Shown: in pieces, positions 1-32,000 of the stretch | Layout: the number at the start of each line of letters is the position of its first letter | Numbering within the stretch: position 1 is the first letter of the stretch | Source: an uncultured Candidatus Nitrosopumilus sp. | GTDB lineage: Archaea; Thermoproteota; Nitrososphaeria; Nitrososphaerales; Nitrosopumilaceae | Direction: 5' to 3' | Length of the DNA stretch: 32,000 bases | Assembly (NCBI GenBank): GCA_951812655.1 | Contig: OX638319.1 | Coordinates: 1,185,620 to 1,217,619 of the forward strand | Made by a program: the position numbers and the translations under genes | The notes under the pieces: generated by a model | The model's database searches: none | What the model saw: only the letters and a program-made list of their open reading frames with translations | Told to the model about the DNA's origin: nothing

Positions 1-259
1 TCAAAAAAAAAGAGATGAGTTGTTTGGATAATATCTGAAATATTTTCTATCTTTTACTTGATTGTTTTTAAAACTCCCTGTGAATCTTGTGGCGTGTTCA
101 TTACTATAGTTCCAGAAATGATTTAAAAATTGATGGTGGTTTCATAGAGCCCGTAGCAAGCATTCGTTTTATACACTGCATAAAAATTTTCAAAAATGTA
201 TTATTTCCAACATCGATAATGACAACCTATCTAATATTGATGATTCACAGAAAAACTGG

Positions 260-1546
260 TTGTCTGAATTAAAACGCCACATGGGATTGTTTCAGCTTAC
301 AATGTATGGAGTGGGGTTGACCCTTGGTGCTGGAATTTATGTTTTGATTGGAGAGGCATCTGGTTTTGCTGGAAACTCTATGTGGATCTCTTTTGGTCTT
401 GGTGCGATTGTGGCAATGTTTGCAGGATTGAGCTATTCGGAACTTGCTGTGTTGTTTCCTAAGGCAGCAGCAGAATATGTTTTTGTAAAAAATGCCTTCA
501 AAAGTGGTTTTGTTGGTTTTCTTGTTGGCTGGTTGACTGTTATCACGTCCATGATTGTCGGTGCCACCGTTGCCTTGGGATTTGGGGGCTATTTTGCACA
601 ATTTCTTGACATTCCGATTATCATTTCGGCAATTTTGCTTTTAGCTGCCTTATCACTTGTTAATTTTATTGGAATAAGGCACTCTGCATGGATGAATACT
701 GTTTTTGCATTTGTTACCATTGCAGGTTTGGGAATAATAGTTTTCTTGGGATTTACGTTTGAATCTGTAGAGCCTGTAGACTATTTTGATATGCCAAATG
801 GAATTACTGGGTTAATGTTTGCGTTCGTTCTGATTTTTTTTGCATTTATAGGATTTGAGGACATGGCAAACGTTGCAGAAGAAGTAAAACGACCTAAAAA
901 AACACTGCCCAGAGCAATAATCTTGTCCGTTCTGATCACCGTGACAATCTACATTCTTGTATCTCTGTCATCTGTACGTATCCTGAACTGGGAAGAGTTG
1001 AGTCAATCTGCTGCACCATTGGCAGATGTCGCTGCAAAAGGATTAGGATTGGAAGGGGGAATTATCCTGTCAGTAATTGCGCTATTTGCTACTGCTAGCA
1101 CTGTTCTGATTACCCTGGTAGCTGGGGCAAGAATACTTTACGGCATGGCAAAGGACGGTTCATTGCCCTCTCTTTTTGGAAGGATTCATTCCAAGACTGG
1201 AACGCCGTGGATTGCGGCAATCGGTATTTTTATCACATCTGTTGCATTTGCATTAATTGGAGATATTGTAATTGTTGCCAATATTGTTGTTTTTGCAATT
1301 GTCATAACATTTGCAATGGTGAATCTGTCTGTAATTTTACTACGATATGTGCGACCTGATGTGGAACGTCCATTCAAAGTACCGCTAAATGTAGGTAAAT
1401 TCCCGATTTTGCCCCTTTTCGGGTTTGTTATGACTGTCTATATGGCAATGCAATTTGAGTTGGAAATAATTTTGGCAGGATTGGGGATACTTGGTACCGG
1501 TTGTATTTTTTATCTTTTGTACAATAAAAGGAAAATTAAATCGTGA
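260..1546 (+). CDS. APC-superfamily amino acid permease
   Basis: 428-aa ORF, hydrophobic throughout (about 12 TM segments by eye). N-terminal LTMYGVGLTLGAGIYVLIGE and FAFIGFE motifs are typical of amino acid/polyamine/organocation transporters. Start is TTG 260 or ATG 281. Confidence 0.85.
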   Translation: MSELKRHMGLFQLTMYGVGLTLGAGIYVLIGEASGFAGNSMWISFGLGAIVAMFAGLSYSELAVLFPKAAAEYVFVKNAFKSGFVGFLVGWLTVITSMIVGATVALGFGGYFAQFLDIPIIISAILLLAALSLVNFIGIRHSAWMNTVFAFVTIAGLGIIVFLGFTFESVEPVDYFDMPNGITGLMFAFVLIFFAFIGFEDMANVAEEVKRPKKTLPRAIILSVLITVTIYILVSLSSVRILNWEELSQSAAPLADVAAKGLGLEGGIILSVIALFATASTVLITLVAGARILYGMAKDGSLPSLFGRIHSKTGTPWIAAIGIFITSVAFALIGDIVIVANIVVFAIVITFAMVNLSVILLRYVRPDVERPFKVPLNVGKFPILPLFGFVMTVYMAMQFELEIILAGLGILGTGCIFYLLYNKRKIKS

Positions 1547-1574
1547 TAACTTTTCAAATATTCGTAATGTGAGA

Positions 1575-1724
1575 TTATTCTAGTTTTTTAATCTCTAGCC
1601 TAGTTTCTTTTAGCTTTTTTTCAAATTTTTCTTTATCGTTTTGAGACATTGAATTATCGCATAGTTTTTTCAGAATCAGGAATTCCTTATCTTTTAGTGT
1701 TGCAAGGTAATCCTGTTCTACCAT
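1575..1724 (-). CDS. small Lys/Glu-rich helical hypothetical protein (49 aa)
   Basis: Below the ORF-track cutoff; hand translation gives MVEQDYLATLKDKEFLILKKLCDNSMSQNDKEKFEKKLKETRLEIKKLE. No family recognised. Confidence 0.2.
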   Translation of the reverse strand: MVEQDYLATLKDKEFLILKKLCDNSMSQNDKEKFEKKLKETRLEIKKLE

Positions 1725-1821
1725 AATACTCTAGAAATTTTTACGAACTTAAGATTTTTCATGCATCCTGTTCTTAGAATGAATCGTGATGGAACATGAC
1801 AAATAGGGAAAATCTCTCTCA

Positions 1822-2255
1822 ATGCTTGTGAAGAAGAGTATCATGGTTTGCTTGGACGGTTCAAAGCACTCCTTGCGAGGATTGGATGCTGCAATTTCGT
1901 CTGCAAAACAGTCAGATTCCACAATCATCGGAGTTCACAGCGATACGAGCTTCAGTGCGTTTTCTGCAGTACGTGCACCGCTACTTCCAGAGGAAAAGTG
2001 GGCAAATGAGGTAGGCGATTGATGAGTGTTGCAGAGAAAAAAGCGGAGAGAAACAAAGTCAAATTTGAGGGGGTCGTAATCGGAGGACATTCTTCAGGAA
2101 CTGATCTGACCACGTTTGCAAACAATCCCGCAAACAGGATTGATCAGGTTTTCATAGGATCAAGGGGTATGGGATTCCCAAAGGAGTTATTCTTTGGAAC
2201 CACGTCAAACTTTGTCCTGCATAAGGCAAAGGCTCCTGTAACCGTAGTGAAATAA
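1822..2255 (+). pseudogene. universal stress protein (UspA family) split by a 1-nt frameshift
   Basis: ORFs 1822-2022 and 2019-2255 together reproduce one ~144-aa Usp: N-half IMVCLDGSKHSLRGLD, C-half GSRGMG...FGTTSNFVLHKAKAPVTVVK. They lie in different frames. The junction ggc gat tga tga gtg would read G D L M S V if one T were added. Confidence 0.75.
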
Positions 2256-2283
2256 TCCTGATTTTGATTTAAGAAGCATTTCG

Positions 2284-2877
2284 TTATCTGGTCCCGGTAA
2301 AAGATTTGCCCAACGAAGAACTTCGCGCAAAGTAGACTGTTCCCAACATTGAAGCTCCGAGAGTTAGAATCACAAGGACTCCAAACTCAGGCACTACGCT
2401 TGTTCCGATGATCTCCACATGATGTCCGTCTTTTGGAACTATTATTCCCAATGCCACGTTGTCTGGGCGTATGGTCAGGTCATACCGCGTGTCTTCACCG
2501 TCTACGAACACCTTGAACCTGCCTTGGTCTGCAGAAATCACATCGTTGGGCATCCTCACCCAGAATACGCTGTCTTCAGGAACCTCGTTGAAGGTAATCT
2601 CCAATGATTTTCTTTCCTGGTTTATTGACATGGACGAGAGCATCGGATGCGGCTTGTCAGATCCCATCGAGTCTATGCTTCCAGAATACCCGAAATACAT
2701 GTCATAGGAGACGCCGTCTACTTCCATGACGAATTTCTCCGCAGATATCTGCGAGATGTCGAGTTGTTGGGCAAACGCATCGTTGCTCTCAAAGACATGT
2801 TCGGCATTCACGACAGATGCAGGAAATATGATCAATATCGACAAGATCAATGCGGATGTCAGTAGATGGTTTTGCAA
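2284..2877 (-). CDS. secreted protein with PEFG-CTERM sorting signal
   Basis: ORF 2284-2961. The C-terminus VVPEFGVLVILTLGASMLGTVYFARSSS is a PEFG motif, a TM helix and a basic tail. TTG 2877 gives the signal peptide MQNHLLTSALILSILIIFPASVVNA and lies 23 nt downstream of TTATAATT. Confidence 0.7.
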   Translation of the reverse strand: MQNHLLTSALILSILIIFPASVVNAEHVFESNDAFAQQLDISQISAEKFVMEVDGVSYDMYFGYSGSIDSMGSDKPHPMLSSMSINQERKSLEITFNEVPEDSVFWVRMPNDVISADQGRFKVFVDGEDTRYDLTIRPDNVALGIIVPKDGHHVEIIGTSVVPEFGVLVILTLGASMLGTVYFARSSSLGKSFTGTR

Positions 2878-2967
2878 ACTATTTCTAATTCTTATCTGCA
2901 AATTATAACGTGTTTGAACATTCTCAATGTTGACATCCACTTTTGATTTACAAGAATGCATTTTGTA

Positions 2968-3324
2968 TTATAACAAACTCAGAATTTTTCTTGCAGTTTC
3001 ATCTATGTCTGCATCGGGTGCTGCAGATACAAAGAGAATCTTATCACTAAAAGGCATGGTCATAGTTACGACATTTTTTCTCCTGGCGGACGCATATTCA
3101 ACTGGGCCTAGTTTGTCATCAAAGTCTTGTCTGGTTCTAATCCGCAATACTGCTTCCACAAACATTTTCTTTCTTTCCGATTCATCTTTCATGGGGGATA
3201 ATCCTGGTTTAAAGCTCCCTGTAATCAGATTTCCCATATAGTCTAGGAACCCCGCAAATCTTATTTCTGGTAATTCTAATATCGATTGACACTTCTGCTG
3301 TTCTGTTTTGTTTTCTGAAGACAT
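2968..3324 (-). CDS. hypothetical soluble protein (118 aa)
   Basis: Clean ORF immediately upstream of the PEFG-CTERM gene on the same strand. No family recognised with certainty (roadblock/LC7-like is only a weak impression). Confidence 0.55.
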   Translation of the reverse strand: MSSENKTEQQKCQSILELPEIRFAGFLDYMGNLITGSFKPGLSPMKDESERKKMFVEAVLRIRTRQDFDDKLGPVEYASARRKNVVTMTMPFSDKILFVSAAPDADIDETARKILSLL

Positions 3325-3433
3325 CTATGTTGCCTCAGATATATTTGAATTGCAGAAAATTGTAATTACATTCAAAACATGTATTTTGATCATTATTTTC
3401 GTAATAATAATTTGTAATATAATCATCAGACAT

Positions 3434-3441
3434 GATTTTCA
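3434..3441 (+). promoter_or_regulatory. GATTTTCA element (motif A) upstream of CBS gene
   Basis: CATGATTTTCAAG, co-oriented with the gene. Proximal edge is 57 nt before ATG 3498. Confidence 0.35.
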
Positions 3442-3497
3442 AGTATGATTTTTAAAAAAACAATTTTTCTCTAATTGCTCAGTTGTGTTTTCTTCAA

Positions 3498-4448
3498 ATG
3501 ATGTATATCAATCATTGTGATCTTTTATTTTTAGATGGTTCATTTTCATTTATGATAATTGTATTTTATTTTTTTATAATCTCTCAAATTTTTCATATCA
3601 TGAAACATGTTTTGGATTACAAAAATGAGCCAATTACTATCAAGTATGAATCCAGCATTGCTGATGTTTTAAAAAAAATTATTGACGAAAAAATGAGCAG
3701 ATTTTTGGTCACAAAAAATGACAAAATCACTGGTATTGTGACTGAAAAGGATTTGGGATTCCTTCTTCTATCTGAAGACACCAAAAGAAAACTGGATGAA
3801 ATTCCATTGTCGGTAATCACTAAAACAGTAATTTCTGTTGATGAGTTTGCTAGCATGCATGAATGTGCGGAAACTATGCTAACAAAATCAATTGGGTCAT
3901 TGGCAGTAGAATCAAAAAAGGAAATTACTGGAATTTTAACAAAAACTGATCTCGTCAATTATTTTTCTAAAACTTATTCTGAAGAAAAGATGGTTGGAGA
4001 GTACATGTCTCCATATTATGCTTGGTTGTACTTTGATACTCCGATATACAAAGTGGTTCGGAAAATGATTGACGAAAAGATATCTCGACTAATACTTCGA
4101 GATCGTGATGAGGTACCTGTAGGAATCATAACATTTCGAGATTTGTTTGAATTGGCACTAAAACAAGGAAATTATGATGAAGTTCTTGATAACACTGATC
4201 CAGCAATATCGGTAATATTTCCTCGAAAGGGATTCATTTCAGAATCTGGGTTTGGTGGATCTATAAAGGCAGATGCCATCATGAGTAAAAATATTGTATC
4301 CGTAAATTACGATGATGATTTGGCAAAAGCTTGCAAGGTGCTCTTGGAGAAAAACATCAACGGTGCTGCAGTCTTATCTAAGCATGGAGGTATTGTGGGA
4401 ATCATTAGTAAAACCGATATCGTTAAGGCTGTGGCATTTTTAAAATAA
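3498..4448 (+). CDS. four-CBS-domain protein with hydrophobic N-terminal segment
   Basis: Four CBS repeats by eye (...GIVTEKDL, ...GILTKTDL, ...GIITFRDL, ...GIISKTDI). The ORF opens at TTG 3483. ATG 3498 keeps the hydrophobic FSFMIIVFYFFIISQIF segment; ATG 3600 is an alternative start. Confidence 0.8.
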   Translation: MMYINHCDLLFLDGSFSFMIIVFYFFIISQIFHIMKHVLDYKNEPITIKYESSIADVLKKIIDEKMSRFLVTKNDKITGIVTEKDLGFLLLSEDTKRKLDEIPLSVITKTVISVDEFASMHECAETMLTKSIGSLAVESKKEITGILTKTDLVNYFSKTYSEEKMVGEYMSPYYAWLYFDTPIYKVVRKMIDEKISRLILRDRDEVPVGIITFRDLFELALKQGNYDEVLDNTDPAISVIFPRKGFISESGFGGSIKADAIMSKNIVSVNYDDDLAKACKVLLEKNINGAAVLSKHGGIVGIISKTDIVKAVAFLK

Positions 4449-4524
4449 TGTCCAATCACCTGCTATCCATTTTATCACAATGGAAATATTTTTTACAATA
4501 TGGTGATTCCACAAACATCCATAT

Positions 4525-4532
4525 GATTTTCA
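4525..4532 (+). promoter_or_regulatory. GATTTTCA element (motif A)
   Basis: ATATGATTTTCAC. It lies 20 nt upstream of TTTAAAAA (4553-4560); proximal edge is 52 nt before ATG 4584. Confidence 0.35.
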
Positions 4533-4583
4533 CTTTTAACAATCGTGTTCTGTTTAAAAATAATCTTTCTTCTAAATTGAGTC

Positions 4584-5060
4584 ATGTTTTCAAATGACAA
4601 GACTCTGATTCTTGTTGCAATCATGGTTGGTGTCGTGGCATTGGCTGGAATTGTTGCGTTTACCGGCCAGGGAAACGTGAGGCATGTCCCCATTTTCTGG
4701 CAGGAACGTGTTGAGCAGACCGTGGCATTTGAGGATGTCGATGGCAAGGTTCAACTGCAGGGAATTTCCGGAATCGGCGGCGAGCCAAACCCTCATCTTA
4801 TCACCAGAACGAGTTTTGCATATGTCCTTACCGTGATTAACAACGGAGACACGCATCACCGACTGTACATTGAGGGATTGAACGTTCAGACGGATCTTCT
4901 GGAACCCGGACAACAGGAAACCCTCACCATTTATCCTGAAAAGGAGGGAGTCTACGAGTATTTTGACAAAAGACAGTACTTTGAACATCTGGGATTTCTC
5001 GAAGTTAGAACGGTCGTTCACGGGGACGAGTTTACGGGGATTTGGCGTGACTTGATCTAA
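4584..5060 (+). CDS. membrane-anchored cupredoxin-like protein lacking a Cys ligand
   Basis: N-terminal TM (LILVAIMVGVVALAGIVAF), then a beta-rich domain. GDTHHRLYIEGL...EPGQQETLTIYPEKEGVYEYFD resembles cupredoxin-fold domains. There is no Cys, so it is not a type-1 Cu site. Confidence 0.5.
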   Translation: MFSNDKTLILVAIMVGVVALAGIVAFTGQGNVRHVPIFWQERVEQTVAFEDVDGKVQLQGISGIGGEPNPHLITRTSFAYVLTVINNGDTHHRLYIEGLNVQTDLLEPGQQETLTIYPEKEGVYEYFDKRQYFEHLGFLEVRTVVHGDEFTGIWRDLI

Positions 5061-5169
5061 TATGTTGTTTTCAATCTAAGCATACACAATTTTTAAACTT
5101 GAATGAATTTCTTCTTTTGAAATTCAAAAAAATGAAGTCTTTGATGTACAGTTCTTTAAATAAAAATAA

Positions 5170-5550
5170 TCAGCTCAAACGTTTGTAAATTTCTTTGAAC
5201 TCCATTGAAATGTTATATGCAATGTTTAGTCCATGTGTTAGTTTATTCATAGATGACATGTCATTTCCAATTTGCCTTAAAAGTGTCAATGCTTTTTGTG
5301 GTGATGTTGGAGAAGGTTGTTTCTGACCTGTCCATGTCTTAAAGGAATCTCCTACATCCAGACAAAAGTTCAAAATAAACTCTTTCCAGTTTGGTATTTC
5401 GTTGAGATTTTTTCCTCCAAAACACATTTCTGACAATTCACGAAATTCATTTTCTCTGTCTATATGCAGTATTTCGAGTGCTTTGTGGACTTTTTCTTCG
5501 GTATATTCTGAAGAATTTAGCATGTACATTCCTTCTAAACTCATAATCAA
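5170..5550 (-). CDS. hypothetical protein (126 aa)
   Basis: Uninterrupted ORF with no recognised family. Several possible Met starts within the first 10 codons. Confidence 0.45.
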   Translation of the reverse strand: MIMSLEGMYMLNSSEYTEEKVHKALEILHIDRENEFRELSEMCFGGKNLNEIPNWKEFILNFCLDVGDSFKTWTGQKQPSPTSPQKALTLLRQIGNDMSSMNKLTHGLNIAYNISMEFKEIYKRLS

Positions 5551-5813
5551 CTTCTGTAAAATTCACAATTTAACTATTTCAAAATTTACATGTTTGAAAA
5601 TATGTTTTTTTGTATCATGGCAAATCAATGGCAATACTGAATTGAGTCAATATTTTAATAATCTAATTATTAGAAAGGATGATTATTGCAAAAATGTTCA
5701 TTTTTTGTCGCATTGTATTTTCAGTCCGATTAACGTCCGTTCAACCTAGTCATAACACTCTTGGATATCTAGACCTTGTTCAAGATTGTATGTGATCCCT
5801 TATTTTATTCAAG

Positions 5814-6128
5814 TTAGATGGAACTAGTGCCGCGTTTTTTTGTGCACAAATCAAGTGCATCCTCAATTCCAGTAACAAAGACTTTTCCATCTCCTTTGGT
5901 TCCGGTACATGCAACACTTGCAATTGAATCTAGAACTTCTTCAACTTTGGGTCCATCCACAATACAGATAATCATTTCTCGATTAATGTACTGGCCAACT
6001 AATGGTGGATCTTCAGTTCCCTGACCTTTTACAGAGTGGACAGTTATTCCTCCTACCCCATTCTTTTTAATTGCAGACACCACGTTGTCTCTTAGTTCAG
6101 TTCTAACAATGGCTTCAATTTTCTTCAT
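5814..6128 (-). CDS. P-II (GlnB/GlnK) family signal-transduction protein with atypical T-loop
   Basis: MKKIEAIVRTEL...GITVHSVKGQG...TGTKGDGKVFV aligns by eye to GlnB (MKKIEAII...VKGFG...TGKIGDGKIFV). Start ATG 6128 is preferred over 6146 because the TATA ATATAAAAAAA (6148-6158) lies 19 nt upstream. Confidence 0.8.
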   Translation of the reverse strand: MKKIEAIVRTELRDNVVSAIKKNGVGGITVHSVKGQGTEDPPLVGQYINREMIICIVDGPKVEEVLDSIASVACTGTKGDGKVFVTGIEDALDLCTKKRGTSSI

Positions 6129-6147
6129 GTTACATGTTTGTGCCACG

Positions 6148-6166
6148 TTTTTTTATATCAAGGGTA
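6148..6166 (-). promoter_or_regulatory. P-II promoter: TACCCTTGATAT followed by TATA
   Basis: Gene direction reads TACCCTTGATATAAAAAAA - 19 nt - ATG 6128. Confidence 0.5.
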
Positions 6167-6255
6167 TAATTCTCATTTCTGATTTTAATTGATACCTGAT
6201 TCTTAAAAATAATTGTTATTTTCTTTTGTTCTGTCCAAAATGCCTTCAAACCTTA

Positions 6256-6279
6256 TGCGTATTTATAATATCAAGGGTA
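6256..6279 (-). promoter_or_regulatory. second copy of TACCCTTGATAT plus TATA-like box
   Basis: The exact 12-mer of 6155-6166 recurs at 6268-6279, again followed in gene direction by TATTATAAATA. Confidence 0.35.
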
Positions 6280-6424
6280 GATTTTCAGGTTTACTGTGGT
6301 TAGTTTAATGCATTTTTTTAGATAAACTTGAACATTGTAACATGCCAAAAAATTGTATATTACAAGTTTGAAAGTGCCCGTGTTTTTCACTGCTGAAAAT
6401 TATGATTAAAAAAATGATGATGGG

Positions 6425-6847
6425 TTACTTGACTATCAGTATTGGGATCTTTGATTTATGCATAACATAGTTTGACGTACTTCCTAGAAATGCTTCTTTT
6501 ACTCCCCCCTGACCTCTTGCACCAATCACAATCATGTCGAATTTACCTTTATTCGCATGTTTGATAATTTCAGAACCTGTATGACCTCCACCTGTTTCAT
6601 ATTTGAATGTGACACCAGCTTTTTCAGCACGATTTAGTGCGGGACCAATGGCTTTAACTGCCTTCTTTTCTGCGTCATCATCCATTTTCTTTGTGAGCTT
6701 TATTCCTGCGGCTAATGGCAAATGAAATACATATAATCCTGTGATGATGGCATTGCTGCCTTTTGCAATTTCAACTGCTTGGTCTAGCCCTCTAATGGAA
6801 TTTGCTGATCCATCAAGTGGAACAAGAATTTTTTTCAACTTCGTCAT
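6425..6847 (-). CDS. universal stress protein (UspA family)
   Basis: KILVPLDGS...VIGARGQGGVKEAFLGSTSNYVMHKSKIPILIVK, with an intact G-x2-G-x9-G-S/T ATP-binding motif. TATA TTTATATT lies 22 nt upstream of the ATG. Confidence 0.9.
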   Translation of the reverse strand: MTKLKKILVPLDGSANSIRGLDQAVEIAKGSNAIITGLYVFHLPLAAGIKLTKKMDDDAEKKAVKAIGPALNRAEKAGVTFKYETGGGHTGSEIIKHANKGKFDMIVIGARGQGGVKEAFLGSTSNYVMHKSKIPILIVK

Positions 6848-6887
6848 TACTTAACACAATCAATATTGTAATATAAAAAACATCCTT

Positions 6888-6895
6888 GATTTTCA
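6888..6895 (+). promoter_or_regulatory. GATTTTCA element (motif A) in divergent Usp/VIT1 control region
   Basis: CCTTGATTTTCAAT. Proximal edge is 57 nt before ATG 6952; the site is 41 nt from the divergent Usp ATG 6847. Confidence 0.35.
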
Positions 6896-6951
6896 ATATT
6901 GGAATTATTCATATTGATTAATGAAATATGTAAATTGTTAACAAATTAAAA

Positions 6952-7635
6952 ATGAGATGGATTTTTGATGATTTCATTTACGGTTCTATTGATGGAGCCG
7001 TAACAACATTTGCAATTGTTGCAGGAGTAATGGGTGCTGGACTGTCACCTGCGATAATCTTAATTTTAGGATTTGCAAATTTGTTTGCTGATGGTTTTTC
7101 CATGGCAGTTGCAAATTTTCAAGCATCAAAAGCTAGAAGCGAGTACATCGAAATGAAAAGAAAACAAGAAGAATGGGAGATTGATAATTTTGAAGAACAG
7201 GAAAAGGACGAAATTAGAGATATTTATCGTAAAAAAGGATTCAAAGATGAGCTGTTGGAAGAAGTTGTCCGAATTATCACATCTAGGCGAAAAGTGTGGG
7301 TGGATACGATGATGAAAGAGGAACTGGGGCTGATAGATGATGAAAAACGCCCTCTTGCTGGTTCCGTTAGTACATTTGTTGGATTCAATCTGATTGGATT
7401 GATTCCGTTAATTCCCTTTATGTTGTTCCTTCTAATTGACAATACTTCACATCATGATGCATTTGCATATTCTACGATATTGGTTGGCATTGCGTTTTTC
7501 ATAGTCGGAACAATCAAGGGAAAAATCGTTAAAAAATCAAAAATCTTGTCAGGTCTATTCACCTTGATGATTGGTGGAATTGCAGCAACTGTTGCATACT
7601 TGATAGGATATGGACTAAATTTTCTCATACAATAG
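6952..7635 (+). CDS. VIT1/CCC1 family iron/manganese transporter
   Basis: N-terminal YGSIDGAVTTFAIVAGV and FANLFADGFSMA motifs, an acidic cytoplasmic helix region and C-terminal TM helices, as in the VIT family. Confidence 0.85.
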   Translation: MRWIFDDFIYGSIDGAVTTFAIVAGVMGAGLSPAIILILGFANLFADGFSMAVANFQASKARSEYIEMKRKQEEWEIDNFEEQEKDEIRDIYRKKGFKDELLEEVVRIITSRRKVWVDTMMKEELGLIDDEKRPLAGSVSTFVGFNLIGLIPLIPFMLFLLIDNTSHHDAFAYSTILVGIAFFIVGTIKGKIVKKSKILSGLFTLMIGGIAATVAYLIGYGLNFLIQ

Positions 7636-7768
7636 TTTGTATACTGTCTAAAACACCTTGCATGTCTTTTGAAATGCAATTCATGGTATTTGCCAAAACG
7701 TATTTTGAATCTTGTCGATTTGCTCTTATTTTTTACCTGTAACTAGCATTGAATACTTTGTGTTGGGA

Positions 7769-8200
7769 TTACCTCGCAATTAATACTGGATATTTGGTTT
7801 TCTGTGATACACCGTTTGCAACGCTTCCCAAAATCATCCTATCTAGTCCTGTCCTTCCATGTGAGCCAATCACAACAAGATCGTGCTTTCGTGATTTTGC
7901 AAAAGTCACAATATCGTTAATTACTGAATGTGGAATCAATATTTGAGATTTGAAAGATACACTATTTTTTTCGGCGATGAGTTGTAATTTTTCAAGGTGT
8001 TTTTTTGTAGCCTCGCGTTGTTTTTTAATTAGTTCCTTGTCTGCCCTTGAATCATAATTTTTGTGATGCCATGCATCACCTTCTAGACAGGTAAGAAGTG
8101 TCATTTTTGATTGATATTTTTTTGTAATGTCTAACGCTACTTTGAATGCTTTTATAGAATTGTTGGACAAATCAAAAGGGACTAGTATATTTTGAAACAA
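7769..8200 (-). CDS. universal stress protein (UspA family)
   Basis: ILVPFDLS...VIGSHGRTGLDRMILGSVANGVSQKTKYPVLIAR. It starts 2 nt after the upstream HPF-like ORF stops. Confidence 0.9.
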   Translation of the reverse strand: MFQNILVPFDLSNNSIKAFKVALDITKKYQSKMTLLTCLEGDAWHHKNYDSRADKELIKKQREATKKHLEKLQLIAEKNSVSFKSQILIPHSVINDIVTFAKSRKHDLVVIGSHGRTGLDRMILGSVANGVSQKTKYPVLIAR

Positions 8201-8202
8201 TC

Positions 8203-8523
8203 TTAGTCTATCTCCTTTTTGTGAATACTTTTTCTTTGACGCTTGTTGTCTTGTTTTGACAATTCCCCTTCTAACTTTCTACACAGCTCATCTACAATTT
8301 TAAGAATATCCCAGCCTGACTCTGTATGAGTTAATTGGTTTTTTGGGGTTGTGACAATGGATGTAAAATCATAATGGGTTCTTGCCCCATCGGCATTTTG
8401 GGATTTTATGTCCACTTTTGCCTCTGTAATATCTGGCAATACACGCTGTAATTTCTCCAATGCGTTACTGATTTTTGATGCAATCATCTCGTTAGCAGGT
8501 TCGTCTTTTGGCAAACCTATCAT
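8203..8523 (-). CDS. HPF/RaiA (S30AE)-like ribosome-hibernation-factor candidate
   Basis: From ATG 8523 the sequence is MIGLPKDEPANEMIASKISNALEKLQRVLPDITEAKVDIK...HYDFTSIVTTPKNQLTHTESGWDILKIVDELCRKLEGELSKQDNKRQRK. It matches the beta-alpha-beta3-alpha layout and the C-terminal D..AID.L.DKL.RQL.K.K pattern of E. coli HPF/RaiA. The ORF extends to TTG 8595. Confidence 0.5.
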   Translation of the reverse strand: MIGLPKDEPANEMIASKISNALEKLQRVLPDITEAKVDIKSQNADGARTHYDFTSIVTTPKNQLTHTESGWDILKIVDELCRKLEGELSKQDNKRQRKSIHKKEID

Positions 8524-8599
8524 GTATAATGGAATTTTACCTGCCGTGTATGTTTGCCATAAAATCAAATTAAAAATCAATACAACAATTATCAAACAT

Positions 8600-8607
8600 G
8601 ATTTTCA
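8600..8607 (+). promoter_or_regulatory. GATTTTCA element (motif A)
   Basis: ACATGATTTTCAATAATG. It lies 21 nt upstream of TATTTAAG (8629-8636); proximal edge is 51 nt before GTG 8658. Confidence 0.35.
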
Positions 8608-8657
8608 ATAATGAAATTGCTAAAGACGTATTTAAGAAATCATAAACTAGGATCTTA

Positions 8658-9512
8658 GTGAATATTAAAAATGGAAAACTGTCTGAAGTGATTTCAAATC
8701 CTATCACTGTTGGTCCAAACATGACTCTCATCAAGACAAGAGAAATCATATTGAAAAACAAAATAAAACGTGTGATAGTTGTAGATAAAACAAAACCTAT
8801 TGGAGTAATTACAGAAAAAGATATTGCAAAAAAAATTTATGAATTGGGCACAAAACCAATTAAATCCGTCAAAGCTGTAGACTTCAAACCAAAAATACTC
8901 TTTACTTTAACTCGAGATAATTCTGTTCAAGAATGTGCAAAACTCATGAGAAGACATAGAATTAACTCCGTGATAATACTAAACAAGAATAATTCGTTAG
9001 ATGGAGTTGTAACAAAAACTAATCTGGTATCTTCTTTTCTTATTGGGAATGTCTCATCAGTCAAAGTTTCAAAACTCATGAAAAAAAAACTTATTACAAT
9101 TGCTCCAAGTGATCCTATACTGTATGCGGAGAGTCTGCTTTTAAAATACGGTATATCCAGAATCATCGTAAAGCGGAATCGAATCCCTGTAGGTATGATA
9201 ACTTTCAGGGATTTTGTGCCTGCCAAAATACCTCAATGGATTGCGGAATCTGCTGATCCTAAGGATGTTCAGGAATACAAATTCAAAGAAGGATTGAAGG
9301 AAAACCATTCAAATCAACTGAGTTATCTGTTTCCGTTTCATGCTACGGACATAATGTCCACCAAATTGATAACCGTTGAAGCAGATGATGATGTAGAGGT
9401 TGCCATTACCAGTATGATAAAACATAATGTTAGCGGACTTCCAGTGCTCAAAAACTCCAAATTGGTTGGCATCATAACAAAATCCGATATTGTAAACAGT
9501 CTTGCTGAATGA
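8658..9512 (+). CDS. four-CBS-domain protein
   Basis: Four CBS repeats (...GVITEKDI, ...GVVTKTNL, ...GMITFRDF, ...GIITKSDI). Same architecture as the 3498-4448 protein. Confidence 0.85.
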   Translation: MNIKNGKLSEVISNPITVGPNMTLIKTREIILKNKIKRVIVVDKTKPIGVITEKDIAKKIYELGTKPIKSVKAVDFKPKILFTLTRDNSVQECAKLMRRHRINSVIILNKNNSLDGVVTKTNLVSSFLIGNVSSVKVSKLMKKKLITIAPSDPILYAESLLLKYGISRIIVKRNRIPVGMITFRDFVPAKIPQWIAESADPKDVQEYKFKEGLKENHSNQLSYLFPFHATDIMSTKLITVEADDDVEVAITSMIKHNVSGLPVLKNSKLVGIITKSDIVNSLAE

Positions 9513-9514
9513 TT

Positions 9515-9946
9515 CTACTTGACAATTAACAATGAGCAAGCAGAAGTCTGAGCAAGCTTGTTTGAAACACTTCCCAGAATAACTCTGGATACTGTTCCCA
9601 GTCCTTTGCTTCCGACAACTATAAGATCACATTTTTCTGTCTTGACTGTTTTTTCAATCTCCGAAACAATGTTCCCTTCCTTTAGTACCGTCTTTGCATC
9701 GAAACTTTTTTCTAAAACTATCTTATTGGCTTTTTTCAACGTGCTTGTTCCAAACTTACGAAGCAGTTCCAGGTATTCGTTACGATCTAGAATGTTCAAC
9801 GTGGGGGATTTTTCTACAACATACAGCAAAATAATTTTGGCATCCAATGCTTCTGCCATTTCACATGCGCGCCGTAATGCTTTTTCAGAAAACCTTGAGC
9901 CGTCAACTGGAACGAGAATTTTTTTAAAACTGTATTTTTTGTTCAT
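9515..9946 (-). CDS. universal stress protein (UspA family)
   Basis: KILVPVDGS...VVGSKGLGTVSRVILGSVSNKLAQTSACSLLIVK. Overlaps the upstream Usp gene by 4 nt (9943-9946). Confidence 0.9.
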   Translation of the reverse strand: MNKKYSFKKILVPVDGSRFSEKALRRACEMAEALDAKIILLYVVEKSPTLNILDRNEYLELLRKFGTSTLKKANKIVLEKSFDAKTVLKEGNIVSEIEKTVKTEKCDLIVVGSKGLGTVSRVILGSVSNKLAQTSACSLLIVK

Positions 9947-10374
9947 TTCACGATCAATACAGGTTTCTTGGATTTATGTAATACGTAGTTTGAAACACTT
10001 CCCAAGAACATCTCTTTTGCAGAGCCTCTTCCGCGTGCGCCAATCACTACAAGATCAATGGCGTTTCTTGCATTGTTTGCAAATCTTGCTATGTCGTATC
10101 CAGGATCTCCCGCAAGTGATTTTGCGGTCAGATGAATCCCTTTCTTTGCAGCTCTGACTTTTGCATTGTCCAGTAATTTTTTTACCTCTGTCATGGAGTT
10201 AAAATCCAAGAATCCCAACGGATGGATGGCATAAATTCCGGGCACGGACTTCACCGATAATGCTGTTATTGTTCCATGAGATTGTCGTGCGATGTGGATG
10301 GCCATGTCCAGTCCTCGAATCGAATTTTTTGAACCGTCTAGCGGTACTAGTATTTTTTTAGTTTTGATGGCCAT
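9943..10374 (-). CDS. universal stress protein (UspA family)
   Basis: KILVPLDGS...VIGARGRGSAKEMFLGSVSNYVLHKSKKPVLIVK. Confidence 0.9.
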   Translation of the reverse strand: MAIKTKKILVPLDGSKNSIRGLDMAIHIARQSHGTITALSVKSVPGIYAIHPLGFLDFNSMTEVKKLLDNAKVRAAKKGIHLTAKSLAGDPGYDIARFANNARNAIDLVVIGARGRGSAKEMFLGSVSNYVLHKSKKPVLIVK

Positions 10375-10426
10375 ATTTTCTGTTGTGTGTGTTTGCAGTT
10401 TAAGGGCTGCCTTGATTCTCTTGATT

Positions 10427-10434
10427 GATTTTCA
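10427..10434 (+). promoter_or_regulatory. GATTTTCA element (motif A) in divergent Usp/CBS control region
   Basis: GATTGATTTTCAAG. Proximal edge is 52 nt before ATG 10486 and the site is 53 nt from the divergent Usp ATG 10374. TATA AATATAAT is at 10459-10466. Confidence 0.35.
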
Positions 10435-10485
10435 AGAGTGAAAATTCATAATTTACCTAATATAATTGAAAATTGAACCTTTCGT

Positions 10486-10919
10486 ATGAATAGTACATTT
10501 GTGAATGATGTGATGAATAAAAATGTGGCAACGGTTGACAAATCATCGTCACTGCAACAAGCTGCAGCTAGTATGAAAAACTCAAACATTGGCTGTGTGA
10601 TTGTTGCTGATAACAATGAGCCTGTGGGAATAATCACTGAAAGGGATTTTGTGGATATTGCCGCAGACGGAATACCTTTGTTTACCGATGTCAACGAAGT
10701 GATGTCCTCACCATTGATCACAATTGATTTTGAAGAAACAGTTTGGGAAGCCTCTGAAATAATGAAAAAAAAGGAATTCATAAACTTCCTGTTTCCAGAA
10801 ATGAGAATATCGTTGGAATAGACACGACTACTGATATTGTAAGAATTTCTAGCCTGGGATCTGATTCGGAAATGCGCAGAATTTGTGATCAAATTATTTT
10901 AAGAATGCAAAACAAGTAA
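10486..10919 (+). pseudogene. CBS-pair protein interrupted by a frameshift in an A8 homopolymer
   Basis: The frame from 10486 encodes CBS1 and the start of CBS2 up to EIMKKK (A-run 10765-10772), then stops at 10821. The frame starting at 10773 continues as GIHKLPVSRNENIVGIDTTTDIVRISS... to TAA 10917-10919, a normal CBS2 end. Confidence 0.75.
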
Positions 10920-10948
10920 TGGAAATTCATTAAATCATATGAAGAAAG

Positions 10949-11059
10949 TTAGTCTATTCTATCGCGTAATTGATGACAATCACACAGACAACCTTTAGAA
11001 CATCTCCTTCTCTTGCAATCCGAACATGTCTTCCTGTTCCAATATGGGGCTGTATTCAT
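10949..11059 (-). CDS. 36-aa Cys-rich peptide (candidate metal-binding)
   Basis: Hand translation gives MNTAPYWNRKTCSDCKRRRCSKGCLCDCHQLRDRID (6 Cys, 1 His). Its ATG lies 1 nt after the stop of the upstream 73-aa ORF. Below the ORF-track cutoff. Confidence 0.35.
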   Translation of the reverse strand: MNTAPYWNRKTCSDCKRRRCSKGCLCDCHQLRDRID

Positions 11060-11060
11060 T

Positions 11061-11282
11061 CTAGTACCTGTGTGTAACTTTAAATGTCCTTTTTTTAATC
11101 TGAATCAAAATTCTCAATAAAAAGAAAATCCAAATACTTGTCAAAATAACATATTTGATATTCTCGTTAGGCTCCTCAGAAATATCCTCTTGAGGTGGCT
11201 GTTCGACCTGATCAAATGGCTGTACATATGCAATTCCAAGAACTAACGGTATTGTTATCAGAAATATTATCGGTAGTGCCAT
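11061..11282 (-). CDS. small two-TM membrane protein (73 aa)
   Basis: Two hydrophobic helices flank an acidic loop (QPPQEDISEEPNE). It starts 7 nt downstream of the CBS gene. Confidence 0.5.
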   Translation of the reverse strand: MALPIIFLITIPLVLGIAYVQPFDQVEQPPQEDISEEPNENIKYVILTSIWIFFLLRILIQIKKRTFKVTHRY

Positions 11283-11289
11283 GTCTTTT

Positions 11290-11751
11290 TTAATTATATG
11301 GGCTGTAATCTGAAAAAATTTTAACTACTGAATGAAAGTACATGTCCCTCACGTCATCTTCTACACACACTGATAACAAATTGACAATGTCCCTTGCTGT
11401 GATGATTCCTACTACCTTTTGGTCCTCAATGACTGGCAATTTCATGATTCCACGATCATGCATCAGATCCGATGCGGTTCTTACAGATTCGTCTGAATTT
11501 ATTGAAAATAACGGGGTGGACATTATTTGTTTTACCTGTGAAGTTATTTGATAGGCATGAGCTGCAACTTTTACTGCAAAATCTCTATCCGTGACAATAC
11601 CCATGGGTATGTTGTCTTCCATTACGATCAACGCACCTACCTTTGCATCTTCCATCATTTTTGCAGATTCATTTATTGTCATTGCCGAATCCACTGAAAC
11701 TACTGACTTGTTCATAACATCTGAAATTGTCATTGTTTTGGCCTTTTTCAT
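11290..11751 (-). CDS. CBS-pair protein
   Basis: Two CBS repeats (...GIVTDRDF, ...GIITARDI). Confidence 0.85.
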   Translation of the reverse strand: MKKAKTMTISDVMNKSVVSVDSAMTINESAKMMEDAKVGALIVMEDNIPMGIVTDRDFAVKVAAHAYQITSQVKQIMSTPLFSINSDESVRTASDLMHDRGIMKLPVIEDQKVVGIITARDIVNLLSVCVEDDVRDMYFHSVVKIFSDYSPYN

Positions 11752-11806
11752 CTTACGTTTGTTATGCTCCTCACTAATATTTTATCTTCATTCAGAATAT
11801 CAGAGA

Positions 11807-11814
11807 TGAAAATC
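11807..11814 (-). promoter_or_regulatory. GATTTTCA element (motif A) in divergent CBS/Usp control region
   Basis: Gene direction reads ATTTGATTTTCATC. Proximal edge is 56 nt before ATG 11751 and the site is 54 nt from the divergent Usp GTG 11868. Confidence 0.35.
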
Positions 11815-11867
11815 AAATAAGGAAATCTAAACTGTGTTTAAATTAAAAAAAAAATCTGTTATTTCTT

Positions 11868-12293
11868 GTGGTTATTAAAATCAAAAAAATTCTTGTTCCT
11901 TTAGATGGGTCTCCTAACTCGTTTAGAGGATTAGATGCTGCAATTCAAATGGCACGAGAATCACATGCCACGATTACTGGTCTTTATGTGTTGGGGATAG
12001 TCAAACCTCAAATGAATGAACAGATAACTCCACTTGAGAAAATGTTTTTAGAACGTGCGCAAAGCATCATGAAAAAAGCTAAATCCAGGGCAGCGCAAAA
12101 GGGGATTTTATTTCTTGACAGAATATCTTATGGGGATGACGGAAAAAGGATCGTAGATATTGCCAAAAGAAAAAATTTTGATCTAATTGTAATTGGAACT
12201 AGAGGTATGGGTTCAGCAAAAGAGTTATTCCTGGGAAGTACATCAAGTTATGTTATTCACAAATCAAAGAAACCTGTATTAATTGTTAAGTAA
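11868..12293 (+). CDS. universal stress protein (UspA family)
   Basis: KILVPLDGS...VIGTRGMGSAKELFLGSTSSYVIHKSKKPVLIVK. GTG start, with TTTAAATT 23 nt upstream. Confidence 0.9.
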   Translation: MVIKIKKILVPLDGSPNSFRGLDAAIQMARESHATITGLYVLGIVKPQMNEQITPLEKMFLERAQSIMKKAKSRAAQKGILFLDRISYGDDGKRIVDIAKRKNFDLIVIGTRGMGSAKELFLGSTSSYVIHKSKKPVLIVK

Positions 12294-12659
12294 TTTAATT
12301 GAACACACATTTAGAACTGAATCATCTAAAGCAATTTTTAAAATTATTGAGAAATCTTTTGTAAAAACATGATCAAGATGCGATAGTTAAGACCAAAATA
12401 AAAATTTGATGTTAGTGTCTTTGAGAATTTCATATGCATTTTGTCATTACAAAATCTGTATGGTACTTTCATGTTCAATTCTGTTTGAAACATGATAGTT
12501 ACGTGACTGGCCAAATAGCTGTACGTTTTGAAATGTGTGTCGTGAATTTGTTAGAAAATAAATGACAACCTCGACATGTTTTATTTTCAATAATGTCTCT
12601 TTTTTAATTTTAGATTTTAATGGCTCCTGTCTTGTTATGTGATGTGCCTGTTTTTTTCA

Positions 12660-13603
12660 TCATCCATAGTAATATGATGATAACATTACAGCTGGAACGA
12701 TGAGAAACAGTAGCATCAATTCGTAATAAACCGTCATTCTTTGGGCTGGTTTTATGTGATAAGTCTCATGAGTAGTTTTTTCAGGATTGTCATAAACCGC
12801 CGCTGTAAAGTCTACTTATCTTTGTTGTTCATTTTCAATATCTCCAAACACAGATACGCTTTCTTCAGCTAAGATCGAGGGTGAATGAATTCCCTCTATT
12901 CTAATTATGATTGAACCAGAATCTGTGAAAATATAATCTTTATAGTCTCCACCAATTTGACTTTGTCCATTATCTCGAAACACTTCTAGTCCATTTTGAA
13001 ATATCACGATACCCTATTTCATGTCTGCAGGATTAGAATTTGTTTGTGGATTATAGAACTGATATATGAATTGAACTTTTTCGTGAGTTTTGATAACTTG
13101 GGGATCCCATGCCAAATTAACTTCAATATTTTGATCTGGGGTATACTGCAACAAAGGAAATTCTATTTTTATGCCGGTCGCATCATGTGGGTAGTCCGGA
13201 ATTTATTTTTCAACTATCACGATTCCCTCCATCCATGGATGAATTGTGCAAAAATAAGAGTAAGTTCAAGGTTTTTCAAACGTATATGACCATGATTCAC
13301 CAGGCATGAATTTTCCGCTATCAAAAACCCCATCATGAGTTCCAAAATCCTTGTTATCCATCCATCCGAATCTTCCTGGGCTGTCTCCACTTGTTGTGGT
13401 GTGATCTTCTCTATCATCATTATACCATGTGATGGTGTCGCCAGATATGATCGTAATTACAGAGGGATCATACCATACTTCTGCGGGATTATTTAATTCA
13501 GGATTGTAGCTCCAAACGGAATGTCTACTATGTATTCTTCTGCATATATTGTAGACGTTGAGATAAAAAAAATCAGTAATGAAAATAGAATTAAAAAATT
13601 CAC
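12660..13603 (-). pseudogene. decayed plastocyanin-like blue-copper protein (signal peptide, cupredoxin domain, second domain, C-terminal TM)
   Basis: Hand translation gives signal peptide (GTG 13603) MNFLILFSLLIFFISTSTIYA, then a frameshift near 13508-13512. One frame then reads ...EDHTTTSGD...FDSGKFMPGESWSYTFEKP*TYSYFCTIHPWMEGIVIVEK*...ADMK*GIVIF...ENEQQR*...TM helix...**. In-frame stops are TGA 13266-13268, TAA 13203-13205, TAG 13014-13016 and TAA 12816-12818. The type-1 Cu ligands H...C-x2-H-x2-M are recognisable. Confidence 0.75.
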
Positions 13604-13635
13604 ATTTTCAATATGTAAATTTATTAATTAAATCC

Positions 13636-13657
13636 TCAAGGCTAATTTCACATCTGA
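13636..13657 (+). repeat. direct repeat copy A upstream of wHTH gene
   Basis: TCAAGGCTAATTTCACATCTGA; matches 13783-13804 apart from two 1-nt indels. Confidence 0.6.
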
Positions 13658-13782
13658 TTATTGGAACTCATCTGATATGATGAATATGTAAAAAAGAAAT
13701 TGTGGTATGTGTACATTTGTATCTCTACATAATGTGGAAGAAATAAACTGATTTGGATTTACAAAAACATTCTACTATTTAT

Positions 13783-13804
13783 TCAAGCTAATTTCCACAT
13801 CTGA
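13783..13804 (+). repeat. direct repeat copy B upstream of wHTH gene
   Basis: TCAAGCTAATTTCCACATCTGA, ending 49 nt before ORF start 13853. Confidence 0.6.
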
Positions 13805-13852
13805 AAGCTTTTCGTGGAAATTGTCACTGGAAGTTAAATTCAGTTGTAACAT

Positions 13853-14191
13853 GTGATATTCATGCAAATGTTAAAGCAAACTTTTAGAATTGAAGAAACA
13901 GAAAAACAGGATAACCTGCTTGAAATATTGTCTGACAAGTACTGCAGAGACATTATTGGTTCGATCACTCATAAACCAAAATCTGTAATAGAAATTACAG
14001 AGGAGACAAAAATACCCATGAGTACGGTATATCGTAGAATTCAAACACTTCATGACAATAAGTTGCTTGCAACATCGGGTACAATCACAGAGGATGGAAA
14101 AAGACTATTTCTTTACAAAAGTAAAGTCAAAGGAATTCAGAGTGTATTTAACAATGGCGTAACAGAGGTCGGGTTAATTCTTAACGACTAG
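13853..14191 (+). CDS. ArsR-like winged helix-turn-helix transcription regulator
   Basis: LLEILSDKYCRDIIGSI...KSVIEITEETKIPMSTVYRRIQTLHDNKLL has the HTH-plus-wing pattern of small archaeal ArsR/HTH_20-type regulators. Start is 13853, 13862 or 13868. Confidence 0.7.
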   Translation: MIFMQMLKQTFRIEETEKQDNLLEILSDKYCRDIIGSITHKPKSVIEITEETKIPMSTVYRRIQTLHDNKLLATSGTITEDGKRLFLYKSKVKGIQSVFNNGVTEVGLILND

Positions 14192-14546
14192 TTTTTTCTA
14201 ATCTGAATATGAGTGAGAATTTATTACTTTATATGCATAATAATTAATAAAATTCAAAAACAATTCACATCTTATTTGTGTTCAATCTGAAAACTCTGAC
14301 GATCATTAAATCTCATTGTAATGGTGTTTTTGTGAAGTTTTATACCAATGTCATCTTTGCTCTTCTTTCAGTTTGTACAGTAAACATGAATCATTTTTTA
14401 CTATTTGCCACAATCGAATCATTTTGATTTTATGATATGAGGTGCAATGATGAATGAGAAGATTGTAAGTCTGTATAGTGAAAATCATCACAAAAATAAA
14501 TCATTTTTTAGCTTTGCACAATGTTCAAATTATTATGTTTAATATT

Positions 14547-16202
14547 TCATTCAACACATGCATTGGTGTAGAATATTTCATTATTTTCTAAATCAAATAT
14601 CATTTTGTTATTTTCTATGATGAGTGATTTTTTTGTAATGTCGTTTTTTATAAATACTGTGGAATCTGCTCTTATGCTGTTCATTCCTAAAAATTCAATC
14701 TCCATTTCATTAACCTTGTTTAGCTCATTCACTTTGTTCTCAAAAGATAATCTGTTGTATTGTTCATTGTGAATCAGGTTTGCAATTGCGAAAACTTGAT
14801 CACGTTTGTTATCTATTGAACTGCCTTCCCAAATGTGCTTTTTCAAAGTATTGATGTCCACATAGTCCCTAGATATTTCGTCAGATGAAATTTGTGAAAG
14901 AACATATCTGATTGCCTCATTTTTAATGTCTGGAATCATGTTCCATAATGCCACATCATAGCAATTACTACTTTGTTCTTTAGCAACTATCAAAGTCTGT
15001 CCATTATTTCTGTCTATGAAAACACTCTCTCTGTTTCCAATTTTGTCAAACATCTTGTGGACATAATACGTGGGCTTTATCTCTCCTTTTTGAGTTATGA
15101 GGCCATATCCTGAAAATCCTTCCACGTCAGGATGAAAGTCCTCTAAACAACAGAATGTTTGAATGTCGATGCCTGCCTGATACAACCCCATAAAATTCTC
15201 TGCCATGATGACCGAGGCATAAGGCGTGTTGCGTGCAGATTCAAGCGCGTTCCATTCTGAAACATAAAATTCCGGCATTGGATTGAAATTCGACTGCTTC
15301 AATTCATTTTCAATCGTTGTCTTGGCTTCCAGTATTCTTTCTGGATTAATTGAGAAATGATGCCAGGATACAAAATCAAGTGGAATGTCATTTGATGATG
15401 CATGTCTAATTAGTTCAACGATAAGGCTTTCTCGATCCTCGTCGAGTTTTGTATTCCATTGGTTGGTTGCTGGACCTCCTATATTTGCATCTGGATCATT
15501 TTCCTTGATTGTGAGTGCTGTTTCTTCGTACATTTTGAGAAATTCATCCGTTCCTTCTTGCCAATAGAATTCCGGCTCATTCCATATCTCATAGTAAATT
15601 TCTACGTCCTCAAACTGATTAAAGAATAAGACTGATTCTTTGATTATCTCATTCCATTTTTTATAATCTCCTGGACTGTAATAAGATGAATATGACCACT
15701 GTTCGTCAAACATACTCAAGTCGTCTGAACTGCTTAACCAACTTGGTGTGATGTCTATCTGAACAATAAATCTGTCATGTGTCTTTGTCAGGAATGCTAA
15801 ATACTCTTTTTTCTTTTGCAGTTCCTGAGTAAACGAGTTAACGTCTTTTGATTCATGAACTGCCCAGGAAAAAATAGAAAACAGTCTAATTGTGGAATGA
15901 TCATCAAAATCACTTATCCACATTTTATAATGTTCAGTACGAGGATTGAAAAAAATCGAGGATTTGAAAAATTCAATATTTTCTTTATTGAAATCTGATG
16001 AATCTATTTTGATTTCTATGTGTTCCGTCTCGATTGCTGCCGTCTCCGTCTCGATTGCTGCCGTCTCCGTCTCGATTGCTGCCGTCTCCGTCTCGATTGC
16101 TGCCGTCTCCTGTTCTTCTTTAGAATTATTTGTCAACGATAACGATGCTGCTATGGTCAACAGTACAATCATGATGATGATAACTGATTTCTTCTTCTTC
16201 AA
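14547..16202 (-). CDS. membrane-anchored clan GH-A glycoside hydrolase (GH39/GH5-like)
   Basis: N-terminal signal anchor (VIIIMIVLLTIAASLSL), then an (ETAAIET)x4 linker. The TIM-barrel domain has the acid/base motif YYEIWNEPEFYW, SWHHF, the nucleophile motif FYVSEWN and a late YGLITQKGEIKPTYY. Confidence 0.7.
   Translation of the reverse strand: MKKKKSVIIIMIVLLTIAASLSLTNNSKEEQETAAIETETAAIETETAAIETETAAIETEHIEIKIDSSDFNKENIEFFKSSIFFNPRTEHYKMWISDFDDHSTIRLFSIFSWAVHESKDVNSFTQELQKKKEYLAFLTKTHDRFIVQIDITPSWLSSSDDLSMFDEQWSYSSYYSPGDYKKWNEIIKESVLFFNQFEDVEIYYEIWNEPEFYWQEGTDEFLKMYEETALTIKENDPDANIGGPATNQWNTKLDEDRESLIVELIRHASSNDIPLDFVSWHHFSINPERILEAKTTIENELKQSNFNPMPEFYVSEWNALESARNTPYASVIMAENFMGLYQAGIDIQTFCCLEDFHPDVEGFSGYGLITQKGEIKPTYYVHKMFDKIGNRESVFIDRNNGQTLIVAKEQSSNCYDVALWNMIPDIKNEAIRYVLSQISSDEISRDYVDINTLKKHIWEGSSIDNKRDQVFAIANLIHNEQYNRLSFENKVNELNKVNEMEIEFLGMNSIRADSTVFIKNDITKKSLIIENNKMIFDLENNEIFYTNACVE
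16025..16108. repeat. perfect 21-bp tandem repeat x4 inside the hydrolase gene
   Basis: CCGTCTCGATTGCTGCCGTCT is repeated four times without mismatch. It is in frame and encodes ETAAIET x4 on the minus strand. Confidence 0.95.
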
Positions 16203-16510
16203 TTTGAAATTGATTCATTTTAGATTTTTATAACCGTTTCATGAGCAAATGAATTTTTTGCATAACATAATTGCAAACTTTGTTGTCTGATTGGATGCTC
16301 TTGGTAATGCTAGAGATATTCCAAATTAAACTAAAACCTTTGACACGTATGCTGTTTAACTGATTTAGTTCGTTGACCTGCTGATTCTATTAAAATAGAA
16401 TTAATCTGATGACTGCCAGGCAGATTTGAGCTTAAAATCAACGATTGTTTTTTGATCGCTTGTATTGATTAGCGTTTTTATTGTGAAAAGTATTGTAAAA
16501 TCTTGTTGAT

Positions 16511-16526
16511 TACTGAAATTTCAGTA
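16511..16526. promoter_or_regulatory. perfect 16-bp palindrome upstream of purF
   Basis: TACTGAAATTTCAGTA is its own reverse complement. It ends 50 nt before TTG 16576 and about 21 nt upstream of the weak TATA ATGAATAT (16548-16555). Confidence 0.4.
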
Positions 16527-16575
16527 TCTCATTTGCAATTTGTATTCATGAATATCGTAGGAGTGAAAATCTAAG

Positions 16576-18009
16576 TTGGTAAAGGAGAATTGTGGCGTTG
16601 TTGGAATCTTCAGTCTTACTGGAACCAATGTTGTTCCGATGGTAATAGATGCCCTCAGAGCGCTTCAGCATAGGGGTCAGGAAGCTTGGGGTCTTGCTAT
16701 TCCAAACAAACCTCCTCTAAAGAAACTGGGATTGGTTTCATCTGCATCATCTGAATTTAAAAAAATTAGCGAAGAATATTCATCTTCATCTGTCATTGGT
16801 CACGTTAGGTATTCCACCATGGGTAAGAGTACTTTGGAAAATGCACAGCCCCTCAAGGTAAAGGATCTTTGCATTGCCCATAACGGAACCATTGCAAATG
16901 TACAAGAATTGTCTAACCTTGTAGGTGGTTGCTCTTTCACGCCCCAAAATGCAAGTGACACCCTAGTTGCTGCCCAAAGGCTTGTCTCATTAATTTCTGA
17001 GAATGGAGAAATGGGAAAGGCTCTTTCAATTCTTAAAAATGAAATGATAGGTTCCTACTGTTTCACATTCATTTCTGATGATAATTCCGTATATGCTGCA
17101 CGTGATCCAAAAGGATTCCGTCCTATGGTCTTGGGACACAAAAAATCTGACGACACGTACATTGTAGCATCCGAATCATCTGCAATCTCTGCAGTGGGTG
17201 CAGAATTACAAAGAAACGTAAATCCTGGTGAGCTAATCAAGCTAAGTAAAAAAGGCCTAGAAACAGAAATGTTCTCAGATGATCCCGCACGTGCTCATTG
17301 CTCTTTTGAATTCACTTACTTTGCTCATCCATCAAGTAACATGGAGGGAACCAACATCTATGTTGCAAGGAAAAACATTGGCAGATTCCTGGCAAAGAAA
17401 TTCCCGATCAAGGATGCAGATTTAGTCATACCTGTGCCTGATTCTGCAAGGCCTGCAGCATTGGGATATGCACAAGAGCTTGGCGTATCATTTGATGAGG
17501 GTCTGCTCAAAGACAGGTACAGTAAGAAGGGGCCTTTGAGAAGCTTTATCGAACCTCATCAGTCTGACAGAATAGAAATCAATCGATGGATAATACCAAT
17601 CAAAGAAATTATCAAAGATCAACATGTTGTCGTAATCGATGACAGTTTGGTGAGAGGTACCAGTTCTAAAGCCATCATCAAGGCTCTCCGGAGAGCTGGA
17701 GCCAGAAAAATAAGCATGGTAATTACGTATCCTCCAATCAAATTCCCCTGCTATGCTGGAATTGATTTTCCTTCACAAGAAGAGCTTGCAACGTTTTCAA
17801 ACGGGAAGGAGATGAATCCCGAGGAAACAACTGAGATGGTAAGAAAAAGCATCGGGGCAGATTTCTTAGGATACAATGATGCTGAGAATCTTGCAGCTGC
17901 AGTTGGCATGCATCATGACTCCATGTGCTTTACATGCTCTTCGGGAAACTACGAATCTCTTGGAATCACGCCTGAATTTCGAAGTCGTGAAGAGATGAAA
18001 GGAGAATAG
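16576..18009 (+). CDS. purF: amidophosphoribosyltransferase
   Basis: The N-terminal propeptide MVKEN ends before the catalytic Cys (CGVVGI). The ORF has a glutamine amidotransferase class-II domain and a PRTase motif VVVIDDSLVRGTSS. TTG start. Confidence 0.95.
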   Translation: MVKENCGVVGIFSLTGTNVVPMVIDALRALQHRGQEAWGLAIPNKPPLKKLGLVSSASSEFKKISEEYSSSSVIGHVRYSTMGKSTLENAQPLKVKDLCIAHNGTIANVQELSNLVGGCSFTPQNASDTLVAAQRLVSLISENGEMGKALSILKNEMIGSYCFTFISDDNSVYAARDPKGFRPMVLGHKKSDDTYIVASESSAISAVGAELQRNVNPGELIKLSKKGLETEMFSDDPARAHCSFEFTYFAHPSSNMEGTNIYVARKNIGRFLAKKFPIKDADLVIPVPDSARPAALGYAQELGVSFDEGLLKDRYSKKGPLRSFIEPHQSDRIEINRWIIPIKEIIKDQHVVVIDDSLVRGTSSKAIIKALRRAGARKISMVITYPPIKFPCYAGIDFPSQEELATFSNGKEMNPEETTEMVRKSIGADFLGYNDAENLAAAVGMHHDSMCFTCSSGNYESLGITPEFRSREEMKGE

Positions 18010-18045
18010 AATATTTTTTAAATACGTGGAATTGGATTTAGTGTA

Positions 18046-18324
18046 ATGCAAGCCATATGGAATGATGTTGTAATTGCAGATAGCGACGATACAGTTATCG
18101 TTGAGGGGAACCATTATTTTCCGTTTGAATCCATTAAACAGGAATATTTCAAAAAAACTGAATTGACCACGGTTTGTGGATGGAAGGGGATGGCCAACTA
18201 TTATTCTGTTGACGTTAATGGAAAGATCAACAAGGACTGTGCATGGTATTATGCAGAACCCAATGATGCTGCTGTTAAAATCAAAGGAATGGTTGCTTTT
18301 TGGAATGGAATTGACATAAAATAA
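18046..18324 (+). CDS. DUF427 domain protein
   Basis: The pattern VEGNHYFP...CGWKGMANYYSV...DCAWYYAEP...IKGMVAFW is characteristic of DUF427. Confidence 0.8.
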   Translation: MQAIWNDVVIADSDDTVIVEGNHYFPFESIKQEYFKKTELTTVCGWKGMANYYSVDVNGKINKDCAWYYAEPNDAAVKIKGMVAFWNGIDIK

Positions 18325-18574
18325 TTTTTTTAGTTAAAAAATAAAATTGGAAATTTTTAATGATATGGAATTACTGTGAGTTGGTGTTGCATTGTTTCTC
18401 CATGAATCCTCTGATTTGATAAACTTCTTTGATGATTTTGAACCACACTGTATCAATATTTCAGTTTGTTGTATTGTTATGTTATGTCAACATTGATTCC
18501 TACGTCAATTTCAAATTTTCAATTTATGAAAAAGTCTCTGTAGCCAAAAGTATGAAAGGTGTAAAAAAAATCAC

Positions 18575-19987
18575 TCATATCGGTTTACCTTTGAACTGAT
18601 AATCTGTTATCTTATGGAATGTGTTGTGTGAAGCAATCACCGCAAGTGTAGATAATGCAGCCCATATGAAATTTCTGATTGTTATTATCTCATTTGGTTT
18701 ATCGATTATCAAAGATGTTTGGAAGACTACGTAAAAGTTATCGAACATCCAAAATGCCATAGTAATCCATGAGAGCAGACCTCCTATAAGAAATCCTAAT
18801 CTTGTTTTACTTCTTACAAAAACTATTGCGGTGATAATTGTAATGTACCAAAGTATTCCTGCTATCACCCATGCTGGTTCAAAGAGCTCGATTCTGTCGT
18901 CCAACCAGTAGTATGTGGTTCCAACTACTGCCATTGCAATAAGGGATACAAGTAAAAGTTTCTGATTAATTTTAAATCCCGTTTTTTCTTCTCTTAATGG
19001 GGTAGTTGGAGGGTTGTTTCTAATCTCATTTGTTGCAATATCTATGGCTTCCGTTACAGATTTGAGATTCATTGGAATCACTTTGACTATCGAATCATCG
19101 GTTACTACTGTATCATGTACCAAACTGTCAATCAAAGGCCTTGCCAACGATGCTTTAACAGGAGTGATCAGGTCAACCCAGTATGATGATAGACGTGTAG
19201 TTAGAAATGGAATTTCAATTACGAATAGTTTTTTGTTCAGATACTGAGAATAAACTCTCATGAGCTGCTCGTATGTTATTTTGTCTTTTCCTCCTATCTC
19301 GTATATTTTCCCTGTCGTTTCCTGATGCGTCATGCATCCTGATGGATATTCTATCACGTTATCCACTGCTATGGGTTGTGCAAGTGATTTCACCCATGAA
19401 GGACAAACCATGACGGGAAGTCTTTCTACAAGGTATCGCAGCATCGCATATGATCCTCCCTGTGCTCCAATAATCAAAGACGCTCGTAGTTCTGTTATTG
19501 GAATTTTCCCTGATGCCCGAATCTCTCCTACCTCTTTCCTGCTTCTCATGTGAGGTGATAACTTTAGACTGTCATTGACCAGTCCCCCGAGATAAATTAT
19601 TCTCTTTACTCCTGCCTTTGATGCAGCTGCAACAAAGTTTTGTGCCTGAATTTTTTCACGTGATGCGAACTCCTTCCAGTGATTCTTGCTACCTTCCATC
19701 GAATGAAGCAGATAATATGCAATTTCAACTCCTGACAATGCATTTTCCAATTGAGAGACATCAAATACGTCTGCTTTGACATATTTCACATTGTGCGTAT
19801 TTTGAATATTCTTCCTAGACATTCCCTTTACAGAATAGCCTCTTTTGGTGAGATGTGAAATTAAACGTGATCCGATAAACCCTGTGGCGCCAGTTACCAT
19901 TATACTGAAAGGTTTGTATTTTGGCGCTGAACATTCTAGAGTCTGTGTAGATTTGGCTTGATATTGTTTCTCTAACATCCGAATCAC
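18575..19987 (-). CDS. NAD(P)-binding SDR/NmrA-like protein fused to a C-terminal four-TM domain
   Basis: Rossmann motif IMVTGATGFIGSRL near the N-terminus and four hydrophobic helices in the last ~130 aa. GTG 19987 lies 2 nt after the DUF1059 stop. Confidence 0.8.
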   Translation of the reverse strand: MIRMLEKQYQAKSTQTLECSAPKYKPFSIMVTGATGFIGSRLISHLTKRGYSVKGMSRKNIQNTHNVKYVKADVFDVSQLENALSGVEIAYYLLHSMEGSKNHWKEFASREKIQAQNFVAAASKAGVKRIIYLGGLVNDSLKLSPHMRSRKEVGEIRASGKIPITELRASLIIGAQGGSYAMLRYLVERLPVMVCPSWVKSLAQPIAVDNVIEYPSGCMTHQETTGKIYEIGGKDKITYEQLMRVYSQYLNKKLFVIEIPFLTTRLSSYWVDLITPVKASLARPLIDSLVHDTVVTDDSIVKVIPMNLKSVTEAIDIATNEIRNNPPTTPLREEKTGFKINQKLLLVSLIAMAVVGTTYYWLDDRIELFEPAWVIAGILWYITIITAIVFVRSKTRLGFLIGGLLSWITMAFWMFDNFYVVFQTSLIIDKPNEIITIRNFIWAALSTLAVIASHNTFHKITDYQFKGKPI

Positions 19988-19989
19988 TG

Positions 19990-20160
19990 TTATTTTACAT
20001 TGATTTTGTTTGATATCAATACCATCAGAGACTCTTTTTGGTATTCTATTCCGTGCATCTGTTCCATGTGCTTGCCGAATTTTTCAAGTAAGTTGGATGA
20101 TTCAACATCGATTTCATATTTGCACTCAAAACCATAGTCTAAACATTTTATTTGTGTCAT
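19990..20160 (-). CDS. DUF1059-like small protein (56 aa)
   Basis: Hand translation gives MTQIKCLDYGFECKYEIDVESSNLLEKFGKHMEQMHGIEYQKESLMVLISNKINVK. The C..(Y/G)F.C...... + H....HG pattern matches DUF1059. Missed by the ORF track (<60 aa). Confidence 0.6.
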   Translation of the reverse strand: MTQIKCLDYGFECKYEIDVESSNLLEKFGKHMEQMHGIEYQKESLMVLISNKINVK

Positions 20161-20180
20161 GTCTGAAATTCTGATTTGTG

Positions 20181-20217
20181 ATATTTAACTAGTGATCAAA
20201 CTAATAACTAGTGCTAA
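20181..20217 (-). promoter_or_regulatory. motif-B promoter of the DUF1059-SDR operon
   Basis: Gene direction reads TTTAGCACTAG - 19 nt (ending GATCACTAG) - TTAAATAT - 20 nt - ATG 20160. The 9-mer TTAGCACTA (20209-20217) spans -57..-49. Confidence 0.6.
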
Positions 20218-20384
20218 ATTTAGATTTTTTCTGTCTAACGCGCTATCACGAAACTGTGTATCTTTGAAAATCTTTTTCAGAAAACATAGTCATAAAAAGC
20301 AAGAATTGATTTATTCTAAACACACATATTTTGTAAAACTCAATTTTGACATACGATATCAATAGTACATATATTGAATAATGT

Positions 20385-20834
20385 GTGACAGATGTAGAAT
20401 TGTTCAAAAATATCACTGTCGCTTTAATTACTCCCACGCACACAAAAAAGTCATTTGATCTGGGTCTGGCAATGGCAAAAAAATTTGGTGCTGAATTGTC
20501 TGTTATTGAATGTGTTTATAAGACTCCTCCAAAATTCTACTTCTTTGAAACAGATTCTGACAAGAAGATTTTACGAGACAAAATTTCAAAACTCAAGGAT
20601 GAGCTGAAAAAATGGAAGGAATTGGGTGAGAAAGAAGGTGTAAAAACTCACACGAAATTCACATTGACTGACTCAATTGCTCATTGGGTAATTGACTATG
20701 CTAAGGAACACAAAGTAGAACTTTTGGTTGTGGACTATCCAAAGCTTTCGATGATAGAGGCAAACCACTTTGATGACATTATTAACACCATTCATCATAA
20801 GGCTCATTGTCATGTGTTGACGACAAAAAACTAG
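20385..20834 (+). CDS. Usp-like protein lacking the ATP-binding glycine motif
   Basis: Usp-like layout (ITVALITPTH...AELSVIECVY...VELLVVDYP...HCHVLTTK), but no G-x2-G-x9-G-S/T motif. GTG start. Confidence 0.55.
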   Translation: MTDVELFKNITVALITPTHTKKSFDLGLAMAKKFGAELSVIECVYKTPPKFYFFETDSDKKILRDKISKLKDELKKWKELGEKEGVKTHTKFTLTDSIAHWVIDYAKEHKVELLVVDYPKLSMIEANHFDDIINTIHHKAHCHVLTTKN

Positions 20835-21037
20835 TTTTATCAAATTTTTAAACATGTTTTGTAGAATTTTCATTCATTCATTATTCACTATGATTCATTA
20901 TTCAATGATTCAAAAAATTATGATTTTGAACAACTCAATGTGCTATAGTTTGACTAAATGATCTGATATGTGTCGTTTCGTGTTTATCTGACATGCAAAT
21001 TTCATTTGTAAATTATCTCCGTCTGCAAAGTTTTTAA

Positions 21038-22144
21038 TCAACGCCTGATTTCTAGAATCTTCTTTGCTGTCTTTTCTGATATGAATACAGCTAGCATTCC
21101 CATTATTGTTGCAGGTATGAGCGTGATTATGAATACGTCATTGATCATTTCAAAATAAACAAAATAAATCAGGCTAGGTGAAACCAGTTTACCGAGTAAT
21201 ACCTCATTGAAAGTATACATCACATATGGATAGTATGCCATGTAAAATATCGAGCCTAGGAGCCCTCCTGCAAACATTGATGCTTTTTTACCTTTGAAAA
21301 AAAACATTGTAAGATCTGCTATGATAAATGGGATCAAATTTAGTGAATAAAATGACATTGAATCCATTAACGCAAAATTTGGAATGATGGCGGTTGAACT
21401 GTAGATCAACAAAAATAATCCCCCTAGAAGACTAATCATTCCAAACCTGAAACCCGACAATCTGAATATGAGAAAACATGATGTTGAAATCAATAATGGA
21501 AATCCAAGTGTGGCAGAAATTAACGCAAATGTAGGTTCTGGATTGAATTGAAAATAATTTGTATTTGAAAAAGGCAAAGAGAGTGATGAAATAATTCCTG
21601 ACCCGGACAACCAAACTGGCATAACTGCCAAAAGCAGGAGAAGACTTTGATGGTACTTTGACTTGATGATTTTCAAGAATTTTGAAATGCCTATCATTCC
21701 ACCTATGGCACAAAAGAACATTCCTGCAATCAATGTCAAATGTGGTGGGCTTAAGAGTCCGTCCAATCCAAAATTTGAATGCCAAATATAATCAAAAGGA
21801 CCTGCACTGGAAAGCAATCCTATTCCGATTAGACTGCTTTTCAAAGAAACAAAATACGTGCTTTTGAATTCTTGCATTTTTCTCCAGCTAAGAAACGACG
21901 TCACTGTACCTGCCAATGAAATTGTAACCCCCAGATACATTACTGCGTGAGGAGGTGAAAAAAACGTGTCAGGTTTGCTTAGCAAGTGGTTTGTAATATC
22001 CCAGCTTCCTCCTACAGTTACTAATAAAATTCCAAAGCTAACCAAAACACACCCGATGAGAAAAACGTGTTCAGAATAATTGCTCCACAGGAGGCTCACG
22101 GATTTTGATTTCATTCTCTTTCTATCCTCTACACATCCACACAA
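21038..22144 (-). CDS. polytopic membrane protein of unknown function
   Basis: About 10 hydrophobic segments. Has duplicated motifs W-x4-H...SPPH (aa 48-66) and W-H...SPPH (aa 121-135). Start is TTG 22144 or ATG 22114. It begins 4 nt after the upstream ORF. Confidence 0.6.
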   Translation of the reverse strand: MCGCVEDRKRMKSKSVSLLWSNYSEHVFLIGCVLVSFGILLVTVGGSWDITNHLLSKPDTFFSPPHAVMYLGVTISLAGTVTSFLSWRKMQEFKSTYFVSLKSSLIGIGLLSSAGPFDYIWHSNFGLDGLLSPPHLTLIAGMFFCAIGGMIGISKFLKIIKSKYHQSLLLLLAVMPVWLSGSGIISSLSLPFSNTNYFQFNPEPTFALISATLGFPLLISTSCFLIFRLSGFRFGMISLLGGLFLLIYSSTAIIPNFALMDSMSFYSLNLIPFIIADLTMFFFKGKKASMFAGGLLGSIFYMAYYPYVMYTFNEVLLGKLVSPSLIYFVYFEMINDVFIITLIPATIMGMLAVFISEKTAKKILEIRR

Positions 22145-22148
22145 AACA

Positions 22149-22730
22149 TTAGGGATTTACATTAACCGAATAAACCTGAACAAACTCTCCTTGGTGATCC
22201 AAAATACCTGATTGTGGATAATGTGAAAGATCACTTGTATGGGGTATGTTGACTGATTTTATCAACACTGAAAAATTACCCACTGTCTCAGGCGTGACGA
22301 TCTGTGACATCTTGTATGTGGATCCTGGATGAATTGGCCTGCTCGTTGCCTCGATAGATGGGTATTTTGCTTTTATGTGTTCAAGACCTCCGCTGTATCT
22401 TGCTATCATTTCATCTCCTGGAATCACTTTCACTGGAGTCTGGGTAAAGTCATACGTTGTTATCCGTACTGTCTCGTCTATTTCAACAACGTTTGGAAAT
22501 GCTGTAGAAAGGATGTGGATATCTCCATAGTCCCCACCGTTTTTGGTGATGATGTCAACATTGAATGATTCTCCAAGAGAAATTTCTTTTTCAGATATTG
22601 TGACTTCAAACATAGGTTCAGAAATCAGTTTTTCATTTGACATGTATTGCTCGGGGAGTATATACAGGGTCAATGAAAAGTATATTGATAAAAACAACGC
22701 TGCACTTACCACAAAAATCAATTTCTTCAC
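22149..22730 (-). CDS. N-terminally anchored or secreted hypothetical protein (193 aa)
   Basis: GTG start with the TATA TTTTTTAATA 19 nt upstream. Has an N-terminal hydrophobic helix. No family recognised. Confidence 0.55.
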   Translation of the reverse strand: MKKLIFVVSAALFLSIYFSLTLYILPEQYMSNEKLISEPMFEVTISEKEISLGESFNVDIITKNGGDYGDIHILSTAFPNVVEIDETVRITTYDFTQTPVKVIPGDEMIARYSGGLEHIKAKYPSIEATSRPIHPGSTYKMSQIVTPETVGNFSVLIKSVNIPHTSDLSHYPQSGILDHQGEFVQVYSVNVNP

Positions 22731-22828
22731 GATGTAGTTTTTTGGTCACTATTAAAAAATGATAAATTTCTCGTTGTTTTCCTAAAATTTTATTTTACCG
22801 ATATGGTTTGGAAACAATTCTTATCAAT

Positions 22829-23083
22829 CTATGGATCATAGTGAATCTGCATCAATTGCTGTTTTTGTTCGTTTGTACCAAACACCCTAATTGATTTTTC
22901 GATACAATTGTCTAGTTCTAATCCCTCATGAAATAGTGACCCGCAATCATCTAATGCGTATTTAAGATTACGTTGATCACGTTCTCCAACGTAGTCGTCA
23001 AAAGTGGAGTTGGCAACGCTTACAATTGTGATGATGGATGTAATTACAATGCCTACTGTGACTATGACTGAAATATTTGGCAT
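22829..23083 (-). CDS. small N-terminally anchored protein (84 aa)
   Basis: TM helix (VIVTVGIVITSIITIVSVA) plus a small two-Cys domain. It starts 1 nt after the stop of the 442-aa gene. Confidence 0.5.
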   Translation of the reverse strand: MPNISVIVTVGIVITSIITIVSVANSTFDDYVGERDQRNLKYALDDCGSLFHEGLELDNCIEKSIRVFGTNEQKQQLMQIHYDP

Positions 23084-23084
23084 G

Positions 23085-24413
23085 CTATTCTTGAAGATTC
23101 AACGGAATTGATGTATTTCCAAAGTCTTCATTAATTCTAAAAAAATACTCTTTTGATGAATCATATTCAAATTTTGTTCCTCCATATCCTATGTTTGGAC
23201 CAAATAACATGTTGAACTCTCTGGAATCGTTTGGATTCATTGTAATTTGGCCACTTGTAAAGTCCATTCCAGAATATTTGAATTCTTTTTCTCCGTTTGA
23301 TACATCATATGCGCATATCTGTGGACTAGTGCAGTTTATCGTGACAATCTCTGAGCTTGTATTTTCTGCAAGTATGCGAATTGACAGTATTGTTTGTCCT
23401 GTTGATGTCGTTGAGAATTCGTTACCTTCTGAGTTGAACCCTTTCCAATAGTAAGTGATTGGCCCTACTGAGAATTTTTCTCCTTCTGTTTTGTATTCAT
23501 AAAGGGTGATGGATTTTTTTATCGGTTTTTGACAATCTATTTTTTTGTATGCAGTTGAAATCTCTGAGCATTTCTCTAGATCCTGGTATAATTTTGTTAA
23601 TTCTGGTTTTATGTTTTTGACATTAACGGATGATGTGGGATTTGATTCATTGTCTAAAGATGGTGAAATTATTCCTTCCTTTATCAGGTGCTGTATGCCT
23701 GAGACGAATTCTCCGTCAGATATCGCTCCGTCTGCCCACCATCCTGCATTGCTCTTGATCCAGTCCGGAATCGGCTCTCCAGAGCTCTGAGATGAAACGG
23801 TGGTTGGAGGAATTGTGACAATTCCTTCCTTTATCAGGTGCTGTATGCCTGAGACGAATTCTCCGTCAGATATCGCTCCGTCTGCCCACCATCCTGCATT
23901 GCTCTTGATCCAGTCCGAAATGTGGTTTTGTGATGGTATATTTTTTCGAAAACTTGGATCTATTGATTCTAAAATCTCATTCATGTCATGTCCTGGAATT
24001 TTCACAACAGCTGCAGAAATTATTTCTATATTGTCACCATTGGGGGTTGTTTTATCGATATATTTTGCATAAAGCATGTCTCCTTCGTTAGATGCCAGTC
24101 TGTTTTTTGAGGTTTCGCCTGAATTGGCAACGTATACTGATCCCTTGAAGATTCCACTAAACACCCCATTCTCTATTACCTCAATTTCTAATCCATTAGG
24201 AGATGTATCTGACCACACTTCAATCATAAATTTGTCTGCAAAATTGGGATATTCCTTTTTGTTCATGTCATCATCAATCACATATATCTGTGCAAAGGAA
24301 TTGCTAGAAACTATTTCCTGCTTCCAATATACAATTCCGAGATCATTTGATTCTGCAAATGCCAGGGGAGTGAACATGAAAAAAAGTGGGATGACTAGGT
24401 TAATCTTTCTCAA
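23085..24413 (-). CDS. secreted protein with two copies of a W-rich ~33-aa repeat
   Basis: TTG start and signal peptide MRKINLVIPLFFMFTPLAFA. Carries the repeat DWIKSNAGWWADGAISDGEFVSGIQHLIKEGI twice. The C-terminal domain is paralogous to the 24540-25451 product. Confidence 0.8.
   Translation of the reverse strand: MRKINLVIPLFFMFTPLAFAESNDLGIVYWKQEIVSSNSFAQIYVIDDDMNKKEYPNFADKFMIEVWSDTSPNGLEIEVIENGVFSGIFKGSVYVANSGETSKNRLASNEGDMLYAKYIDKTTPNGDNIEIISAAVVKIPGHDMNEILESIDPSFRKNIPSQNHISDWIKSNAGWWADGAISDGEFVSGIQHLIKEGIVTIPPTTVSSQSSGEPIPDWIKSNAGWWADGAISDGEFVSGIQHLIKEGIISPSLDNESNPTSSVNVKNIKPELTKLYQDLEKCSEISTAYKKIDCQKPIKKSITLYEYKTEGEKFSVGPITYYWKGFNSEGNEFSTTSTGQTILSIRILAENTSSEIVTINCTSPQICAYDVSNGEKEFKYSGMDFTSGQITMNPNDSREFNMLFGPNIGYGGTKFEYDSSKEYFFRINEDFGNTSIPLNLQE
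23681..23917. repeat. 237-bp tract identical to 25133-25369
   Basis: A base-by-base comparison found no mismatch. It contains an internal 97-bp duplication with a 150-bp period (23671-23767 vs 23821-23917). Confidence 0.9.
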
Positions 24414-24434
24414 TGACTCTCATATTCGATTAAG

Positions 24435-24470
24435 ATATTTAAGAAAAAAATTATTTTGCACTAGTGCTAA
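24435..24470 (-). promoter_or_regulatory. motif-B promoter of the 442-aa gene
   Basis: Gene direction reads TTTAGCACTAG - 18 nt - TTAAATAT - 21 nt - TTG 24413. The 9-mer at 24462-24470 spans -57..-49 and sits within the 10-bp palindrome GCACTAGTGC (24459-24468). Confidence 0.55.
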
Positions 24471-24539
24471 AAATTATAATTCCTTGGGAGAAAACGTGAG
24501 GATCTGTTTCGCATTACATGATGAAAATAAAAAAAGTAA

Positions 24540-25451
24540 TCATCCCAAGTTTAATGGGATTGATTGACTTCCAAATGATTCCATTATTCGGAAATGGTAT
24601 TCTTTTGATGGATCATATTCAAATTTTGTTCCTCCTCCGCCAATGTTTGGCCCGAAGAACATGTTGAATATTTTTGGTTCACCAGGTTTTAGGATTATTT
24701 GACCGTTTGTAAAGTCCATTCCTGAATACTTGTATTCCATATCTCCGCCTATTACGTCATAGTTACAGATTACTGGTCCTGTACAAAACAATGATTCGTT
24801 TTTATCCGAACCCGTATTCTCTACCAGTATTCTTAGATTCAGCAGTGCTTGACCTGCGGATGTTATCTCAAAACTGTTTCCATCTGTACCTAGTCCTGGC
24901 CAATAGAATGTGACTGGACCAGCTTGAAATTGCTCTGAATCCATTTTCATGTTGTATGCAGTAATGTTATGCTCTGCATCTCTTTCACAGTTGAGTCGTT
25001 CGTAGGCCTTAGTTATTTCCTCACATCTGTTTAATTCTGCTTGTAATTCAGACAATTCTGAATTGTCAGATGTTTCAATTTTTGATTCGACAGGCGAGTT
25101 TTCTGATATTGGGATACTCACAATTCCAGTTTTTATCAGGTGCTGTATGCCTGAGACGAATTCTCCGTCAGATATCGCTCCGTCTGCCCACCATCCTGCA
25201 TTGCTCTTGATCCAGTCCGGAATCGGCTCTCCAGAGCTCTGAGATGAAACGGTGGTTGGAGGAATTGTGACAATTCCTTCCTTTATCAGGTGCTGTATGC
25301 CTGAGACGAATTCTCCGTCAGATATCGCTCCGTCTGCCCACCATCCTGCATTGCTCTTGATCCAGTCCGGAATTTCTTCTTGTGCTGAAGCAAACGAGGT
25401 GACAGATCCAACTAATAGTATTGCGGAAATTGCAATTATTGTTGCTTTCAT
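24540..25451 (-). CDS. secreted paralogue with the same two W-rich repeats
   Basis: Signal peptide MKATIIAISAILLVGSVTSFASA, two DWIKSNAGWWADGAISDGEFVSGIQHLIK repeats, and a C-terminal domain alignable to the 442-aa protein (…YKYSGMDFTNGQI…FGPNIGGGGTKFEYD…). Confidence 0.8.
   Translation of the reverse strand: MKATIIAISAILLVGSVTSFASAQEEIPDWIKSNAGWWADGAISDGEFVSGIQHLIKEGIVTIPPTTVSSQSSGEPIPDWIKSNAGWWADGAISDGEFVSGIQHLIKTGIVSIPISENSPVESKIETSDNSELSELQAELNRCEEITKAYERLNCERDAEHNITAYNMKMDSEQFQAGPVTFYWPGLGTDGNSFEITSAGQALLNLRILVENTGSDKNESLFCTGPVICNYDVIGGDMEYKYSGMDFTNGQIILKPGEPKIFNMFFGPNIGGGGTKFEYDPSKEYHFRIMESFGSQSIPLNLG
25133..25369. repeat. 237-bp tract identical to 23681-23917
   Basis: Second copy, direct orientation, offset 1452 bp. 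Confidence 0.9.
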
Positions 25452-25473
25452 AGGATGCTTTTTTCACTCATTG

Positions 25474-25509
25474 CATATAAGCTAGTTCTAATTTTTTATC
25501 TAGTGGTAA
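25474..25509 (-). promoter_or_regulatory. motif-B promoter of the 303-aa gene
   Basis: Gene direction reads TTTACCACTAG - 18 nt (ending TTAGAACTAG) - CTTATATG - 22 nt - ATG 25451. The 9-mer at 25501-25509 spans -58..-50. A further copy, TTGGCACTA, is at 25536-25544. Confidence 0.5.
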
Positions 25510-25522
25510 AAAATACAATTTA

Positions 25523-26140
25523 ATGCAAAATCTACTAGTGCCAACATCAATTTTTTCTTATGGAGTTTATAACCGATGGTTAATTTCTCAAATAGTGAAA
25601 AAGAATTTCATTCATAGCGGACCTGAAAAAGTGACTGTAAATGAAAAAGAGATAGTCCACTTTGTCATTAACAGATTTTCAGAAATAAAAAAATCAAAAA
25701 AAATAGCTGAACTTGTAGAATTTCAGGCAATGAACAAGTACATGCTGATGGTTCACAATCAACAACAATTGAAAATCCTTGGAAATCTAGTTGCAAGCCA
25801 CAAAACAATTCCAATTGAAGATATTTTAGAACAATACCATGCACATCTGAAAAATGCCCTTTCCAAACCCCCTACAATCAAGACTCATCTGAATGCCATG
25901 ATGCATATTTTTGGATATTTTTCCAAGCATTTCACTTCTGCAGAAAAAGATCTGTATTTTCAATTGCTATCTCAGTTCAAAAATGAAAAAATAACTGTTG
26001 GGAAAACGCTGTCTGAGATTGGTCCGCTGATTTACAGATTTAATGACACATATCTTGCTAGACAGACCTATTTCTTGTTATATGCTGACACCCGACCTGG
26101 AGTTCTTTTTGCTGTTTTTGACAATAAAATTTTGCGCTAA
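25523..26140 (+). CDS. DUF1722 (YbgA-like) protein
   Basis: VEFQAMNKYMLMVHNQQQLKILGNLVAS...THLNAMMHIFGYFSKHFTSAEKDLYFQLLSQFKNEKI...YLARQTYF follows the DUF1722 pattern. The exact start is uncertain. Confidence 0.65.
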   Translation: MQNLLVPTSIFSYGVYNRWLISQIVKKNFIHSGPEKVTVNEKEIVHFVINRFSEIKKSKKIAELVEFQAMNKYMLMVHNQQQLKILGNLVASHKTIPIEDILEQYHAHLKNALSKPPTIKTHLNAMMHIFGYFSKHFTSAEKDLYFQLLSQFKNEKITVGKTLSEIGPLIYRFNDTYLARQTYFLLYADTRPGVLFAVFDNKILR

Positions 26141-26147
26141 TCATCAT

Positions 26148-26184
26148 TTGGCACTATGAATGATAATAGGCATTAGTTAAATAT
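26148..26184 (+). promoter_or_regulatory. motif-B promoter of the B12-binding gene
   Basis: TTTGGCACTAT - 19 nt (ending TAGGCATTAG) - TTAAATAT - 20 nt - ATG 26205. The 9-mer TTGGCACTA (26148-26156) spans -57..-49. Confidence 0.6.
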
Positions 26185-26204
26185 TTCACTTCTTAATCAA
26201 AATC

Positions 26205-27053
26205 ATGGTATACATACGTACAAAGAAAGTAAAGGGCGTTCAGTACCTGTATCTTGTTAAGAGCGTATGGGATCCAAAAAATAAGACATCTAAACAAGAG
26301 ATAGTAAAATATCTTGGAAAGGCAGCGGATGTAGTCAAGGATGATATTCCTGTTGAGTATAGGGATAATCCAAAAATTCTATCGGTTCTGGCAGCCCAAA
26401 ATCCTGAGGACATCAAAAGAAGAGAGGAGGCGTCTGAAAAATCCAGGAAACTCCTTTACAAAAAATTGACAGATGGCGACATTAACATCTGTGTTAAGAT
26501 TTACGATGAATACGTAAAGATTTTCAATACCACAGATTTTTTTGATAAAATTTTGAAACCAGTGATGTACCGAATAGGTGACGAGTGGGCTAATAATAAA
26601 ATCAGCATAGCAACAGAGCACGTTGCAAGCAATGTTGCTCAAACGCTGGTCAAAATCATCATGGATAAAGAGACCGTTAATGCCAACAAAAAGAAAGTTC
26701 TTTTGTGTGTACCACTTGGCGAAGAACATCATCTTGGATGCGATGTGATCGAGACGTTTCTTACTGGCAAAGGTTACAAAGTATTCAACATGGCTACATC
26801 CATCCCATCAGATTCGATATTGTATTTCATAGAGCACAATGAGCCCGATGTCGTAATGGTTTCAATCACGTTAGATGACAATCTGAAAACTGGTCAGCGC
26901 TTGATAAAAAAGATCAAAGATAGTTTTGACGTTCCGATACTTGTAGGGGGATTTGCATTGGAACAAGAAAAGATACCCAATTTTGACGCAAAAGTCATTG
27001 TTAATCTTGCACTCAATGAACTGCCAAAAATAATACGAACAGCAATCAGCTAG
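26205..27053 (+). CDS. CarH/LitR-type cobalamin-binding photoreceptor-like protein with non-MerR N-terminal module
   Basis: Helical-bundle signature W128-x9-E138-H139 (WANNKISIATEH, codons 26586-26621). Rossmann B12 motif E173-x-H175-x-x-G178 (EEHHLG), then 41 residues to SITL and a later VGG. The N-terminal 40 aa (VYIRTKKVKGVQYLYLVKSVWDPKNKTSKQEIVKYLGK) is not a MerR HTH. Confidence 0.75.
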   Translation: MVYIRTKKVKGVQYLYLVKSVWDPKNKTSKQEIVKYLGKAADVVKDDIPVEYRDNPKILSVLAAQNPEDIKRREEASEKSRKLLYKKLTDGDINICVKIYDEYVKIFNTTDFFDKILKPVMYRIGDEWANNKISIATEHVASNVAQTLVKIIMDKETVNANKKKVLLCVPLGEEHHLGCDVIETFLTGKGYKVFNMATSIPSDSILYFIEHNEPDVVMVSITLDDNLKTGQRLIKKIKDSFDVPILVGGFALEQEKIPNFDAKVIVNLALNELPKIIRTAIS

Positions 27054-28383
27054 AATTTTGTAAAAATTTTTCTATCTTTGGATGGCATAGAATTGAACTA
27101 TGCGCTGCAGAGTCTGTACCTATTCCGTAACTGATGGTAGAATCTCCTACAAAGAAAAGTCCCTCGACATGTGATATCTGATGGGGCATCTTTGACTTCC
27201 AAACCATGCCTGGCTCTTTAACTACCGATTCTACCAATTTCCAGGCCATTGGCCTTTCCCAAAGCAATGATTTTTCAAAATCAGGGTATATTGAACTCAG
27301 CTCGTTTTTCATATTTTCTACAATCTGTTTGATTTTTTTTTGATTTTCAGCTTCTTCAGGGAGAACGGGCGTTCCGGCAATCATGAGATGTTCCCAAGGG
27401 GGACATACAGAGGGAGTTATGTTTGAAATGAAGAAAAAACCCTTGGTGGTGAAATCTCCCACTGGAAAAACTATCTGTTTGGAATCTATTTTTCTATTTA
27501 GGGCGAAATGTACTTCAACAACAGCTGTTGTTTTATCAAGGCAATTGACTTTTTTAATAAATTCTTGATCAAACACATCGTCCTCAAACAGATTGTTAAT
27601 TGCTTGATATGCTGGAAGTGATATCACCACGCATTTAGAATGATGAAACGTTCCATCCTGTGTTATTATGCCCTCAACTTTGGAATCTTTTATGATGATT
27701 CTTTTAATTTGCGAATTAAGGTGAATTTTTCCACGATTGTCTTCAACAAAACCCTGTAAGATTCTGGAAATTGCATCGTATCCACCATCAGAGGGATATG
27801 CAAATTCACTTGTTCCTCCTTTGAATGGGTTGGCACGTATCATAGTTCGAGCAAATTCTCCCAATGAAATGTGATCAGCTGTATCCGCAAATGCTAGCAT
27901 GCAAACCGCTTCAAAGAATGCATTTGTATTCACATCCAGCTTTTTTGTTATCTCTGTCAATGACAGATTGTCCCATTCTTCGGTTTTTTTCATTGATGTA
28001 AATGCCATGGGTAGTAGTATTCTGAGCAGTTTGACTCGACTTGAAAATGGAATTAACGTTAGTTGGAGTAGGTCCGATATGCCCTTTGGATATTTGTGAA
28101 ATCCTGAATCTGAATAAAACGCTATGTTGTCCACTTTGGCAAGATTGAGATTTGCCTCTATGTTGAGTTTCTTTAGAATTTCAAATATTGCAGATTTTTT
28201 GTAAAAAGGCATGATGTGGAATCCGTTGTCTAATATGTGGTTTTTGAAGGTCGTTGAGGCCGTTCTTCCCCCTACTTTCCCCATTTTTTCAAAAATTTCC
28301 ACTGGATGGCCGTTTTTTGCAAGTAGAGATCCAATGGTTAGTCCTCCAACTCCTGCTCCGATGACATGAATTCTGTTTCTCAT
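27046..28383 (-). CDS. FAD-dependent oxidoreductase of the phytoene desaturase (CrtI/CrtD-like) family
   Basis: N-terminal dinucleotide fold IHVIGAGVGGLTIGSLLAKNGHPVEIFEKMGKVGGR and C-terminal FFVGDSTISYGIGTDSAAHSS. Its 3' end overlaps the convergent B12-binding gene by 8 nt. Confidence 0.8.
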   Translation of the reverse strand: MRNRIHVIGAGVGGLTIGSLLAKNGHPVEIFEKMGKVGGRTASTTFKNHILDNGFHIMPFYKKSAIFEILKKLNIEANLNLAKVDNIAFYSDSGFHKYPKGISDLLQLTLIPFSSRVKLLRILLPMAFTSMKKTEEWDNLSLTEITKKLDVNTNAFFEAVCMLAFADTADHISLGEFARTMIRANPFKGGTSEFAYPSDGGYDAISRILQGFVEDNRGKIHLNSQIKRIIIKDSKVEGIITQDGTFHHSKCVVISLPAYQAINNLFEDDVFDQEFIKKVNCLDKTTAVVEVHFALNRKIDSKQIVFPVGDFTTKGFFFISNITPSVCPPWEHLMIAGTPVLPEEAENQKKIKQIVENMKNELSSIYPDFEKSLLWERPMAWKLVESVVKEPGMVWKSKMPHQISHVEGLFFVGDSTISYGIGTDSAAHSSILCHPKIEKFLQNSS

Positions 28384-28403
28384 GAAGATTTTGTCCCAAA
28401 TTT

Positions 28404-28440
28404 GTATTTAACATCGTGCTAACTCTCTACATAGTGCTAA
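28404..28440 (-). promoter_or_regulatory. motif-B promoter of the CrtI-like gene
   Basis: Gene direction reads GTTAGCACTAT - 19 nt (ending GTTAGCACGATG) - TTAAATAC - 20 nt - ATG 28383. The 9-mer at 28432-28440 spans -57..-49. Confidence 0.6.
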
Positions 28441-28444
28441 CTAT

Positions 28445-28882
28445 CTATTTATCTGCATTTTCAATGAATTTTTCTGACAAGGCAAGAAACTCTTCCATAA
28501 CGTTTGACATGTGACGCTTAAGAATAAATCCAAACGGTAGAAACATCTTTGCAATTCCGTTTAGTTTAATTGAAACATCTATTGCTATGTCGGTTCCACC
28601 ATTTGTTTCAAAGTAATGTTCAACAAACATCGTTCCTCTCATCATTCCAGAAAGAATGTGGACTTCGTGAACGTCTGGACGCAATATTATGTGTTTGACT
28701 TGGACATTTAAAAAATATATTTTTTCATCAACAAGTATTTCATTTTTGAGTCTTTTCTGTATCTTCAAACTTTTGAAATGTTTTGGCATTATCTTGGAAA
28801 AATTTTCAATGTCTATGCTAATGGAAAAAAGTATGTCTCTTTTTATCTTGGATTTTTTCTTAAGTCTAAAATGTATCATCAT
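28445..28882 (-). CDS. SRPBCC (START/polyketide-cyclase-like) superfamily candidate
   Basis: 145 aa. The beta-rich core plus a long C-terminal helix (HMSNVMEEFLALSEKFIENA) resembles Polyketide_cyc2-type proteins. The assignment is tentative. Confidence 0.45.
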   Translation of the reverse strand: MMIHFRLKKKSKIKRDILFSISIDIENFSKIMPKHFKSLKIQKRLKNEILVDEKIYFLNVQVKHIILRPDVHEVHILSGMMRGTMFVEHYFETNGGTDIAIDVSIKLNGIAKMFLPFGFILKRHMSNVMEEFLALSEKFIENADK

Positions 28883-28933
28883 AGATCAAGATTTTAAAAT
28901 TTGCAAACCACAATATTCATACCCGCCACAACT

Positions 28934-28970
28934 GTATATTAAAAATTAAAATTGATTTAGATAGTGCCAA
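28934..28970 (-). promoter_or_regulatory. motif-B promoter-like element upstream of the SRPBCC gene
   Basis: Gene direction reads GTTGGCACTAT - 19 nt - TAATATAC, then 51 nt to ATG 28882, implying a leader of about 31 nt. Confidence 0.4.
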
Positions 28971-29023
28971 CAAAAAAATATTTCATGCCACTTATGATTA
29001 TAAACAATTGGATTGTGAAATAT

Positions 29024-29060
29024 TTACCACTAGAATATTTTTTTATTCCGCTTTAAATAA
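29024..29060 (+). promoter_or_regulatory. motif-B promoter of the uORF-TFB-Zn-ribbon operon
   Basis: TTTACCACTAG - 19 nt - TTAAATAA - 20 nt - ATG 29081. The 9-mer TTACCACTA (29024-29032) spans -57..-49. Confidence 0.55.
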
Positions 29061-29080
29061 TTTATTTTCTAATTTACTAT

Positions 29081-29191
29081 ATGCCACTATGGCCTCTTAA
29101 TAAAAACATCTGGCAAAATCACATGATGTTGATTTCTTTCACAAAACAGATGATGGAAACTTACAGTTTTGGAGTCGAAAATAAAAAATGA
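29081..29191 (+). CDS. 36-codon leaderless upstream ORF coupled to TFB
   Basis: MPLWPLNKNIWQNHMMLISFTKQMMETYSFGVENKK. Its ATG sits 20 nt after the TATA box, as at the sibling promoters. Its TGA (29189-29191) overlaps the TFB ATG (ATGA). No family recognised; it may only mark the transcription start. Confidence 0.3.
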   Translation: MPLWPLNKNIWQNHMMLISFTKQMMETYSFGVENKK

Positions 29192-30090
29192 ATGATGTTG
29201 TACATTTGAGAAATTGTAAAAAAATTTCACTAATCACTGATCTTATTACTGGTGAAATTGCGTGCAGTCATTGTGGCGCGGTTGTCTCAGAAAAATCTGT
29301 AGCTGAAAGTTCCGATTCTTCGTTTGCTTCAGGCGAGGAATACATGAGCAATTCCAGGACAGGTCAGAAAATCTCTCTGAAAATGGCAGACATGGGACTC
29401 TCAACAGTCATCGAATCCAAAGATCGTGATTCTACAGGAAGATCCCTGTCTGCTGAGAATAGAAGGATGTTTTATCGTCTGAGAATGTGGGACAGAAACA
29501 GCAGGTTTGCAAACACCAGTCAATCGTATGTGAGGGCATTTACCTTGTTAGACGGTTTGAAGTCTAAACTGGGTCTTTCTGATAATGTTGTAGAGCAAAC
29601 GGCATATCTTTTCAGGAAGATTACGATAAAAAAAATTCTTGCAGGTAGATCTACTGTTGGAATGCTGTGTGCTACCACATACATCGCATGCAGGATGACT
29701 AACACTCCTAGAACTATTCAGGATGTGGCAAGTGCTGGTAACATAAAAAGAAAACAACTTCAAAGCATCTACAGATTTCTTTTGCAGGAACTGGAAATAT
29801 ATCCTGAATCTTACAGTCCTACTGAATTTGTAACAAGAATTTCTAACGAGTCAAATGTTTCGGAAAAAACAAGACGATATGCAATTAGTATTCTGCTCAA
29901 ATCTGAAAAGATTGGCCTCACAACTAGTAAAAATCCCATGGCAATGGCAGCAGCAGCCCTTTACCTTTCATCTTTGAAGCATAAAGAGAAAATTTCACAA
30001 ACAAAAATTTCCAGGATTTCGGGTATCAGTTCTGTAACTATTCGTGATAGATCTGGTGAGATTAGGCAAAAACTGGGAGGTGAGATATAA
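29188..30090 (+). CDS. tfb: transcription initiation factor B (TFIIB homologue) paralogue with degenerate Zn ribbon
   Basis: The N-terminal ribbon-like segment NCKKISLITDLITGEIACSHCGAVV has only 3 Cys (C-x2-I...C-x2-C). It is followed by B-reader/linker regions and two cyclin-fold repeats (…LCATTYIACRMTNTPRTIQDVA…, …AAAALYLSSLKHKEKISQTKISRISGISSVTIRDR…). Confidence 0.9.
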   Translation: MNDVVHLRNCKKISLITDLITGEIACSHCGAVVSEKSVAESSDSSFASGEEYMSNSRTGQKISLKMADMGLSTVIESKDRDSTGRSLSAENRRMFYRLRMWDRNSRFANTSQSYVRAFTLLDGLKSKLGLSDNVVEQTAYLFRKITIKKILAGRSTVGMLCATTYIACRMTNTPRTIQDVASAGNIKRKQLQSIYRFLLQELEIYPESYSPTEFVTRISNESNVSEKTRRYAISILLKSEKIGLTTSKNPMAMAAAALYLSSLKHKEKISQTKISRISGISSVTIRDRSGEIRQKLGGEI

Positions 30091-30326
30091 TGGGAAGAAC
30101 TTGTAAAGGTCTTTGCCTGAGATACAAGGCAGAGCCTGTATCAAACAAAATAAGATATGAGATTGGACAAAAACACTGCACTTTTTGTGGTCTGTTCCTG
30201 AAACTTGATGAAACTCGATGTATTTGTTGTAAGGCAGTATTGAGAACAAAATCTAGGAGTAAGAAAAAGAATCGTGAATTATCAATACCGCTTATCAACA
30301 TTGATCATAAAATTCATTCGCTCTAA
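30090..30326 (+). CDS. small Cys-rich zinc-ribbon-like protein (78 aa)
   Basis: Cys pairs C5/C9, C30/C33 and C44/C46/C47, with a basic tail. Its ATG overlaps the TFB stop by 1 nt (TAATG). Confidence 0.5.
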   Translation: MGRTCKGLCLRYKAEPVSNKIRYEIGQKHCTFCGLFLKLDETRCICCKAVLRTKSRSKKKNRELSIPLINIDHKIHSL

Positions 30327-30443
30327 TCGTGGGTTCATTATGTATTTCTCAAATATCTGAACTCGTCAATAATCACTCTGTTTTTCATAGTTCGATATTT
30401 GTAGTGTGTCTAACATTGATTCATGCAGGGAATTTTTTATCTG

Positions 30444-30632
30444 TCAGTAGCCCCATTTTCTCTCTAGCTGCTTGCCTCCACACGAGCATTCGTTAGATTC
30501 TTTCCAATGCTCATCGCAAAATCTGGTAGAGCAATGAGGACATCGATGGGTCGCCAATTTGACCTTTTGTTGGTACTTTTTGGGCAATCCTGTATTTTCT
30601 CCCATGCAAAATTCACAGTACTTTCCCATCAT
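30444..30632 (-). CDS. AN1-like zinc-finger protein (62 aa)
   Basis: C-x2-C-x20-C-x2-C-x4-C-x2-H-x6-C-x-C spacing (CEFC...CPHCSTRFCDEHWKESNECSC) resembles AN1-type fingers. Confidence 0.5.
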   Translation of the reverse strand: MMGKYCEFCMGENTGLPKKYQQKVKLATHRCPHCSTRFCDEHWKESNECSCGGKQLERKWGY

Positions 30633-30651
30633 ACACCACCTTGTCTATGTG

Positions 30652-30846
30652 TCATCTCTCTGACGGTGCCTTACTACATTCCACATTGGATAATATTTTA
30701 CATGTGACAAATTTTACTGGAAACACTGTTGCCAAAAAAAAATCCAGCAATTTCAATCTCTTGTCTATGGTCATATTAGATTCTACATTCTTCAGATAGG
30801 GTGCTTGTTTATTCATTTTTTTGTTCCTTCTATTATGAATGCACAA
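30652..30846 (-). CDS. hypothetical protein (64 aa or shorter)
   Basis: ORF only, with no recognised features. ATG 30816 is an alternative start. Confidence 0.25.
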   Translation of the reverse strand: MCIHNRRNKKMNKQAPYLKNVESNMTIDKRLKLLDFFLATVFPVKFVTCKILSNVECSKAPSER

Positions 30847-30913
30847 ACAAAATTCGTTGATATTTTTGGCAATTTTTAATTCATTCCTAATGCAGCTTTG
30901 CGTTGTCTGCCGA

Positions 30914-31117
30914 CTAATCAGTTACATCTATTTTTTTGTTATAATCTTCAATCTCTTTGTTATACACATCGATTTTTGCATTTTCTTCATATATCACTTG
31001 ATCAAAAAGTTCAGGATGCTCTTTTTGGACTTTCTTCATAAGCTCTTTAAATGAATCTGGGTCGTCTTTTTGGAGATCTATCAATAATCTGCCTATGGAC
31101 TCATCAAGGTTGCTCAT
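30914..31117 (-). CDS. small acidic helical hypothetical protein (67 aa)
   Basis: Clean ORF, Asp/Glu/Lys-rich, no family recognised. Confidence 0.4.
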   Translation of the reverse strand: MSNLDESIGRLLIDLQKDDPDSFKELMKKVQKEHPELFDQVIYEENAKIDVYNKEIEDYNKKIDVTD

Positions 31118-31184
31118 TTGCTATGCTATGTATCTGGGTCTTTTCAACATTTCTTCGTTAATCTGCTACCAGCAGTTAAATTCC

Positions 31185-32000
31185 ATGATGTTCAAATACA
31201 ACTGTTTGAAATTTCTTACTAGTGGGAAAGTAAAGGATCTTTACGATATGGATCAGGAACATCTGAAATTCCATTTTTCCGATCGTGTGTCTGCTTTTGA
31301 TGTGAAGTTTCATCAAGATATTCCTCGAAAGGGTGAGATATTGTGTAAGTTTGCAGAGTTTTGGTTCAACCAATTGTCTGTGACTAATCATTTTGTGAGA
31401 CGTATGTCTGACAACGAGATGATTGTGAAAAAGATGAGCATGATACCTATGGAATGTGTTGTCAGGGGATTCTTCTATGGGAGTATGATTGGAAGGTGGA
31501 AGAAAGGCGAAGTTACTCTTCCAGATGGAACTGACACTACGATGGCTGCAAAGCTTCCAATTCCTGTATTTGATCCTACTACAAAATCTGAACACGATGT
31601 CCCCGTTGACAAATCTACTGCGTTGAAGATGAATTTGGTTAGCGAGGAACAGTATGATTGGCTGGAAGTAACATCCATTGAAATCTATAAAAAAATGGCA
31701 AAGATTGCAGATGATGCAGGATTCATTCTTGCAGATTTAAAATTGGAATTTGGTATTTTGGACGGAGTCATCACTTTGGGAGATTCTATAGGACCTGATG
31801 AATACAGACTATGGCCAAAGTCCTCTTACAAGGTCGGCAAGATCCAGGATGCATATGATAAGCAATTGCTGCGTGACTGGTTGGTCGCAAATGGATTTCA
31901 AAAACAATTTGATAATGCTCGAAATTCTGGAAAAGAACCGATAGCACCTCAAATTCCTGAAGACATAATCTCAAAGATGACTCAAAGATATGTTGCCGCA
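31185..32000 (+). CDS. purC: phosphoribosylaminoimidazole-succinocarboxamide (SAICAR) synthase, 3'-truncated by the window end
   Basis: The open frame running off the window is absent from the ORF track. It reads GKVKDLYD...FHFSDRVSAFD...ECVVRGF...DLKLEFG...LGDSIGPDEYRLW...DKQLLRDW, typical of PurC. The start may be TTG 31206, which is 22 nt after TTAAATTC (31176-31183), rather than ATG 31185. Confidence 0.9.
   Translation, partial: MMFKYNCLKFLTSGKVKDLYDMDQEHLKFHFSDRVSAFDVKFHQDIPRKGEILCKFAEFWFNQLSVTNHFVRRMSDNEMIVKKMSMIPMECVVRGFFYGSMIGRWKKGEVTLPDGTDTTMAAKLPIPVFDPTTKSEHDVPVDKSTALKMNLVSEEQYDWLEVTSIEIYKKMAKIADDAGFILADLKLEFGILDGVITLGDSIGPDEYRLWPKSSYKVGKIQDAYDKQLLRDWLVANGFQKQFDNARNSGKEPIAPQIPEDIISKMTQRYVAA

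Follow-up and report, generated by a model that had tools for sequence, protein, structure and literature searches.

A recurrent promoter element around a B12 light-sensor–like gene probably marks light-switched genes in a marine ammonia-oxidizing archaeon

We analyzed a 32,000-nucleotide stretch of an uncultured Candidatus Nitrosopumilus genome (hereafter the window), in which a group of genes surrounds a candidate transcriptional regulator. The regulator gene (26205-27053, + strand) encodes a 282–amino acid protein with Pfam B12-binding_2 and B12-binding domains. A DUF1722 (YbgA-like) gene lies on the same strand (25566-26140 including its TATA box; Pfam DUF1722, E = 9e-34), and conservation across loci points to its TATA box and to a probable GTG start at 25595. 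On the − strand, positions 27046-28383 encode a 445–amino acid flavoprotein of the FAD amine-oxidase family (Pfam Amino_oxidase, E = 4e-27). A preliminary description of this DNA had called it CrtI-like, a label left unsupported by the NCBIfam carotenoid-desaturase models, every one of which scores far below its cut-off. The neighboring 145–amino acid protein (28445-28882, −) had been labeled SRPBCC, yet it has no Pfam or NCBIfam match; it shares 40% identity with a 151–amino acid protein of a related locus (L009). A leaderless uORF of 36 codons (29081-29191, +) joins, through an ATGA overlap, the start of a gene for a TFB paralogue (29188-30090, +; TFIIB in both Pfam and NCBIfam).

The remaining genes of the group are all on the − strand. 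DUF1059 (19990-20160; Pfam) and a 470–amino acid NAD-binding NmrA/epimerase-like protein (18575-19987; Pfam) likely form a leaderless operon (18575-20160). The rep442 unit (21038-24413) encodes the secreted repeat protein rep442, an 84–amino acid protein, a secreted protein of 193 amino acids and a membrane protein of 368 amino acids, none of which has a Pfam family; the tight spacing of this same-strand run suggests that it is likely also an operon. A second secreted repeat protein, rep303, is encoded at 24540-25451. The two secreted-protein genes have long near-identical repeats in common; thus, local duplication does occur here.

Eight promoters between 20.2 and 29.0 kb carry the 10-mer TTRSCACTAK (core 9-mer TTRSCACTA) in a common register: site, 18 to 19 nt, TATA box, 20 to 22 nt, start codon. 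In four of them the frame is identical base by base, with the 10-mer, 19 nt, an 8-nt TATA box, 20 nt, and an ATG. The first serves the DUF1059 operon (20181-20217, −; site 1 TTAGCACTAG at 20208-20217, TATA at 20181-20188, ATG at 20160). The second is the regulator’s own promoter (26148-26184, +), with site 1 TTGGCACTAT at 26148-26157, TATA TTAAATAT at 26177-26184, and the ATG at 26205. The amine-oxidase gene (28404-28440, −) has site 1 TTAGCACTAT at 28431-28440, TATA TTAAATAC at 28404-28411, and its ATG at 28383. The uORF/TFB promoter (29024-29060, +) has site TTACCACTAG at 29024-29033, TATA TTAAATAA at 29053-29060, and the uORF ATG at 29081; a conserved CCGC occupies its BRE position. The rep442 promoter (24435-24470, −) deviates slightly, with site TTAGCACTAG (24461-24470), 18 nt, TATA TTAAATAT (24435-24442), and 21 nt to a TTG start at 24413. 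The 145–amino acid protein’s promoter (28934-28970, −) combines site TTGGCACTAT (28961-28970), 19 nt, and a TATA-like TAATATAC (28934-28941) with a longer leader, as the preliminary description had noted.

The last two promoters share a divergent control region (25474-25544) with three sites co-oriented on the − strand: S3 TTGGCACTAG (25535-25544), S2 TTACCACTAG (25500-25509), and S1 TTAGAACTAG (25482-25491). S1 adjoins the rep303 TATA box (25474-25481), which is 22 nt from the ATG at 25451. S3 stands 21 nt upstream of the DUF1722 TATA box TTTATAAC (25566-25573, +). Seven promoters had been reported before, all of which we confirm; DUF1722 is an eighth. Orientation toward the gene served is thus not universal, S3 running opposite to DUF1722.

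Degenerate second copies of the site adjoin the TATA box at four promoters, again bearing out the preliminary description: TGATCACTAG (20189-20198) at DUF1059, TAGGCATTAG (26167-26176) at the regulator, TTAGCACGAT (28413-28422) at the amine-oxidase gene, and S1 at rep303. The rep442, uORF/TFB, and 145–amino acid protein promoters have no recognizable proximal copy. Between promoters only the 10-mer and the TATA box are kept, while the flanks differ, and the TATA boxes are near consensus. The position of second copies is strongly specific: among 218 promoters, a second copy lies exactly 18 or 19 nt downstream, adjoining the TATA box, in 30%, compared with 0.5% at other offsets. The gap from site to TATA is 19 nt in 138 of these 218. 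This site-to-TATA spacing is specific to such promoters. The spacing from TATA to start codon, on the other hand, is the ordinary leaderless geometry general in Thaumarchaeota; the constant distance from site to start codon, though real, is therefore not a property of the regulon, since leaderless transcription itself imposes it. An earlier proposal of a specialized BRE fits only the weaker proximal copy, because a BRE would be expected about 12 nt downstream of the strong distal copy.

The window contains nine exact TTRSCACTA matches where dinucleotide shuffles predict 0.71, and none of 100 shuffles gave at least nine. Eight are in promoters (positions 20209-29032); the ninth, at 4152 within an ORF, looks like a chance occurrence. 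On a crude ORF map, seven of the nine are noncoding against 26% expected (binomial P = 1.6e-3); the promoter match at 25536 counted as coding because the DUF1722 ORF was called too long at its 5′ end. Far less telling is the shorter core SCACTAK, with 13 matches where 6.4 are expected. With zero mismatches, the composite of site, TATA box, and start codon was found solely at these promoters within the window, and the scan placed the site at no other window promoter. Specificity across whole genomes is an extrapolation from about 0.6 Mb of loci, chosen because of either their regulator gene or the motif. We are highly confident that TTRSCACTAK is a functional cis-element that defines a regulon. 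The earlier idea of a shared operator around the photoreceptor-like B12 gene gains support from the second-copy positions, from conservation, and from the gene families found downstream in metagenomes.

Sixteen related loci, among them those of Ca. Nitrosocaldus and Nitrososphaeraceae, have the site before orthologues in this same register, and the regulator gene is its constant companion. Across Nitrosopumilaceae and these two lineages it is kept before orthologous genes while its flanks diverge, down to regulator identities of only 34 to 46%. In Nitrosopumilaceae loci with 70 to 83% regulator identity the register is kept, and the start codon lies 48 to 49 nt past the 9-mer in most cases. 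A 10-genome alignment of the regulator promoter shows site 1, site 2, and the TATA box as invariant blocks, with both spacers variable. Ca. Nitrosocaldus carries the site twice in full, with 18 nt between the copies and the proximal copy in contact with the TATA box, both at the regulator gene and at the next gene. In Nitrososphaeraceae the site is at the regulator’s own gene and at the NmrA-like gene, and a soil lineage has the variant TTAGGCATTAG. An NmrA-like orthologue with the site is present in L006, L008, L009, L010, and L014; the three-site divergent layout in L001-L005, L009, and L010; and the amine-oxidase promoter in L002, L003, L004, L007, and L009. In L009 and L010, the counterpart of the 145–amino acid protein’s promoter drives a leaderless gene for 119 to 120 amino acids that the window lacks. 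The regulator’s own promoter has an extra inverted copy between TATA and start codon in L006, L008, and L010.

The neighborhood of the regulator concerns light and UV damage. Relatives encode DNA photolyase (L010 and L011, where DUF1722 heads a same-strand run that ends in the photolyase gene), the pyrimidine-dimer glycosylase Pyr_excise (L009 and L012), and DUF1722.

An independent scan of metagenomes gave 69 matches with a site-to-TATA gap of 19 nt, 45 with 20 nt, and 18 with 18 nt; of the 69 with a 19-nt gap, 46 had the ATG 20 to 21 nt past the TATA box. The same families recur downstream of this composite promoter: the secreted repeat proteins, the amine oxidase, TFB, and the regulator itself. 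Most frequent were rep442-like proteins (13 cases), with rep303-like proteins and TFB found 10 times each, a census that is circular for the motif but not for what stands downstream of it.

In AF2 models of the regulator, residues 1-40 form an N-terminal three-stranded β domain, which is followed by a helical linker and then by a CarH-type part in which a four-helix bundle is paired with a Rossmann B12-binding module. The motifs that define CarH homologues, Wx9EH and ExHx2Gx41SxV/Tx22-27GG (PMC8156234), were found by regular expression as W128...E138 H139 and as ExHx2Gx41SxTx25GG at E173...G249; the Wx9EH cap is invariant across the regulator family. B12 photoreceptors are the top PDB matches by both sequence and fold, and CarH is the best NCBIfam model, although it covers residues 77-266 only and scores 54.6 bits where the cut-off is 400. 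Ala rather than His follows the Trp; thus, the His132 ligand switch of TtCarH (PMC10442372) cannot operate in the same way.

The N-terminal domain is small, basic, and not MerR-like. The first ~42 residues of the regulator align with the N terminus of an annotated IS1634 transposase (hhalign probability 95%), for which, as for the regulator’s own N terminus, we assume a role in DNA binding; one relative with this N terminus (P0249) carries a DDE_Tnp_1 domain. In 41 of 46 full-length relatives the domain comes together with the B12 module, and 11 of its residues are invariant across 24 diverse aligned members. Foldseek gave no significant match to solved structures (best E = 0.3).

We propose that TTRSCACTAK is the operator of this protein, which would combine a CarH-type adenosylcobalamin light-sensing module with a small basic β-sheet domain related to the IS1634 transposase N terminus. 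In the dark, the B12-bound regulator would oligomerize and occupy co-oriented direct repeats 18 to 19 bp apart, of which the distal one, at about −58 to −49, would be bound with high affinity and the proximal one, over the BRE position beside TATA, more weakly. With the oligomer in place, TFB and TBP would be denied access to leaderless promoters that are otherwise strong; once light photolyzed the cofactor, the oligomer would fall apart and the genes be expressed. The predicted targets in the window are the regulator, DUF1722, the NmrA-like reductase with DUF1059, the amine-oxidase flavoprotein, the 145–amino acid protein, both secreted repeat-protein units, and the TFB paralogue, which could relay the signal to further genes. 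Binding of the site by the 26205-27053 protein is probable, and responsiveness of the regulon to light through B12 only a little less so. For the whole scheme, an archaeal functional analogue of CarH bound to direct repeats in the dark, blocking BRE/TATA, and released by light, our preference is modest, and dark repression itself is about an even call, favored by near-consensus TATA boxes, proximal copies that overlap the BRE, and inverted copies between TATA and start codon. We found no publication describing such an archaeal CarH-like light regulon.

[quoted passage not shown] Its predicted operator likewise consists of direct repeats overlapping core promoter elements, and its gene is probably autoregulated and is linked to photoprotection genes. 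It differs in having a three-stranded β meander instead of a MerR winged helix, no His next to the Trp, 10-bp repeats at an 18- to 19-bp period rather than tandem 11-bp repeats, and an archaeal TATA/BRE promoter as target in place of a sigma-A promoter. The B12 module is matched best, in both sequence and fold, by photocobilins and other B12 photoreceptors of non-CarH architecture (PDB 8j2w/8j2x; CtMerR, 8jbs), which show the same light module fused to different output domains; these are, however, bacterial, with bilin-binding, GGDEF, or MerR partners, and none has the β domain or is archaeal. Unlike IS1634-family transposases, to one of which its first ~42 residues align, the regulator has no DDE catalytic domain and attaches the N-terminal domain to a sensor. 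Archaeal regulators known to act at BRE/TATA include the repressors MDR1, LrpA, and Phr and the activators Ptr2 and TFB-RF1. Their sites, too, have set positions with respect to BRE/TATA at leaderless promoters; they have unrelated DNA-binding domains, and to our knowledge none has a light-sensing cofactor domain.

It is possible, though unlikely, that another factor, such as the TFB paralogue of the cluster or a different regulator, reads the site, and that the B12 protein is simply one member of the regulon, or else a co-regulator that works without DNA, through contacts with other proteins, as AerR does with CrtJ. The unmatched N-terminal fold, whose DNA binding is putative, leaves room for this, as does the TFB gene, kept with its own site in Nitrosopumilaceae loci. 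B12-binding antirepressors with no DNA-binding domain do exist: AerR (PDB 7te2, among the matches; PMC9144470) acts on another repressor in the AerR-CrtJ/PpsR system of purple bacteria, where, as proposed here, a B12-binding protein controls transcription of light-related genes. However, the site stays with the B12 gene in the distant loci of Nitrosocaldus and Nitrososphaeraceae, with no TFB gene called in the stretches examined, and TFB could not read the distal site as a BRE at such a distance from TATA. The best-conserved two-site arrangement is at the regulator’s own promoter, which is typical of autoregulation. Together with this site, the highly conserved, basic, transposase-related N-terminal domain points to direct DNA binding by the regulator.

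The same protein and site could also act with opposite sign, the distal site being an upstream activating sequence from which the bound protein recruits TFB or TBP, a reading we consider somewhat less likely again. The layout, a strong site upstream of BRE/TATA that is tightly spaced and for the most part in one orientation, is more typical of sites for archaeal activators than for repressors, and activators such as Ptr2 and TFB-RF1 bind in this way; the three promoters with no proximal copy fit as well. In contrast, the near-consensus TATA boxes make the help of an activator seem unnecessary. Proximal copies that overlap the BRE (at full strength in Nitrosocaldus), the copies between TATA and start codon in some of the regulator’s own promoters, and the inverted, differently spaced site of DUF1722 also argue against activation. 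It would require either that the light state be the DNA-binding form or that the regulon be induced in the dark; with the CarH precedent, in which the dark form binds DNA, photolyase-linked genes would be dark-induced.

Sensing of light, as we propose, must also be set against sensing of cobalamin supply, with the regulon as a B12-status response. The module binds B12 by homology, and N. cobalaminigenes has a BtuF-like Peripla_BP_2 gene directly upstream of the regulator. This reading is nevertheless improbable, given that the invariant Wx9EH cap separates adenosylcobalamin photoreceptors from MetH-type B12 domains and that the neighbors are photolyase, pyrimidine-dimer glycosylase, and DUF1722 rather than genes of cobalamin biosynthesis or transport. 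Strongly disfavored is the absence of dedicated regulation, with the shared sequence due to chance, to a promoter element generic in Nitrosopumilus, or to the duplication of promoter cassettes: the genome is AT-rich, TATA-to-ATG spacing is generic, and local duplication is seen in the secreted-protein repeats, but the shuffles never reached the observed count, the other window promoters lack the site, the flanks of 10-mer and TATA differ between promoters, and conservation extends to the most divergent regulators.

In this AT-rich window (36% G+C) from a Nitrosopumilus-type ammonia-oxidising archaeon, we find nine exact matches to TTRSCACTA where 0.71 would be expected, a count reached in none of 100 shuffles. 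Eight of the nine fall within 20209-29032. The sole match outside this cluster (4152-4160) lies within an ORF (3483-4448), shows neither a TATA box nor a start codon at the spacings expected, and is most likely a chance occurrence. The frame that the preliminary description had proposed, taken here with a 10-mer (TTRSCACTAK, 19 nt, TTAAATAN, 20 nt, ATG), holds base by base for four promoters: those of the DUF1059 gene (ATG 20160, minus strand), the B12-binding gene, hereafter the regulator (26205-27053, ATG 26205, plus strand), the amine-oxidase gene (27046-28383, ATG 28383, minus strand), and the uORF (ATG 29081, plus strand) that precedes a TFB paralogue (29188-30090). The promoters of the secreted repeat proteins rep442 (TTG 24413) and rep303 (ATG 25451) depart from the frame by 1-2 nt, and that of the 145-aa gene (28445-28882) has a longer leader than the other site promoters. 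The eighth site (25535-25544) belongs to the DUF1722 promoter, whose TATA box and start are placed by cross-locus comparison at 25566-25573 and GTG 25595; this site is inverted and 21 nt from the TATA box. The remaining window promoters do indeed lack the site: a composite scan for site, TATA box, and start codon returned nothing further, and allowing up to two mismatches yielded no other convincing promoter in the window.

The fixed register described previously is specific in one of its two parts. The distance from TATA box to start codon reflects ordinary leaderless geometry: except at the 145-aa gene, 20-22 nt separate the end of the TATA box from the start codon (seven promoters of eight). 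Thaumarchaeota are leaderless-dominated, with a promoter box ~22-26 nt before the start codon, and 11 of 11 Thaumarchaeota in one study were placed in GeneMarkS-2 group D (PMC6028130). With a box at about this distance (~22-26 nt) upstream of the operon's first start codon, the promoters here appear, from their sequence, to be leaderless archaeal promoters of the group D type. It is the site-to-TATA part that stands as specific, and the distinctive feature is a 10-mer held 18-20 nt upstream of the TATA box, at a predicted position of roughly -58 to -49. With 19 nt between its end and the TATA box, the distal copy is not a BRE, which excludes, for this copy, the earlier suggestion of a specialised BRE. 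The BRE position itself, immediately upstream of the TATA box and contacted by TFB, is filled by the proximal copy, which might be read either by TFB or by the regulator.

We scored second copies as PWM matches of at least 4 bits, by offset, across 218 unique promoter-type sites. A second copy occurs at offset +18 in 12.4% of these sites and at +19 in 17.9%, against a mean of 0.5% at the remaining offsets. At these offsets, the second copy is a direct repeat that covers the BRE position. A repeated mobile cassette is ruled out, since the promoters have only the 10-mer and TATA box in common. We also rejected a palindromic reading: although some copies of CACTAGTG form a palindrome, this leaves the direct and inverted spacings to the TATA box unreconciled, and the repeats within a promoter are direct. 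In three related loci, a third, inverted copy (CTAGTGCCTAAA) lies between TATA box and start in the regulator's own promoter (L006, ~2290-2305; L008, ~1865-1880; L010, 9978-9990). This is a classic repressor position, and the copy is missing from the regulator promoter of the window.

The arrangement is conserved among relatives. We compared eight Nitrosopumilaceae loci retrieved via the B12 protein, whose close relatives are annotated as Nitrosopumilus sp., and three retrieved via exact-protein look-ups. In these loci, the register is kept before orthologues of the regulator, the amine oxidase, and an NmrA-like reductase, and likewise before the secreted repeat proteins, the 120-aa/145-aa unit, and TFB. 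An alignment of 27 promoters anchored on the site has its information mainly in TTAGCACTAG, TTAAATA, and ATG. In the regulator's own promoter, the distal site, the proximal site (GGCATTAG), and the TATA box are invariant across 10 genomes, with both spacers variable. The more distant Nitrosocaldus regulator (34% identity) has TTGGCACTAG-8 nt-TTAGCACTAT-G-TTTATTTATAA at its own promoter; the gene next to it has TTAGGCACTAG-7 nt-TTACCACTAT-TA-TTTATATA, and a third Nitrosocaldus promoter has Nitrosopumilus-type spacing. In Nitrososphaeraceae, the site precedes the regulator and an NmrA-like gene, and a soil lineage carries the variant TTAGGCATTAG. A Thermoplasmatota contig of 70% G+C has two inverted GGCACT cores upstream of its regulator gene, a single and anecdotal example. 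At L010 10906 (minus strand), a full site with a poor TATA box is directed into the regulator gene at its 3' end. The amine-oxidase gene is absent from this genome, and the site may be a remnant of the lost gene's promoter or else an antisense promoter.

A metagenome scan with the pattern TTAGCACTAG-N18-20-TTAAATA matched at least 120 stretches. Among the matches listed, the gap between site and TATA box was 19 nt in 69, 20 nt in 45, and 18 nt in 18, and 46 of the 69 matches with a 19-nt gap had an ATG 20-21 nt after the TATA box. The proteins downstream, again among the matches listed, belong to recurrent families. These include secreted repeat proteins resembling rep442 (at least 13 cases) and rep303 (at least 10), TFB (at least 10), the B12 regulator (at least 4), and the amine oxidase (at least 3). 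Also recurrent downstream of the composite promoter are a 192-aa membrane protein (about 12 cases among the matches listed), a 64-aa protein (at least 5), a 185-aa protein (at least 3), and small zinc-finger proteins (at least 2). Pfam searches of these last four families gave nothing above threshold; sub-threshold matches were to DUF6789/DUF1440-like membrane proteins, a DICT-like domain (E = 0.05), and zinc ribbons.

The candidate reader of the site is the 282-aa regulator, in which Pfam identifies B12-binding_2 and B12-binding domains. CarH homologues are defined by two motifs, Wx9EH and the B12-binding ExHx2Gx41SxV/Tx22-27GG, the latter containing the lower axial His (PMC8156234). Both patterns match the regulator and would place its B12 module with CarH. 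The first matches WANNKISIATEH (residues 128-139), with W128, E138, and H139 invariant among 33 homologues, and aligns onto the Wx9EH of photocobilin. The second matches residues 173-249 (EEHHLG, 41 residues, SIT, 25 residues, GG). Sequence and fold searches of the PDB return photocobilins, CarH/LitR, and CtMerR at the top, and the top NCBIfam model is CarH, which covers residues 77-266 only and scores 54.6 bits, far short of its cut-off of 400. Some family members carry the automatic JGI annotation [quoted passage not shown]; software had thus already picked up the resemblance of the B12 module.

There are also clear differences from the bacterial system. A His beside the motif Trp is typical of CarH/LitR, although not defining, whereas the regulator has Ala after W128; in TtCarH, His132 becomes the upper ligand after photolysis (PMC10442372). 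CarH/LitR proteins have an N-terminal MerR-type winged helix, which the regulator lacks. They bind as an AdoCbl-dependent oligomer in the dark, dissociating in the light, to three or four tandem 11-bp direct repeats (nAnnTnnACAn) that overlap the promoter. The putative operator in the window consists of direct 10-mers, 18-19 bp start to start, and TTRSCACTAK is unrelated to nAnnTnnACAn, so that the two operators are analogous only. In three homologues (P0163, P0171, and P0175 in alignment A2), the Trp and Glu-His of Wx9EH have been lost from a protein that still has the N-terminal domain and the Rossmann part; they recall CarA, the B12-independent paralogue of CarH.

Pfam gave no match for residues 1-80 of the regulator even at E <= 10, and a PDB fold search with the N-terminal domain returned nothing significant. 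The site might instead be read by another factor, or the B12 protein might act as a DNA-free co-regulator, both of which we think unlikely. In the favoured reading, the B12 protein would bind the site itself. AlphaFold2 predicts a three-stranded antiparallel sheet in residues 1-40 (strands at 2-39, pLDDT ~85). A search with the N-terminal 88 residues retrieved 142 cluster representatives, with named members from Nitrososphaeraceae, Ca. Nitrosocaldus, and Thermoplasmatota, and 41 of the 46 full-length representatives carry the B12 domain. One relative with a regulator-type N-terminus, P0249 (E = 3.7e-4 among 1.8 billion proteins), has the Pfam domain DDE_Tnp_1 and matches annotated IS1634 transposases in tblastn. 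Aligning the domain profile (A5) with residues 1-80 of a Rhodococcus IS1634 transposase (WP_065493797.1) in hhalign gave a probability of 95.4% and a pairwise E of 1.7e-8. Sequence comparison thus points to homology between the N-termini of the regulator and of IS1634 transposases. This link comes from P0249 and hhalign, instead of the profile search with the N-terminal domain, which returned no transposases and only proteins shorter than 80 aa (fragments and stand-alone versions). Stand-alone N-terminal beta domains of 45-70 aa (P0354, P0356, P0365, P0373, P0384, and P0399) occur in DPANN, Woesearchaeota, and Nanoarchaeota MAGs and in cyanobacteria; the domain thus exists by itself outside the B12 fusion.

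We favour a mechanism in which a CarH-like repressor would bind the direct repeats in the dark and occlude the BRE and TATA box. The main weakness of this dark-repressor reading is that a strongest site upstream of the BRE, held at tight spacing, is an activator-like layout. It also has to contend with three window promoters from which the proximal copy is missing. We tentatively propose, with somewhat less than even confidence, that ammonia-oxidising archaea, together with some Thermoplasmatota, sense light through a transcription factor that is a B12 photoreceptor and took its DNA-binding domain from an IS1634 transposase. In the dark, this factor would shut a photoprotection regulon via direct repeats at the BRE/TATA, and the TFB paralogue would be among its targets.

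Ammonia-oxidising archaea rank among the ocean's most abundant microbes; they are a major source of B12, and light inhibits them. Our literature search found no paper on their perception of light, and no description of the regulator or motif in archaea, or of the non-MerR domain, operator, or regulon. If our proposal is correct, the pathway would be the first for light signalling to be described in these abundant, photoinhibited organisms, and we know of no earlier transcription factor with a B12 photoreceptor that works on the basal transcription machinery of archaea. B12-based photoreception would widen from bacteria to archaea, with the CarH light module joined to a non-MerR DNA-binding domain of transposase origin at TATA/BRE promoters. 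This pairing would bear on the evolutionary re-use of sensor modules and on light-switchable tools. With a TFB paralogue as target, light would also act on a second tier of promoters, and the operator would be a simple predictor of light-regulated genes in uncultured archaeal genomes. The locus offers a concrete, testable circuit: a candidate sensor, a 10-bp operator of defined geometry, and a list of putative targets, among them genes linked to photolyase and those for redox enzymes, secreted proteins, and a paralogue of a basal transcription factor.

Beside the regulator, relatives carry DNA photolyase (L010 and L011), Pyr_excise (L009 and L012), and DUF1722 genes; the window has DUF1722 and no photolyase or Pyr_excise homologue. 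In N. cobalaminigenes (L009 8845-9780), a Peripla_BP_2 gene (BtuF-like substrate-binding) lies directly upstream of the regulator, with an Nre_N/Nre_C gene alongside. The DUF1722 ORF of the window is probably over-called at its 5' end (25523-25597 region): cross-locus conservation of the TATA box and start position argues for GTG 25595 instead of ATG 25523, giving a protein of ~181 aa (180 aa in L009, 178 aa in L010). The promoter at 28961-28970 drives, in relatives, a leaderless gene of 119-120 aa (L009 12697-13056; L010 11333-11695). This gene is gone from 28883-28960 of the window, where a leaderless 8-codon mini-ORF (ATGAATATTGTGGTTTGCAAATTTTAA) is left, and its loss accounts for the longer leader of the 145-aa gene.

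The two secreted-protein genes share a 265-nt coding repeat, 96% identical between genes compared with 73% for the rest of the genes, which suggests recent gene conversion. The repeat encodes the PDWIKSNAGWWADGAISDGEFVSGIQHLIKEGI unit; the stretches concerned are 23671-23935, 23821-24085, and 25123-25387, and also 23098-23309 and 24550-24761.

At the position of the uORF, L006 (3298) and L010 (12242) encode a peptide of 49-51 aa whose CxxC...CxxC zinc ribbon is intact. L002, L004, and L007 have lost some of the cysteines, and the window (29081-29191) and L003 have an unrelated 36-aa ORF. In N. cobalaminigenes (L009 13207), there is no uORF and the TFB start is a leaderless ATG. The uORF thus looks like a decaying gene. 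In the TFB of the cluster, one of the four ribbon cysteines is missing. In the TFB promoter (29043-29083; L002 8669, L003 12821, L004 5224, and L007 2721), a G+C-rich CCGC is conserved at the BRE position, and the stretch from TATA box to start, TTAAATAATTTATTTYCKTAATTTAGTTATG, is unusually conserved, more strongly than the uORF coding sequence, which suggests an extra control element at this promoter.

Follow-up and report, generated by a model that had tools for sequence, protein, structure and literature searches.

Does an uncultured Candidatus Nitrosopumilus carry a vitamin B12-dependent light sensor, and if so, how would such a sensor act on an archaeal promoter? The question is raised by a 282-amino acid protein in which the initial annotation recognized the signatures of the bacterial photoreceptor CarH. 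We analyzed the protein, its family and the 32,000-nucleotide stretch of DNA around its gene (the window). Our analyses suggest that it is likely a one-component, coenzyme B12-dependent, light-sensing transcriptional repressor, the archaeal counterpart in function of CarH/LitR in bacteria.

A homology search with the 282-amino acid regulator returned 2130 homologs (E ≤ 0.001). Near-identical homologs and loci are named Nitrosopumilus or Nitrosarchaeum, confirming the thaumarchaeal origin first assigned to the protein. The family is not confined to Thaumarchaeota, since the name Ca. Thermoplasmatota is attached to at least one member. Conservation was assessed on a family alignment of 48 sequences, down to 23% identity, and the taxonomy of distant members was taken from cluster names and gene content. 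A related-locus search with a narrower alignment returned Nitrosopumilaceae only. Some homologs bear the names 'histidine kinase', 'response regulator' or 'MtbC1', and these names were rejected: no such domains were found and the scores were far under the cut-offs.

The predicted cobalamin-binding half

The reading of two motifs as the CarH signatures Wx9EH and ExHxxG was borne out. A regular-expression check located W128-x9-E138-H139 (WANNKISIATEH, residues 128-139) and E173-x-H175-x-x-G178 (EEHHLG, residues 173-178). In a profile alignment to Thermus CarH (TtCarH; 3whp/5c8d), these motifs land on 'GEAWHRGEIGVAEEH' and 'PPGERHEIG', and W128, E138, H139 and H175 match W131, E141, H142 and H177 column for column. 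H175 is invariant in the 48-sequence alignment, in which conservation is 90% or higher for W128, E138, H139, E173 and G172; G178 is present in the regulator and varies across the family. Wx9EH and GExH are kept in all 120 of 120 close homologs. The residue following W128 is Ala129, at the position of TtCarH His132. This replacement, also pointed out in the initial annotation, recurs in 110 of the 120 close homologs. In TtCarH, His132 forms the bis-His light-state adduct, so the regulator may differ from TtCarH in its photocycle and in what becomes of the cofactor.

Pfam searches placed PF02607 on residues 84-152 (42.6 bits against a gathering cut-off of 23, 7e-11) and PF02310 on residues 164-256 (41.9 bits against 32.1, 1e-10). 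The AF2 model of the regulator has a mean pLDDT of 95.5, and Foldseek ranked the B12 photoreceptors photocobilin, CtMerR and TtCarH at the top. Normalisation to the binding-domain chains of CarH and CtMerR gave a TM of ~0.8, and to the longer photocobilin chains 0.5-0.55. The B12 domain of MetH (1bmt) was also found by fold (E 6e-11), so fold likeness alone cannot tell CarH from a MetH B12 domain. When the PDB was ranked by the family profile, photocobilin (1e-29), the CtMerR CBD (3e-28) and TtCarH (4e-25) came before MetH (2e-21), and AerR (7te2, 8e-18) was also among the relatives. The top NCBIfam model was CarH itself (NF052513 TransRegCarH), which covered the sensor part only (residues 77-266) and scored 54.6 bits, far short of the cut-off of 400.

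The motifs GxxW, EH, GxxH and GxxxP are the SignatureFinder signature of light-responsive cobalamin-binding domains, and Wx9EH belongs to the part that sets these apart from other cobalamin-binding domains (PMC11796333). In the regulator, GxxW, EH and GxxH correspond to G125-D-E-W128, E138-H139 and G172-E-E-H175, all at least 90% conserved. TtCarH 'GPDTP' aligns with A197-T-S-I-P201, where equating 'GPDTP' with the published GxxxP is our assumption; P201 is at least 90% conserved, and the Gly position of this stretch is Ala or Ser in the family. CtMerR (Chloracidobacterium thermophilum) and the photocobilins (8jbs, 8j2w/8j2x/8j2y), which match the sensor half most closely in both sequence and structure, are validated light-responsive domains that have GxxW, EH and GxxH in common with the archaeal regulator (PMC11796333). 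Light-responsive binding domains are reported to show a red-shifted spectrum at about 540-560 nm (PMC11796333). CtMerR and the photocobilins differ from the regulator in their remaining parts: photocobilins lack a DNA-binding domain and have a globin-like, bilin-binding domain at the C-terminus or else a GGDEF output, whereas CtMerR has a MerR DNA-binding domain. Neither is archaeal.

These comparisons support a CarH-type cobalamin-binding module, made up of a four-helix bundle and a Rossmann domain, in the C-terminal 200 residues. H175 is the predicted lower axial ligand of the cobalt, and W128 (in G125xxW128) together with E138-H139 would form a cap over the upper face of the cobalamin.

The N-terminal module

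The initial annotation saw the MerR domain of CarH replaced by a beta-hairpin-like segment that it called unrelated. The replacement stood. A Pfam scan of the regulator gave no match to MerR or any other HTH model at E ≤ 1, and AF2 models three antiparallel strands (residues 2-9, 12-23 and 28-39) with a strand pLDDT of 96-97 and about 95 over residues 1-40. These 40 residues are the best-conserved region of the family, with eight positions invariant in the 48-sequence alignment (R5, K7, Y14, Y16, V18, Q31, Y36 and G38). The net charge of the module is +8 in the regulator and +6.5 in the family mean.

No Pfam or NCBIfam model covered the module consistently among 38 N-terminal sequences at E ≤ 10. 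Weak matches to CD1375_fam occurred in 8 of the 38 (best 7e-4). The N-terminal fold had no significant neighbour among known structures, DNA-binding ones included, the N-terminus profile matched no PDB sequence, and tblastn of the N-terminus against phage genomes gave no match.

The module is not wholly unrelated, however, because it is, by sequence comparison, homologous to the N-terminus of IS1634-family transposases. It matches their first ~45 residues (tblastn E down to 4e-5; hhalign 92% and 77%), and both have the consensus M-x-F/Y-I/L-R/K ... G-x-x-Y-x-x-L-V-E/K-S ... P-K/R-Q-x-x-I-x-x-L-G at the extreme N-terminus. Only this stretch is common to them: the regulator has no DDE_Tnp_1 match and is fused to the B12 sensor, whereas the transposases have the DDE match. 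In the literature we searched, no function is documented for the IS1634 transposase N-terminus. We assume that it binds DNA, and we regard the module of the regulator as a putative DNA-binding domain.

Putative operator repeats and the predicted regulon

TTRSCACTA, the candidate binding site named in the initial annotation, proved strongly enriched, linked to promoters and conserved beside the gene across archaeal orders (Table 1). The window contains 9 matches against 0.71 expected, and 84 loci contain 641 against 39±25 in column-permuted controls. In these loci, 133 matches form a peak at -150 to -50 from the regulator gene, and 80 of the 84 have the motif 5' of the regulator. It was absent upstream of four unrelated neighbour gene families (0/21, 0/22, 0/12 and 0/13). 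We used these named non-regulon neighbours in place of an 'all ORFs' upstream control, whose value of 40% is inflated by spurious ORFs and regulon genes.

Table 1 Features of the regulator, its operators and its neighbours, in positions of the window
Feature	Position	Strand	Basis or remark
NmrA/epimerase-like NAD(P)-binding protein, 470 aa, predicted regulon member	18575..19987	-	motif at 20209-20217
Operator site between NmrA-like gene and Usp gene	20209..20217	-	motif scan
Operator site upstream of 442-aa secreted-protein gene, within near-palindrome TTAGCACTAGTGCAAA	24462..24470	-	motif scan
Two operator sites, 25501-25509 and 25536-25544	25501..25544	-	divergent promoter region, secreted-protein gene / DUF1722 gene
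DUF1722 gene, predicted regulon member	25523..26140	+	PF08349 9e-34
Operator repeat 1, TTGGCACTA	26148..26156	+	begins 57 nt 5' of regulator ATG; position kept in 79 non-redundant loci
Operator repeat 2, TAGGCATTA, degenerate copy	26167..26175	+	19 bp past repeat 1; abuts TATA box, at BRE position
TATA box TTAAATA of the putative regulator promoter	26177..26183	+	sequence; conserved GTTAWATA
B12-binding regulator gene, 282 aa	26205..27053, stop codon included	+	ORF list, ATG start, translation
N-terminal module, residues 1-40, basic three-stranded beta-sheet, putative DNA-binding domain	26205..26324	+	AF2, family alignment
Linker, residues 41-66, conserved DIPxEYR (P49 invariant), short helix 56-65	26325..26402	+	family alignment, AF2
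Four-helix bundle (B12-binding_2), residues 67-155	26403..26669	+	PF02607; AF2 helices 67-89, 93-106, 109-129, 135-155
W128 codon; E138-H139 codons	26586-26588; 26616-26621	+	G125xxW128 in four-helix bundle
Rossmann-type B12-binding domain, residues 164-282	26694..27050	+	PF02310; H175 invariant
H175 codon (G172-E-E-H175)	26727-26729	+	in Rossmann-type domain
FAD amine-oxidase / phytoene-desaturase-like gene, predicted regulon member	27046..28383	-	PF01593 3.7e-27
Operator pair of amine-oxidase-like gene, TTAGCACTA 28432-28440 and TTAGCACGA 28414-28422	28414..28440	-	TATA 28405-28411, ATG 28383
Two operator sites, 28962-28970 (-) and 29024-29032 (+)	28962..29032	.	intergenic, 145-aa gene / TFB paralog
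TFB (TFIIB) paralog, possible regulon member	29188..30090	+	PF00382 2e-27

The layout before the regulator gene is fixed in the 79 non-redundant loci, with repeat-N9-repeat-TATA and the ATG 57 nt after repeat 1. The operator consensus is TTaGCACTAg-N9-TTagCAtTAgTTAaATA, and the 19-bp spacing is kept in 71 of the 79. The centre of the TATA box lies ~25 nt 5' of the regulator ATG, which implies a leaderless mRNA. A sigma-70 promoter and terminator scan of the DNA gave no match, as read with models that are not applicable to archaea.

The same two-repeat-plus-TATA layout is found in Nitrososphaeraceae and in Nitrosocaldus, where the regulator protein is 34% identical. Three high-GC archaeal loci share the layout and the GGCAC core, at a spacing of 20 bp, before an MMPL-regulator operon. 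The high-GC motif RGTGCCSAW was derived after viewing the sequences, so its shuffle statistics are indicative only; the argument is that each of the three divergent loci has the 20-bp-spaced pair in front of a TATA-like box. The repeats thus track the regulator gene across archaeal lineages while the neighbours change, as expected if the regulator itself reads them.

Further promoters carry the motif. Of 49 loci, 47 have it 5' of the amine-oxidase-like gene, and its orientation there never varies; this gene has weak HpnE and CrtI family matches and is a conserved neighbour in 50 of the 84 loci. The NmrA-like gene, a neighbour in 63/84 loci that adjoins the regulator in Nitrososphaeraceae and a high-GC archaeon, has the motif upstream in 36/63, and the TFB paralog, likewise a neighbour in 63/84, in 38/63. 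The motif precedes DUF1722 in 63 of 63 loci and the divergent secreted-protein gene in 58 of 63. The true start of DUF1722 is probably downstream of its first ATG. At the DUF1722 promoter, the sites point the other way and precede the likely TATA box, so simple occlusion does not fit every site and some sites could be activating.

In relatives (loci L002 and L003), DUF1722 is the first gene of a string whose last gene is a photolyase. No photolyase was found in the 32,000-nucleotide window, and none of 15 photolyase genes in relatives has its own motif upstream; membership of photolyase in the regulon therefore rests on assumed co-transcription with DUF1722. A gene for Pyr_excise (pyrimidine-dimer glycosylase) occurs in loci L001 and L086, and in Nitrosocaldus such a gene lies directly 5' of the operator of the regulator. 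Like the predicted regulon, bacterial LitR gene regions contain SDR-like and FAD oxidoreductase genes (PMC9758184). The predicted content of the archaeal regulon fits light- and UV-type genes.

Alternative readings, proposed mechanism and significance

The best reading is that the regulator works like CarH/LitR, yet stands outside the CarH/LitR family. CarH/LitR proteins (TtCarH, Myxococcus CarH, Bacillus LitR) are adenosylcobalamin-dependent, light-released repressors of the MerR family. The archaeal protein resembles them in its B12 sensor of four-helix bundle and Rossmann domain, with W-x9-E-H and the predicted lower-ligand His aligned, and in overall length, domain order and the N-terminal position of the (putative) DNA-binding domain. 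It also resembles them in a direct-repeat operator that overlaps the core promoter, which the regulator would occupy in a likely autoregulation, and in a predicted regulon with photolyase-type and oxidoreductase-type genes. In contrast, it lacks the MerR winged helix and has a beta-sheet module of 40 residues there, its predicted targets are archaeal promoters with BRE/TATA and not the -35/-10 elements of sigma-70, and no carotenoid operon lies near the regulator. The TtCarH operator is reported to have three 11-bp tandem repeats, whereas the archaeal operator has two 9-bp repeats 19 bp apart.

Two other kinds of B12-based regulation have to be weighed. The protein could respond to cobalamin status independently of light, with B12 as a metabolite signal, as the protein counterpart of a B12 riboswitch. 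Ammonia-oxidising archaea make cobalamin in large amounts, a Peripla_BP_2 (BtuF-like) gene lies directly 5' of the regulator in N. cobalaminigenes, His132 is missing, and CarH-type repression needs B12, so B12 status would be sensed anyway. However, the Peripla_BP_2 gene has no operator (0/21 loci), and the motif-bearing genes are those for DUF1722, SDR-like, FAD-oxidase-like, secreted and TFB proteins, with no cobalamin biosynthesis or transport gene among them. The position of Pyr_excise in Nitrosocaldus and the photolyase string behind DUF1722 point away from this reading, as does the conserved Wx9EH cap, which houses and protects the adenosyl group and is a photoreceptor signature. We consider it unlikely. 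If the regulator instead switched partners like AerR/PpaA, its N-terminal beta-module would bind a protein, for example the TFB paralog, and another factor would recognize TTRSCACTA. AerR and PpaA have the same two-domain B12 module and control genes in response to light; they act via the partner repressor CrtJ/PpsR and use light-generated hydroxocobalamin. The presence of AerR among the PDB relatives, an N-terminal fold that resembles no DNA-binding structure significantly and the conserved TFB neighbour would agree with partner switching. Yet AerR and PpaA are stand-alone B12 modules of ~210-230 aa, whereas the archaeal regulator adds a conserved basic N-terminal domain (~66 residues) and a co-conserved operator, and the loci inspected showed no PpsR/CrtJ-like gene. 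The module is strongly basic and homologous to a DDE transposase N-terminus, the usual position of DNA recognition in transposases, and the repeats follow the gene through Nitrosopumilaceae, Nitrososphaeraceae, Nitrosocaldus and high-GC archaea despite changing neighbours. This makes partner switching quite improbable.

An automatic label, 'methanogenic corrinoid protein MtbC1', and the JGI names of several homologs suggest instead a corrinoid methyl carrier of the MtbC/MtaC type. The MetH B12 domain and MtbC/MtaC indeed have the B12-binding_2 plus B12-binding fold and a His-on loop of the DxHxxG type, and NCBIfam gave weak matches to MtgC, MtaC and MtbC (30-39 bits). These are far below the cut-offs of 215-450 bits, and the corrinoid methyl-transfer models as a set (MtbC/MtaC/MtgC and MetH) scored 24.8-39.3 bits against cut-offs of 215-1497. 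Profile scores were also below those of the photoreceptors, and there were no methyltransferase partner genes in the loci whose gene tables were inspected. The Wx9EH cap, the extra basic, DNA-binding-like N-terminal domain and an autoregulation-like operator on the regulator's own gene are further points against a methyl carrier, which we find hardly credible.

For the light-sensing repressor that we favor, we infer the following mechanism. The C-terminal two-thirds would be the adenosylcobalamin site, where H175 would serve as lower axial ligand and the Wx9EH cap would cover the adenosyl group. Loaded with the cofactor, the regulator would oligomerise in the dark, and its basic N-terminal beta-sheet would bind the two direct TTRSCACTA repeats, which at 19 bp lie about two helical turns apart. 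Because the promoter-proximal repeat covers the BRE position and adjoins the TATA box, the bound regulator is proposed to block TFB/TBP assembly. Light would cleave the Co-C bond and loosen the oligomer, freeing the promoters of the regulator gene, DUF1722 (then photolyase in relatives), the NmrA-like dehydrogenase, the FAD amine-oxidase-like enzyme, two secreted proteins and probably the TFB paralog.

We lean towards a wider reading, in which the regulator belongs to an archaea-wide family of B12 photoreceptor repressors (Nitrosopumilaceae, Nitrososphaeraceae, Nitrosocaldus and Thermoplasmatota-type). In its members, a CarH-type sensor would be joined to a DNA-binding beta-sheet either taken over from IS1634 transposases or common to both, and the repressor would obstruct BRE/TATA at the genes of a light/UV-protection regulon, a dedicated TFB paralog among them.

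Nitrification in the sea and in soils is driven by ammonia-oxidising archaea, which light inhibits and which produce much of the cobalamin in the ocean. We know of no photoreceptor or light-responsive regulator described in them. Full-text literature searches returned no paper mentioning both CarH and Nitrosopumilus and no published description of the regulator, in agreement with the initial remark that no B12 light sensor has been described in these archaea. What the analysis offers for testing is concrete: a named gene, an operator of 9 bp with defined geometry on archaeal core promoters, and a small predicted regulon (DUF1722 with photolyase, SDR-like, FAD oxidase-like and secreted proteins and a TFB paralog). 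If the reading is true, the regulator would be the first transcription factor known to sense light in ammonia-oxidising archaea and the first archaeal B12 photoreceptor, extending B12 photoreception from Bacteria to Archaea and showing how a bacterial-type sensor can work with the TBP/TFB machinery of Archaea. It would also assign a function to the conserved IS1634 transposase N-terminus and provide a structurally new, compact, non-HTH DNA-binding output for CarH/B12 optogenetic tools. Cobalamin supply would also be linked to light protection in the very organisms that supply the sea's cobalamin.

Sensor domains of the predicted regulator

We searched the regulator, a predicted B12-binding protein, with Pfam models. 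Both B12 domains singled out in the initial annotation exceeded their gathering scores: B12-binding_2 at residues 84-152 (42.6 bits, cut-off 23) and B12-binding at residues 164-256 (41.9 bits, cut-off 32.1). The signatures W128-x9-E138-H139 and E173-x-H175-x-x-G178 had been proposed as well, with Ala following the Trp instead of the His132 of Thermus thermophilus CarH (TtCarH). A pattern check located both exactly as written, at residues 128-139 (WANNKISIATEH) and 173-178 (EEHHLG), and Ala129 is shared by 110/120 close homologs. Wx9EH and GExH are kept in all 120. In a 48-sequence family alignment, H175 is invariant, W128, E138, H139, G125, G172, E173 and P170 are conserved in at least 90% of sequences, and G178 varies. 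A 90%-clustered database yielded 2130 homologs, the closest named Nitrosopumilus or Nitrosarchaeum; among 50%-cluster representatives there were 5996 matches, with full-length members reaching ~23% identity.

W131, E141, H142 and H177 are key AdoCbl-binding residues of CarH, and GxxW, EH, GxxH and GxxxP are signature motifs of the light response (PMC11796333). The regulator carries GxxW, EH and GxxH; if GxxxP corresponds to 'GPDTP' of TtCarH, the Pro is kept (P201) and the Gly is replaced by Ala. In the profile alignment, the family GelW...EH aligned to 'GEAWHRGEIGVAEEH' of TtCarH and GEeH to 'GERH'. Ranking of PDB entries with the profile of the 48-sequence alignment placed experimentally validated B12 photoreceptors first (photocobilin 8j2x, 1.4e-29; CtMerR binding domain 8jbs, 3e-28; TtCarH 3whp/5c8d, 4e-25) and methionine synthase after them (2e-21). 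The AlphaFold2 model built on the family alignment (mean pLDDT 95.5, pTM 0.85) had the same photoreceptors as its top Foldseek matches (TM ~0.8, normalised to the CarH and CtMerR binding-domain chains). The B12 domain of E. coli MetH was almost equally close, so the fold alone does not discriminate. What sets the putative CarH-type sensor apart from MetH is the conserved cap residues together with the profile ranking.

An N-terminal module in place of MerR

The MerR domain is absent, as had been claimed, and no Pfam helix-turn-helix model matched the regulator. Its place is taken by three long antiparallel strands in the AlphaFold2 model (residues 2-9, 12-23 and 28-39), followed by a conserved DIPxEYR linker, a short helix and then the four-helix bundle. 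The top NCBIfam model was the CarH equivalog, which covered residues 77-266 only and scored 54.6 bits against a cut-off of 400. The regulator has the sensor domain of CarH/LitR, the bacterial MerR-type AdoCbl photoreceptor repressors, and is predicted to work like them. Yet it stands outside their family, because it lacks the MerR domain and falls short of the equivalog cut-off.

No part of the family is better conserved than the module (invariant R5, K7, Y14, Y16, V18, Q31, Y36, G38 and P49), and it is strongly basic, with a net charge of +8 in the regulator (family mean +6.5) against -4 for the remainder. It lies outside all Pfam and NCBIfam models, and no significant PDB match was found by sequence or structure. 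We searched plasmids by tblastn with a composite N-terminal query modelled on high-GC members (mainly P0260 and P0204). Of 17 records, 12 matches were annotated as IS1634-family transposases (E down to 4e-5), starting at their residues 1-3. Profile-sequence comparison to IS1634 transposases gave probabilities of 92% (P 7.6e-7) and 77% (P 2e-5), aligning residues 2-46 with residues 1-45, and Pfam finds just the DDE domain in the matched transposases. The segment was thus correctly seen to replace MerR, but these matches mean that it is not unrelated to anything. By sequence comparison, it is an unannotated domain that also forms the putative DNA-recognition end of the IS1634 transposase family. 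N-terminal DNA binding is the usual arrangement in DDE transposases; the searchable literature holds no documentation of it for the IS1634 N-terminus.

A promoter-linked candidate operator motif

The candidate operator TTRSCACTA, proposed in the initial annotation, occurs nine times in the window versus 0.71 expected. Eight sites are intergenic, between 20.2 and 29.1 kb, and adjoin the NmrA-like gene, two secreted-protein genes, DUF1722, the regulator, the amine-oxidase-like gene and the TFB paralog. Across 84 sequences (83 related loci and the window), we counted 641 sites, whereas 198 controls obtained by permuting the motif columns gave 39±25 (at most 197). The sites cluster sharply 50-150 nt ahead of the regulator start, and also at the promoters of the amine-oxidase gene and on the TFB side. 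The proposed sites are therefore both enriched and promoter-linked. The 200 nt upstream of the gene contain the motif for the regulator in 80/84 loci, DUF1722 in 63/63, the amine oxidase in 47/49, the secreted protein in 58/63, a 120-aa protein in 41/46, TFB in 38/63 and the NmrA-like gene in 36/63. Four unrelated neighbour families gave 0/21, 0/22, 0/12 and 0/13.

The consensus of 79 non-redundant regulator promoters is TTaGCACTAg-N9-TTagCAtTAgTTAaATA. The repeats are spaced by 19 bp in 71 of them, and 57 nt is the most frequent distance from the start of the first to the ATG. The second repeat thus takes the place of the BRE and abuts the TATA box. This box lies ~25 nt before the ATG, which implies a leaderless mRNA. 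In Ca. Nitrosocaldus (protein 34% identical), TTGGCACTA-N9-TTAGCACTA precedes a TATA-like box upstream of the regulator, and a second repeat pair precedes the adjacent gene. A Nitrososphaeraceae genome shows this layout twice, upstream of the regulator and of the adjoining NmrA-like gene. In three divergent loci from high-GC archaea, an MMPL-transporter operon carries the regulator as its second gene, and two RGTGCCSAW repeats, exactly 20 bp apart, stand before a TATA-like box; they share a GGCAC core with the operator of ammonia-oxidising archaea (AOA), in the opposite orientation. The layout is ancient. Since the motif follows the gene over such distances while neighbours change, the pattern is best explained if the regulator itself reads it. 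In these high-GC relatives the MMPL-family gene heads the operon and its stop touches the regulator start, a hint that some lipid or pigment is exported under light control.

The DUF1722 ORF of the window has 205 aa and its homologs 178-180 aa. Its first ATG precedes an operator site, which puts the site inside the ORF; translation probably begins at an in-frame GTG downstream of a TTTATAA box. No terminator-like hairpin was found between the regulator and the amine-oxidase-like gene.

Coordinates of features in the window and, where a locus is named, in related loci
Feature	Position	Strand	Remarks
Regulator ORF	26205-27053	+	ATG start, 282 aa
Regulator/amine-oxidase-like gene	27046-27053		convergent, 8-bp 3' overlap
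DUF1722 start region	25523-25600		operator site 25536-25544; TTTATAA ~25567; GTG near 25595
Amine-oxidase promoter	28432-28440, 28414-28422 (repeats)		TATA 28405-28411; ATG 28383; same plan as regulator promoter
TFB (TFIIB) paralog	29188-30090	+	sites 28962-28970, 29024-29032; neighbour in 63/84 loci
145-aa protein	28445-28882	-	between amine-oxidase-like gene and TFB paralog; neighbour in 52/84 loci
Signal-peptide paralogs	23085-24413, 24540-25451	-	similar C-terminal domain
Spurious ORFs, identical	23800-24072, 25252-25485		on strand opposite the paralogs
Universal-stress-protein genes	6425-6847, 9943-10374, 20385-20834		form a dense set with the CBS-domain genes
CBS-domain genes	3483-4448, 8658-9512, 11290-11751
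VIT1 iron-transporter and cupredoxin-like genes	within 3483-12300, 20385-20834		among the stress-protein and CBS genes
High-GC repeat pairs	L084 5245-5273; L090 5254-5282; L092 5266-5294		direct repeats, TATA-like box after; precede MMPL gene
PF01035 methylguanine-methyltransferase-type DNA-binding domain and AlkB-like 2OG-Fe(II) oxygenase genes	L093 5452-6850		Nitrososphaeraceae; few kb from regulator

Predicted regulon, proposed mechanism and family

Bacterial LitR regions hold photolyase, short-chain dehydrogenase and FAD-dependent oxidoreductase genes (PMC9758184), and the cluster in archaeal relatives is similar. A CPD-photolyase gene follows DUF1722 in the same orientation in two loci (L002, L003), and a gene for a pyrimidine-dimer DNA glycosylase is present in a third (L001) and, in Nitrosocaldus, directly upstream of the regulator. 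The window contains no photolyase gene. The motif stands upstream of 0/15 photolyase genes, so their regulation would run via the DUF1722 promoter. The PF01035 and AlkB-like genes of L093 are a further DNA-repair association. Through the TFB paralog, an alternative general transcription factor may be part of the regulon, which recalls the control of the sigma factor LitS by LitR in Streptomyces. Among other neighbours, the two signal-peptide paralogs have no Pfam match; each contains two copies of a ~33-aa segment 'PDWIKSNAGWWADGAISDGEFVSGIQHLIKEGI', encoded by near-identical DNA repeats. The 145-aa protein matches no Pfam or NCBIfam model, and the motif is directly upstream of its gene in only 7/50 loci.

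Homology, conservation, predicted fold, motif statistics and motif geometry are established here; which cofactor the regulator binds, its photochemistry, its change of oligomeric state, its direct contact with DNA and the sign of regulation are inferred. In the dark, the AdoCbl-loaded regulator would oligomerise, and its beta-sheet domains would bind the two repeats on one DNA face and occlude BRE/TATA. Light would cleave the Co-C bond and loosen the oligomer, and the regulator gene would then be transcribed along with a small regulon for light/UV protection. Three features fit this simple scheme poorly: on the DUF1722 side the sites have the inverse orientation and stand upstream of the likely TATA box, His132 is absent, and the 19-bp register is unlike that of the tandem 11-bp repeats in the TtCarH operator.

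The regulator might instead report B12 status independently of light. We regard this as unlikely; no cobalamin synthesis or uptake gene bears the motif, and a BtuF-like neighbour has it in 0/21 loci, which argues against a pure B12-homeostasis role. Slightly less probable still is an AerR-like protein that switches partners and uses its N-terminus to bind protein, not DNA. Some annotations name a corrinoid methyl carrier, which we consider highly improbable; the corresponding NCBIfam models scored below even the CarH equivalog.

The predicted regulator belongs to an archaeal family. It includes Nitrosopumilaceae, Nitrososphaeraceae, Nitrosocaldus and one Ca. Thermoplasmatota MAG, and other members lie on contigs with archaeal Rpb7, Spt4 and S24e genes. 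Our search of freely accessible full texts returned no description of an AOA B12 photoreceptor or of this architecture; one may exist in subscription-only papers. The SignatureFinder survey nowhere mentions archaea (PMC11796333), and a survey of photoglobins brings them in only when it describes how photoglobin homologues are distributed among phyla, with no reference to this architecture or to Thaumarchaeota. Distant sensor-domain relatives of ~280-300 aa (P0202, P0210, P0214, P0217, P0231, P0238, P0247 and P0251) have, by eye, an XRE-type helix-turn-helix-like N-terminus ('...QKELA..LGVSQSTIANYE...') fused to the same Wx9EH/ExH module, and would give CarH-type sensors a further DNA-binding output that is not MerR. 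The type of sensor is known; its putative DNA-binding output, the domain of life and the proposed promoter logic appear to be new.
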